Assembly: GCA_002269645.1 (NCBI GenBank)
Contig: NIVC01001965.1
Location: 280,254 to 344,253 of the forward strand
From: Macrostomum lignano
Lineage: Eukaryota
Reading direction: 5' to 3'
Length of the DNA stretch: 64,000 nt
Part shown: positions 1 through 64,000 of the stretch, piece by piece
How the letters are laid out: every line of letters starts with the position of its first letter
Numbering within the stretch: the first letter of the stretch is position 1
Position numbers and translations under genes: made by a program
The notes under the pieces: generated by a model
What the model was told of the DNA's origin: nothing
Seen by the model: only the letters and a program-made list of their open reading frames with translations
Databases searched by the model: none

Positions 1-149
1 GCCGTCTTTATTGGCCACAGCTTTTGTTTCTGTTTTCTTCTGCTGATTCGATCTTCTTAATGCTTACCTGTCCAGTGTTGAGCTGTCTGCTTGCGTTTGC
101 CACCTGTATTTGCATCGGCTTTTTCCTCCCGTGAATCAGATTCTCAGCC

Positions 150-790
150 TTCTCTCCCGATCTCCCGCTTCTTTCCTCATCTCTCTCCCTTTCTCCTTAT
201 CTCTCCCCCTCCCTCCTTATCTCTCTCCCTCTCTCCTTATCTCTCTCCCTCCTTATCTCTCTCCTCTCTCTCTCCCTTTCTCCTTATCTCTCTCCCTCTC
301 TCTCTCCCTCTCTCCTTATCTCTCTCCCTCTCTCCTTATCTCTCTCCCTTTCTCCTTATCTCTCCCCCTCCCTCCTTATCTCTCTCCCTCTCTCCTTATC
401 TCTCTCCCTCTCTCCTTATCTCTCTCCCTCCTTATCTCTCTCCCTCCTTATCTCTCTCCCTCTCTCCTTATCTCTCTCCCTCTCTCCTTATCTCTCTCCC
501 TCCTTATCTCTCCCTCCTTATCTCTCTCCCTCCTTATCTTTCTCCCTCCTTATCTCTCTCCCTCCTTATCTTTCTCCCTCCTCTCTCCCTCCTTATCTCT
601 CTCCCTCTCTCCTTATCTCTCTCCCTCTCTCCTTATCTCTCTCCCTCTCTCCTTATCTCTCTCCCTCTCTCCTTATCTCTCTCCCTCTCTCCTTATCTCT
701 CTCCCTCTCTTCTTATCTCTCTCCCTCTCTCATTTCCCCCCTCTCTCCTTATCCCTATCTCTCATTATCTCATTCTCTCACTCTCTCCTT
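150..790. repeat. CT-rich minisatellite (CTCTCTCCTTATCTCTCTCC-like)
   Basis: Direct inspection; variable units of about 17-20 nt. Confidence 0.95.
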
Positions 791-2171
791 ATCCTATCAT
801 ATCCATGTTATCAACCTAATCCCCCACCTGATCAGTGTTACTTGCCAACTACTATCAAGCCCTTCTTCCCAACTGTCGCGCATATTTCTCTCTTTCCCCC
901 TTAGCTGAGCAAGGTGGTCGCTTCGCTTTTATCCATGCCATAATGCCATAGATACATATATAGTGCAATGAGCTTCGACTGAATGACACAATGCGTTTAG
1001 AATGAACCTTAAACTCTGCTATATGGCACTCATCTATTGTTGTTCTTGCTACTGTACATAAATATGCTATCCATGTATTCTCTGTCAGACAATGAGCAGT
1101 TTATTCATTTAGGAGGAGTGCGTACTATCAAAAGTTAATAATAAATAGTATTTAAAGCTTAATTTGGCGATCATGTTACTGATTCATTTATTAAAAAACT
1201 GTTATAGATATTATCGCCTGATATATGTTATATAATACTAAATTTTCATATATTATTATTGTTACTGGTTCTTAGAAAGCTCAGGGTAGGAAAGATCAAA
1301 GAGCTCACGCAGATCGCGCGGGACAGTCCACTTCCTGTGCTAAAACTCATCAGCTATACTCCAGCTTCCGCTTGGCATCTCCATCATCAGCAGTTTCTTG
1401 ACGGCCCAACCCTTTGGTCCAAGGGCATTTATCCGCCCAGCCGTGCCCGGTCAATGGAGGAACTCAATAGAGAATAGAGCAGAGGGGGAAATCAGGGGAC
1501 AATGCCAGTGTGACATCACCCACCGGGGGGGGATCTCTCCCTATAGTTCCTTCCTGTTCATCCGCCCGCTTGCCCTCCATCTCTACGAAACTCGCGCTTC
1601 GCCTCTCGCACCCCACGGGGGCCGACAAGTCCCTTCGGCCTCAATCCCGCGAGGCCTTGCGTAGCGCCTGTTGCTTGCGGGAGAGCAGAGCCTGTGCTCC
1701 ACTCTAATAAGGAGAATATTAAAATGACGTGTGCAACTCGGCAGCCCCTTTGTGCGCCCCCCGCGGTGGATGGAGCGATTCTATAATGATAATAGAGGGC
1801 CCAGACTCAAGTAATAACTAAAACTCGGAATATACTTTTTTGTGTCAAAACGAAAGCCTGTTCGAGGATTTCATAAACTCAAATTGAGACATCTATACTT
1901 TGAGTTGCATAATATTTCTAGACTGGAGGCGCATCGCTTTGATGACTCTCGATTTCGGCCCAGAAAAAGTTAATTAAATATTCGATATCATTTTGGTTAC
2001 GTCCTTCGTGTTACGAAAACTCCACAGGTGATGTCCTGTCTGTTGTTAAGCTAAAATGAAATTGAAAAACAGCTTTAAACTATTTTTTTCAATTGCTCGA
2101 ATTCGGTGAGAAAATTTTCAGAACTGGAATTCCATTCTTTCATTAATTTTGATCCTTTCAACGTAGATTAT

Positions 2172-3232
2172 TAAAACTCCTCAATTCCTTTGTTCCTCAA
2201 TTCCTCAGTTCCTCAATTCCTCAGTTCCTCAGTTCCTCAGTTCCTCCGTTCCTCAGTTCCTCAGTTCCTCAGTTCCTCAGTTCCTCAATTCCTTTGTTCC
2301 TCAGTTCCTCAATTCCTCAGTTCCTCAGTTCCTCAATTCCTCAGTTCCTCAGTTCCTCCGTTCCTCAGTTCCTCAATTCCTCAGTTCCTCAGTTCCTCAG
2401 TTCCTCAGTTCCTCAGTTCCTCAATTCCTTTGTTCCTCAGTTCCTCAGTTCCTCAGTTCCTCAGTTCCTCAATTCCTCAGTTCCTCAGTTCCTCAGTTCC
2501 TCCGTTCCTCAGTTCCTCAGTTCCTCAGTTCCTCAATTCCTCAGTTCCTCAGTTCCTCAGTTCCTCAGTTCCTCAGTTCCTCAATTCCTCAGTTCCTCAG
2601 TTCCTCAGTTCCTCAGTTCCTCAGTTCCTCAGTTCCTCAGTTCCTCAGTTCCTCAGTTCCTCAATTCCTCAGTTCCTCAGTTCCTCAGTTCCTCAGTTCC
2701 TCAGTTCCTCAGTTCCTCAATTCCTTTGTTCCTCAGTTCCTCAGTTCCTCAGTTCCTCAGTTCCTCAGTTCCTCAGTTCCTCAGTTCCTCAGTTCCTCAA
2801 TTCCTTTGTTCCTCAATTCCTTTGTTCCTCAATTCCTCAATTCCTCCGTTCCTCAGTTCCTTTGTTCCTCAATTCCTTAGTTCCTCAGTTCCTTAATTCC
2901 TCAATTCCTCAGTTTCTCAGTTCCTCAATTCCTCAGTTCCTCAATTCCTCAGTTCCTCAATTCCTCAGTTCCTCAATTCCTCAGTTCCTCAGTTCCTCAG
3001 TTCCTCAGTTCCTCAATTCCTCAGTTCCTCAATTCCTCAATTCCTCAGTTACTCAGTTCCTCAATTCAACAGTTACTCAATTCAACAGTTCCTCAGTTCC
3101 TCAATTCCTCAGTTACTCAATTCAACAGTTCCTCAGTTCCTCAGTTCCTTAATTCTTCAGTTCCTCAATTCCTCAGTTCCTCCGTTCCTCAGTTCCTCAG
3201 TTCCTCAGTTCCTCAATTCCTTAGTTCCTCAA
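2172..3232. repeat. 9-bp tandem repeat (TTCCTCAGT)
   Basis: Direct inspection. Confidence 0.97.
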
Positions 3233-4995
3233 TAACTGCTATCTTTTTGTTGTCTTATTTCTTCCAAATTGTGTTGATTGAATTCGAAGACGCTTGACTT
3301 GAGATTAGCACAGTATAAAGCGAGCTCAGGATAGATTGGCCGAGTCGGAAGCGTCAGCTTGTGAGTTTCTTTGCATTCAGACAGTCACGCACTGAAATGA
3401 GAGAGGCTTTCAAGCGAAGATGAAAGCAGAAAAAAGTGAAAATGCGGATTAAGCGGTGAAAGTGAGCGACTTTTGTTTCGCAACCTGGCCGATCCGTGTC
3501 TGTCAGTCTGCGACTCCCCGCCAGGTTTTGGGAGGGCGCGTGAGATTCCTGCGATTGCGCCCAAACAGGAAACCGGGTGATGGGAGTCAGTCGGTAAGGG
3601 CATTCCTGGGATTCTACCACTGCAACTGCGCCAAGCCCCTTGACTCTCAGCGGGGGTTCTGACCCTCCCCATGCTGCTCGGCTTTCATAAACACTAGCTC
3701 TCTCGGGCTCAGGTGAGGGCCGCCTCCTAAATCAGCCGCGACCCTTTAATCACGGCCGGCCGGCAGAACAGGATGGATAAATAAGACCTGGTGTGTGTTT
3801 TTTGTCGTTGTTACTTTCCTTTTTCGGAGCCTGGAGTATGTCTTTATTTATTGAAGTCATGCACCGTTCGGTTGCAGCTCAAATCCCCTGCTCACTGCCC
3901 TCCACGCCCCTCCCTCCCTTCCTGTTTTCCTCGAGTTCGAGAAGCAGACTGGGGCGTTGGAAGAGAAGAAAGAAAAAAAGCAATATTGTTCGGCCACCCG
4001 TTCATATTCGTTGCTGTCAGCAAGCCGGCTGCTTCCTGAGCCCCAGCACTCCCAACTGGTCTCATCCTGTTCTTCACACCTGCTTCTGAACAACTCCAAC
4101 GGGTTCCTGCCTCCGAAATTGGAAGCCGGCGGAGCTGCAGCTGCATTCCTTGGAGGCCACCTTAAGCGACTGAGTATAGTGTCAATTATTATTAAAAATC
4201 CCCCTCCCCAGTGAGCAAGTGAAGCGGAAGTGCCAACCGGCATGTTGTTCTGTTCCAAACTAAATTATTCGGCACCCCGAGCAGATTCCGAAATGCAAAA
4301 CACGAAAGCCAGTCGGCTCCGTGACTTCAGTGTGTTCTGTTGGCTGTGCATTGCTGCCGATGCAACTTCTGGGCCAGTCGACCCTCAGCGGATGCGATGC
4401 TCGGAACGTCCTACCCGTGGCTGAGCCAAGAGTCAATAGTCTTCCCACTGGGTAGTAAAATTAAAAAATCTATATTTTAACTGTTAATACAGTTTGAAAT
4501 TCTTAATAATTCTTCAGTATTCTGCCCTTATACAATATTATTTATTTTAAGTATTTAAAATCCGTATACAAAGGACTCTCATGGAACCCGGTGTAGACTG
4601 TCCGAACTTGAGTTGTTGCCGGTTGGGTCATTTTTCAATCCTTCTCAGGCATTATAGTTTGTTGACAGTTGTTCTAATACTAATTAGCTCTGACGCGATG
4701 CAAATATAATCGATATACAATATCGATTGGTCGAGAGTTTACTCAACGCATCTCTTCTTTCCAATGAATTCAGTCGCTTGCATTTTGGTCATTTCATTCA
4801 AAGGTTGTGCGTGAAAAAACATCGCAATGCCACTGATAGTCCTACAAAGAAACGAATTGTAGTCATTCATCACCATCATCAACCATCAAGACCGCTTTCT
4901 CAACATAGTATCCACCTGTAGCAACACACTTTTCCCATCGCTTGAGCATTCTGTGCCTTTCGGCCTTCTTTCGACTGCACACTCGAAACACTCAA

Positions 4996-5180
4996 TTAAC
5001 AGTGAGATTTGCTTACAAGTGACGGAGTGTATAAAACACTCAAACAGTGAGATTTGCTTACAAGTGACGGAGTGTATAAAACACTCAAACAGTGAGATTT
5101 GCTTACAAGTGACGGAGTGTATAAAACACTCAAACAGTGAGATTTGCTTACAAGTGACGGAGTGTATAAAACACTCAACA
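4996..5180. repeat. 45-bp tandem repeat, about 4 copies
   Basis: AAACAGTGAGATTTGCTTACAAGTGACGGAGTGTATAAAACACTC. Confidence 0.95.
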
Positions 5181-6784
5181 CAGAAGGGGTGGACGGTAAG
5201 AGAAGGATGCACTGTACACCAGAACCGTTTTGTATGCTAGTATACTTGTGTGCTGCAAACAATATCCATAAAAAACTAAGTTATGTACTCCCACCTTTTA
5301 CTGTGAGACTATCAGTGGCATTGCAATGGTTTTTCACGCATAACTTTTTAATGAAATGGCCAAAATACGCGCGACTGAATTCATTGGAAAGAAGAGATGC
5401 GCCGCTTTAAAATGACACCAAAGTGGTGCTTGCAGCTGCTACTGTTTTTGCTCTGGGATTAAAAGTGTCAGGAACTTTGTTGTTAAACGGGGGTGGGAGC
5501 AGTTGCTACCCGCGGATCAGCCCTGAGAGGGGCTCTGCCGCTGATGGGCACTTCCAGGGGCCTAAGCCCGAGATACCCACTAAACTAGTTGGTAATTAGA
5601 CCCTAACGTCTTGGCTAGAGATGGGTGTGAACTACTACCCAAACCTATGGACTAAGGCACCGCCAACCCAAAAGTGGAATCAGGGACGGTGCTAGGACCG
5701 AGTCCACCCAGGCCACCATCCAGCAGACAAGTCTTTGGGAGTGCGCGCGAAAAAATAGTTTGAAAAGCTTAGTTTGCTACTTAGAGCGGTCCGAGAGCGG
5801 GGAAACCCCAGAGGTCTACGGAAAAAGCAATAGTTAGGAATTTGGTATTTGGCTGGAATGCCTTGTTTCCAAGGGCGAGTCTCCTATCAAGAGGTAAGGT
5901 AGACAAAACCCTCCTATAGGGCTGCAAGCCACAAGGGTATCACCTATCCAGCTTTAGATTGGAGGCCGGGCCAAGGGGACCCGGACTCAGCCGGTATCCC
6001 CGATTCGGGACGAACTTCTTACCCAGGACTCCAGTCCACTGTCAGGATGAGAGCCGAGACACAAGGGCAAGGAGACAGCCAGAGGAGCCAGCAGATGGAC
6101 CAAGGACTAAACCAAGGCCGAGGGCCGAAAAACTAATTGGAATGAAAAAAGGGTTATTTTTAGAATGGGCACAGCCCCTCCAGGGCGGACCCTTAGAAAA
6201 TTGGGCTAGCCGAAGCCAGGCCAATCGGATTGCGCACAACCCTTAGACAAGCTATCAGAGAGGCAGCCAGGGTAAAAACAGTCAGAGACCGTCTGTACGG
6301 CTTTCTGGACACTTTTCCGGACACCCCTCGTACATGTACAATTATTATTATTACAAGTAAATCACTCATTTTCGACTTCTACTTCTTTTTGTATTGATGA
6401 AGGGCGCATGATTTTCAACCCTAGAATCGCACCAGAGTTCCCGCCTCCTTCTCTTTTACTCTTAGTAGGTTAGTTTGGGATTTTTCGTTTTTATTTAATC
6501 CGGGCCTTGTTTTTTTCGATATTCTTGAACTCTGCCTACCCTTTTGAGATCTACTTTTCTCAGATTTTATTGCATTCAGAGGTCAACATGTTTAGGCTAA
6601 CCTTTAGAGATTTACGATCCCTTACTACATACTCGAAAATCTGTCACTTTTAGCGACAAAGATCGAGTCTGAGAAAGTGATCATTTGTGATCGTCTTGCT
6701 GTCATTAATTTCGGCTCTAAAAAAGTTTCGAAAAGGGTGTGAGAGGCCGCTCTGTGAAAGTGTTTTTTATGGTTTTGAGCTTAG

Positions 6785-6830
6785 CCAATCAGAGTCAATT
6801 AGCTAGTCATCCCGGTCTCGTCCAATCAGG
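6785..6830 (+). promoter_or_regulatory. Two CCAAT boxes, possible REXO1 promoter
   Basis: CCAATCAG at 6785 and 6822, about 1.3 kb upstream of the REXO1 ATG. Motif presence only. Confidence 0.25.
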
Positions 6831-7056
6831 AAACTCGACGCTGGTTATAACAAATCGACCACTGCAAACCAATTTGATAGCGACTACCCGCCCTTCTGGT
6901 CATCGTGGTTGCAAACTGGTTTGGAAGGAAGGAAGCCAATTTTGACTCAAATTTTTTATAAATCCGAGCTGAAATCCCATACGCGGAGCAGCCTCAGGAG
7001 AACTTAGACTTGCGGTCTGGAAGTGAGAGTTTGTGCGTTTTGACACTAGACTTAAT

Positions 7057-7065
<9 letters not shown>

Positions 7066-7155
<90 letters not shown>
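7066..7155. repeat. (CT)n microsatellite
   Basis: Direct inspection. Confidence 0.97.
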
Positions 7156-8106
7156 AGTGTGCTAAAGCGAGTTCTTCAAGGACCCAGCTGCTCGCCTCAT
7201 CTTTGCTACTTGGGTCGGAGCCCATTGACAGATATAAATGCTGCAAAAGACGTGGATTGAGCGAGTCTCACTACCGCATCAGCAAATGTCTCGGCAAAAA
7301 TACTTATCAGCTGGCATGGGGAGCCCATACAGGATTTCTATACTCGAAAAGATTTCGATCAAAAGGCCTAGAAGGCTAGCTGAACCCATATGTAGGATAA
7401 TTCCTACTCGGGGAAAATTGCATCCATACACAAATTCTACAAAAATGGATCTAGTCGAAATATTTATCTTCTTTCATTCTCTGAACCAGAACCAGAACAT
7501 TAAAATAGGATCACAATAAGCAACGATGATTACTAGTGGTCATTTTGCATACAATTGATGCAAGCATGCGATGATAACGACAATCAACAATGAGCAATCC
7601 AAAGAGTCGATCGAACGACGAGGGAGAGGCTTTTCATATTACCAATTCCAGAATCAGAATCGGTTCGGATCTTCCAAGAAAAACAGCAGTATAACTATTT
7701 AATTCTGTTGAATGTTTGACTGCCTTAACAACCTCACTTAGCACAATTTTCACTTTCTTCTTGGCGATTGTCATTCAATAATAAAGAATTTATAGCACGT
7801 ATCTCCCTCTAGTTATGGAGACAAAAAGTTATACTTCACAAATTGGTTCTGGTTCTGGAACCAGAACAAGCAATATGAAAAGGCCCAACGACGAGCGCGT
7901 CAAACAGCTTCTTAGAAATGTTTTAAATTACATTTTAGCTTCTACAATTGAACGCTCGTATGGTCATCGTACAAAGAAGTATCTTTCAGGTGAGAAAAGA
8001 AAGTTACACTTACCCGTACTTACAGTGTGGTCGTTTGGTTGAGCTCGAGTAGATCTTTTATATTTTTCGCTGTCTTAAGCACAAAGTTTCTAAAAGGAAA
8101 ATCAAA

Positions 8107-8209
8107 ATGTTCCCTACCTCTGGATTTTTTCGATCGCACAATTGCCCTTATTATCTCTCTGGCCTCTGTGAGCGCCCATACTGCCACTTTCGTCACATGA
8201 AACAAGAAG
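8107..8209 (+). CDS. REXO1: REXO1 exon 1 (N-terminal C-x8-C-x4-C-x3-H motif), not in the ORF track
   Basis: ATG at 8107 translates [34 protein letters not shown]. Donor G|GTAAGC at 8210, phase 1. Confidence 0.9.
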
Positions 8210-11200
8210 GTAAGCTAGTAGTAATATTTATAACTGTTAGCTAGCTAGATGATTGGTTGCTTCCTGACTCTGCTTAGGGCCGTTATAATTTATTACTGCT
8301 TAATAAATTTATAATTAATTTAGAGACTAGGGGGGAGTCAGAGTCTACAATAAAAGGCCTGCAAATTAATTTATTTCTCTTTGACCCAGTCTTCCCAGTA
8401 TTAGAAATGTTAATTTTACAGAAATATTATATTATTAAACAGTTGCTCTATAATATTGGCCCTTGCATAAAATTTATTAAAAAGCAAGCACATTGGCAGT
8501 GTTGGGCACCAATAGTGAAAATCTTAACTTCCAATAATGGCAAAAGCATTAGTGTTAAAAAAACTAGAAAATCTTAACTTATTAGGTCTTAATTTCAAAA
8601 GTTAACTGAAAGTTAACTAATAGTCATTAATAAGCATTAATCTGTTAAAGTTAACACAAATTATAGAAATCTTACACTTTTTTTTCAAAACAGGCTTCCA
8701 TAATGCACTGTCTTTGCTTTTCCACCTTTTAACAAAACACAGAGGTCGGCTAAGCAATTTAGAAGCTAAAAAGTAATAAATAAAAATTTTTGAAACTTGT
8801 ATGTATAATACTACTAAAAGTAAACATATGGTAAAAGAAGTAACCTATTTATTTGAAACTTGAAAGCTAATTAATTGATAATAAAATACAAATACAAAGG
8901 TTGTTTCAGTAGCATTAGCAAACATAGCAGAAAGTTACAAAAGATTAGGAAAAAGTTAATCAAAGTAATCCATGCTCATATGCAAGCATACATGTGTAAC
9001 CTTGGGAATCACTTGGCTATTTCTATTGGCAACACACACATACAAGTTGCTATTGGTTGAGGGCAGTCACATGACTACTATTCCATCCAATAGCAACTTA
9101 CATGTGCATGTTGCCAATAGAAATGGCTGGGTGAATCCTTAGGTTGTGCCCAAGCATATGTACAAGCAATAAAGTTCATAATTTTACGAGTATAATTCAT
9201 TATTAAAGTTCAGTAGTAAAAAATTATTACTTTGCATGATCATTGTCATTAATAGATTAATTGGGCATTTACATACATGCGCAACAGTCGGCCGAGTCGG
9301 CCGATCCGGCCGACTGATTTGGCGGCCAACCAAGGAAATCGCAAAAATGCCCACCCAAAAGAATACCAGTAGTAGTACTAAGTAGCTGACGAGGCATTTT
9401 GACCTAATAAGACAGTTATAGTTACTCCTGCCGTTTACCCCAAGTTGCGTTAATTTTGCGTTAGGGTTTTTTACATGTAAGTCGCATTTTTGGCCAAAAA
9501 CTACGTCGCATTTTTGTTAAAACTAAGTCGCATGGCCAACCGAATTTTGGAGGTTGCGCATGTATGGGCATTTAGATAAATTCAAATGTATCTGGTTGTA
9601 ACTTCTCTTTAGACTTATATTTTGTTCCTTCTTTGCATCTTTGGTCATTGCCATTATGACCAAACATTGCCATTAACATTAACAATGAATTTTTCATTAA
9701 CTCACAAAATTATTAATACAAATTTGTTAATCTGTTCATTCAAAAAATCTTAATGGCAGTCTAGTAATGTTAATAAAAAATCTTAATGCTTATTAACAGA
9801 TTAATGCTTTTTAATGGACTGGTGCCCAACACTGCACATTGGTATGATATAAATATTGGCCTTGTTTTTCATTTTTAGGCATTTAATTTTAGTATTTTTA
9901 CAACAATAAGTTTATCAATATTAGGCCTAGATTTAAAAAAATCTTGCATTGAATTTAAATTTCTTTAGTTAATAAGTATGCCCTAGTCCCACTGGGAAAA
10001 ATTTGCAGCAAAGAAGATAGATATGTAGTAATCAAAATAAATATTGGATAGTTTTTTATTTAAACAAATTAAAGTTTTTAGTCTAATTATAATAATGGTA
10101 TTGGTACTCTTTTAATGCATATGTAGTAAGTAAGGCAAAAAATGCAAAAAACTTTTTTATTTAATTGCAACTTTGTCCTTTTCACTATTTCAGTTATCCC
10201 TCTTTCCAATTTCAAAATCCTAGGTATGCCACTAATTTAGTCTAAGACTAAGGCCAGTATTTTTAATTTGGACAAATTCAATTGCAAAAAGTATGCGTGT
10301 ACAGATTAATCAATATTGTAATTGATTATAAAAATAGTATTTTTGCTATGTAGGCCTATAATATTATTAGTTTTATTAAGTAGTATCATATTTATTTTTT
10401 AAATAATATTATAGACCTATTAGATTAGTCCAATTGCTTTTACTATAACTTGAAGCAATGATTGATAAAAACTATGCCTGTAGTTCAATAACTTGTGTAT
10501 CCTTTAAATAAATATATACATTATATATAGAGAACATTGTATAAATAAATGAATTTGTTTTATAATCCTATATAAAATATATTTTATTTCTGTATATTGC
10601 TAAAATTACTTTTACCAAAATAAAATTTTTCTTTTTAGACAGACCAGCACCTGTTAGACCAGTTCAACAGTTATCAAAATCTGTAAGTTCAGGTGTATTA
10701 AATTTTATTCTATTGATATTATAATAGCCTAAGGTTTTCTTTGTTAAGTGTTAGGATGTCAATATGTGTTAGGATTCAGAAAATGTGCTAGGAAATCAAG
10801 GGATGTGCTGGGATGTTAGGGAGTGTGCTAGGATGTTAGAAAATGTGCTAAGATGTTAGGAGATACACTAGGATGTCAGGGAATGTGCTAGGATGTCAGA
10901 AGATATGGTACGCTAGGATGTCAAGAGATGTGCTAGGATGTCAGTGTATTGCTAGGATGTCAGAGAGTGTGTTAGGATGTCAGGGAATGTGCTTGGATGT
11001 CAGGGAATGTGCTTGGATGTCAGGGAATGTGCTAGGATGTCAGTGTTTTAGGATGTCAGGGAATGTGCTTGGATGTCAGGGAATGTGCTAGGATGTCAGG
11101 GAATGTGCTAGGATGTCAGGGAATGTGCTAGGATGTCAGGGAATGTGCTTGGATGTCAGGGAATGTGCTTGGATGTCAGGGAATGTGCTAGGATGTCAGG

Positions 11201-14200
11201 GAATGTGCTAGGATGTCAGGGAATGTGCTAGGATGTCAGGGAATGTGCTTGGATGTCAGGGAATGTGCTAGGATGTCAGGGAATGTGCTAGGATGTCAGG
11301 GAATGTGCTAGGATGTCAGGGAATGTGCTTGGATGTCAGGGAATGTGCTTGGATGTCAGGGAATGTGCTAGGATGTCAGGGAATGTGCTAGGATGTCAGG
11401 GAATGTGCTAGGATGTCAGGGAATGTGCTTGGATGTCAGGGAATGTGCTTGGATGTCAGGGAATGTGCTAGGATGTCAGGGAATGTGCTAGGATGTTAGG
11501 TAATGTGTTGAGATGTTAGGGAATGTGTTAGTATGTCAGGGAATGTGCTTGAATGTCGGTGATTATTTCAAGCTAGCCTATCACTCCAAGGCAATGCTGG
11601 CTGACCATATCATTTGCAGACCCGACCAGCGGAGCCCCCGGCGCCTCCAGTCAGACAGTTGTCCAACCGGTCGCGTCAATCCTTATCTAAATCAGAATCC
11701 TCTGACGGTGGCGGTGGTGGCGGCTGCAGCGGCGAAACCAGAACTGAAGGAGTGTCAGCAGTCGGGGGCGACGAGTACACGCCCACACCGCTGAGCGTGC
11801 TGCGTCGGGCCAAGGCTCCGCCAGCTGCCCCGCAGTTGCAGCAGCCGTCGTACGAGCCGACTCCCCTGACTGTGCAGCAGCAGCAGCAGCAGCAGCAGCC
11901 TCCGGCGTCCTCGTCTAAATCGACAGATGCCACTGCTGCCAAAGCCAGTGTCCGTCGGCGACCTCTGCAACTACCGGCGCCCAAAGTCGGCGCCGACACC
12001 AATCGAACCTCGGCGACAGTATCGTCTACCGGCGAAGACTACAGTCCGGTTGAGGAGCGACAGCCGGCTGTCGACGACTCCTCGGAGGCCAAACGGATTC
12101 GATATGACTCGTCCGCTTCGCCGACAACTGTCGAGCCGAGCTACGAGCCAACGCCAATAGGCGGTTGCTATGGCGACAACGAAGCTGAAGACAATGAAGA
12201 CGACTGTAACGATGACGAGTACTGCCCGACTGCGGTACCGACAGTTGCATCGGCGTCAGCGACTGTTGATGAGCCTCAACAGAAGGTCAATGATGTTGCC
12301 AAAGGAGGAGAAGGCGGCGAGATCAAACGAGTTTTTCTCGATCTGTTCGGCGAAGAGCCGCCGAGTTCTTCATCAGAGTCGGCGTCTGTTTTAATCGCAG
12401 CTCCGCCGGTGCAGTCTGTTACCGGCTCTGCTCCTGCCGCTACGGCGTCTTCTACTGCAGCGTCATCTTTGCAGTCTGGAAAAGGTTCGTGTGTTATTCT
12501 GTGGCTAAATATGTTGTCCAATATATAGATACAGATTATAGTCTTATGTAATTCTATTTTATAAGTATGAGTGTATCACCATTGTATTTATCAACCTATA
12601 CTAAATTATACTATAAAGCCGGACTCGGGTGAGTATTTATATAATCTTTGGGCAAGACTAAGATGAGCTTATAGTCTATGGGCAAGACTAAGATGAGCTT
12701 ATAGTCTATGGGCAAGACTCAGATGAGCATATAGTCTATGGGCAAGACTAAGATGAGCATATAGTCTATGGGCAAGACTCAGATGAGCATATAGTCTATG
12801 GGCAAGACTAAGATGAGCTTATAGTCTATGGGCAAGACTCAGATGAGCATATAGTCTATGGGCAAGACTCAGATGAGCATATAGTCTATGGGCAAGACTA
12901 AGATGAGCATATAGTCTATGGGCAAGACTCAGATGAGCATATAGTTTATGGGCAAGACTCAGATGAGCATATAGTCTATGGGCAAGACTCAGACATTAAG
13001 CTAGCAGTCATAAATTGTTTTGCCCCATTCCGCCAGCCGGCTCAGCCGTCCGCAGAATGACGCCATCCGAGCAAGTGGCCAGACGGGCCCAACAGGTCGC
13101 TGCCAATCCTGCAGCCCTGCTCAGCCAAGGCAAAGTTCGCGCCCCGTCCGTCGCTGCCACAGCCGCTGCCGGTTCAGCTCCAGTCGTAGCGGTCCCTGCC
13201 AGCCCGTTGCCTGGCACCGTTGCCAACAAGATCCCGGATGTGGTACGCCAGCGCTATCTGGATCGTCTGGCCGAGGAGTGCCGCCTCGCTGCCACCTCGG
13301 CTGGTCCGGACCCCGGCTCAGCTGCCAGCCGGCGGGCCCAGCAGCTTGAACTGGAATGCTACGAGCGCAGCGCCAACCGCAACGTGTATTTAAACGCGGT
13401 CATATTGGCTATTAAGCGGGTTCGAGCCTCGGCTGGCAATTCCGCCAATCAGCAACAGCAGAAGAGGCCGCAACAACCGGAAGAAGCTGGTCAACTATCC
13501 GATAAGCGGTTTTATAAGCACTTATTAAAGTACGCGATGACCCCTGCTCAGCTAGCCGAGAATCGCTATCCGCCGCATCTGCCGCCGCTGCCCTATGCGC
13601 CCCCGGCTAATCCGTTGGAGCGGCTGTGCGTTCGCTGCGGCGCCGCCTTCCTGCTGCAGCAGCCCGACTTGACCACCCCGCCAGGCCAGTGCTGCTATCA
13701 CTATGGCCGGGCCTACAGTCGGCGAGTACCGGGGGCCGGTGTACAGCAGATCTACAGCTGCTGCGGTGGCGACCTGCAAACCAAAGGTTGCTCGCTAGGG
13801 GAACGGCACGTGCACGAGTACAATGTGTACTGCGATACCGAGGGCTACAGGGACACAGTTGCGCCAGATAAAGCTGTGAGCGTCTGGGGGGTTGTGCATC
13901 CCTTTTGATACCGCGACACCGAGTGGCACCGATCAGATTCAAAATGGCACTCATAACATTCAAAATGGCACCAATAATATTCAAAATGGCACCAATATTA
14001 TTCAAAATGGCACCAATAATATTCAAAATGGCACTCATAACATTCAAAATGGCACCAATAAGATTCAAAATGGCACCAATATTATTCAAAATGGCACCAA
14101 TAATATTCAAAATGGCACCCATAATATTCAAAATGGCACCAATATTATTCAAAATGGCACCTATAACATTCAAAATGGCACCAATAATATTCAAAATGGC

Positions 14201-17200
14201 ACCAATAATATTCAAAATGGCACCAATAATATTCAAAATGGCACCCATAATATTCAAAATGGCACCAATATTATTCAAAATGGCACCTATAACATTCAAA
14301 ATGGCACCAATAATATTCAAAATGGCACCAATAATATTCAAAATGGCACCAATAATATTCAAAATGGCACCAATAATATTCAAAATGGCACCAATAATAT
14401 TCAAAATCGCACCTATATTATTCAAAATGGCACCAATATTATTCAAAATGGCACCTATAAGATTCAAAATGGCACCAATAATATTCAAAATGGCACCAAT
14501 AATATTCAAAACGGCACCCATAGCATTCAAAATAACACCAATAAGATTCAAAATGGCACCAATAATATTCAAAATGGCACCAATAATATTCAAAATGGCA
14601 CCGATCAGATTCAAAATGGCACCAATAATATTCAAAATGGCACCAATCAGATTCAAAATGGCACCCATAAGATTCAAAATGGCACCGATCAGATTCAAAA
14701 TGGCACCAATAAGATTCAAAATGGCACCGATCAGATTCAAAATGGCACCAATAAGATTCAAAATGGCACCGATCAGATTCAAAATGGCACCCATAAGATT
14801 CAAAATGGCACCAATAATATTCAAAATGGCACCCATAACATTCAAAATGGCACCAATAATATTCAAAATGGCACCAATAATATTCAAAATGGCACCCATA
14901 ACATTCAAAATGGCACCAATAATATTCAAAATGGCACCAATAATATTCAAAATGGCACCTATATTATTCAAAATGGCACCAATATTATTCAAAATGGCAC
15001 CTATAAGATTCAAAATGGCACCAATAATATTCAAAATGGCACCAATAATATTCAAAACGGCACCCATAGCATTCAAAATAACACCAATAAGATTCAAAAT
15101 GGCACCAATAATATTCAAAATGGCACCAATAATATTCAAAATGGCACCAATAATATTCAAAATGGCACCAATAATATTCAAAATGGCACCAATAATATTC
15201 AAAATGGCACCAATAATATTCAAAACGGCACCCATAGCATTCAAAATAACACCAATAAGATTCAAAATGGCACCAATAATATTCAAAATGGCACCCATAG
15301 CATTCAAAATAACACCAATAAGATTCAAAATGGCACCAATAATATTCAAAATGGCACTCATAACATTCAAAATGGCACCAATAATATTCAAAATGGCACC
15401 AATAATATTCAAAGTGGCACCCATAACATTCAAAATGGCACCAATCAGATTCAAAATGGCACCCATAAGATTCAAAATGGCACCAATAAGATTCAAAATG
15501 GCACCGATCAGATTCAAAATGGCACCAATAAGATTCAAAATGGCACCGATCAGATTCAAAATGGCACCCATAAGATTCAAAATGGCACCGATCAGATTCA
15601 AAATGGCACCCATAAGATTCAAAATGGCACCAATAAGATTCAAAATGGCACCGATCAGATTCAAAATGGCACCAATAAGATTCAAAATGGCACCAATCAG
15701 ATTTAAAATGGCACCCATAAGATTCAAAATGGCACTCATAACATTCAAAATGGCACCCATAAGATTCAAAATGGCACCAATAAGATTCAAAATGGCACCG
15801 ATCAGATTCAAAATGGCACCAATAAGATTCAAAATGGCACCGATCAGATTCAAAATGGCACCCATAAGATTCAAAATGGCACCAATAATATTCAAAATGG
15901 CACCCATAACATTCAAAATGGCACCAATAATATTCAAAATGGCACCAATAATATTCAAAATGGCACTAATAACATTCAAAATGGCACCAATAATATTCAA
16001 AATGGCACCAATAATATTCAAAATGGCACCCATAACATTCAAAATGGCACCAATAATATTCAAAATGGCACCAATAATATTAAAAATGGCACCCATAACA
16101 TTCAAAATGGCACCAATAATATTCAAAATGGCACCCATAACATTCAAAATGGCACCAATAATATTCAAAATGGCACCAATAATATTCAAAATGGCACTAA
16201 TAACATTCAAAATGGCACCAATAATATTCAAAATGGCACCAATAATATTCAAAATGGCACCCATAACATTCAAAATGGCACCAATAATATTCAAAATGGC
16301 ACCAATAATATTAAAAATGGCACCCATAACATTCAAAATAACACCAATAAGATTCAAAATGGCACCAATAATATTCAAAATGGCACCCATAACATTCAAA
16401 ATGGCACCAATAATATTCAAAATGGCACCAATAATATTCAAAATGGCACCCATCGGATTCAAAATGGCATCCGTAAGCTTCAAAATGGCACACATAGGAT
16501 TCAAAGTGGCACTTATAATATGCAAAATGGCACTTATAATATGCAAAATGGCACTTATAATATGCAAAATGGCACTTATAATATGCAAAATGGCACTTAT
16601 AATATGCAAAATGGCACCCATAAGATGCAAAATGGCACCTGTCAGGTTCAAAATGACATCTATCACATTTAAAATTGGCACCCATCAGATTCAAGTTAGA
16701 AGAGAAGCAGATCAATTTGTAATTATCCCTAGTCAATCTCAATGAAACCGCAGACCGTGTCCAAGAAGCTACGCCGCGGGGTGTACGCCCTAGACTGCGA
16801 GATGATCTACACAGACGCCGGCAAAGAGCTGGCCCGAGTCACGGTGATCGATCGCAGTTTGTCAGTCGTTTACGACCGCCTGGTGCACCCGTCGGCTCCG
16901 ATAGTTGACTGCAATACTCGCTTCTCCGGGCTGCGAGCCGAGCAGCTGGTCAGCGCCCAGCACCGGCTAGCCGATGTGCAAGACGAACTGCTGAAACTGA
17001 TCTATTCCACTAGCATACTCATTGGGCACAGTCTGGAAAGCGATCTCCAAGTGTTGAAGCTGCGTCATGGCACTGTTGTGGATACTAGCATCGTGTTTCC
17101 GCATCGGCAGGGCCTGCCCAAGAAGCGAGCATTGCGCAATCTGGCTAGCGAGATTCTTAATAAGATTATTCAGACTGGCGGCGGTGAGTTGGGCGGGGGT

Positions 17201-18744
17201 TTCAGTATTCTATAGTCTAAATATTGTATGTTTAATGCTCTCGTTGGGTTATTAGAATAGCCGTATCCATGGGAAATCCCCGTTGCTAAAATGTCTGTAT
17301 CCTAGGGAAATCCCAGTTGCTGAAATGTCTGTATCTTAGGGAAATCCCAGTTGCTAAAATGTCTGTATCTTAGGGAAATCCCAGTTGCTAAAATGTCTGT
17401 ATCTTAGGGAAATCCCAGTTGCTAAAATGAGTCCAGGGAAATCCCAGCAGCTAGAATGACTGTATCCTAGGGAAATCCCAGTTGCTAGGATGACTGTACT
17501 TAAGGGAAATCCCAGCAGCTAGAATGACTGTATCCTAGGAAAATCCCAGTTGCTAGGATGACTGTATCCATGGGAAATCCCAGTTGCTAGAATGATGTAT
17601 CCATAGGAAATCCCAGTTGCTAGGATGACTGTATCCATGGGAAATCCCAGTTGCTAGAATGATGTATCCATGAGAAATCCCAGTTGCTAGAATGATGTAT
17701 CCATGAGAAATCCCAGTTGCTAGAATGATGTATCCATGGGAAATCCCTGTTGCTAAAATGAGTCAAGGGAAATCCCAGCAGCTAGAATGACTGTATCCAT
17801 GGGAAATCCCAGTTGCTAGAATGATGTATCCATGAGAAATCCCAGTTGCTAGAATGATGTATCCATGGGAAATCCCTGTTGCTAAAATGAGTCAAGGGAA
17901 ATCCCAGCAGCTAGAATGACTGTATCCATGGGAAATCCCAGTTGCTAGAATGATTGTATCCATAGGAAATCCCAGTTGCTAGGATGATGTATCCATGGGA
18001 AATCCCAGTAGCTAGAATGATGTATCCATGGGAAATCCCAGTTGCTAGAATGATGTATCCATGGGAAATCCCTGTTGCTAAAATGAGTCAAGGGAAATCC
18101 CAGCAGCTAGAATGACTGTATCCATGGGAAATCCCAGTTGCTAGAATGACTGTATCCTAGGAAAATCCCAGTTGCTAGGATGACTGTATCCATGGGAAAT
18201 CCCAGTTGCTAGAATGACTGTATCCTAGGAAAATCCCAGTTGCTAGGATGACTGTATCAAAGAAAAATCCCTGTAGCTAGAATGGCCGTATCCAAGGGAA
18301 ATCCTACTTGTTAAAATAGCTGTATCCAAGGTAAATCTTAGTTGCTAGAATGATGTATCCATGGGAAATCCCAGTTGCTAGAATGATGTATCCATGGGAA
18401 ATATCCCTGTTGCCAAATTGACTGTATTCAAGGGAAATCCCAGTAGCTAGAATGACTGTATCCTAGGAAAATCCCAGTTGCTAGGATGACTGTATCCAAG
18501 AAAAATCCCTGTAGCTAGAATGGCCATATCCAAGGGAAATCCTACTTGTTAAAATAGCTGTATCCAAGGTAAATCTTAGTTGCTAGATTAACTGTGTGCA
18601 AAAAAGCCGTTACAATGCAACTGACCTGATCATTGCGCTGCAGATGCTGGCCACGATTCCAGCGAGGACGCTCAAGCCTGCATGGAGCTGATGTTCTACA
18701 AGCTGACGGAGGATCTCAAAAAGTGCAAATTCTCCTCTTCTTGA
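8107..18744 (+). CDS. REXO1: RNA exonuclease 1 homolog (DEDDh 3'-5' exonuclease), 6 exons, 793 aa
   Basis: Exons 8107-8209, 10639-10682, 11620-12484, 13037-13875, 16754-17183 and 18644-18744 sum to 2382 nt (794 codons). All introns are GT-AG and phases match (1,0,1,0,1). Motifs: N-terminal [30 protein letters not shown], EloA-BP1-like [11 protein letters not shown]...VYLN, a Cys/His cluster, ExoI ALDCEM, ExoII GHSLESD and Exo[11 protein letters not shown]. Confidence 0.93.
8497..9834. mobile_element. Non-autonomous TIR DNA transposon (MITE-like, hAT- or P-type) in REXO1 intron 1
   Basis: Perfect 15-bp TIRs CAGTGTTGGGCACCA (8497-8511) and TGGTGCCCAACACTG (9820-9834). Perfect 8-bp TSD CACATTGG (8489-8496 and 9835-9842). 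No transposase ORF. Confidence 0.9.
10639..10682 (+). CDS. REXO1: REXO1 exon 2 (44-nt small exon)
   Basis: Acceptor TTTTTAG at 10638 and donor GTAAGT at 10683. Phase 1 in and phase 0 out bridge exons 1 and 3 exactly. Confidence 0.8.
10750..11555. repeat. 20-bp minisatellite (GGATGTCAGGGAATGTGCTA), REXO1 intron 2
   Basis: Homogeneous core with degenerate flanks. Confidence 0.97.
11620..12484 (+). CDS. REXO1: REXO1 exon 3 (low-complexity linker with YEPTP repeats)
   Basis: Lies within ORF 11614-12528. Acceptor TTTGCAG at 11619 and donor G|GTTCGT at 12485. Confidence 0.85.
12650..12993. repeat. 30-bp minisatellite (GGCAAGACTCAGATGAGCATATAGTCTATG), REXO1 intron 3
   Basis: About 11 copies. Confidence 0.97.
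13037..13875 (+). CDS. REXO1: REXO1 exon 4 (EloA-BP1-like region and Cys/His cluster)
   Basis: Lies within ORF 13015-13908. Acceptor CCGCCAG at 13036 and donor GTGAGC at 13876. Confidence 0.9.
13925..16690. repeat. 21-bp minisatellite (TTCAAAATGGCACCAATAATA), REXO1 intron 4
   Basis: About 2.8 kb; source of the spurious 600-1000 aa ORFs. Confidence 0.98.
16754..17183 (+). CDS. REXO1: REXO1 exon 5 (exonuclease ExoI and ExoII)
   Basis: [12 protein letters not shown] and [13 protein letters not shown]. Acceptor CCGCAG at 16753 and donor G|GTGAGT at 17184. Confidence 0.95.
17268..18590. repeat. About 32-bp minisatellite (GGGAAATCCCAGTTGCTAGAATGATGTATCCAT), REXO1 intron 5
   Basis: Direct inspection; includes higher-order block duplications. 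Confidence 0.96.
18644..18744 (+). CDS. REXO1: REXO1 exon 6 (ExoIII and stop)
   Basis: Phase 1 join gives [33 protein letters not shown]-stop (TGA 18742-18744). Confidence 0.92.
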
Positions 18745-19199
18745 TGACCTCAGCTTCACTTATTTCCCAATTTTTCCTCACGAGCTGGTGTTTGTGTTTT
18801 TTTCTGTGCAACGCGTTGTTTGCATTTTTCTGGCGTTTTGTTTGTATCCTATTTTTATGACTTTAATACATAATGCTTGCTACTTACTGCTTTAATATCA
18901 GTAGCACATTTTTCGCATTGCAATTTGCACCGTCATGGTGAGCCAGACAGCTGGCTGCATATGAGAGTTGGTTAGCCACTCATTACTTTTCTCAAATCAG
19001 AAAATAAAATTTAATTGGTTTCTTGCACGCAACAGATCTATTTATAGTAGTACTGATTAGTTTTCGTATTAAAAGTGTATGCAGATTATTTGTTTTAAAT
19101 AGTGAAATTATTTGAATAAAACAGTGGTTCTTTAATTATTAATAATTTGTCTTCTCTCGTGGTCGGATGTTTAATAGTGTCTGTGCTCAAGTTAATCAC

Positions 19200-19735
19200 A
19201 GAAGTTAATGCAATTGCAGGTGCGGCTTAGATAATTATATTTGCGACTCAGATAATTACAAGTGTGGCTCAGATAATTACAGGTGCGGCTCTGATAATTA
19301 CAGGTGTGGCTCAGATAATTACAGGTGCGGCTCTGATAATTACAGGTGTGGCTCAGATAATTACAGATGCGGCTCAGGTAATTACAGGTATGGCTCAGAT
19401 AATTACAGGTGTGGCTCAGATAAGTACAGATGCGGCTCAGATAATTACAGGTGTGGCTCAGATAATTACAGATGCGGCTCAGGTAATTACAGGTGTAGCT
19501 CAGATAATTACAGGTGTGGCTCAGATAAGTACAGATGCGGCTCTGATAATTACAGGTGTGGCTCAGATAACTACAGATGTGGCTCTGTTAATTACAGGTG
19601 CGGCTCAGGTAATTACAGATGTGTGTCAAATAATTACAGATGTGTGTCAAATAATTACAGGTGTGGCTCTGATAATTACAGAAGCGGCTCTGATAATTAG
19701 AGGTGCGGCTCAGGTAATTACGGGTACGGTCTATA
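19200..19735. repeat. 21-bp minisatellite (CAGATAATTACAGGTGTGGCT)
   Basis: Direct inspection. Confidence 0.96.
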
Positions 19736-20789
19736 TAGTTACAGGTGCTAGTTTAGTTAGGAGTAATTACATAACTGGTTCAATAGAAATACTATAGTTT
19801 TCGCCATATTGAATGATTCAAGTCAAGCACCTGTACACAAGCGTCAGCCTTACCAGGGACCATTACTAGTATTTATACGTCATAAAAGGCGAGTTTCTTA
19901 AAAAATGTCGGCAATATACAAAATCTACCTAACTTTGAACAAGCAATACACTTCTTCTTGTAGTGCGCAATAACCCTGCCGCCACTACAAAAGTGCAGAT
20001 TTTTTCTGAACAAGCAGACTAGGCTTCCTTTTAGAAGTAAACTAGGTCGCATCACTTGATGCTTGAACTGCGCGCTGAGCAACTTCTATCCAGGCACCCC
20101 GCATGCAGGTGAATGAGTAGTCGAACCGCTTGGCCTCCTGAAAATGCAAGCCTGCCAGATAGCCGTTTTTTTCGGATGCGCAATAGCGCTATAAAGTACA
20201 TGTGCACCAGTGCTGATCAACACTTGTCGAGCACTTTCCCGATTTATAGACTGGCTAATCCCATTATTGTCTACAACTGAGGTCTGGCTAATCCTACATC
20301 TGAGGTCTGGCTAATTCCATATCTGAAGTCTGACTAATCCACTCGTACTTTTAATTTTGTTTTAATAAGCACACGAAAATTGGAAAAACGCATTTGTTAT
20401 ACTGTCCGATAGCACTGTCAGCAATGCAACGGAGATATGTATAGCTGTTGCGGGTGTGTAGGCGTCAGTTCGAGACTCTTCGTGTTATGTTTTCCCCGAG
20501 GTCGTGTCAATCCAAACACAACCCTTTATTAATCCTCCATTCCATACAGAGGCATGGGCCAGTATGCGGAAGAATTGTCGCCCAGAAAAGTTTTGTACTT
20601 TTCGCTGTACGCTGTTTGTTGGGCTGCAGATCCCGGCCAATATTTTGCCTTCTTTTCATTTACGCAAGTGTTTACCGAGCAAACAGAAAGTTTTTAATTT
20701 TTACCGACCTGCCGGTTTAATTGCTATTAATAATCACAGACAGTATAATGGCTGATATAAATATGATTCTGTAAGAGCGTCAAAGAGCG

Positions 20790-21720
20790 CCCTATGAGCG
20801 TCAAACTCTTAGGGTAGCGCCAAACTCTCTTAGTAAAGTAAGGGGCGCCAAACTCTTAGTAAGGTGCGCCAAACTCTCTTAGTAAAGTAAAGGGCGCCAA
20901 ACTCTTAGTAAAGTAAGGGGCGCCAAACTCTTAGTAAAGTAAGGGGCGCCAAACTCTTAGTAAAGTAAGGGGCGCCAAACTCTTAGTAAAGTAAGGGGCG
21001 TCAAACTCTTAGTAAAGTAAGGGGCGCCAAACTCTCTTAGTAAAGTAAAGGGCGCCAAACTCTTAGTAAAGTAAGGGGCGCCAAACTCTCTTAGTAAAGT
21101 AAGGGGCGCCAAACTCTTAGTAAAGTAAGGGGCGCCAAACTCTTAGTAAAGTAAGGGGCGCCAAACTCTCTTAGTAAAGTAAGGGGCGCCAAACTCTTAG
21201 TAAAGTAAGGGGCGCCAAACTCTTAGTAAAGTAAGGGGCGCCAAACTCTCTTAGTAAAGTAAGGGGCGCCAAACTCTCTTAGTAAAGTAAGGGGCGCCAA
21301 ACTCTCTTAGTAAAGTAAGGGGCGCCAAACTCTTAGTAAAGTAAGGGGCGCCAAACTCTCTTAGTAAAGTAAGGGGCGCCAAACTCTTAGTAAAGTAAAG
21401 GGCGCCAAACTCTTAGTAAAGTAAGGGGCGCCAAACTCTCTTAGTAAAGTAAGGGGCGCCAAACTCTCTTAGTAAAGTAAGGGGCGCCAAACTCTTAGTA
21501 AAGTAAAGGGCGCCAAACTCTCTTAGTAAAGTAAGGGGCGCCAAACTCTCTTAGTAAAGTAAGGGGCGCCAAACTCTCTTAGTAAAGTAAGGGGCGCCAA
21601 ACTCTCTTAGTAAAGTAAGGGGCGCCAAACTCTCTTAGTAAAGTAAGGGGCGCCAAACTCTCTTAGTAAAGTAAGGGGCGCCGAGCTTTTAGTAAGGGGC
21701 GCCAAACTTTTACTAAAGGA
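20790..21720. repeat. 26/28-bp minisatellite (AAACT(CT)CTTAGTAAAGTAAGGGGCGCC)
   Basis: Direct inspection. Confidence 0.97.
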
Positions 21721-22844
21721 TCGCCGACACTTATATAGCGATCCGGTTATGATTTCTGTTGAAATTTATTCATCAAAATTATGCAACAATAATTTGTTTT
21801 TTTTAGTAGTTATTTCGTTCTTTTAGGTGCGAGGCCATAAAGTGTTTATATTTCGACTATTCATATACATATATAGACAAGTTGTTCAGTCTTTTCTGTC
21901 CAACAAAAATGTGTTCGTACTTTTTTGGCGGAGGCCGGGGCTCATCTCCGGGTTCTGATAATTGGAAATTTCGCCTTTTCGTCAAGCTTGGTTGCTACTG
22001 ACGCCCACACAAATTATTGATCCCAGTGGCTGGATAGATTGCGAATCAGAATGGGATAAATCTTGGCTTGTGGAGGGGATTCCACTCATGAGCTGGCGGG
22101 AGCTGCAGCACGAGTAATTTGTTTGAGACGCAAAAAAAGAAGATTTTTCCAAGATTTCTGGAATGAAATCTTCGAGAGCGGCGAGGAATGGGAAATCCCT
22201 CCCAAAGGGATTTGTCCCCTCCTGCGTAGGGGGGAATCAACAAGTTATGGGAGGGCCACTTTTTTCCGGTTACCCGTTTGTCACGCGGGGCTGCTGGCAC
22301 TCGTTCGCTTGTTCACCTGGTTTTTCAATGGGAAACTTTGAATTAGGGTTACAGGGTTTTGCTAGATCATAAGCCAAACTTGTAACTTTTTTTGTTTTTC
22401 AAAAGTTGACTTTCTTTTAAAAGTGTTACATACGTGGATAAAAATAGAACATTTTCTATTAGAATCTGTTTGAGCTATGCCCTATCGCCGGTACCGTTCG
22501 CTGCAATTTGATACAAATCTCGCTTGGCGTCATCCCGGTGTCGGTGGCGTCCGGTTTTCGGATCTCGAGGCTGCCTTGCTAAATTAAATTTTCATTTCTT
22601 CAAAGACACTGGCATTACGGCTGAACCATTTCAAGGTGAGCCATTTTATAACGGTGGCAGTTGCTGCTACAACTTCAGCAATTCGTCGAATAAACAGGGC
22701 GCTACACTCGCTGATCGTGTGGTCACGTGGCAGGTTTTTCCGGAAGTTTCCCGTTCTTCAGCACTGAATCCCCAATGCCTCACCTGCTGGACTTCCGAAT
22801 TGCAGATGCAGCCAGCAGGTGTTTTGTCCGAGCTGCGCTCACAA

Positions 22845-22975
22845 GTTTATCAAGCTGCTTTTTCATGAACTGCTGCCAGGGACCGGCAAGCAAGCAAAGT
22901 TGCGGCGAGTTTCCAGCTGCTCCTGTCTCTGCAGTGTTATGTCTCGACGGATTTGTCTATGGCCAAACCCATGGC
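22845..22975 (+). repeat. Dispersed repeat, copy A (homologous to about 48850-49002)
   Basis: Collinear blocks AAGTTYATCAAGCT, AAGCAAGCAAAGTTG, GTCTCTGYAGTGT, GACGGATTT and TTGTCTATGGCCAAACC. Confidence 0.7.
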
Positions 22976-23554
22976 TCGCACTCATACACACAGGGTGCAC
23001 AGCCGCCCCTCTTGACTTTCTAATCAAGAATGATTAGAGGTGGCCCGGATTGGTGTAAATCGCACGACAAACCTGTTGACCTCCCTTCAAGTTGTCGGCC
23101 CCTAAGCAACAGAAGTCTCTTCAATATGCGCCAGAAGAAAAGTCCGATATGAAATCCTCAGCCCCGCAACAGATGGCCCAGCGCCCAAGGTCGGCACCGC
23201 CTGCCCTATTTGTCCTGGCTCATCTGCCTTCTCATCATTTACTCCTCTGAGAGGTGATTGATGCTTTTGACCTTTGCATGATCCGTTCCCTTTCATTTTC
23301 CCTCAAACTGCTGACTAAATTATGCGTAGAAACAGCTGCAGATCCGACTGAGTCATTTCTCCGTGGATTGGGCGTCTTGCCAGCTTTGAACTGGCAAGAA
23401 TTTCATTTGTAGCTGCTGAGCTCATGTTGCAGTCTGTGCTTCCTTCACCACATTAAATTGTAGCTTTCTTTTAAAGGCAATCCAGCTGTCGTTTGCTTTT
23501 TTCTGGACAGCCTATTTTGTGAAATCGAATCCTGCCACTCTCCTTCTATTCGAT

Positions 23555-24600
23555 CTTAGCTTCCTACTATACACTACTACCCGCTCTCTACTATCCGCTC
23601 TCTACTATCCGCTCTCTACTATCCGCTCTCTACTATCCGCTCTCTATTCACCGCTCTCTACTCACCGCTCTCTACTCACCGCTCTCTACTACCCGCTCTC
23701 TACTACCCGCTCTCTACGCGTACTATCCGCTCTCTACTATCCGCTCTCTACTATCCGCTCTCTACTATCCGCTCTCTACTCTCCGCTTTCTACTGTCTGC
23801 TCTCTACTATCCGCTCTCTACTATCCGCTCTCTACTATCCGCTCTCTACTCTCCGCTTTCTACTATCCGCTCTCTACTATCCGCTCTCTACTCTCCGCTT
23901 TCTACTTTCTGCTCTCTACTCTCCGCTTTCTACTGTCTGCTCTCTACTATCCGCTCTCTACTCTCCGCTCTCTACTATCCACTCTCTACTATCCACTCTC
24001 TACTATCCGCTTTCTACTATCCGCTCTCTACTACCCGCTCTCTACTCTCCGCTATCTACTATCCGCTCTCTACTATCCGCTCTCTACTATTTGCTCTCTA
24101 CTCTCCACTTTCTACCTTCTGCTCTCTACGCACCGCTCTCTACTCTCCGCTATCTACTATCCGCTCTCTACTCTCCGCTCTCTACTATCTGCTCTCTACT
24201 CTCCGCTTTCTACATTCTGCTCTCTACTACCCGCTCTCTACTCTCCGCTCTCTACTACCCGCTCTCTACTACCCGCTCTCTACTACCCGCTCTCTACTCT
24301 CCGCTCTCTACTATCCGCTCTCTACTATCCACTCTCTACTCACCGCTCTCTACTATCCGCTCTCTACTATCCGCTCTCTACTATCCGCTCTCTACTATCC
24401 GCTCTCTACTATCCGCTCTCTACTACCCGCTCTCTACTCTCCGCTTTCTACTCTCCGCTCTCTACTATCCGCTCTCTACTCTCCGCTCTCTACTATCCGC
24501 TTTATACTGTCTGCTCTCTACTCTCCGCTCTCTACTATCCGCTTTCTACTATCCGCTCTCTACTATCCGCTCTCTACTCTCCGCTCTCCGCTCTCCACTC
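23555..24600. repeat. 14-bp minisatellite (CTACTATCCGCTCT)
   Basis: Direct inspection. Confidence 0.97.
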
Positions 24601-25013
24601 TGCGTAATCCTGCATCTCTTTTCCCCCATCCACTCCCGCTATTTCCCGCTCCCCACCTTTCTTCCAGTTCAGCCTAGCGTTAAAAACGCCTCTCCAGTCT
24701 GACTGTCGGCACTTGCAATTCATTTTAATCAGCGTCCCGTGACTGGCCTGAATGCATTCGCAGGCCTCTCTTACTAACTCATTGTCTAGAGAATGGCTCA
24801 GAGAGAGAATTTAGGTCTCAATTTGCAGACGATGGCCCAGCAACCAAAAAGCGCTTTAGCCAGGCTGCAATCAGCGAACGTTTTTATTCATTAGTATCTG
24901 GTTCGTCTATGTGATTCACTGTCGTGGTTATTTCTTCTCATTGCCATAATAGGACTTATAGGATTTTTAATAACGACTCTAAAAGCTATCTGAATTTTGC
25001 TTGGGATAACTTG

Positions 25014-25790
25014 CGTGAGACAGAGATTGAGAGTGAGACTGTGGGTGACAGTGAGACAGTGGGTGAGAGTGAGACATTGGGTGAGAGTGAGACAGTGGGT
25101 GAGAGTGAGACAGTGGGTGAGAGTGAGACAGTGGGTGAGAGTGAGACAGAGATTGAGAGTGAGACAGAGATTGAGAGTGAGACAGAGATTGAAAATGAGA
25201 CAGGGATTGAGAGTGAGACAGAGATTGAGAGTGAAACAGAGATTGAGAGTGAGACAGAGATTGAGAGTGAGACAGAGATTGAAAATGAGACAGGGATTGA
25301 GAGTGAGACAGAGATTGAGAGTGAGACAGAGATTGAGAGTGAGACAGAGATTGAGAGTGAGACAGAGATTGAGAGTGAGACAGAGATTGAGAGTGAGACA
25401 GAGATTGAGAGTGAGACAGAGATTGAGAGTGAGACAGTGGGTGAGAGTGAGACAGAGATTGAGAGTGAGACAGATATTGAGAGTGAGACAGATATTGAGA
25501 GTGAGACAGAGATTGAGAGTGAGACAGAGATTGAGAGTGAGACAGTGAGTGAGAGTGAGACAGTGAGTGAGAGTGAGACAGAGATTGAGAGTGAGACAGA
25601 GATTGAGAGTGAGACAGAGATTGAGAGTGAGACAGAGATTGAGATTGAGACAGAGATTGAGAGTGAGACAGAGATTGAGAGTGAGTCAGAGATTGAGAGT
25701 GAGGCAGAGATTGAGAGTGAGGCAGAGATTGAGAGTGAGGCAGAGATTGAGAGTGAGACAGAGAGTGAGGCAGAGACAGAGACAGAAAGT
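25014..25790. repeat. 18-bp minisatellite (GAGAGTGAGACAGAGATT)
   Basis: Direct inspection. Confidence 0.97.
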
Positions 25791-26599
25791 CAGGGTTGCA
25801 GTACAGCCTGTGTGCATGAGTGCAGTGCTTGCGTACAGTATTGGTGCGCTTGAAAGTGCTCAGGAGTCAGTGGAACGGGCAGAACTGCCTCAGAGCTGGT
25901 TGTGGGACCGATGTCAACGAAGGCCACCTGTGAATAGTTATCTTCCATCAATTATATCATTCTCTTATGACAAGAAACAGAACGCTGCACTTTTATCGTT
26001 GGCAACAAGGACATTTTCTTTTTATAGCCAGCAAGGAAAGGCCCTCATCAAAATCTTTCTCATCTGCAGCTCCGCCCTCTGGTTGACCGGATTTCGGCTA
26101 AGAATCGTTGCTGGGCAAAGCAGTCTCTCGAAGAAGGCTGATATGGCGGATAAAACCAGCGGATGAAAAGAAGTTAAGTGGGGCTCTGGACTCGCTTCGG
26201 CCTCTCAAATGTATCTATATATTTTTTCCTTGTTGCCCCACCCCACCGAGCGCGCGCGCTCTTCCGGCCGAGGAAATCGAGAGAAGCCGCCCGCTGGCTT
26301 CATCAGAGTCCCCTTCTGCTGCTCTGCGGAGCTCTCTCTGCTTCTGTTTGAGGACTCTCTCCCCCCTCTCTCTCACTCTCTGTCTCCAGGCTATTCAACT
26401 GCCTGAGCCCAATTTGCCTTATGCAATTCTGCTCAGGATTTCGGTGTTTGCGTGTACCCTATTGCGAACGATACCTGCCTGCGGGAGATACACGCAGACG
26501 GGAAAGCAGCTTCCCTGGATTTAAGCGCTTAGAAAAATTCTCCCCGATTTACACCGAGAGCATTTGATGGACTGACAGGAAGTAAATCAAGGTCACGTG

Positions 26600-27326
26600 T
26601 GTGAGAGTGAGACAGAGGGGGAGAGTGAGACATTGGGTGAGAGTGAGACAGAGGGTGAGAGTGAGACATTGGGTGAGAGTGAGACAGTGAGTGAGAGTGA
26701 GATAGTGGGTGAGAGTAAGACAGAGGGGAGAGTGAGACATTGGGTGAGAGTGAGCCAGTGGGTGAGAGTGAGCCAGTGGGTGAGAGTGAGCCAGTGGGTG
26801 AGAGTGAGACAGAGGGTGAGAGTGAGACATTGGGTGAGAGTGAGCCAGTGGGTGAGAGTGAGACAGAGATTGAGAGTGAGACATTGGGTGAGAGTGAGAC
26901 ATTGGGTGAGAGTGAGACATTGGGTGAGAGTGAGACAGAGGGTGAGAGTGAGACATTGGGTGAGAGTGAGACACTGGGTGAGAGTGATACATTGGGTGAG
27001 AGTGAGCCAGTGGGTGAGAGTGAGCCAGTGGGTGAGAGTGAGACATTGGGTGAGAGTGAGACAGAGGGTGAGAGTGATACATTGGGTGAGAGTGAGCCAG
27101 TGGGTGAGAGTGAGACAGAGGGTGAGAGTGAGACATTGGGTGAGAGTGAGCCAGTGGGTGAGAGTGAGACAGAGGGTGAGAGTGAGACATTGGGTGAGAG
27201 TGAGCCAGTGGGTGAGAGTGAGACATTGGGTGAGAGTGAGACAGAGGGTGAGAGTGAGACATTGGGTGAGAGTGAGACATTGGGTGAGAGTGAGACAGAG
27301 GGTGAGAGTGAGCCAGTGGGTGAGAA
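26600..27326. repeat. 18-bp minisatellite (GAGAGTGAGACATTGGGT), related to 25014-25790
   Basis: Shares the GAGAGTGAGACA core. Confidence 0.97.
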
Positions 27327-28029
27327 CCAAAGCCAAATTGCCAGCTCATTCTCTGAGGCTTGGATTCTCTCCGACTCGAGCCGGGACGTCCGTGCGTGAG
27401 GGCGCATACGAGGGGGCTGCGTTGTTGTCCGCTCGTCCCCCTCAGCCTCCCAGGGCACCTACTTAAACCTGGCCTCATCGCTACTCAGTCAGCTGCTGCC
27501 CCCGCACTCCGCACCTCACTCCTGCCACGTTTTGGTTTGGTTGGCTGGGCGGCGTGGGGGCGGCGGCGAGATGAGTTCATCTCAGGTCAAGCTTTGCCGC
27601 GCCTTCTCTTATTCAGCCCTGGATGAGCAGCTGGGGCTGGCCTGGATCGGGAGGGGGCGGTTCTGCCTGGGGTTTGAGCTTCTGTCCCTCAATCACTTTC
27701 CCAATCCTCCCAAGCAGTCGCAGTTGAGATGAGCTCACTTTTCTTACTTTTAAAGAGCTGCCATTAAAGCCCCTTTCTCCTTCTCGCCTTAAATTTGCTT
27801 TTGCACGCCTCCGCGATACCGCCCGCCTCACACGGATGCTCTCTAATTACTCTTGCTTTATGAGGCTTCGGTTCTTCAAGATCTCTTAGATGTCCCAGGC
27901 AGTGCTGCATACATTTTGAAAACAGCCATGAGTGGCAAATTGCAGTAGTATACAGTTTTTGATAATTTTTTACAATTTTAGCAATGTCCGCGCACCATAG
28001 CTACAATGATGCGAAGGAAGAAAATGACT

Positions 28030-28630
28030 AAAAATAGTGATCAACAATGACTTATAATAGTGATCAACAATGACTGAAAATAGTGATCAACAATGACTGA
28101 AAATAGTGATTAACAATGACTGAAAATAGTGATCAACAATGACTGAAAATAGTGATCAACAATGACTGAAAATAGTGATCAACAATGACTGAAAATAGTG
28201 ATCAACAATGACCGAAGATACGAGTTGGTGATCAACAATGACCGAAGATACGAGTTGGTGATCAACAATGACCGAAAATACGAGTTGGTGATCAACAATG
28301 ACCGAAGATACGAGTTGGTGATCAACAATGACCGAAAATACGAGTTGGTGATCAACAATGACCGAAGATACGAGTTGGTGATCAACAATGACCGAAAATA
28401 CGAGTTGGTGATCAACAATGACCGAAGATACGAGTTGGTGATCAACAATGACCGAAAATACGAGTTGGTGATCAACAATGACCGAAGATACGAGTTGGTG
28501 ATCAACAATGACCGAAGATACAATGACCGAAGATACGAGTTGGTGATCAACAATGACCGAAGATATGAGTTGGTGATCAACAATGACCGAATCAACAATA
28601 CGAAAATAGCGATCAACAATGACCGAAATG
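28030..28630. repeat. Compound 23-bp/30-bp minisatellite (GTGATCAACAATGAC core)
   Basis: 23-bp units switch to 30-bp units at about 28200. Confidence 0.96.
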
Positions 28631-29222
28631 AATGGCACTAACTGAAAAGTACAGAGCAATTTTCAATTTGGCAATCATGCCGCCTGCAATGCATGACTGT
28701 CGAGAAGCCGCTGCCACAATGCGAAGAAAAAGAATTCTTAATTGAACTCTTTGAATCTGGAATATAATCAGATGGCCGGGTAGTCAGGCCGGCCTCCCAC
28801 GCTGAAGTCAAGAATCTTGTCCTTTGTCTTCGCTAATGGACCCAACTGTATCGTTGCATTAGGAAAATTTCATTTTTTTCGCCTCCGCCCACAAAGTCTT
28901 GGATAAAAGCCAAGTCTGCTGACTCTCCACTTCCTTCTTTTATTCCTCCATCTTTGTTGCGACCCAACCCCGTGGCGTCAACGTTTGCAATTGCGCAGCG
29001 CAGGGCGACTTTCTTGTCAATTGGGAATCGGGCCGGCTATAGAGCTGGCCGGCTTTTATCCGCCCCCTGCTATTCCCCTCACCCCTCCCCGACCCACCGA
29101 ATTCAGCACTCCCTACACCCTCCATCACAGCCGTCCCTTCTTCCCCAACCACCAATCCATCCCCAGCGTCCCCTCCCGGCCGCCCCTCCCCCCAACCCGA
29201 GTGCCTCGCCAGCACCCCCACC

Positions 29223-30653
29223 ATGAACTATTTTAGCGGCACCGGGGGCGCTCCGCCGCTGCCCCAGCTGTTCTGTTATCCCGCTGCCTCCGCCCACGCA
29301 TCCACCACCGCAGCCTGTCTGATGGCCACCGACAATTCCAGCGACTTGCAAAACCGGCCGCCACGCCAGCTGGAGACGGCCCTCGGCGCATCTGGCGTCG
29401 CCGTCATTCTCCTGGCCGGCGCCGCCGCCAACGCCGTCGCCCTGGCGCTGACCCTCCGCCGCGGCGCCCAGTCGAAGTTGCACTCGATTTTTGTTGGCAA
29501 CCTGGCGCTGGCCGACCTGCTGGTCACGCTGCTCACCCCGGCCGCCTGGTATTTCTACGTCTGGCCGCCGGCCGCCGGCCACTCTCGGGCGGCCCGCTGG
29601 ACCGAGGCCGCCGTGCAGGCCGCCCAGTCAGCCTCCGTCTGCGCCGTAGTGGCCGTGACAATCGACAGAACCTGCCTGGTGTTCCGGCCGATCAAGTACC
29701 GCCTGAGCCATCGCCGGCTCACCCCGATGCTGCTGGCCGGCCTCGCCTGGGTGCTGTGCACCGCCGGCCAGGCGCCCAGACTCGGCCTGGGCCCGGACGG
29801 CCGTCGCCTCTTCCAGCGGCTGCACATTGTCGCCGAATTCGCCGCCGCCCTGTGCGCCTTGGCCGTCTGCAACTTCACCATCTGCCGGCAGATTGAACGG
29901 AGCAGGAAGCTCAAGTTCCTGCGCAGGCACTCGGGCTACTCAACCGACTGCGGCGGCGGCGGCGGCGGCGGCGGCGGCTCCACCAGGCAGCTGCTAACCA
30001 CAGGAAAGCCGTGCGGCCCCGCCGCCAGGAAGTGCTCCGTCCCCGTCAATGTCGGACAGACAGCCGCCGCCGCTGCCGCCTCCGCCGGCGCCGCCAAACT
30101 CCTGGAGAGGCCGCAGCGGAGGAACACCCTCTGCGATTTGGGCGTTGTTGGCTGCACCGGAGGCGCCGGCCCGGTCGGCGGAACCGCGACTCCTTTGCAC
30201 CGCGGCGACACCCGCCTGAGCCTGCAGTCCATGCAGCGACTGTCTCTGGACGCCAATTCGCGTCGCTACGCTCGCCAGCGCGACTCCGAGGAGGTGATCA
30301 ACGAGATCCTGGCCAAGCAGCACCGCCGGGCGCTGCGGACCCTCGTCCTGCTGGTGCTGCTCTTCGTCGTCTGCCGGGCGCCGCGGGCGGCGCTTTCCGG
30401 CGCCGAGTGGCTCGGTCTGCTGCCAGCGGGGCTGTTCAGGCCCTGCAGCTTCTACCTGGAGCTGCTGGTGCACCTCAATAGCGTCCTGGACCCATTCGCC
30501 TACGTGTTCTGCGGCAACCGGCTGTGCCATCGGCGAACTCGGGCCGGATTTGAAGCGGCCGGAGGTCGCCTGCGAGCCTGCTGCTGCCGCTGCTGCCGCG
30601 GTGGCTGCGTCGGCGGGGACGAGGCCGATGCAGGATCGCGGTTCGACTTCTGA
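29223..30653 (+). CDS. Orphan rhodopsin-like (class A) GPCR, single coding exon, 476 aa
   Basis: Seven hydrophobic segments. TM2 NLALADLL, TM3 TIDRT, TM4 W, TM6 FVVCRAP, TM7 LNSVLDPFAY, then a Cys-rich tail (CCCRCC). Long Gly/Ala-rich third intracellular loop and GC3-rich codons. Confidence 0.9.
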   Translation: MNYFSGTGGAPPLPQLFCYPAASAHASTTAACLMATDNSSDLQNRPPRQLETALGASGVAVILLAGAAANAVALALTLRRGAQSKLHSIFVGNLALADLLVTLLTPAAWYFYVWPPAAGHSRAARWTEAAVQAAQSASVCAVVAVTIDRTCLVFRPIKYRLSHRRLTPMLLAGLAWVLCTAGQAPRLGLGPDGRRLFQRLHIVAEFAAALCALAVCNFTICRQIERSRKLKFLRRHSGYSTDCGGGGGGGGGSTRQLLTTGKPCGPAARKCSVPVNVGQTAAAAAASAGAAKLLERPQRRNTLCDLGVVGCTGGAGPVGGTATPLHRGDTRLSLQSMQRLSLDANSRRYARQRDSEEVINEILAKQHRRALRTLVLLVLLFVVCRAPRAALSGAEWLGLLPAGLFRPCSFYLELLVHLNSVLDPFAYVFCGNRLCHRRTRAGFEAAGGRLRACCCRCCRGGCVGGDEADAGSRFDF

Positions 30654-30859
30654 TGCTGAAACTCGACCTCGTCGCCGTGCAAAATGCTTTGTTTTTCCTC
30701 GCTGATGAGTGGGGAGATAAATAACAGTGACTATTGTTTAGTGGAGGCCTGGCGCGAGCTGCCAGTCCGGACCGTTGTACACTCCCCATCCCTTTCAATG
30801 TGTTTTCTTAATGAGTTTTGTACACATCTATTCTGCGAGTACTTACTGTTGTCCTTTTA

Positions 30860-30886
30860 GTAGTTCTGTCTGTGTGTTTGTCTGTG

Positions 30887-30933
<47 letters not shown>

Positions 30934-30934
30934 G

Positions 30935-30973
<39 letters not shown>

Positions 30974-30994
30974 GTGTCTGTCTGTCTGTCTGTG

Positions 30995-31037
<43 letters not shown>

Positions 31038-31058
31038 GTGTCTGTCTGTATGTCTGTG

Positions 31059-31139
<81 letters not shown>

Positions 31140-31150
31140 GCCTGTCTGTT
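30860..31150. repeat. (TCTG)n microsatellite
   Basis: Direct inspection. Confidence 0.97.
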
Positions 31151-31529
31151 GTTAAAATACTGAGCCAGCGGGCCAGAATAGGCCAGCTATTAGGGCTGTT
31201 TCTATTGTTTATTTTGTGTCGCTTTTTAAAATCTAAATAGCCGTAGATCGGCCTCCGCTTGGATATACTGCTTAGCAATCAAAGGGAACAGTCTATCTAT
31301 CAGATTTTGCCATAGACAAAAGCTATTTCTATTTTAGCAGTTTTCGCCCCGACAATGTCAAGCCTAAGCGCCATTTAATTTGTAATAATTTGTGTAATAC
31401 TTCTTCTAAAATATATCATCGTCCTATCTGTAAGTATTGCACCTTAATAAATGTACTTTTTCACTGAAGATACTAGAACTACATGTACATACTCTTTTGC
31501 GGTCTTCCTACCTGCTAATTTATTGGTAG

Positions 31530-32430
31530 GAGCTGAGGTGCTAATATGGTAACTAAGTGCTAATGGGGTAACCAGCTGAGGTGCTAATGGGGTAACCAGC
31601 TGAGGTGCTAATGGGGTAACCAGCTGAAGCGCTAATGGGGTAACCAGCTGAAGTGCTAATGGGGTAACCAGCTGAGGTGCTAATGGGGTAACCAGCTGAG
31701 GTGCTAATGGGGTAACCAGCTGAGGTGCTAATGGGGTAACCAGCTGAGGTGCTAATGGGGTAACCAGCTGAGGTGCTAATGGGGTAACCAGCTGAGATGC
31801 TAATGGGTTAACCAGCTGAGGTGCTATTGGGGCAAACAGATGAGATGCTAATGGGGTGACCAGATGAAGTGCCAATGGGGTAACCAGCTGAAGCGCTAAT
31901 GGGGTGACCAGCTGAAGCGCTAATGGGGTAACGAGCTGAAGCGCTAATGGGGTAACCAGCTGAAGCGCTAATGGGGTAACCAGCTGAGGTGCTAATGGGG
32001 TAACCAGCTGAAGCGCTAATGGGGTAACCAGCTGAAGTGCTAATGGGGTAACCAGCTGAGGTGCTAATGGGGTAACCAGCTGAGGTGCTAATGGGGTAAC
32101 CAGCTGAGGTGCTAATGGGGTAACCAGCTGAGATGCGATTGGAGTAACCAGCTGAGGTGCTAATGGGGTAACCAGCTGAGGTGCTAATGGGGTAACCAGC
32201 TGAGGTGCTAATGGGGTAACCAGCTGAAGTGCTAATGGGGTAACCAGCTGAGGTGCTAATGGGGTAACCAGCTGAGGTGCTAATGGGGTAAGCAGCTGAG
32301 GTGCTATTGGGGCAAACAGATGAGATGCTATTGGGGTGACCAGCTGAAGTGCTAATGGGGTAACCAGCTGAGGTGCTAATGGGGTAACCAGCTGAGGTGC
32401 TATTGGGGTAACCAGCTGAGGTGCTAATGG
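31530..32430. repeat. 24-bp minisatellite (GCTAATGGGGTAACCAGCTGAGGT)
   Basis: Direct inspection. Confidence 0.97.
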
Positions 32431-32949
32431 AGCGTTCAAGTTGACCAAATTTAAGACACCTTAGAGCGAATGTTTATCGGATGTTACCAAAACGTTAACT
32501 CTTTACTCTATATTAGTATTTTCTCTTTTCAAGGCCCAGAAAATTCTTGCTGAAAGAAACAATATCGACGATTGCTTTGAGAGCGGAAGGCTGCCTCGCC
32601 CACTCACTAACTACTCGTATATATTGACCCAACCAGCTCTGGCGGCACGTGTAGCACTTAGCAAGGATTAACTACTCAAGAATGAATTATCGCGCACTGT
32701 ATTATCCAGATTGCCTTATCTTACGCTTTTGATTTTAGTCAAATTTTGCTAAACTCTTTTTTAACCTTCTTAGCGCTGATTTCAATCAAGGATAGCGCTT
32801 ACATTTAGTAATTGGTTAGAGATCTAGTATATTTAGATTTGCTGGATCCTACTTAGTGCTGCCCTCTTAAATTGTATAGCTGCTGACAAAGTAAGCAAAC
32901 TATGAAACAGGTTGTCCTGGAAGGTAAAGAGGGAATTCTTGAGGGTAAA

Positions 32950-33195
32950 GGGGAATCTCAGAATGTGATGGGGAATCTCAGAATGTGATGGGGAATCTCA
33001 GAATGTGATGGGGAATCTCAGAATGTGATGGGGAATCTCAGAATGTGATAGGGAATTCCAGAATGTGATTGGGAATCCCAGAATGTGATGGGAAATCCTA
33101 GAATGTCATAGGAAATCCCAGAATGTGATAGGGAATCCTAGAATGTGATAGGGAATCCCAGAATGTGATAGGGAATTTCAGAATGTGATAAGGTC
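32950..33195. repeat. 20-bp minisatellite (GGGAATCTCAGAATGTGATG)
   Basis: Direct inspection. Confidence 0.93.
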
Positions 33196-33744
33196 CCATA
33201 AAGAAGCCTTATTTGATTAGATTATAAGACTCGAAGGCTCCCAGAAGTAACTAGGCAATTATGATGTCGCCATTCTATATATAGTGATGTAGAATTCTGC
33301 ATTTGCAGTTTTCACTGTCAACCAGCAGTTCGGGATAGAAATGTAGTTTTCCTAGAATGCAAATTTTGCAGAATCTGGTCGGCTGGCCCCTAGGCTAGCG
33401 AAGACAACCCAGAGCTGTGTGCACTTTTGCATAGCTGAAATTCCCCACGATGCTGCCCTGCGATGCGCAACATCTGCAGGGGCGGGGGATGGGGTTGGGC
33501 ATTCGGATCCAATATTCGACCAAAGTCGAAGTCAAATTGGTGGAATTGGCTATGACAGCAATCAACCCAGCCAAAGACACATGGGATTTCTCCCCCCCTC
33601 GGAAACAATTGCCCTGCGGCAGCCAGATAAGGATCCTACACGATAGGTGAAGATTAAGTACTTGTAGTAGGCTGCGACCTACTTTTGGATCCTCAGGGTT
33701 TTGACGGAAGCCTGGAGCCATTGGAGATTTTAGAGGATCACTGA

Positions 33745-34240
33745 AGAGCATGAGCGACCACTGAGGATCATGACAGACCACTGAGGATCATGACAGACCA
33801 CTGAGGATCATGACAGACCACTGAGGATCATGACAGACCACTGAGGATCATGACAGACCACTGAGGATCATGACAGACCACTGAGGATCATGACAGACCA
33901 CTGAGGATCATGACAGACCACTGAGGATCATGACAGACCACTAAGGATCATGACAGACCACTGAGGATCATGACAGACCACTGAGGATCATGACAGACCA
34001 CTGAGGATCATGACAGACCACTGAGGATCATGACAGACCACTGAGGATCATGACAGACCACTGAGGATCATGACAGACCACTGAGGATCATGACAGACCA
34101 CTGAGGATCATGACAGACCACTGAGGATCATGACAGACCACTGAGGATCATGACACACCACTAAGGATCATGACAGACCACTGAGGATCATGGCAGACCA
34201 CTGAGGATCATGACAGACCACTGAGGATCATGATCTACCA
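33745..34240. repeat. 20-bp minisatellite (CTGAGGATCATGACAGACCA)
   Basis: Near-perfect core followed by a degenerate flank to about 34450. Confidence 0.97.
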
Positions 34241-34622
34241 CTCTGGATCATAAACGAATCATGAATACCATACTACAAGGGACCACGAAATATCAAGAAG
34301 AACCCGTGATGATAAATGAAGGACCACTAATGGTCATGAGGCACCCGATGAAGAGCATGAGGTAGCCATGCCCTAGAGACCATCAGGCACAGGTAACTGC
34401 AGATCATGAAAGACCAATGAAGATTCTGAAATTGCCACTGAATCCAGCGAAGATCCTTTCCTTCAGGTAAAACAAGCCCACAGACTCAATAACATAATCC
34501 CAGCGAAATAAACAAGCCAACGAGTAGTAGTATGCGTCATAAGTAGTAGCTTTATTTTAACCGATCAGTGTTGAATTTCGCCAACTGGGAGCCATCCCTA
34601 TCAGGTCAGCTCAACTGTCCAG

Positions 34623-34946
34623 TCAGTCCATGTTGGAGCTCCCTGGCGGGGCTGCCACCAGTTTGTACCGCAGCTCCTCCGTGCAGGCAGTCAACTCGGC
34701 CAGCAGGCTCAGGTAGGCCGCTCGGACAGTCCGGAACTCGGCCACCAGTTGGCCGAAGCGGGCGGCTTTGCACTCGGCCGCTGCCGCCGGCTGCTCGAAG
34801 GACTTCCTCGGCCGCTGGTACCGATGCCCGCCGTTGCTGTTGCCGCTCGGCGAGGACACGATGAAGCCATCGGCCCGGCTGTCCGTCAGCAGGCAGGCGG
34901 CCACGCAGCAGCTGACCGCTAGGAGAAGTTGGCAAGCCTTCGACAT
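34623..34946 (-). CDS. Small secreted protein, neuropeptide-precursor-like, 107 aa
   Basis: Signal-peptide-like MSKACQLLLAVSCCVAACLLTDSRA, basic cluster RYQRPRK, then a helical tail with two Cys. An 80-nt 5'UTR intron (34956-35035, GTAAGT...TTTTCAG on minus) ends 9 nt before the ATG. Minus-strand AATAAA at 34551-34556. Confidence 0.75.
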   Translation of the reverse strand: MSKACQLLLAVSCCVAACLLTDSRADGFIVSSPSGNSNGGHRYQRPRKSFEQPAAAAECKAARFGQLVAEFRTVRAAYLSLLAELTACTEELRYKLVAAPPGSSNMD

Positions 34947-35447
34947 TGGCGACTACTGAAAAGCATAAATCCAAGAATTATTGTGCAACTTGACAGACAG
35001 CAGAATAAAAAGTTAATATCGTTTCCTTTACTTACCCGAGTATTGCTTGAGTTCTGAAATTCGTCTGTGCAACGGAAGGAGGAATGTGTGGCATCGATGA
35101 TTGCCCGGCTGTTCGATCTTTTATACTGGGACACCCTTAATTACCTTAGAGATGGCTTCCATTGATTTGCTTTCTCATTTTCTGCGTCTTTTTGCTGAAG
35201 AAATTTTTTTGGTAATCTGTGAAGCCTTGGAAATGCTGTTGCGTGCTAATTTATCTATAGAGCTCTTGTGTCTTCGTGTTCAAGCATCTGAGTCCGCTCT
35301 AATCCCTGGCTGGCTAATTACTTTTCCCAAATTGCTAATCAACAGGTGCTTAAATGGTTCATGATTGGAGCGATTTTGAAATATTTTGAAAGGATTCCTG
35401 AAGTCTGTGCGGAAAAAAAAACTGGAAAAATGTAGGTTGCAGTTGTT

Positions 35448-36400
35448 GGCTGGAGTGGCACAGGTGCTGGTTGGAGTGGCACAGGTGCTGTCTGGAGTGG
35501 CACAGGTGCTGTCTGGAGTGGCACAGGTGCTGTCTGGAGTGGCACAGGTGCTGTCTGGAGTGGCACAGGTGCTGTCTGGAGTGGCACAGGTGCTGTCTGG
35601 AGTGGCACAGGTGCTGTCTGGAGTGACACAGGTGCTGGCTGGAGTGGCACAGGTGCTGTCTGGAGTGACACAGGTGCTGTCTGGAGTGGCACAGGTGCTG
35701 TCTGGAGTGACACAGGTGCTGGAGTGACACAGGTGCTAGCTGGAGTGACACAGGTGCTGTCTGGAGTGACACAGGTGCTAGCTGGAGTGACACAGGTGCT
35801 AGCTGGAGTGACACAGGTGCTGTCTGGAGTGGCACAGGTGCTGGCTGGAGTGACACAGGTGCTAGCTGGAGTGACACAGGTGCTGGCTGGAGTGGCACAG
35901 GTGCTGTCTGGAGTGACACAGGTGCTGTCTGGAGTGACACAGGTGCTGGCTGGAGTGGCACAGGTGCTGTCTGGAGTGACACAGGTGCTGGCTGGAGTGG
36001 CACAGGTGCTGTCTGGAGTGACACAGGTGCTGGAGTGACACAGGTGCTAGCTGGAGTGACACAGGTGCTAGCTGGAGTGGCACAGGTGCTAGCTGGAGTG
36101 ACACAGGTGCTAGCTGGAGTGGCACAGGTGCTAGCTGGAGTGACACAGGTGCTAGCTGGAGTGACACAGGTGCTAGCTGGAGTGGCACAGGGGCTAGCTG
36201 GAGTGACACAGGTGCTAGCTGGAGTGACACAGGTGCTAGCTGGAGTGGCACAGGGGCTAGCTGGAGTGACACAGGGGCTAGCTGGAGTGACACAGGTGCT
36301 AGCTGGAGTGACACAGGTGCTAGCTGGAGTGACACAGGTGCTAGCTGGAGTGACACAGGTGCTAGCTGGAGTGACACAGGTGCTAGCTGGAGTGACTAGT
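35448..36400. repeat. 21-bp minisatellite (GCTGGAGTGACACAGGTGCTA)
   Basis: Direct inspection. Confidence 0.97.
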
Positions 36401-37949
36401 GAGTGGAGCAACTGTACGCCATCATGCATTCAATAAACTTTCTGCACTGTTGTGACAGTTTTGGATCACTTCAGCCCTATTAATTGAAAGTACAGACTAA
36501 ATCCCCAGAATTTACTGAAATAATCAAGTTGCAGTTAAGAAGGATGAAGCACCCAGTGGGGTAGAATTTTCGGAAGCAAGTTGCAGCTCATCAAGCGGGA
36601 CTCTGAGGCAGACCGAACGGCAAAAATATTTTTCAGCCAAGTCCCACTGGAATTGAGTGAATATTCGCTTCGGAAATGGGGAATAAATTTTGTTCTTAAC
36701 AAGGAACTTTACTCCATCGAACGAATGCCTGCTGAATTTTTTAAAAGCAAGCCGAGCGCTGAGTCGCTACTGCAGCACTCAAAATTAGCCAGTTTGTCAA
36801 AACAAATCCTGCACATCCACAAGATTAGCAAGCAAGAGGGAAGCAACAAGCGGAGAGTACGAGCTATCCAGGCCAGGCCCACCTCCTCCCACCTCCCACC
36901 TCCGCCGCCCACTCCTTTGCGGGCCTCGATGGGTGGCAATTTAAACGCCTCAGCCGCTGAAAGTGTTGTTTTTGCTTGAGGTAGCCGCGCGCGATCAGGT
37001 GTCCATTGGGATGGCCGGATTAACACGGCCAGCCTGGCCCCAGGAATCCCGGCGAGGTGCGCGTGTGTTCGGCATCAGTGAAGCGCCACTTCTCCCTCCC
37101 CCTCTTTCGGATTTCCGTCTTGCATTTCCCTATTGCCAAATTCTCGCCTAAAAAAAATTCGGCGAAAAGGCATGCCAGCCAAGGTCCTGACCTCAGGCCG
37201 AAGTCAGCGAGGGTCAAACCCGATGCGCCCCAACCCCCGCCCCGCATTCCAGGCACGCTAGAGTGCTTGGTTCCTGTTTAGGAGGGCGGGGTCCAAGAGT
37301 CCAAATCACTTCAATCTGCAATGTTGGCGACCTCTCCCGGCAGAGAGGGCGGCATCGATCATTGAAGCCGTCAACAGGCTGTAGAGAGCGGGCTGGTGGC
37401 GAGCAAAAAAACAAGCCAAAAAACATATTTTCCGCAGTAACGGCGATTTGTCTGGCTATACAGAGTGGCGGATGTGGGAGGACAGAAAAAGGACACTAAA
37501 GAGCTCTGGGGCGGGACTCGTTCTCTCTTGCTTCGACCCGAACTGCGAGCGTAAAGGAATTCCGCAAAAGAATTTCTGCAACAAGCAAAGAAGAAAGAAG
37601 CAGAAACTGCTTCCATCCGCATTCCGGGCATTCCTTTCCGTTGTCTTTCTGTCAGCAGCACTTTCGATGCGTGCAGCGCGCGGAATTATCAATGTGTCGG
37701 CGGCAGGTTTGTTTATTCGCGTGCACTCTGATCTGATTACCAATTCCGGCAGGGCGCATCCGCATCGGTGAGTGGTTGCTGCAGAAGCTGGCACTGTCAT
37801 CTGGCACTTGATGATGATACTGCAGCTTGATTGACAGGGCAGGAACGAATCGGACTGTATGCATTTGAGCTACTTACAACTAGTAGTATTCAGGAGTAAA
37901 TCGCACTTATTTATTTGCGGAAACCAAAAATTGCAGAGCAGAAAACTAC

Positions 37950-38205
37950 CGCGCCAAGACCCCTGGTTCGATTCCGTGAGCGGCCGCACTCATTCGGGGC
38001 TGTGTGTGCACGAAAGTTGGCCCCTGGGGGATGTCTTGCGATTCACCGCCCATGAGGATCAACCCCAAAGTCACAGAGAGTGTACATACCGGATGATTAG
38101 GAAGTCAGGGCCGCTGTACACCCTGTGTGAGCGTGTGTGTCAAGTCCATGTGTACAGTATTGGCGGGCTTCTTTGCGCTCACGAGTCAGCGGATGAGCGG
38201 AATTG
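37950..38205 (+). mobile_element. Truncated, diverged copy of the same SINE family
   Basis: B box GGTTCGATTCC (37965-37975). Collinear blocks shared with 44254-44620 include AACCCC(C)AAAG, AGTGTACAT, AGGGCCGCTGTACAC and CCTGTGTGAG. Confidence 0.72.
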
Positions 38206-38600
38206 CTGAGATGCCAAGGCTGATGAGAGAGTTGTTGAGATGCCAAGGCTGATGAGGGAGTTGCTGAGATGCCAAGGCTGATGAGAGAGTTGCTGAGATG
38301 CCAAGGCTGATGAGAGAGTTGCTGAGGTGCCAAGGCTGATGAGAGAGTTGTTGAGATGCCAAGGCTGATGAGAGAGTTGTTGAGATGCCAAGGCTGATGA
38401 GAGAGTTGTTGAGATGCCAAGGCTGATGAGAGAGTTGTTGAGATGCCAAGGCTGATGAGAGAGTTGTTGAGATGCCAAGGCTGATGAGGGAGTTGCTGAG
38501 GTGCCAAGGCTGATGAGAGAGTTGCTGAGGTGCCAAGGCTGATGAGGGAGTTGCTGAGGTGCCAAGGCTGATGAGGGAGTTGCTGAGATGCCAAGGCAGA
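38195..38600. repeat. 29-bp minisatellite (GTTGCTGAGATGCCAAGGCTGATGAGAGA)
   Basis: Direct inspection; abuts the truncated SINE. Confidence 0.97.
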
Positions 38601-38841
38601 CGTCAGAAGCTGCATGTAGTTTATTCAAAAAAAATATTCCATTCTTTGTTGGCTTCTCGACGGGGGTGTGCGCTGATTGCTACTTCAGAGAAGTAGTTAC
38701 TTGCAAAAGCTCTATTTTTAGAAACTTCTGTGTCTATGGTCCCTGGGGTCCAACGGAGCTACGGCAGCTCAGTTCGCTAAGCTGAGTTCGAGTTTTCATT
38801 CCGTTCGAGCGTGGCGCTAAGCATCTAGTCAGCTGATCAGC

Positions 38842-45862
<7,021 letters not shown>

Positions 45863-46149
45863 TTTTGTTTTACTTTGCATCTCTTTTTGAATTGGATTTC
45901 AGTTGCGTCTTGAAGTGAAAAATACATACACAAACCCATTCGGGAGCTCTTATTTGCACTCGGTTTTAAAGTCCAGAAGGCAATTTGCAATTAAATTTTT
46001 TGAGTGTGTACGTATCTGAGCTGACTGATTATGAGAAGCCGCTGATTATGAGTCATGCTTGTGCATGCTCAGGGGTCAGGGGAATGGCCATGGCTGCTTG
46101 CCTCATCTCTGGACCCGGGTTGACTGCCCACCTTTAATTATCTTATTAA

Positions 46150-46280
46150 CCATTTGGTGTGCTCAAAATAGCAACATAAGAGTATCATTTAGTGTGCTCA
46201 AAATAACATGAGAGGATCATTTAGTGTGCTCAAAATAACATAGAGTATCATTTAGTGTGCTCAAAATAACATAGAGTATC
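46150..46280. repeat. About 31-bp tandem repeat, 4 copies (ATCATTTAGTGTGCTCAAAATAACATAGAGT)
   Basis: Direct inspection. Confidence 0.9.
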
Positions 46281-46634
46281 ATTTAGTGTGCTCAAATCAC
46301 ATTGCGACAGTAGACTTTGCCCAAAAAACATTTACCGAGATAGGAACTCCAAATATTTTAGATTTTTAGATTCATAGATTTTTCAGGGTTATCTTATTAG
46401 CAATACAGAAGTCATATAATATCTTATAGTTCACAAGAAGTTTCGAATATCCTAGATTATGTATACTTAACGGCGAGTTTTGTCCCAGCTCGTGAAATAC
46501 ATAAAAAATTCTTCACTTCAACTTTCTACTGAACAGAAGTAGTTTACATGCAAATTTTTGATTAATTTTCTTAGAAACGGATTTTCCAATCCTTCTGCCG
46601 AAATCGGCCGCGATGGCTTTAAGCTAAAAGTGAA

Positions 46635-49185
46635 TTAAAAGTGTAGATAGATCTGGGACATTTGCAGCGGCTCCCACTGGCCCGTGGCGCCGAACCAGCC
46701 CATGTACTGGATGTCGCCAATATCGCCATTACGATCGAAAATGCCATTGGGATTGGCCTCGCTGCAGTTGTCTCCGGTGCCGAACCACCAGCCGCTGTTG
46801 CCGTAAGCCTGCGAGCAGGCCTGGCCTGGCGAGCCCACTGGAAAATCGAAGGTGGCGAACTCGGCACCTCGGCTGGCCAGCATTGAGTCTCCGAAATTGA
46901 CGGAGCCCTTTTGGTACTTGGAGTAGTTCATGGCGTACCCTTCAGTTGGGCCCTTCACGGTGAAGTCGAGGTACTTGCATTTGTAATATTTTCCGTCAAT
47001 ACCGCTCTGAACGGACATCGTCACGCTCACATTTCCACTTGTCAGCAGATGGAGTCTGTCCAGCCCTGCGGTGCGGCGATCGGCCATGCTGAATTGCTGC
47101 TACTGAGTACCCGATACCCGATACCCGATACCCGATACCCGATACCCGATACCCTGCACTCGATACCCGATACCCGATACCCGATACCCGATACCCGATA
47201 CCCGATACCCTGCACTCGATACCCGATACCCGATACCCGATACCCGATACCTAAAACGCGGTACCCGATACCCAATACTCTGTACCCGATACCCGATACA
47301 CTGTACTCGATACCCGATACCTAAAACCCGATACCCAATACCCTTTATTCGATACTCAATACCCAATACCCAACACCCGATACCTAAAACCCGATACCGG
47401 CGATACCCAACACCCGATACCAAAAACCCGATACCCAATACTTTTTACTCGATACTTGATACCCGGCCGATACCCTGTATCCGATACCCTGTACCGGATA
47501 CCCTGTACCCGATTCCCTGTACCCGATTCCCGATGCCCAATACCCGATACCTGATAACCGGTACCCAACATCCAAATTTATCCATTTAAGGCAGTTAAAG
47601 CATGCTGTTGGACGCAATAAATGTGGTTCATTGGTCTGTGATGAAGCTTCTTACATTGCTTGCGATGTAACTACAAATACTTTGAAAATCTATACAGACA
47701 ATTTCAAATCTCGAGGCAATAAGAAGAGAAGAGCAATTCCTCGTGACAACTCTCACCTAGCCAGAAATTCGTTTTGTCGCCGAATCCATTGACGTAGTCA
47801 GACCAGCTACGCTCGAAGCTCACGGCGCTATTATAGCGTTTCTGCACCAAGCACTTGGTCGAATTCGTGGGCTCGGATCCTGAGAAAATAGATTTTTAAA
47901 TCATAGATGGAAACAGAATAAAGCACACGGATGACCCGCTTCAATAGTGAGTGGCACTAAATTCATTTGGCCGTCTGCTAGTGTTTTTCGGAGAAATTTG
48001 CGCACTTTTCCAAGGAACATTTGGGCCCGGCCATAGACTACAGAAACCTATTTATTCCTCACTGGGACCCGGGCCATAGACTACAGAAACCTATTTATTC
48101 CCCACTGGGACCCGGGCCATAGACTACAGAAACCTATTTATTCCCCACTGGGACTCGGGCCATAGACTACAGAAACCTATTTATTCCCCACTTGGACCCG
48201 GGCCATAGACTACAGAAACCTATTTATTTGGAGTTGTATTTCGACGTCCTGCTGCTTCAGCCATTCACGAGTTCAAAGTATAAATGTACAAGTGTAAACA
48301 ATTTTACCAAATTTTCGGTACAAGGTGGAATTCTCCGGTAGGTAGTTGAAGCAGCCATCCCGGCTAGTTGACATCTCGCACTCCGATGTGGAGTCGTTGA
48401 ATCGAAACGAGCGGCAGGTCGGACTGGCCAGGCATTGCAACACGCAGTCGGACTTTGAGACGGTGATGGAAGAGCGGGAGTCCACGCAGGCGCAGGTTGT
48501 CTGCGGCACAGCTTCGAAATCGGCCGAGGCTGCGGAAAAGTGAGCGTAGTTTAAATATGCGAATTCGAAGTCGTTAAGCGTGGAAACGACGGAAAGGCCC
48601 ACCAATGCTGCTTTACCACAAAAAGTCGATGCCTTTCTTAAGAAACAGAGAAATTCCTAAAGGTAGTTGAAGCAAATTTTAGTTTTCAATAAAATTTCAA
48701 AATTCAAAGTGGCGAATTTCGGGTAATTTTTTGTTTTAATTTTCTGCTTCGGGGGTTCAATTCTCGACTCACTCAGAACAATTTGTGTCACTGAGCAAGC
48801 CAAGTAACTCTGCACATTCTTCAGTTCACCCCAAGTGCCATGGACAATAAAAGTTCATCAAGCTATTTTTCATCGAATGCTACCTGAGACTGATAAGCAA
48901 GCAAAGTTGTGACGAAATTTTAGCTGAGCCCGTCTCTGTAGTGTGTCTTTGTCTAGACGGATTTTATAGATTTCTCGACTCAGCTTGTCTATGGCCAAAC
49001 CACATTCACATAACGCACAAAACGCAAAGCCTTGCGAAATTCGTTCAGAAACACGCAAGTGCGCGTATTCTAAGCGTTGCCGTTCTACAATCGTTCTTTT
49101 TTAGCTATTTTTATGACAAATGAAGACTTCTCAACTTACCAGAGATGCAGTGGATGAGCAGCAGAGCAGAGAATAGGGCCAGCAT
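46635..49185 (-). CDS. Secreted PAN/apple plus fibrinogen C-terminal domain (FReD) protein, 4 exons, 299 aa
   Basis: Exons 49185-49140 (signal MLALFSALLLIHCIS), 48607-48308 (SKSDCVLQCLASPTCRSFRFNDSTSECEM), 47879-47757 (LVQKRYNSAVSFERSWSDYVNGFGDKTNFWLG) and 47065-46635 (LDRLHLLT...GWWFG...CSEANPNG) sum to 900 nt. All introns are phase 1 GT-AG. Confidence 0.9.
47106..47570. repeat. 7-bp repeat (CCCGATA), FReD gene intron 3
   Basis: Direct inspection. Confidence 0.95.
48025..48230. repeat. 43-bp tandem repeat, about 4.5 copies, FReD gene intron 2
   Basis: CCATAGACTACAGAAACCTATTTATTCCCCACTGGGACCCGGG. Confidence 0.95.
48850..49002 (+). repeat. Dispersed repeat, copy B (in intron 1 of the FReD gene)
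   Basis: Same collinear blocks as 22845-22975, with an insertion of about 20 nt. Confidence 0.7.
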
Positions 49186-49654
49186 TTTGCATGCAGAGTC
49201 ACAATTACCGCGCAAGCCAGAGGTGTATTTGATTTTCAGGGTGGCTTTCATTTATAGCTGCGTCCATGAAACTAGTGTAAGATCATTGCTGCTGATTTGC
49301 CTGCTTATTGACTTTGCAATCTCGCTATTTTTGAGCTGTTGTTGCTCCTGGCAACCGGAACAGCAGGAAATTGCTGTCGGGTGTGAGAACGCGAGTTGAA
49401 ATCATGGGGACCACGGGTTAAAAGACGAATACCGATGTAAAAGACTTGTTTGAACTGACTTGTTAGCTTTGGGAGAAAAGCAGTCTCACTCCCGGACTAC
49501 CTTGGCTATCTGACAGCCTCACCAGCTTTAAAAACCAATCGACATCCTACTGAAAGCTTCTAGAAATTTCCCTGCAATTACGAGCGTAGAAGACAGACAA
49601 GCTAAGTAGAGAAAGAGGAGTAGGAGAATTTGGCTGAACTTCAAATTACTACGT

Positions 49655-49992
<338 letters not shown>

Positions 49993-51014
49993 ATAAGAAA
50001 AACAGAGGCCGGGTTAATTATATTTGCATCAGCACGGAGGCGCGCAGTCCTGCGACCGGGTAGCAAAGCTGAGCTCCAGGCAAAAAAGCATAGGGTATAT
50101 TGCCTGCTATTTTTCGGTTGTAATTTATTTAACTTAATTCTTTAGACATACAGTATGCATACACGCTCAGTTACTAATAGTAGCAGTAGTAGTGTATTTC
50201 TCACTCAGTAAGCAGGCATTTTCAGAAAAATCGCGGCTAGTGACACAAAGATGAAATTTGCAATTAAAACAATTATAAGAATTTCAGCTTTTTTCAACGC
50301 CATGATATGAGGGTCTGTATTGAATCAATAGAGTAACTGTTAAATTAGGCAGCAATTTACAAGCAGCATAGATCAGCGGTCGGGCTGCATGACTAAAAAA
50401 GTCACACTGCTTATAGTGCCGTCATACACTACTGGCAGCCTATGTTTAGCATTTATTATTACTACATAGATCAGAACGGTAGCGACGAATTAGAAGATCA
50501 CTTAAATAAGCTTTTCGTTTTATATGACTTAAAAATCACCTTTAGAATAAATTTAGCACCTTGTAATGAGTGTACAGTAATGGAAATGTTAAATAATAAT
50601 AAAAATTGTTTTAACTTTTAACAATCACAAAAATACAGTCGAAATAAAACTTAAATCGATTCAACAAAAGGCCGTTCCGTTTTCAATTAAATTAAAAGCA
50701 TGCAAAAATGGCTGCAGTAAATATTGGGCAAAAATTTCTAACCAAGCACGCAAAAAGCTTTTCTAGCTCATATTCAGCGGGCAGCATGTTCTTACAAAAT
50801 CTTGATGGATACAAGCAGGTGCATCGAAGGTTTTTATCCAAAATTCTAAAAAAATAGCACTAAAAAGGCAATAGGGAAACAGAGGCACGCTTTGGGAAGA
50901 GGATGTTTGGCTAATGAATAAAACACTAGATAAAAGGGTTTGACGATGATATTTCTAATTTACAGTGTTGAACAACAGTCTTTAAATGGTTACGCCCTCC
51001 TCAATCCATATCCT

Positions 51015-51360
51015 TACCCACTAGCCGCGCTGCGACACCCACCTCACTCCATTTTCTACACCCACTAGCCGCGCTGCGACACCCACCTCACTCCATTTCC
51101 TACACCCACTAGCCGCGCTGCGACACCCACCTCACTCCATTTCCTTATCCAGTAGCCGCGTTGCGACACCCACCTCACTCCTTTTCCTACACCCACTAGC
51201 CGCGCTGCGACACCCACCTCACTCCATTTCCTTATCCAGTAGCCGCGTTGCGACACCCACCTCACTCCTTTTCCTACACCCACTAGCCGCGCTGCGACAC
51301 CCACCTCACTCCATTTCCTTATCCAGTAGCCGCGTTGCGACACCCACCTCACTCCATTTG
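51015..51360. repeat. 44-bp minisatellite, family X, array 1
   Basis: CCCACTAGCCGCGCTGCGACACCCACCTCACTCCATTTCCTACA. Confidence 0.95.
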
Positions 51361-51644
51361 TCTCACTCGCATCTAGCCATAATATGACATACACTTCATT
51401 TTTGCAGGCTTTTAAATTTACTACACGTTTGAGCTCAAATAATCCTGGCCTTCATTCGCCAAAATACACGAGCTAGTTAGAGTAACCGCAGCCTATATAT
51501 TACTAATCCATAGAAATATAAAAAGGCAGTTGTCAATGGCTGGTCAGAAGTATTCAATGGCTGCAAGAAATGTTTTTGTTAATATTTCGTAACTAGTGCG
51601 ACACGCATTTAGGACCGGACAAAGGGGGAGAGCAAGAACCGCTT

Positions 51645-54600
51645 CTAGATTTCGCTCTCGTGCTTCGGAGGCGATTTCCTGGCATCGATGGTGGACATGC
51701 TGAAATCGTTCACATTCTCGTCCATGATTTTGTCTTTTCGGCTTAGGCCGGTCTGCTCGAAGATAATGTCATTTAGAATCTGGAAAAAATGAGTTACAGT
51801 GGATGAGTTTCATTAGAAGTGGAACTAATAAATTAGCTTTCTCAAATCCTTTAAAAAAATCTACCATTCATAGTCATTTAACTAAGTTCATGTAGGTCCC
51901 CTTCTAGACATAGCTCGTAGAAAGACCAATACAAAAGCTATTCATATTGCCTTGGATTCTTACCAATCAGCAATGATTTGATTAAATAAAGACAACAGTC
52001 TAGCAGACATAAAAAGCTTTGCCGCGCAGCGACGCCTCCCTCACTCCATTTTCTAACCCACTAGCCGCGCCGCGACACCCACCTCACTCCATTTCCTACA
52101 CCTACTAGCCGCGCTGCGACACCCACCTCACTCCATTTCCTACACCCACTAGCCGCGCTGCGACACCCACCTCACTCCATTTTTTAACCCACTAGCCGCG
52201 CTGCAATACCCACCTCACTCCATTTTCCAACCCACTAGCCGTGCGGAGACGCTCCACTTTTCTCACCCTCGTCGAGCCACAATCAAGACAGATAAAGAAT
52301 CCTTAGTCTTGGAGCGAATCGTGGTGTATTGTGGTGTTATAAAGGATAAGAACACATTAAAGAATATTTTGTACTAATCTTAAGATATCTAGAAATTTAT
52401 TAAGGTCAGTCTGTTAGGCTATTCAATCAACAATGAACAGCCTGAAGCCCTGGATTGACCCGCTTGTGAAGGAGGGGTTGAACACGGTTGCCCCACGTAT
52501 CCGCGCATGAAATCTTACATCGTCCTCTTCGCCGCCCTCCTCGTAGATGGCCGGATTGCGCCGGCCTGTGCGAGTCTCCTTGCGGGTCAGCTTGGATGCG
52601 CCAGACTTGATCTGCCGAATAGGAGATTTGCGATGAGTTGAAGCCAATTTAAAAAGCTTAATTTCAAGTAAGTTTCAAGGCTCCTTTGTCACCTGGGGTC
52701 TGGGCCACCTGATGGATGACTCTTATCACCTGGGCCATTTGAAGGCGTTTATCATCACCTGGGCCATTTGGGTCTTATCACCTGCGCCATTTAGAAGGCG
52801 GCTTCTATCACCTGAACCCTTAACCGGACTCACTCACGTTTACAGTATCTTACTGCACTCACCGACTTCTCCAAATGCTCAGACGAGGCGGCGTCGCCTT
52901 CCGGCACTGCCGGGCCGCGCGTCTCAATCACCTTGCTGGTGATCACCTGGCGGGTCTTCTTGCTGCGCACAATCTTCTTCGTGACAGTGTTGCCGTGCTC
53001 GTCAACGTACGTCACTATTTCCTCCTCGGGCTCGCCGACTTGCTCGCTCTGCGATAGGATGGCAGTGGATTGCTAATCTAGCCAATACATGGGTGCAGGA
53101 ATAGAATGGATTGCTAATCTAGTCAACATGGACGAACCGATAGACAGGTTTCTAGCCAATATGGATAAAAAAACAGAATGAGTAAGATAATATGGAACAT
53201 ATGCGCCACTACATAACCAGTGACATGCATTTTATCGAATCTCCATTTAGAAAAGGATATTGCTATTTGGTTTACAGCATAATGCACTGGTGTAAAAAAC
53301 TTAATGCTTGGTCAAAGGCAGCATGAGAATATCTGAATTGATAGAACTGCCCATTTCTTTCAGTTAAAAATATTGATTAATACTGCCATTTCGTTAACTG
53401 TAATCTATATCCGTGTTGCAATGGCATACTTAAGTTTATGTTTATGTTTATGGTCATATATCAAATGCATGCAAAAACATGCATGTCATACTCGTGTAAA
53501 CATAAATATTAATAAGAATTTTCTGTTTTATACGTTTTTTTTAAAGAAGATTTCAAAATTCACAATCGCCTATTTACAGTAGTGACACTAATCTCCTCAT
53601 TCTGCTGCTTCCGAGTCGCATCCGCTTGTTGCTGCTGCCGCTGCGATTCAACTTTTTCAACGTCCTTTCGGCGAATATAAAGACAATCATAGTTGAACAA
53701 CAGAATAGCTAACTCAGAACTAACCTTAGTTTTCCTAAATGGAATCTAAATAGGGAAATTCAAATCAACTGACCTCGGTGCGACTCTCCAGAACCGTGAC
53801 CGACTGACCCTCCGGGCCGCCAGCGTTGCCCCTCGGCTTGGGGCTGGGAGCTCGGATCTGGGGCTTGTTCTCCCTGATCATGTCGTATTTCTGGTCAACC
53901 GCCGGTAGGTTGGAGGCCTGCGCAATAGTTGAAAAATTGAGCAAGAAGAGTGAGTAGTCAGCATATTTTAAAAATACAATAGAGTTGGATAAATTATTGT
54001 GCAGTTCAAAGAAAACAAAGAAAATGAAAAGCATAAAAGCATACGTGAAATGAAGTGCTAAAGAAATCATGTGTGTCATAGCCAGTCTTGAGGGGTAAGG
54101 AAATGGAGTGGGGTGGGTGTCTCAGCGAGGCTTGGGCGGAGTGAGGTGTTTGTTAAAGCGAGTCGAGGGGTAAGGAAATGGAGTGGGGTGGGTGTCTCAG
54201 CGAGGCTTGGGCGGAGTGAGGTGTTTGTTAAAGCGAGTCGAGGGGTAAGGAAATGGAGTGGGGTGGGTGTCTCAGCGAGGCTTGGGGGAGTGAGGTGTTT
54301 GTTAAAGCGAGTCGAGGGGTAAGGAAATGGAGTGGGGTGGGTGTCTCAGCGAGGCTTGGGGGAGTGAGGTGTTTGTTAAAGCGAGTCGAGGGGTAAGGAA
54401 ATGGAGTGGGGTGGGTGTCTCAGCGAGGCTTGGGGGAGTGAGGTGTTTGTTAAAGCGAGTCGAGGGTAAGGAAATGGAGTGGGGTGGGTGTCATAGCGAG
54501 CCTTGGAAGTGAGGAAGTTACCTTACATAAAGGTGGGTTGGTGTTTCAGCGAGACTTGAGTAGGGAAATGGTGTTGGATCAGGCTAGTTCACCACTAGTT

Positions 54601-57600
54601 AGCAGTGTGCGTGTTCGATTAATCAATCACTAAATCATTTTTTCAGTAGTTTTCTTTGAGCTTTCTTGATTTTCTTTACGAGCTAACCAGTGCCTGTTTG
54701 CATGTATACTGTTACTGTGTTTTTTCTATGTTTGCACCAACTAGTGGAAAAAATGTGGAAATAGTTTCATTACAAGCTAGCATAAGAGGCAACGATTGGC
54801 ATGCAGGGGGACAAAAGGCGGCGACAAGGATAAATATTTGATAAAATGGAAACCGATGTCGAGCTTGAAGCCAATAAGCTATAATTCCAGACGTACTCCG
54901 AGTAAAAAACAGTAAAGCAACCGAAAAGAAAGTGCAACAATTATTAAGCATGCAGTTCTGTGCTTAGATTTAGAAAGGAGTCTAAAAAGCAATTCGCGCC
55001 CCAAACCCGTTTGGCGAGGCTGTCCCGGATCGAGTTCGGTTCGGCGTATTTGAAGCCTCGTTTTTTTGGCTTGCGCTGGAAAATCGTGATGCCATTGAGT
55101 GAATTGTGAACTCGTCCCCAGCTTGAATCAAATTAATATTGAACTGCTTGCGAGATCAATGTTATGCTTCTGCTCTAATACGAGTTACGGGCGTAGTCAC
55201 GTTTTCTTTATTGGATCGCTTCTGTGAGGTGCATCTTTAGGGCGCAATCATTGGGGAGGGGGTGTCATCGATGAGGCTAGCACCAGAGCCAGAGGCGCCA
55301 GCAGCACCAGTGGCGCCAGCAGCACTAGGCGCGCCAGCAGCACCAGTAGCGCCAGCAGCACCAGGGGCGCCAGCACCTCCAGTGGCGCCAGCAGCACTAG
55401 GCGCGCCAGCAGCACCAGGGGCGCCACAGCTACTGTAAAGGGGGCGCCCCAGATTTTGTCAGCCTATTAAAAGAGGGGGTGCCGTCCCCTGCCCCTCTCT
55501 AGCTACGCCGGCCCCTGCTATGAGCGAGAATGCAAGAAAATGATGTTGCATCATCCGAACCTCCATAATGCCGGCCCTGCTACTCGGCTGGATGGAAGAC
55601 TCGGGCGCCAGGCAGACAGGCGTCCAGTCCGGACCAGGTGGATAACGGAACGGCCGCTGTCCAAGATTCACGTCCAACGTCTGGTCTCGCATGGCAACAG
55701 TTGGAAAGAAGGACTCGCGCTCGAGCATGTCCTGCTGCAGACTGTAGGCCGGTCCGAACGGCTGGCCGTTCTTAGCGAACTGCAGTTCGCCATTGTTGAA
55801 ATCGAAAAAGCAGCCAATGACGTCGCCTTTGGCGTAGGGCTCGCCGTAGGCTTCGATCTCGTCGTCGAATAGCTTCTTGCCCTGGTTGCCGGCCAGGCCG
55901 AAGCCTTCGTGGTCGGCGCCGTAGCCCCAGCCGTTGGCGTCGCGCCCGACGTCCAGCAAGCCGGACTCGGTGGTCCAGCCGACACGGCCGAGGCCGCCGG
56001 ACTCCAGGGGCTCCGCCTCCCAGTAGAACCGGCCGCCCTCGCTGCCTTTCAGGCCCTGGAAGTGTTGGTGTTGCAGCGACTTTCTTAGTCATCTATTCAA
56101 CTCGTTTACTGTTCTCTCTTAGTCTAGTTCAATCTGGTTCTCTCTCTCTCTTGCGCAGCTTTCTGATTGGCTCTTCAATTTTACCCCCTTTCTCAGTCCC
56201 GCACTCCACCCCCTCCTTTCTTATCTACGCCGAACCCGTAATTGATTTTAAACAAATAAACTTGTTTTGGGCCAAGTGCCTTAGGCACTGCCTGGGTTTT
56301 TAATCTTAGGCAGCCGCTACTTCCAATGGATTCTTCCACAGGCAGCCGCTATTTCCAGTGGATTCTTCCACAGGCAGCCGCTACTTCCAGTAGATTCTTC
56401 CACAGGCAGCCGCTACTTCCAATGGATTCTTCCACAGGCAGCCGCTACTTCCAATGGATTCTTCCACAGGCAGCCGCTACTTCCAGTGGATTCTTCCACA
56501 GGCAGCCGCTACTTCCAGTAGATTCTTCCACAGGCAGCCGCTACTCCCAAAGGATTCTTCCACAGACAGCCGCTACTTCCAGTGGATTCTTCCACAGGCA
56601 GCCGCTACTCTCAAAGGATACAGAAGCGCACACATTATCACAGGAAGCTGTACTCACCTTGTTGGCCCGAACGCCCTGCCAACCAAAGCCCAGCTGGCCC
56701 TGCGCAGACAGCTGGTCGGGTCCCAGTTGCAGGCCCGGCCCGCTGGTGTCGTGCGGGTTTAACCGCCAGCTGCGTGGATTTTCCGAAGTCTGGTTGGCGA
56801 GCGCCAGGCCCACCGGACGCCAGGCTCCGCCGGGCGGATAGGCGAGCGGTCTGGACGGATCGTCGCCAAAGTTCCAGTCAGCTGCGGCGCCGTCGCGAAG
56901 GCAGGCGGCCGGATAAACAGCCTGCGGGCCGCCGGAGGGACCGTCGGCACCACGGGACTTCCTGTTACCGCCAGCAGTGCCTGTCGGAGTAAAGAAGTCG
57001 GCTGGCAGCTGGTGCGCGGGCCCTAGCTCTTTGCCGTTGACCGCGTAGGTGACGGTGCCGTTGTCGAGGTCCAGGTAGGCACCGACTATGTCACCAGTCA
57101 TCAGCTGGACGCCGTATTGCTCGGAGACTCCATCTAGCATCTTCTGGGCGTGTCGGCCGGCCGGGTCGGTGCCAAAACCGCAGCCGTGGTTGTCCTGGGG
57201 GCGGGGGCGGGAGGAAGGCATTGGCTGATTTTCTATTATCCACTCTTCTCTACACCTCTCCTCTCGCTCCTATCTTCACCTCCCCGCTCCTATCTTCACC
57301 TCCCCGCTTCTATCTACACCTCCCCGCTTCTATCTACACCTCCCCGCTCCTATCTACACCTCCCCGCTCCTATCTACACCTCCCCGCTCCTATCTACACC
57401 TCCCCGCTCCTATCTACGCCTCCCCGCTCCTATCTACACCTCCCCGCTCCTATCTACACCTCCCCGCTCCTATCTACACCTCCCCGCTCCTATCTACACC
57501 TCCCCGCTCCTATCTACACCTCTCCGCTCCTATCTACACCTCCCCGCTCCTATCTACGAGTACATCCCTCCACCCCCTTGTAGTCCCCTAATTGGTTCCT

Positions 57601-60600
57601 CTCATTCCATCCTGGCTGCTCGTCTCACCCGTCCGAGGTTGAGATCGGCGTTGCCGTCCGCCCAGCCGACCCGTGCCTCCACCGGCTGGTCGGAGGGCCC
57701 GTCTCCCCGCACAGCGGTCTCGTAGTACCACTTGCCGCCAGCCGAGGCCCGGATGCCGCGGTCCGCCCGGCAGCCCTGCCAGTCGCGAACCCCGGCCGGG
57801 CAGGCGCCGGCGCAGCGCACGGGGTCCATGCCAGCGGCCAGGTAGGGGTCGGCGTCTGATGGATTCATCTGCCAGCGAATCGGTCTGTCAACGTCCAGCT
57901 CGGGCCGGCGGTCGTACTGCTCTCGTCGGTTCACCGGCGGCAGCAGCGGCGCGCCCATGCCGGCGCCCTGTCGGTTGGACATCGCGTAGGTGTCGTCGTT
58001 GGTCAAGCCCGAGGTGCCAGCGCCGCCGGCGCCCGTTCGAGCCTCACGGTTGTAGGCGTCGTCTGCGCGAATGATGATTTGAAAATGTTTAGATTTTGTT
58101 TTAACAATTTTAATAGAAACTGTTTGAGACAGTTAAACTAAAGTTCATTCATTAGTCCCGGATATCCGAACGCCGAACTCATTGACCTTTCTCTCTTAAA
58201 GATTTCGCACCGAGTTGACCTCGGCTGACCTTTTCGTTTTTCATTTGGTCCATTCAGTGGACCAAAGGACCAGCTATGTGACCTTAGTTAAACCCTTTGC
58301 GTCCCGCACTTGTGTGACCTCAATCGATCCCTGTTCTCCTCAGTCCCGCATTTGTGTGACCTCAATCGACCCCTGTTCTCCTCAGTCCCGCACTGTGTGA
58401 CCTCAATCGACCCCTGTTCTCCTCAGTCCCGCACTGTGTGACCTCAATCGACCCCTCCCTTACTAAACTGCTTGATATATTGCAGAGAATCACAGGCTGA
58501 AAGTGCATCAATCGGATTTGTAATAGCGTAGTCGCCTAAGCTGAAAATTATAAGCACGGCAGTCAAGCGTTTCTTACAAAGAATTCATCGCACAAATAGC
58601 AGGCTGTGGAATATTCGTATGCTTCTATCGTAAAAAATTTCAATGGGCATTAATAATTTATTCGTCTACTGAAGCAAGCAGATCTTAATATTATAGCAGT
58701 TAAATTCATGCCACATCAAATATTTAAATGACAATTAAAGTGACCAGTTTGTACTTTTATTTCTCCTTTTTTTAGAATCATAGACCTTTGAACAGAGCAT
58801 CTGGACTAAACAGTCCAGACGTTCGCACTACTGGCTTGAATTGTATTGCCCAAATTGATATTATGCCACACCGCCATTGCGAGTGTGTTAGACAGAAAAA
58901 AACATTAAAGTACCAGAGTTAGGCATTGGTTAGCAATATCAAAATATATTACAAATATATTCTACAAGTTTTTTAAATTAAAAACTATCAACAGACCGTC
59001 GAATCCTTCGTCTACTTTAGCTTTTGTAGGGCCGCCTGCAGTGAAATTAAAAGTGCATTGCAATAATAATAGTACAATTGTGTGGATGTGCCAGCGATTC
59101 ACTGGGCCTGCTGATCAAAGTTAATTAATAAATAGTGCTTTTAAAGTACGTAAAGAACTTTTTAAATCGATGCTTTTAACGTTACACATGCTATTTAGAA
59201 ATTACTTGTTAGTTACTAGAATTAGACTATTTGCATAGTGCTGATGGCTGACACCCTGGCTCTCTGACACCCTGGCTCTCTGACACCCTGGCTCTGACAC
59301 CCTGGCTCTGACACCCTGGCTCTTTGACACCCTGGCTCTGACACCCTGGCTCTGACACCCTGGCTCTGACACCCTGGCTCTCTGACACCCTGGCTCTGAC
59401 ACCCTGGCTCTGACACCCTGGCTCTTTGACACCCTGGCTCTGACACCCTGGCTCTGACACCCTGGCTCTGACACCCTGGCTCTCTGACACCCTGGCTCTC
59501 TGACACCCTGGCTCTCTGACACCCTGGCTCTCTGACACCCTGGCTCTCTGACACCCTGGCTCTGACACCCTGGCTCTTTGACACCCTGGCTCTGACACCC
59601 TGGCTCTGACACCCTGGCTCTTTGACACCCTGGCTCTGACACCCTGGCTCTGACACCCTGGCTCTTTGACACCCTGGCTCTTTGACACCCTGGCTCTGAC
59701 ACCCTGGCTCTGACACCCTGGCTCTCTGACACCCTGGCTCTCTGACACCCTGGCTCTGACACCCTGGCTCTTTGACACCCTGGCTCTGACACCCTGGCTC
59801 TGACACCCTGGCTCTGACACCCTGGCTCTGACACCCTGGCTCTGACACCCTGGCTCTTTGACACCCTGGCTCTGACACCCTGGCTCTGACACCCTGGCTC
59901 TGACACCCTGGCTCTTTGACACCCTGGCTCTGACACCCTGGCTCTTTGATACCCTGGCTCCCTGGCACCCTGGCTCTCTGACACTCTAGCTCTCTGACAC
60001 CCTGGCTCTCTGACACCCTGGCTCCCTGACACCCTGGCTCTCTGACACCCTGGCTCTCTGACACCCTGGCTCTGACACCCTGGCTCTGACACCCTGGCTC
60101 TCTGACACCCTGGCTCCCTGACACCCTGGCTCTCTGACACCCTGGCTCTGACACCCTGGCTCTTTGATACCCTGGCTCCCTGGCACCCTGGCTCTCTGAC
60201 ACTCTAGCTCTCTGACACCCTGGCTCTCTGATACCCTGGCTCCCTGGCACCCTGGCTCTCTGACACTCTAGCTCTCTGACACCCTGGCTCTCTGACACCC
60301 TGGCTCTTTGACACCCTGGCTCCCTGACACCCTGGCTCTCTGACACCCTGGCTCTCTGACACCCTGGCTCTCTGACACCCTGGCTCTCTGACACCCTGGC
60401 TCTTTGATACCCTGGCTCTCTGACACCCTGGCTCTCTGACACCCTGGCTCTCTGACACACTGGCTCTCTGACACCCTGGCTCTCTGACACCATGGCTCTC
60501 TGACACCCTGGCTCTCTGACACCCTGGCTCTCTGACACCCTGGCTCCCTGACACTCTGGCTCCCTGGCACCCTGGCTCTCTGACACCCTGGCTCTTTGAT

Positions 60601-62265
60601 ACCCTGGCTCCCTGGCACCCTGGCTCTGACACCCTGGCTCTGACACCCTGGCTCCCTGACACCCTGGCTCTCTGACACCCTGGCTCTCTGACACCCTGGC
60701 TCCCTGACACCCTGGCTCCCTGGCACCCTGGCTCTCTGACACTCTAGCTCTCTGACACCCCGGCTCTGATGCTCTGCCAATCCAACTCTAAAAGTAGCTG
60801 CCTTGTCAGAAAGATTACCATGTATTTGCTTGATGGTCAGCGTAGGAGCTGAAAATGCGACAGATATGAACATCGGCAAAAGCAGCAATGCGTACCCTTC
60901 TTCTTGAAGCTCTTGCGCATGTCAGGGGTAACTTGCACCTCCTGGTAGGCGCCCGACTGGTCGTTCTGCGAGTCCCGGATGCCGGTGCCCCACTTGCCCT
61001 TGAAGGTGCCGGGAATGTGCGGCTTCTGCGGTTTCTCGGCGGACTTCAATCTGAAGATCATTCAATTTTGCCAACATTATTTGCTACTTGCTTACTATAA
61101 GTAGGTTAAATGCGTTTTCAACTCGAAAACAAAAATACTATTAGAAGATTAAATCAATAATTGAATTGTTTCTAAAAAAAGAGTTATATAAATAGACCAG
61201 TAGGAACTTTTGTTCATGAGCACAATAAGCTAACCTGAAGAATCCGTGATGCTCAACCACAGCCCGCCAGAGTCGCTTAGCCAGCTTCGATGAGGCGCAC
61301 TTGAACTCAAACAGAGTCTCCGACTTGGGGTCGCGCTCGTTATCCCCGGTGCGAATTGACACCTTGAGCGTGCTGCCCTTGTAGGACACTTTGAGAATCT
61401 TCGGCCAGGAGAAGCGGTTAATCCGGAGGTTGTTGCGGTACACCAGAACGCCGCCGTGGTAAACTCCAAGGAGGACCTCCTCGCCAGAGGCGTCCTTAGA
61501 CTCGTGCAAATCGACGCCGTACATGGCGAGCTTCTTGGCGTTCCGCAGGAAGTGCAGGTCGGCCTCCTCCGGAGTCATGCGCTGGTGCGTGCGGTGCAGC
61601 TCGCTGACTCGCTCGGCCAGCTCGGCGTTGTTTCGGTACTCCTCCGGACAGAACGGGCAGTCCTGGGCGGCGAAGTTTAAACTAGGAAAATCAATTGCCA
61701 ACTCTTTCCATCTTGAGAGGGATAATACCGGATAAATGGGGATATTCTAGATCAGGGGTTGGCGAAGCCTCTCTATCCGGCCATTGGGTCCTCGGAAACT
61801 TCACGATAGCAATTCGGTCTGCCCAGGGTTTGTGTCTCTTCTCAGCTGTCTTCTCTCAAATCTCTGTCCCGCAGTCATCCGCTATGTTCTCTACCTGACC
61901 CCTGTTCTAGATCCTTATTGAGCCTTTGTTTATTGACATGTCGAGGTACTACATGAGCTGTAGCAATTCGATAAAAAGTCAATCAAGCGAGCCCTGACTT
62001 TCTCATCGTCAGCTCTGCGCTTACAGACTTACATTCAAGTACACCAGCGAGTTCATCTTCTCGTCCAACGGATCGAAATCGCCAACTTCAGACTGCAGCA
62101 CGTAGCTGCCCAGGATGATGTAGGTGATGAAACTGCAAGGCAGCAGCTCGGCCATGAGGTTCTGCCGAATCTGCAGCGCCATGTAGTAGCGGGTGAGATT
62201 CTCCCGCAGATTCTCCGGGTCGGGCGGGTAGAACTTCACCATGAACTCCAGCTTCCACTCGTTCT
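51645..62265 (-). CDS. Band 4.1/coracle-like FERM protein with two SPRY domains, 5' end not found in window; 11 exons and about 975 codons visible
   Basis: Exons 62265-62033, 61662-61235, 61050-60896, 58062-57629, 57194-56658, 56055-55561, 53917-53774, 53664-53578, 53048-52863, 52611-52519 and 51779-51645 sum to 2927 nt (2 plus 975 codons). All introns are GT-AG with consistent phases. Confidence 0.88.
52020..52250. repeat. 44-bp minisatellite, family X, array 2
   Basis: Same unit as 51015-51360. Confidence 0.95.
54085..54520. repeat. 75-bp minisatellite (inverted, dimeric derivative of family X)
   Basis: Period 75 (54090 and 54165). The reverse complement contains GCTGAGACACCCACCCCACTCCATTTCCTTAC. 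Confidence 0.92.
55600..56775 (-). CDS. SPRY domain 2 (DDX1-like), split by intron 56056-56657
   Basis: WRLNPHD, WQGVRANK|GL, GRFYWE, GRVGW, LDVGRDANGWGYG, GKK, YGEPYAKGDVIGCFFDF, FAKNGQPFGPAY, FFPTV, NLG, FRYPP. Domain boundaries are approximate. Confidence 0.9.
56308..56610. repeat. 32-bp minisatellite (CAGGCAGCCGCTACTTCCAGTGGATTCTTCCA)
   Basis: Lies in the intron that splits SPRY2. Confidence 0.96.
56790..57875 (-). CDS. SPRY domain 1 (DDX1-like), split by intron 57195-57628
   Basis: WQMNPSD, WQGCRADRG, GKWYYE, RVGW, LNLGR|DNHGCGFG, GDIVGAYLDLDNG, NGKELG, VYPA, NFG, YPP. Domain boundaries are approximate. Confidence 0.88.
57255..57560. repeat. 20-bp minisatellite (TCCCCGCTCCTATCTACACC)
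   Basis: Lies in the intron that splits SPRY1. Confidence 0.96.
58305..58455. repeat. About 40-bp tandem repeat, 3-4 copies
   Basis: TGTGTGACCTCAATCGACCCCTGTTCTCCTCAGTCCCGCAC. Confidence 0.9.
59248..60770. repeat. 15/17-bp minisatellite (GACACCCTGGCTCT(CT))
   Basis: Direct inspection. Confidence 0.97.
61235..62265 (-). CDS. FERM domain lobes (two exons: 62265-62033 and 61662-61235)
   Basis: FMVKFYPPDP, TRYYMALQIRQ, LPCSF, LGSYVLQSEVGDFDP, MTPEEADLHFL, KKLAMYGVDLH, INRFSWPKILKVSYK and AKRLWRAVVEHHGFFRL are canonical protein 4.1 family FERM motifs. Confidence 0.95.
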
Positions 62266-62354
62266 CTGGCGGAAACAAATTTGAGAAAAAGAGATATCGA
62301 ATCAACTGGAATGCTTGATGACATAGTGTGGGTCTTAACTCGTGGGTCCTGCTG

Positions 62355-62785
62355 CTACCCTCCGTGATACTTCAGTGCCCCTGCAGCAATACCCTCCGTG
62401 ATAATTCAGTGCCCCTGCAGCAATACCCTCTGAGCTACTTCAGTGCCCCTGCAGCAATACCCTCTGAGCTACTTCAGTGCCCCTGCAGCAATACCCTCTG
62501 AGCTACTTCAGTGCCCCTGCAGCAATACCCTCTGAGCTACTTCAGTGCCCCTGCAGCAATACCCTCAGAGCTACTTCAGTGCCCCTGCAGCAATACCCTC
62601 TGAGCTACTTCAGTGCCCCTGCAGCAATACCCTCCGTGCTACTTCAGTGCCCCTGCAGCAATACCCTCCGTGCTACTTCAGTGCCCCTGCAGCAATACCC
62701 TCCGTGCTACTTCAGTGCCCCTGCAGCAATACCCTCCGTGCTACTTCAGTGCCCCTGCAGCAATACCCTCCGTGCTACTTCAGCC
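62355..62785. repeat. 34-bp minisatellite (CTTCAGTGCCCCTGCAGCAATACCCTCTGAGCTA)
   Basis: Direct inspection. Confidence 0.97.
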
Positions 62786-63769
62786 ACCTTCAACTACCCC
62801 TCCAGTACGCAGTTAGGCTTGAAACAAAGTTGTCTAGTAAGCAACATGCCTCATTCGAATAAAGCCATCTATAGCATACGAAGGTCGCAGATGAAACATA
62901 TATAGCGGTGGAAATTGTCGAAAATAGACTTATAGAAATTCTAAACTGTTTGGTCAAAGATTTGCTTATAAGATTTGGCCAGGAGAAGAAGTGCCCTTAC
63001 CGACGCTTTAATTTAAAGCCCTTGCTTGTGTGTCTTATGTTCCATGCTTCAATTATAGGTTTCCTGACTTTTGTAGCGGTCTGACTAGCTGTTTCAGGCA
63101 ACTATTAGAGAATGTAAGCAAACCGCATGGCCTAGTGATCTCTTTACCAAAATCTTGCAGTAATGCTTAACTGAAATAAAAATTTGGGGCTTGTGATAGC
63201 AATTTACCGAAATTTCTTTTCCATGGCTGAAGCAATGATACCCATATTCAGAAAGTGGAAGCAGACAGCTTAAGGCTGACTGCAGCCAAACCAAAATTAT
63301 GAGATACAACAAGCAGCCTGAATATGTCTGCCAGCAGCCTCCGCCCAAGGCCTTAGTCACCACTTCGCGTACGACTTGTGGAAGGAACGCACACAAAGGG
63401 CGGTGGGGGGTAGACAGTGACTAAATACCGCCCCCCCACACACATCAAGCCTCTTCTCTCAGACACGGCTTCAGAATTTTTTTGTGCTGTGTGCCAGGCC
63501 GTTGACTAAAGCTGCTCCGACGGCTGCCGGGGCTCTGCTGGCCGCGGGTTTGTCACTAAACTGCGCAGAAGCTGACTCGAATAGTTTCTTATTTTGCATT
63601 TAGCTATTTAGCTCGTAGTAACCGTCACTTATTAGTTGAACAGTCATAATCAGCAATTAGAATGGCATTGTGGGAAAATAAATCTGCTTAATACAAAGAA
63701 AGAATCTGTTGATAACAGCCGTGAATAAAAGTGTGGTGAATGAGACACTAAGTGTTGCGTATTAAATAG

Positions 63770-64000
63770 TTGACATGATGAATGAACAGTTGACATGCGG
63801 AATGAACCGTTGATAATGATGAAGGAACTGCTGAAAATGATGAATGAACAGTTGACATGAGGAATGAACAGTTGACATGAGGAATGAACAGTTGACATGC
63901 GGAATGAACCGTTGATAATTATAATTGAACAGTTGATAATTATGAATGAACAGTTGATAATTATGAATGAACTGTTGGCAATGATGAATGAACTGTTGGC
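63770..64000. repeat. About 20-bp degenerate minisatellite (GTTGACATGAGGAATGAACA)
   Basis: Runs off the end of the window. Confidence 0.88.

What the first reader, a model, noticed from the sequence alone, without database searches (positions are those of the whole stretch)
55561..62265. FERM (protein 4.1/coracle-type) protein fused to two tandem DDX1-type SPRY domains
Seen: phase-consistent splicing joins canonical 4.1-family FERM exons, through a divergent FERM-adjacent exon (LKSAEKPQKPHIPGTFKGKW), to two complete SPRY domains. Known: 4.1/coracle proteins normally follow FERM with an FA region, a spacer and a C-terminal domain, and I know of no FERM-SPRY-SPRY protein. Both SPRY copies open with W-x-[ML]-N-P-x-D...W-x-G-x-R-A, matching the SPRY insert of the RNA helicase DDX1 as I recall it (WQMNPYD...WHGCRATKG), rather than TRIM, RanBP9 or SPSB types. 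No DEAD-box motifs are present. The introns split the two copies at different positions (LNLGR|DN versus RANK|GL), suggesting an old duplication. Inference: a membrane-cortex scaffold captured and duplicated a DDX1-like interaction module, possibly coupling junction or cortex proteins to DDX1 SPRY partners such as RNP or tRNA-ligase-complex components.
Basis: partly seen in the sequence, partly recalled or inferred. Interest (0 to 1): 0.85.

Follow-up and report, generated by a model that had tools for sequence, protein, structure and literature searches.

The report
Flatworm 4.1 protein with two SPRY domains
The window holds most of a real, transcribed flatworm gene in which a protein 4.1-type membrane anchor (FERM domain) carries two inserted copies of the SPRY binding module otherwise typical of the RNA helicase DDX1. 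This combination is seen only in flatworms, is already in databases as unnamed predicted proteins, and was not found in the paper library searched.

Summary
**Observation:** confirmed. The six GT-AG, phase-consistent exons at the stated coordinates encode FERM_M, FERM_C and two SPRY domains.

**Gene:**
- The window is 100% identical to Macrostomum lignano contig NIVC01001965.1.
- The gene is BOX15_Mlig026758g1: 1098 aa, 14 coding exons, 11 of them in the window (62265 down to 51645, minus strand).

**One gene, not two:** intron-less Logan contigs from a related Macrostomum, a trematode and a cestode each carry FERM and both SPRY domains in a single ORF.

**Distribution:** the architecture appears in at least 15 flatworm species. 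No non-flatworm was found among 1.84 billion representative proteins.

**SPRY type:**
- Both copies are DDX1-type (4xw3: E 7e-23 and 1e-29; model TM 0.90-0.93).
- They came from one capture and an old duplication.
- All regions are under purifying selection (dN/dS 0.10-0.22).

**4.1 relationship:** degenerate FA and C-terminal-domain remnants suggest the SPRY pair was inserted into a true 4.1 protein.

**Function:**
- A link to the tRNA-ligase complex is not supported, because the DDX1 SPRY is dispensable for that complex.
- The likely role is a cortical adaptor with an unknown SPRY ligand.

**Rating:** new variant of a known kind, moderate interest.

The parts
61235..62265 (-). Two exons (62265-62033, 61662-61235) encoding FERM lobes F2 and F3 (P0001 aa 140-360), 4.1/coracle type
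   Evidence: Pfam FERM_M 1.4e-20 and FERM_C 2.2e-22. The best non-flatworm hits are all protein 4.1/EPB41L/coracle, at 49-56% identity.
60896..61050 (-). Exon encoding a degenerate FERM-adjacent (FA-like) region, LKSAEKPQKPHIPGTFKGKW...
   Evidence: Splice sites and phase. hhalign of the flatworm post-FERM region against canonical FA gives prob 78%, E 1.8e-5 over 44 columns. Pfam FA is not detected.
58997..59035 (-).
   Evidence: tblastn of P0001 is 100% identical. AG/GT flanks are present. It is present in P0001 and P0002 and absent from paralog P0003. A 40-nt gap between the transcript blocks on either side (L001 1344 to 1384; L002 1323 to 1363) matches it.
56784..57889 (-). SPRY domain 1 (aa 483-706), split by the intron 57628-57195 after LNLGR. 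The exon holding its first half (58062-57629) also encodes the upstream low-complexity linker.
   Evidence: PDB phmmer: DDX1 SPRY 4xw3 at E 6.9e-23, next best RyR at 3.5e-11. Pfam SPRY matches in two stretches. AF2 model pLDDT 88.
55585..56783 (-). SPRY domain 2 (aa 707-905), split by the intron 56657-56056 after RANK. Exons are 57194-56658 (shared with SPRY1) and 56055-55561.
   Evidence: PDB phmmer: DDX1 SPRY 4xw3 at E 1.2e-29 over residues 20-204 of the chain. Foldseek top hit is 4xw3: E 2e-21, TM (target) 0.90-0.93, rmsd 1.4-1.5 A.
53774..53917 (-). Exon encoding the post-SPRY tail (ASNLPAVDQKYDMIRENK...), conserved VD(R/K) motif
   Evidence: tblastn and splice sites. Family alignment A1.
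52863..53048 (-). Exon encoding the conserved T/K-rich segment EEIVTYVDEHGNTVTKKIVRSKKTRQVITSKVIETRG (candidate proximal part of a degenerate 4.1 C-terminal domain)
   Evidence: Conserved across Macrostomum, trematodes, a monogenean and cestodes. Similarity to the 4.1 CTD here is by eye only; hhalign was not significant for this part.
51645..52611 (-). Last two coding exons (52611-52519, 51779-51645 including the stop). The motif EEDD|ILNDIIFEQTGLSRKD spans their junction and aligns with the 4.1 CTD motif IDHDxALAEAIxEATxMNPD.
   Evidence: Gene model is 100% identical to P0001. hhalign of flatworm tails against the canonical CTD gives prob 78%, E 1.8e-5 for all flatworms and prob 94%, E 9e-8 for neodermatans only. 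A targeted hmmsearch gives E 2e-5 to 4e-3 for four neodermatan members.

Best explanation
**What the locus is (shown).** It is the 3' four-fifths of a single M. lignano gene, BOX15_Mlig026758g1, encoding a 1098-aa member of the protein 4.1/coracle family found only in flatworms in the searches run here.

Domain order:
- 4.1-type FERM (F1-F3)
- degenerate FA-like segment
- low-complexity linker
- two tandem SPRY beta-sandwich domains of the DDX1 type
- tail carrying a degenerate remnant of the 4.1 C-terminal domain

**Other points shown here.**
- The exon structure.
- Co-transcription of the FERM and SPRY exons in related species.
- Conservation of the whole architecture from Macrostomorpha to trematodes, monogeneans and cestodes.
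- DDX1 as the closest SPRY family, by sequence and by fold.
- Purifying selection on every region.

**Inferred origin.** In an early flatworm (rhabditophoran or older) ancestor, the SPRY-coding part of DDX1 was captured into the variable central region of a 4.1 gene. It was duplicated in tandem before the lineages split.

**Inferred mechanism.** The protein is a membrane-cortex adaptor. The FERM domain docks on cytoplasmic tails of transmembrane or junctional proteins and on phosphoinositides, as in 4.1/coracle. The SPRY pair is predicted to form a defined two-domain unit and offers two protein-binding platforms. These recruit a ligand not yet identified, at the position where vertebrate 4.1 carries its spectrin-actin-binding region.
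For: **Gene model**
- GT-AG exons with matching phases.
- 11-exon translation identical to P0001 aa 141-1098.
- Window identical to NIVC01001965.1 over 13,001 nt.

**One transcript**
- Two Logan contigs of 3.5 kb (SRR28338163 and SRR28338164) each carry one uninterrupted 1088-aa ORF with FERM_N/M/C plus SPRY.
- They align to the window exon by exon, with breaks at the predicted splice sites.
- Logan contigs of 3975 and 4380 bp encode the 1105-aa trematode-cluster and 1144-aa cestode-cluster orthologues. Each aligns to P0001 in a single HSP spanning FERM to SPRY2.

**Conservation**
- Full-coverage orthologues or fragments occur in these genera: Calicophoron, Echinostoma, Dicrocoelium, Clonorchis, Paragonimus, Heterobilharzia, Schistosoma, Cichlidogyrus, Taenia, Mesocestoides, Schistocephalus, Spirometra, Sparganum and Dibothriocephalus.
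- M. lignano has at least three paralogues.
- In the exhaustive search of 1.84 billion representatives, every hit above the FERM-only score level is a flatworm.

**SPRY type**
- Sequence hits to 4xw3 at E 6.9e-23 and 1.2e-29, against 1e-11 or weaker for other solved SPRYs.
- With the SPRY1+2 profile, DDX1 scores 182-190 bits against 75-87 for hnRNP-U-like and KPC1.
- All 14 flatworm SPRY domains tested score highest against metazoan DDX1.
- AF2 model has pLDDT 88 and pTM 0.81. Its Foldseek top hit is 4xw3, with TM 0.90-0.93.

**Duplication**
- Flatworm S1+S2 are monophyletic in 78% of bootstraps. The S1 and S2 clades each get 63%.

**Selection**
- dN/dS is 0.12 (FERM), 0.22 (FA/linker), 0.14 (SPRY1), 0.14 (SPRY2) and 0.10 (tail).

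**4.1 membership**
- The nearest non-flatworm FERM hits are all 4.1 proteins carrying FA and CTD domains.
- FA-like and CTD-like remnants are found by hhalign.
Against: - No experiment or expression data for the M. lignano gene itself was available. The transcript evidence comes from relatives at about 80% nucleotide identity, 81-82% amino-acid identity.
- Pfam does not detect FA or CTD even at E<=1. The hhalign matches are short (25-44 columns) and were looked for after the resemblance was seen by eye.
- The NJ tree does not separate DDX1 from the hnRNP-U-like SPRY at the root (29% bootstrap). An hnRNP-U-like protein itself hits DDX1 at 1e-23.
- The ligand of the DDX1 SPRY is unknown (PMC4555926, PMC8668186), so the adaptor mechanism rests on analogy with 4.1 proteins and SPRY domains in general.
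- Absence outside flatworms rests on the top 150 of one search, plus word-indexed searches of uneven sensitivity.
Confidence: 0.75

Rival explanations
1. The FERM-SPRY fusion is a gene-prediction artefact. A 4.1-like gene and a separate SPRY gene lie head to tail and were merged by the reader and by automatic annotation.
For: - The intron between the FERM/FA exons and the first SPRY exon is 2.8 kb and filled with a 1.5-kb minisatellite.
- All named database entries are computational predictions.
- Some fragmented assemblies do split the gene into 'FERM' and 'SPRY' proteins, for example Schistocephalus and Dibothriocephalus.
Against: - Intron-less contigs from independent sequencing runs in three flatworm lineages carry FERM and both SPRYs in one ORF.
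- Splice phases match across the junction with or without the micro-exon.
- The same domain order is conserved at full coverage in distant species.
- The tail after the SPRYs carries 4.1-like features.
Confidence: 0.03
2. The SPRY pair does not derive from DDX1. It comes from another member of the DDX1/hnRNP-U-like SPRY group, or from an older common ancestor, and the resemblance to DDX1 only reflects slow evolution of the DDX1 domain.
For: - The split of DDX1 plus flatworm SPRYs from the hnRNP-U-like sequence has only 29% bootstrap support.
- hnRNP-U-like P0314 also has 4xw3 as its best solved match, at 1.3e-23.
- Global identity of SPRY2 to DDX1 is 36%, against 32% to the hnRNP-U-like sequence.
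Against: - Every flatworm SPRY scores about 1.7- to 9-fold higher in bits against metazoan DDX1 than against hnRNP-U-like, KPC1 or RanBPM-like SPRYs.
- Profile scores are 182-190 for DDX1 against 75-87 for the others.
- Alignments to 4xw3 start at the N-terminal strand W-x-x-N/S-P-x-D(R), which is shared with DDX1. The hnRNP-U-like sequences have D-x-Y-N-x-D-L there, and their alignment to 4xw3 starts later.
- Metazoan DDX1s score above the unnamed DDX1-like sequences from metagenomes.
Confidence: 0.12
3. One reading: the captured SPRY domains keep the partners of the DDX1 SPRY and so tether RNP or tRNA-ligase-complex components to the cell cortex or junctions.
For: - The domains are DDX1-type and under purifying selection.
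- DDX1 SPRY has a conserved basic surface patch proposed as an interaction site (PMC4555926).
Against: - DDX1 enters the tRNA ligase complex through its C-terminal helix only. Deleting the SPRY or the helicase domains does not affect recruitment (PMC13586351; PMC8668186).
- The molecular function of the DDX1 SPRY is stated to be unknown.
- After roughly 35% identity and a duplication, ligand specificity need not be retained.
- Whether the basic patch is conserved in the flatworm copies was not tested.
Confidence: 0.1
4. The gene is a lineage-specific paralogue that exists beside an ordinary flatworm 4.1/coracle gene, rather than being the flatworm 4.1 orthologue itself modified by insertion.
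For: - Pfam finds no FA or CTD in any family member.
- M. lignano has several paralogues of the family, so duplication is frequent.
- An S. mansoni vesicle proteome lists a 'Band 4.1-like protein' and a 'SPRY domain containing protein' as separate entries (PMC5818524). Their identity was not checked.
Against: - No M. lignano or other flatworm protein with a canonical FA+CTD architecture appeared among the top 120 hits, although 4.1 proteins of many other phyla did. All M. lignano hits were FERM-SPRY family members.
- Remnants of FA and of the CTD motif sit at the collinear positions.
Confidence: 0.3

Closest known systems
Protein 4.1 family (EPB41, EPB41L1-3; Drosophila Coracle)
   Same: - Three-lobed FERM domain, with 49-56% identity to 4.1 proteins of arthropods, molluscs, brachiopods, echinoderms and chordates.
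- A post-FERM segment collinear with the FA region.
- A variable central region.
- A C-terminal motif aligning with the most conserved part of the 4.1 CTD.
   Different: - Two SPRY domains occupy the central region.
- There is no spectrin-actin-binding domain.
- FA and CTD are too degenerate for Pfam.
- The family was found only in Platyhelminthes in the searches run here.
DDX1 (DEAD-box helicase 1) SPRY insertion domain, PDB 4xw3
   Same: - Same SPRY subtype, with 32-40% identity.
- Full-length alignment including the N-terminal W-x-M-N-P-x-D strand and the W-x-G-C-R-A motif.
- The model superposes on the crystal structure at TM 0.90-0.93, rmsd about 1.5 A.
   Different: - No RecA1 or RecA2 helicase core, and no DDX1 C-terminal helix.
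- The domain is present twice in tandem, within a FERM protein.
- SPRY1 of this copy has a 20-residue G/S-rich loop insertion of low model confidence.
- The deposited names 'DDX1, partial' for the Clonorchis and Cichlidogyrus family members are misnomers.
Other FERM proteins that gained a second functional module (PTPN3/4 FERM-PDZ-phosphatase, FARP FERM-DH-PH, MYLIP FERM-RING, MyTH4-FERM myosins). Named from general knowledge, not tested here.
   Same: The same evolutionary theme: a FERM membrane anchor combined by domain shuffling with another interaction or catalytic module.
   Different: None of these combines FERM with SPRY. Their FERM domains belong to other subfamilies, whereas this FERM is of the 4.1 proper type.
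hnRNP-U-like SPRY proteins and ryanodine receptors (multi-SPRY)
   Same: - hnRNP-U-like SPRYs are the next-nearest sequence relatives, at 75-87 bits with the family profile.
- RyRs are the next structural matches and also carry several SPRY domains.
   Different: - Much lower scores than DDX1.
- A different N-terminal strand motif in the hnRNP-U-like proteins.
- RyR matches have TM 0.04 by target and rmsd about 19 A for the tandem, so the two-domain arrangement is not RyR-like.

Membership tests
Protein 4.1 / coracle family | Three-lobed FERM domain of the 4.1 subtype at the N-terminus | tested here: met
   - Pfam FERM_N 9.7e-18, FERM_M 2.3e-20 and FERM_C 3.4e-22 in P0001.
- The window itself encodes FERM_M and FERM_C.
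- All best non-flatworm hits are 4.1/EPB41L/coracle proteins.
Protein 4.1 / coracle family | FERM-adjacent (FA) region directly after the FERM domain (Pfam PF08736) | tested here: inconclusive
   - No Pfam FA hit at E<=1.
- Profile-profile hhalign of the flatworm post-FERM region against canonical FA gives prob 78%, E 1.8e-5 over 44 columns.
Protein 4.1 / coracle family | Spectrin-actin-binding domain (PF04382; in the listed hits it appears only in vertebrate members) | tested here: not met
   - No Pfam hit in any family member.
- Among the listed hits, PF04382 appears only in vertebrate 4.1 proteins, so it does not define the invertebrate family.
Protein 4.1 / coracle family | C-terminal domain (4_1_CTD, PF05902) | tested here: inconclusive
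   - No Pfam hit.
- An HMM built here from 80 canonical CTDs hits four neodermatan members at E 2e-5 to 4e-3 in a 12-sequence target set.
- hhalign gives prob 94%, E 9e-8 (neodermatans) and prob 78%, E 1.8e-5 (all flatworms), over only the 25-26-column IDHDxALAEAI...NPD motif.
DDX1-type SPRY domain | Complete SPRY beta-sandwich fold superposable on DDX1 SPRY | tested here: met
   - Pfam SPRY matches twice.
- AF2 tandem model has pLDDT 88.1 and pTM 0.81.
- Foldseek top hit is 4xw3: E 2e-21, TM (target) 0.90-0.93, rmsd 1.4-1.5 A.
DDX1-type SPRY domain | Closer in sequence to DDX1 SPRY than to any other SPRY family | tested here: met
   - Supported. DDX1 is the top scorer for all 14 flatworm domains tested.
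DDX1-type SPRY domain | Conserved basic surface patch 1 of DDX1 SPRY (Kellner & Meinhart 2015) | not tested
   The patch residues are marked only in a figure of PMC4555926. Model coordinates could not be inspected with the tools at hand.
DDX1 helicase (orthologue) | SPRY inserted in RecA1 of a DEAD-box core, plus a C-terminal helix | tested here: not met
   - No DEAD (PF00270) or Helicase_C (PF00271) domain in the window product or in any family member. This includes the two entries named 'DDX1, partial'.
- The protein is therefore not a DDX1.

The most novel reading that the evidence does not exclude
This gene would be the only 4.1/coracle orthologue of flatworms. On that reading, a defining change of the phylum's cortical skeleton was the insertion of a duplicated DDX1 SPRY module into the central region of protein 4.1. 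The SPRY pair would still bind the unknown natural ligand class of the DDX1 SPRY. Flatworm 4.1 would then offer a helicase-free handle for identifying what the DDX1 SPRY domain recognises, and a flatworm-specific cortical complex shared by all parasitic flatworms.
Probability: 0.12. Interest if true: 0.6.

Novelty: new variant of a known kind. Interest (0 to 1): 0.4.

Why it matters
- **Domain shuffling.** This is a clean, datable example. A module otherwise typical of an RNA helicase was moved into a membrane-skeleton adaptor, duplicated, and kept under selection across free-living and parasitic flatworms.
- **Lineage marker.** It gives the 4.1 family a lineage-specific variant that could mark Platyhelminthes, or at least Rhabditophora.
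- **Annotation.** Misnamed 'DDX1, partial' entries can be corrected to FERM-SPRY proteins.
- **Experimental access.** It offers a helicase-free context for asking what a DDX1-type SPRY binds. M. lignano and planarians allow RNAi and transgenesis (own knowledge, not checked here), so localisation and interactors are testable.
- **Limits.** It does not open a long-standing question, and the proteins are already in public databases.

Tried and rejected
- **SPRY-only search.** The search for homologous proteins with the SPRY-SPRY segment alone returned only 4 hits and missed the known orthologues. The word index is a poor guide to distribution here. It was replaced by the exhaustive representative search and a profile search.
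- **First tail comparison.** hhalign of crude 200-aa tails against the 4.1 CTD was negative (prob 0.2%). It became positive only after the tails were trimmed and realigned around the conserved motif. The CTD claim is therefore kept as inconclusive.
- **Pfam at E<=1.** No FA or CTD was found.
- **First AF2 run.** With a 6-sequence alignment the model had pLDDT 58 and was discarded. The 18-sequence alignment gave pLDDT 88.
- **NJ phylogeny.** It supports one capture plus an old duplication, but it could not root the flatworm SPRYs against DDX1 or the hnRNP-U-like sequence.
- **Best PDB hit as a discriminator.** 'Best PDB hit is DDX1' was rejected as sufficient on its own, because an hnRNP-U-like protein gives the same best hit.
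- **Literature searches.** Searches for FERM+SPRY in flatworms found nothing relevant, apart from an unverified proteomics listing.
- **Rejected readings.** A pseudogene is ruled out by the intact ORF and dN/dS of 0.10-0.22. A chimeric prediction is ruled out by transcript contigs in three lineages. A true DDX1 fragment is ruled out by the absence of helicase domains.

Full report
**1. The observation**

Reading the minus strand of 55000-64000 and translating it in three frames shows GC-rich coding blocks separated by AT-rich, minisatellite-filled introns.

Their 760-aa product scores on Pfam as follows:
- FERM_M, 1.4e-20
- FERM_C, 2.2e-22
- SPRY, 3.3e-31, in two stretches
- no helicase domain

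So are the two different intron positions within the SPRY copies.

**2. The complete gene**

The spliced product matches protein P0001 (M. lignano BOX15_Mlig026758g1, 1098 aa) at 98% identity over its full length. Comparison with P0001 shows three things.
- A 39-nt in-frame micro-exon (59035-58997, GGPTKAKVDEGFD) lies inside the 2.8-kb intron.
- Four further 3' exons follow at 53917-53774, 53048-52863, 52611-52519 and 51779-51645, the last including the stop.
- The resulting 11-exon model translates to P0001 residues 141-1098 without a mismatch.

The window segment 51000-64000 is 100% identical over 13,001 nt to NIVC01001965.1 of assembly GCA_002269645.1. There the gene spans 18 kb. Its first three coding exons (aa 1-139, including FERM_N) lie 2.5-5.7 kb beyond the window end.

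**3. One gene or two**

Three lines of evidence show that the FERM-SPRY junction is real.
- Two independent Logan contigs (SRR28338163 and SRR28338164, 3.5 kb) each carry one uninterrupted 1088-aa ORF with FERM_N/M/C and SPRY. The protein is 81% identical to the window's.
- Aligned to the window, those contigs break exactly at the predicted splice sites. They include the micro-exon interval.
- Logan contigs of 3975 bp and 4380 bp encode the 1105-aa and 1144-aa orthologues, which cluster with Dicrocoelium and with diphyllobothriid cestodes. They leave no room for introns. Each aligns to P0001 in a single HSP from FERM to SPRY2.

Direct cDNA evidence from M. lignano itself was not available to me.

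**4. Distribution**

Proteins with FERM plus two SPRY domains were recovered from the following groups:
- M. lignano, with at least three paralogues
- trematodes: Calicophoron, Echinostoma, Dicrocoelium, Clonorchis, Paragonimus, Heterobilharzia, Schistosoma curassoni
- the monogenean Cichlidogyrus
- cestodes: Taenia, Mesocestoides, Schistocephalus, Spirometra, Sparganum, Dibothriocephalus

In the exhaustive HMMER scan of 1.84 billion representatives, every hit scoring above the FERM-only level (about 330 bits) is a flatworm. The first non-flatworm hit is an ordinary mollusc 4.1 protein matched on FERM alone.

Two deposited members are named 'DDX1, partial' but contain no helicase domain.

Full-text searches for FERM, SPRY and flatworm/Schistosoma/platyhelminth terms found no description of the family.

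**5. What kind of SPRY**

Against solved structures, the DDX1 SPRY (4xw3) is the best match for both copies.

| Copy | 4xw3 | Other solved SPRYs (RyR, RanBP9/10, Ash2L, SPSB, TRIM) |
|---|---|---|
| SPRY1 | 6.9e-23 | 1e-11 or weaker |
| SPRY2 | 1.2e-29 | 1e-11 or weaker |

This alone is not decisive, because an hnRNP-U-like protein also has 4xw3 as its best hit. Four further tests favour DDX1.
- **Family profile.** A profile of flatworm SPRY1+SPRY2 scores human and crustacean DDX1 at 190 and 182 bits. hnRNP-U-like and KPC1 SPRYs score 75-87 bits.
- **Single domains.** All 14 flatworm domains tested score highest against metazoan DDX1 (59-146 bits). The same domains score 8-64 bits against hnRNP-U-like, KPC1 and RanBPM-like SPRYs.
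- **N-terminal strand.** The strand W-x-x-N/S-P-x-D(R) is shared with DDX1. The hnRNP-U-like sequences have D-x-Y-N-x-D-L at that position.
- **Fold.** An AlphaFold2 model of the tandem has pLDDT 88.1 and pTM 0.81. Its top Foldseek hit is 4xw3, with TM 0.90-0.93 and rmsd 1.4-1.5 A.

A neighbour-joining tree gives these bootstrap values:
- flatworm SPRY1+SPRY2 monophyletic, 78%
- SPRY1 orthologue clade, 63%
- SPRY2 orthologue clade, 63%
- split of DDX1 plus flatworm SPRYs from the hnRNP-U-like sequence, 29%

The best reading is one capture of a DDX1-type SPRY, followed by tandem duplication before Macrostomorpha and Neodermata diverged. The DDX1 origin is supported by scores rather than by resolved phylogeny.

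**6. Relation to protein 4.1**

The FERM domain's nearest non-flatworm relatives are all 4.1/EPB41L/coracle proteins carrying FA and CTD domains.

Pfam finds neither FA nor CTD in the flatworm proteins. Two profile-profile comparisons nevertheless find remnants.
- The post-FERM segment aligns with the canonical FA region (prob 78%, E 1.8e-5, 44 columns).
- The extreme C-terminus aligns with the most conserved CTD motif, IDHDxALAEAIxEATxMNPD. The match is prob 94%, E 9e-8 for neodermatans and prob 78%, E 1.8e-5 for all flatworms. A targeted HMM search agrees.

These matches are short and were sought after the resemblance was noticed by eye, so I rate both as inconclusive. Their collinear positions suggest that the SPRY pair was inserted into the central variable region of a genuine 4.1 protein.

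Whether flatworms also keep a canonical 4.1 gene is open. None appeared among the M. lignano hits.

**7. Constraint**

Between the window gene and the related transcript, dN/dS by region is:

| Region | dN/dS |
|---|---|
| FERM | 0.12 |
| FA/linker | 0.22 |
| SPRY1 | 0.14 |
| SPRY2 | 0.14 |
| Tail | 0.10 |

All parts are maintained as coding sequence.

**8. Function**

Shown here: the architecture, its conservation, the selective constraint, and a predicted compact two-SPRY unit.

Inferred from what is established for 4.1/coracle FERM domains and for SPRY domains generally: a membrane-cortex adaptor. Its FERM binds transmembrane or junctional tails, and its SPRY pair recruits an unidentified protein ligand.

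- DDX1 is recruited to that complex solely by its C-terminal helix.
- Deleting the SPRY has no effect on recruitment (PMC13586351; PMC8668186).
- The function of the DDX1 SPRY is unknown beyond a conserved basic patch proposed as an interaction surface (PMC4555926).

**9. Verdict**

The gene is a lineage-specific variant of a known family. It is already in databases as uncharacterised or misnamed predictions, and I found no description of it in the library searched. Interest is moderate.

Noticed in passing
window 59248-60767, 57265-57557, 56308-56609, 62356-62783, and throughout (e.g. 13924-16694, 2178-3231): Many introns of the gene, and much of the window, are filled with long minisatellite arrays. 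Units are 4-105 bp and there are up to 174 copies. Tandem Repeats Finder reports 52 rows with score >=200. The 2.8-kb intron between the FA-like exon and the first SPRY exon holds a 16-bp unit repeated about 99 times.
   Followed up: partly
window 50995-51359, 52021-52241 and 54090-54506: One 44/74/87-bp repeat family (CCCACCTCACTCCATTTCC...GCCGCGCTGCGACA) forms three separate arrays. They lie just past the stop codon and in two 3' introns of the gene. The 54090-54506 array appears to be in the opposite orientation.
   Followed up: no
window 29223-30653 (+): A single-exon 476-aa ORF encodes a rhodopsin-family G-protein-coupled receptor (Pfam 7tm_1, 4.4e-18).
   Followed up: partly
window 11614-17215 (+): Exons of a likely REXO1-type gene. 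An ElonginA-binding-protein-1 domain (3.1e-20) lies at 13015-13908. A weak RNase_T exonuclease match (0.009, below the Pfam cut-off) lies at 16742-17215. A 2.8-kb array of a 21-bp unit (132 copies) separates the two.
   Followed up: partly
window 46635-47087 (-) and 48273-48605 (-): ORFs with a fibrinogen C-terminal domain (5.9e-12) and a PAN/Apple domain (2.2e-08). They may be exons of one or two secreted-protein genes just downstream of the FERM-SPRY gene.
   Followed up: partly
related proteins P0129 (Clonorchis sinensis GAA30691.2) and P0127 (Cichlidogyrus casuarinus KAL3319268.1): Both are deposited under the names 'ATP-dependent RNA helicase DDX1, partial' and 'DEAD box helicase 1, partial'. 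They contain FERM and two SPRY domains and no helicase domain, so the names are transferred from the SPRY similarity alone.
   Followed up: yes
literature, PMC5818524 (Schistosoma mansoni exosome-like vesicle proteome): The protein table lists 'SPRY domain containing protein' (XP_002576729.1, 10) next to 'Band 4.1-like protein' (CCD82557.1, 6). These could be split models of the schistosome orthologue, which would mean the protein is found in secreted vesicles. The sequences could not be retrieved to check.
   Followed up: no
M. lignano proteins P0003, P0007/P0073/P0121/P0132, P0122: M. lignano carries at least three diverged paralogues of the family, at 64% and about 52% identity to the window copy. 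Several UniProt entries for them are fragmentary or frameshifted. P0122, named 'SH2 domain-containing protein', is a garbled version of the P0003-type copy.
   Followed up: partly
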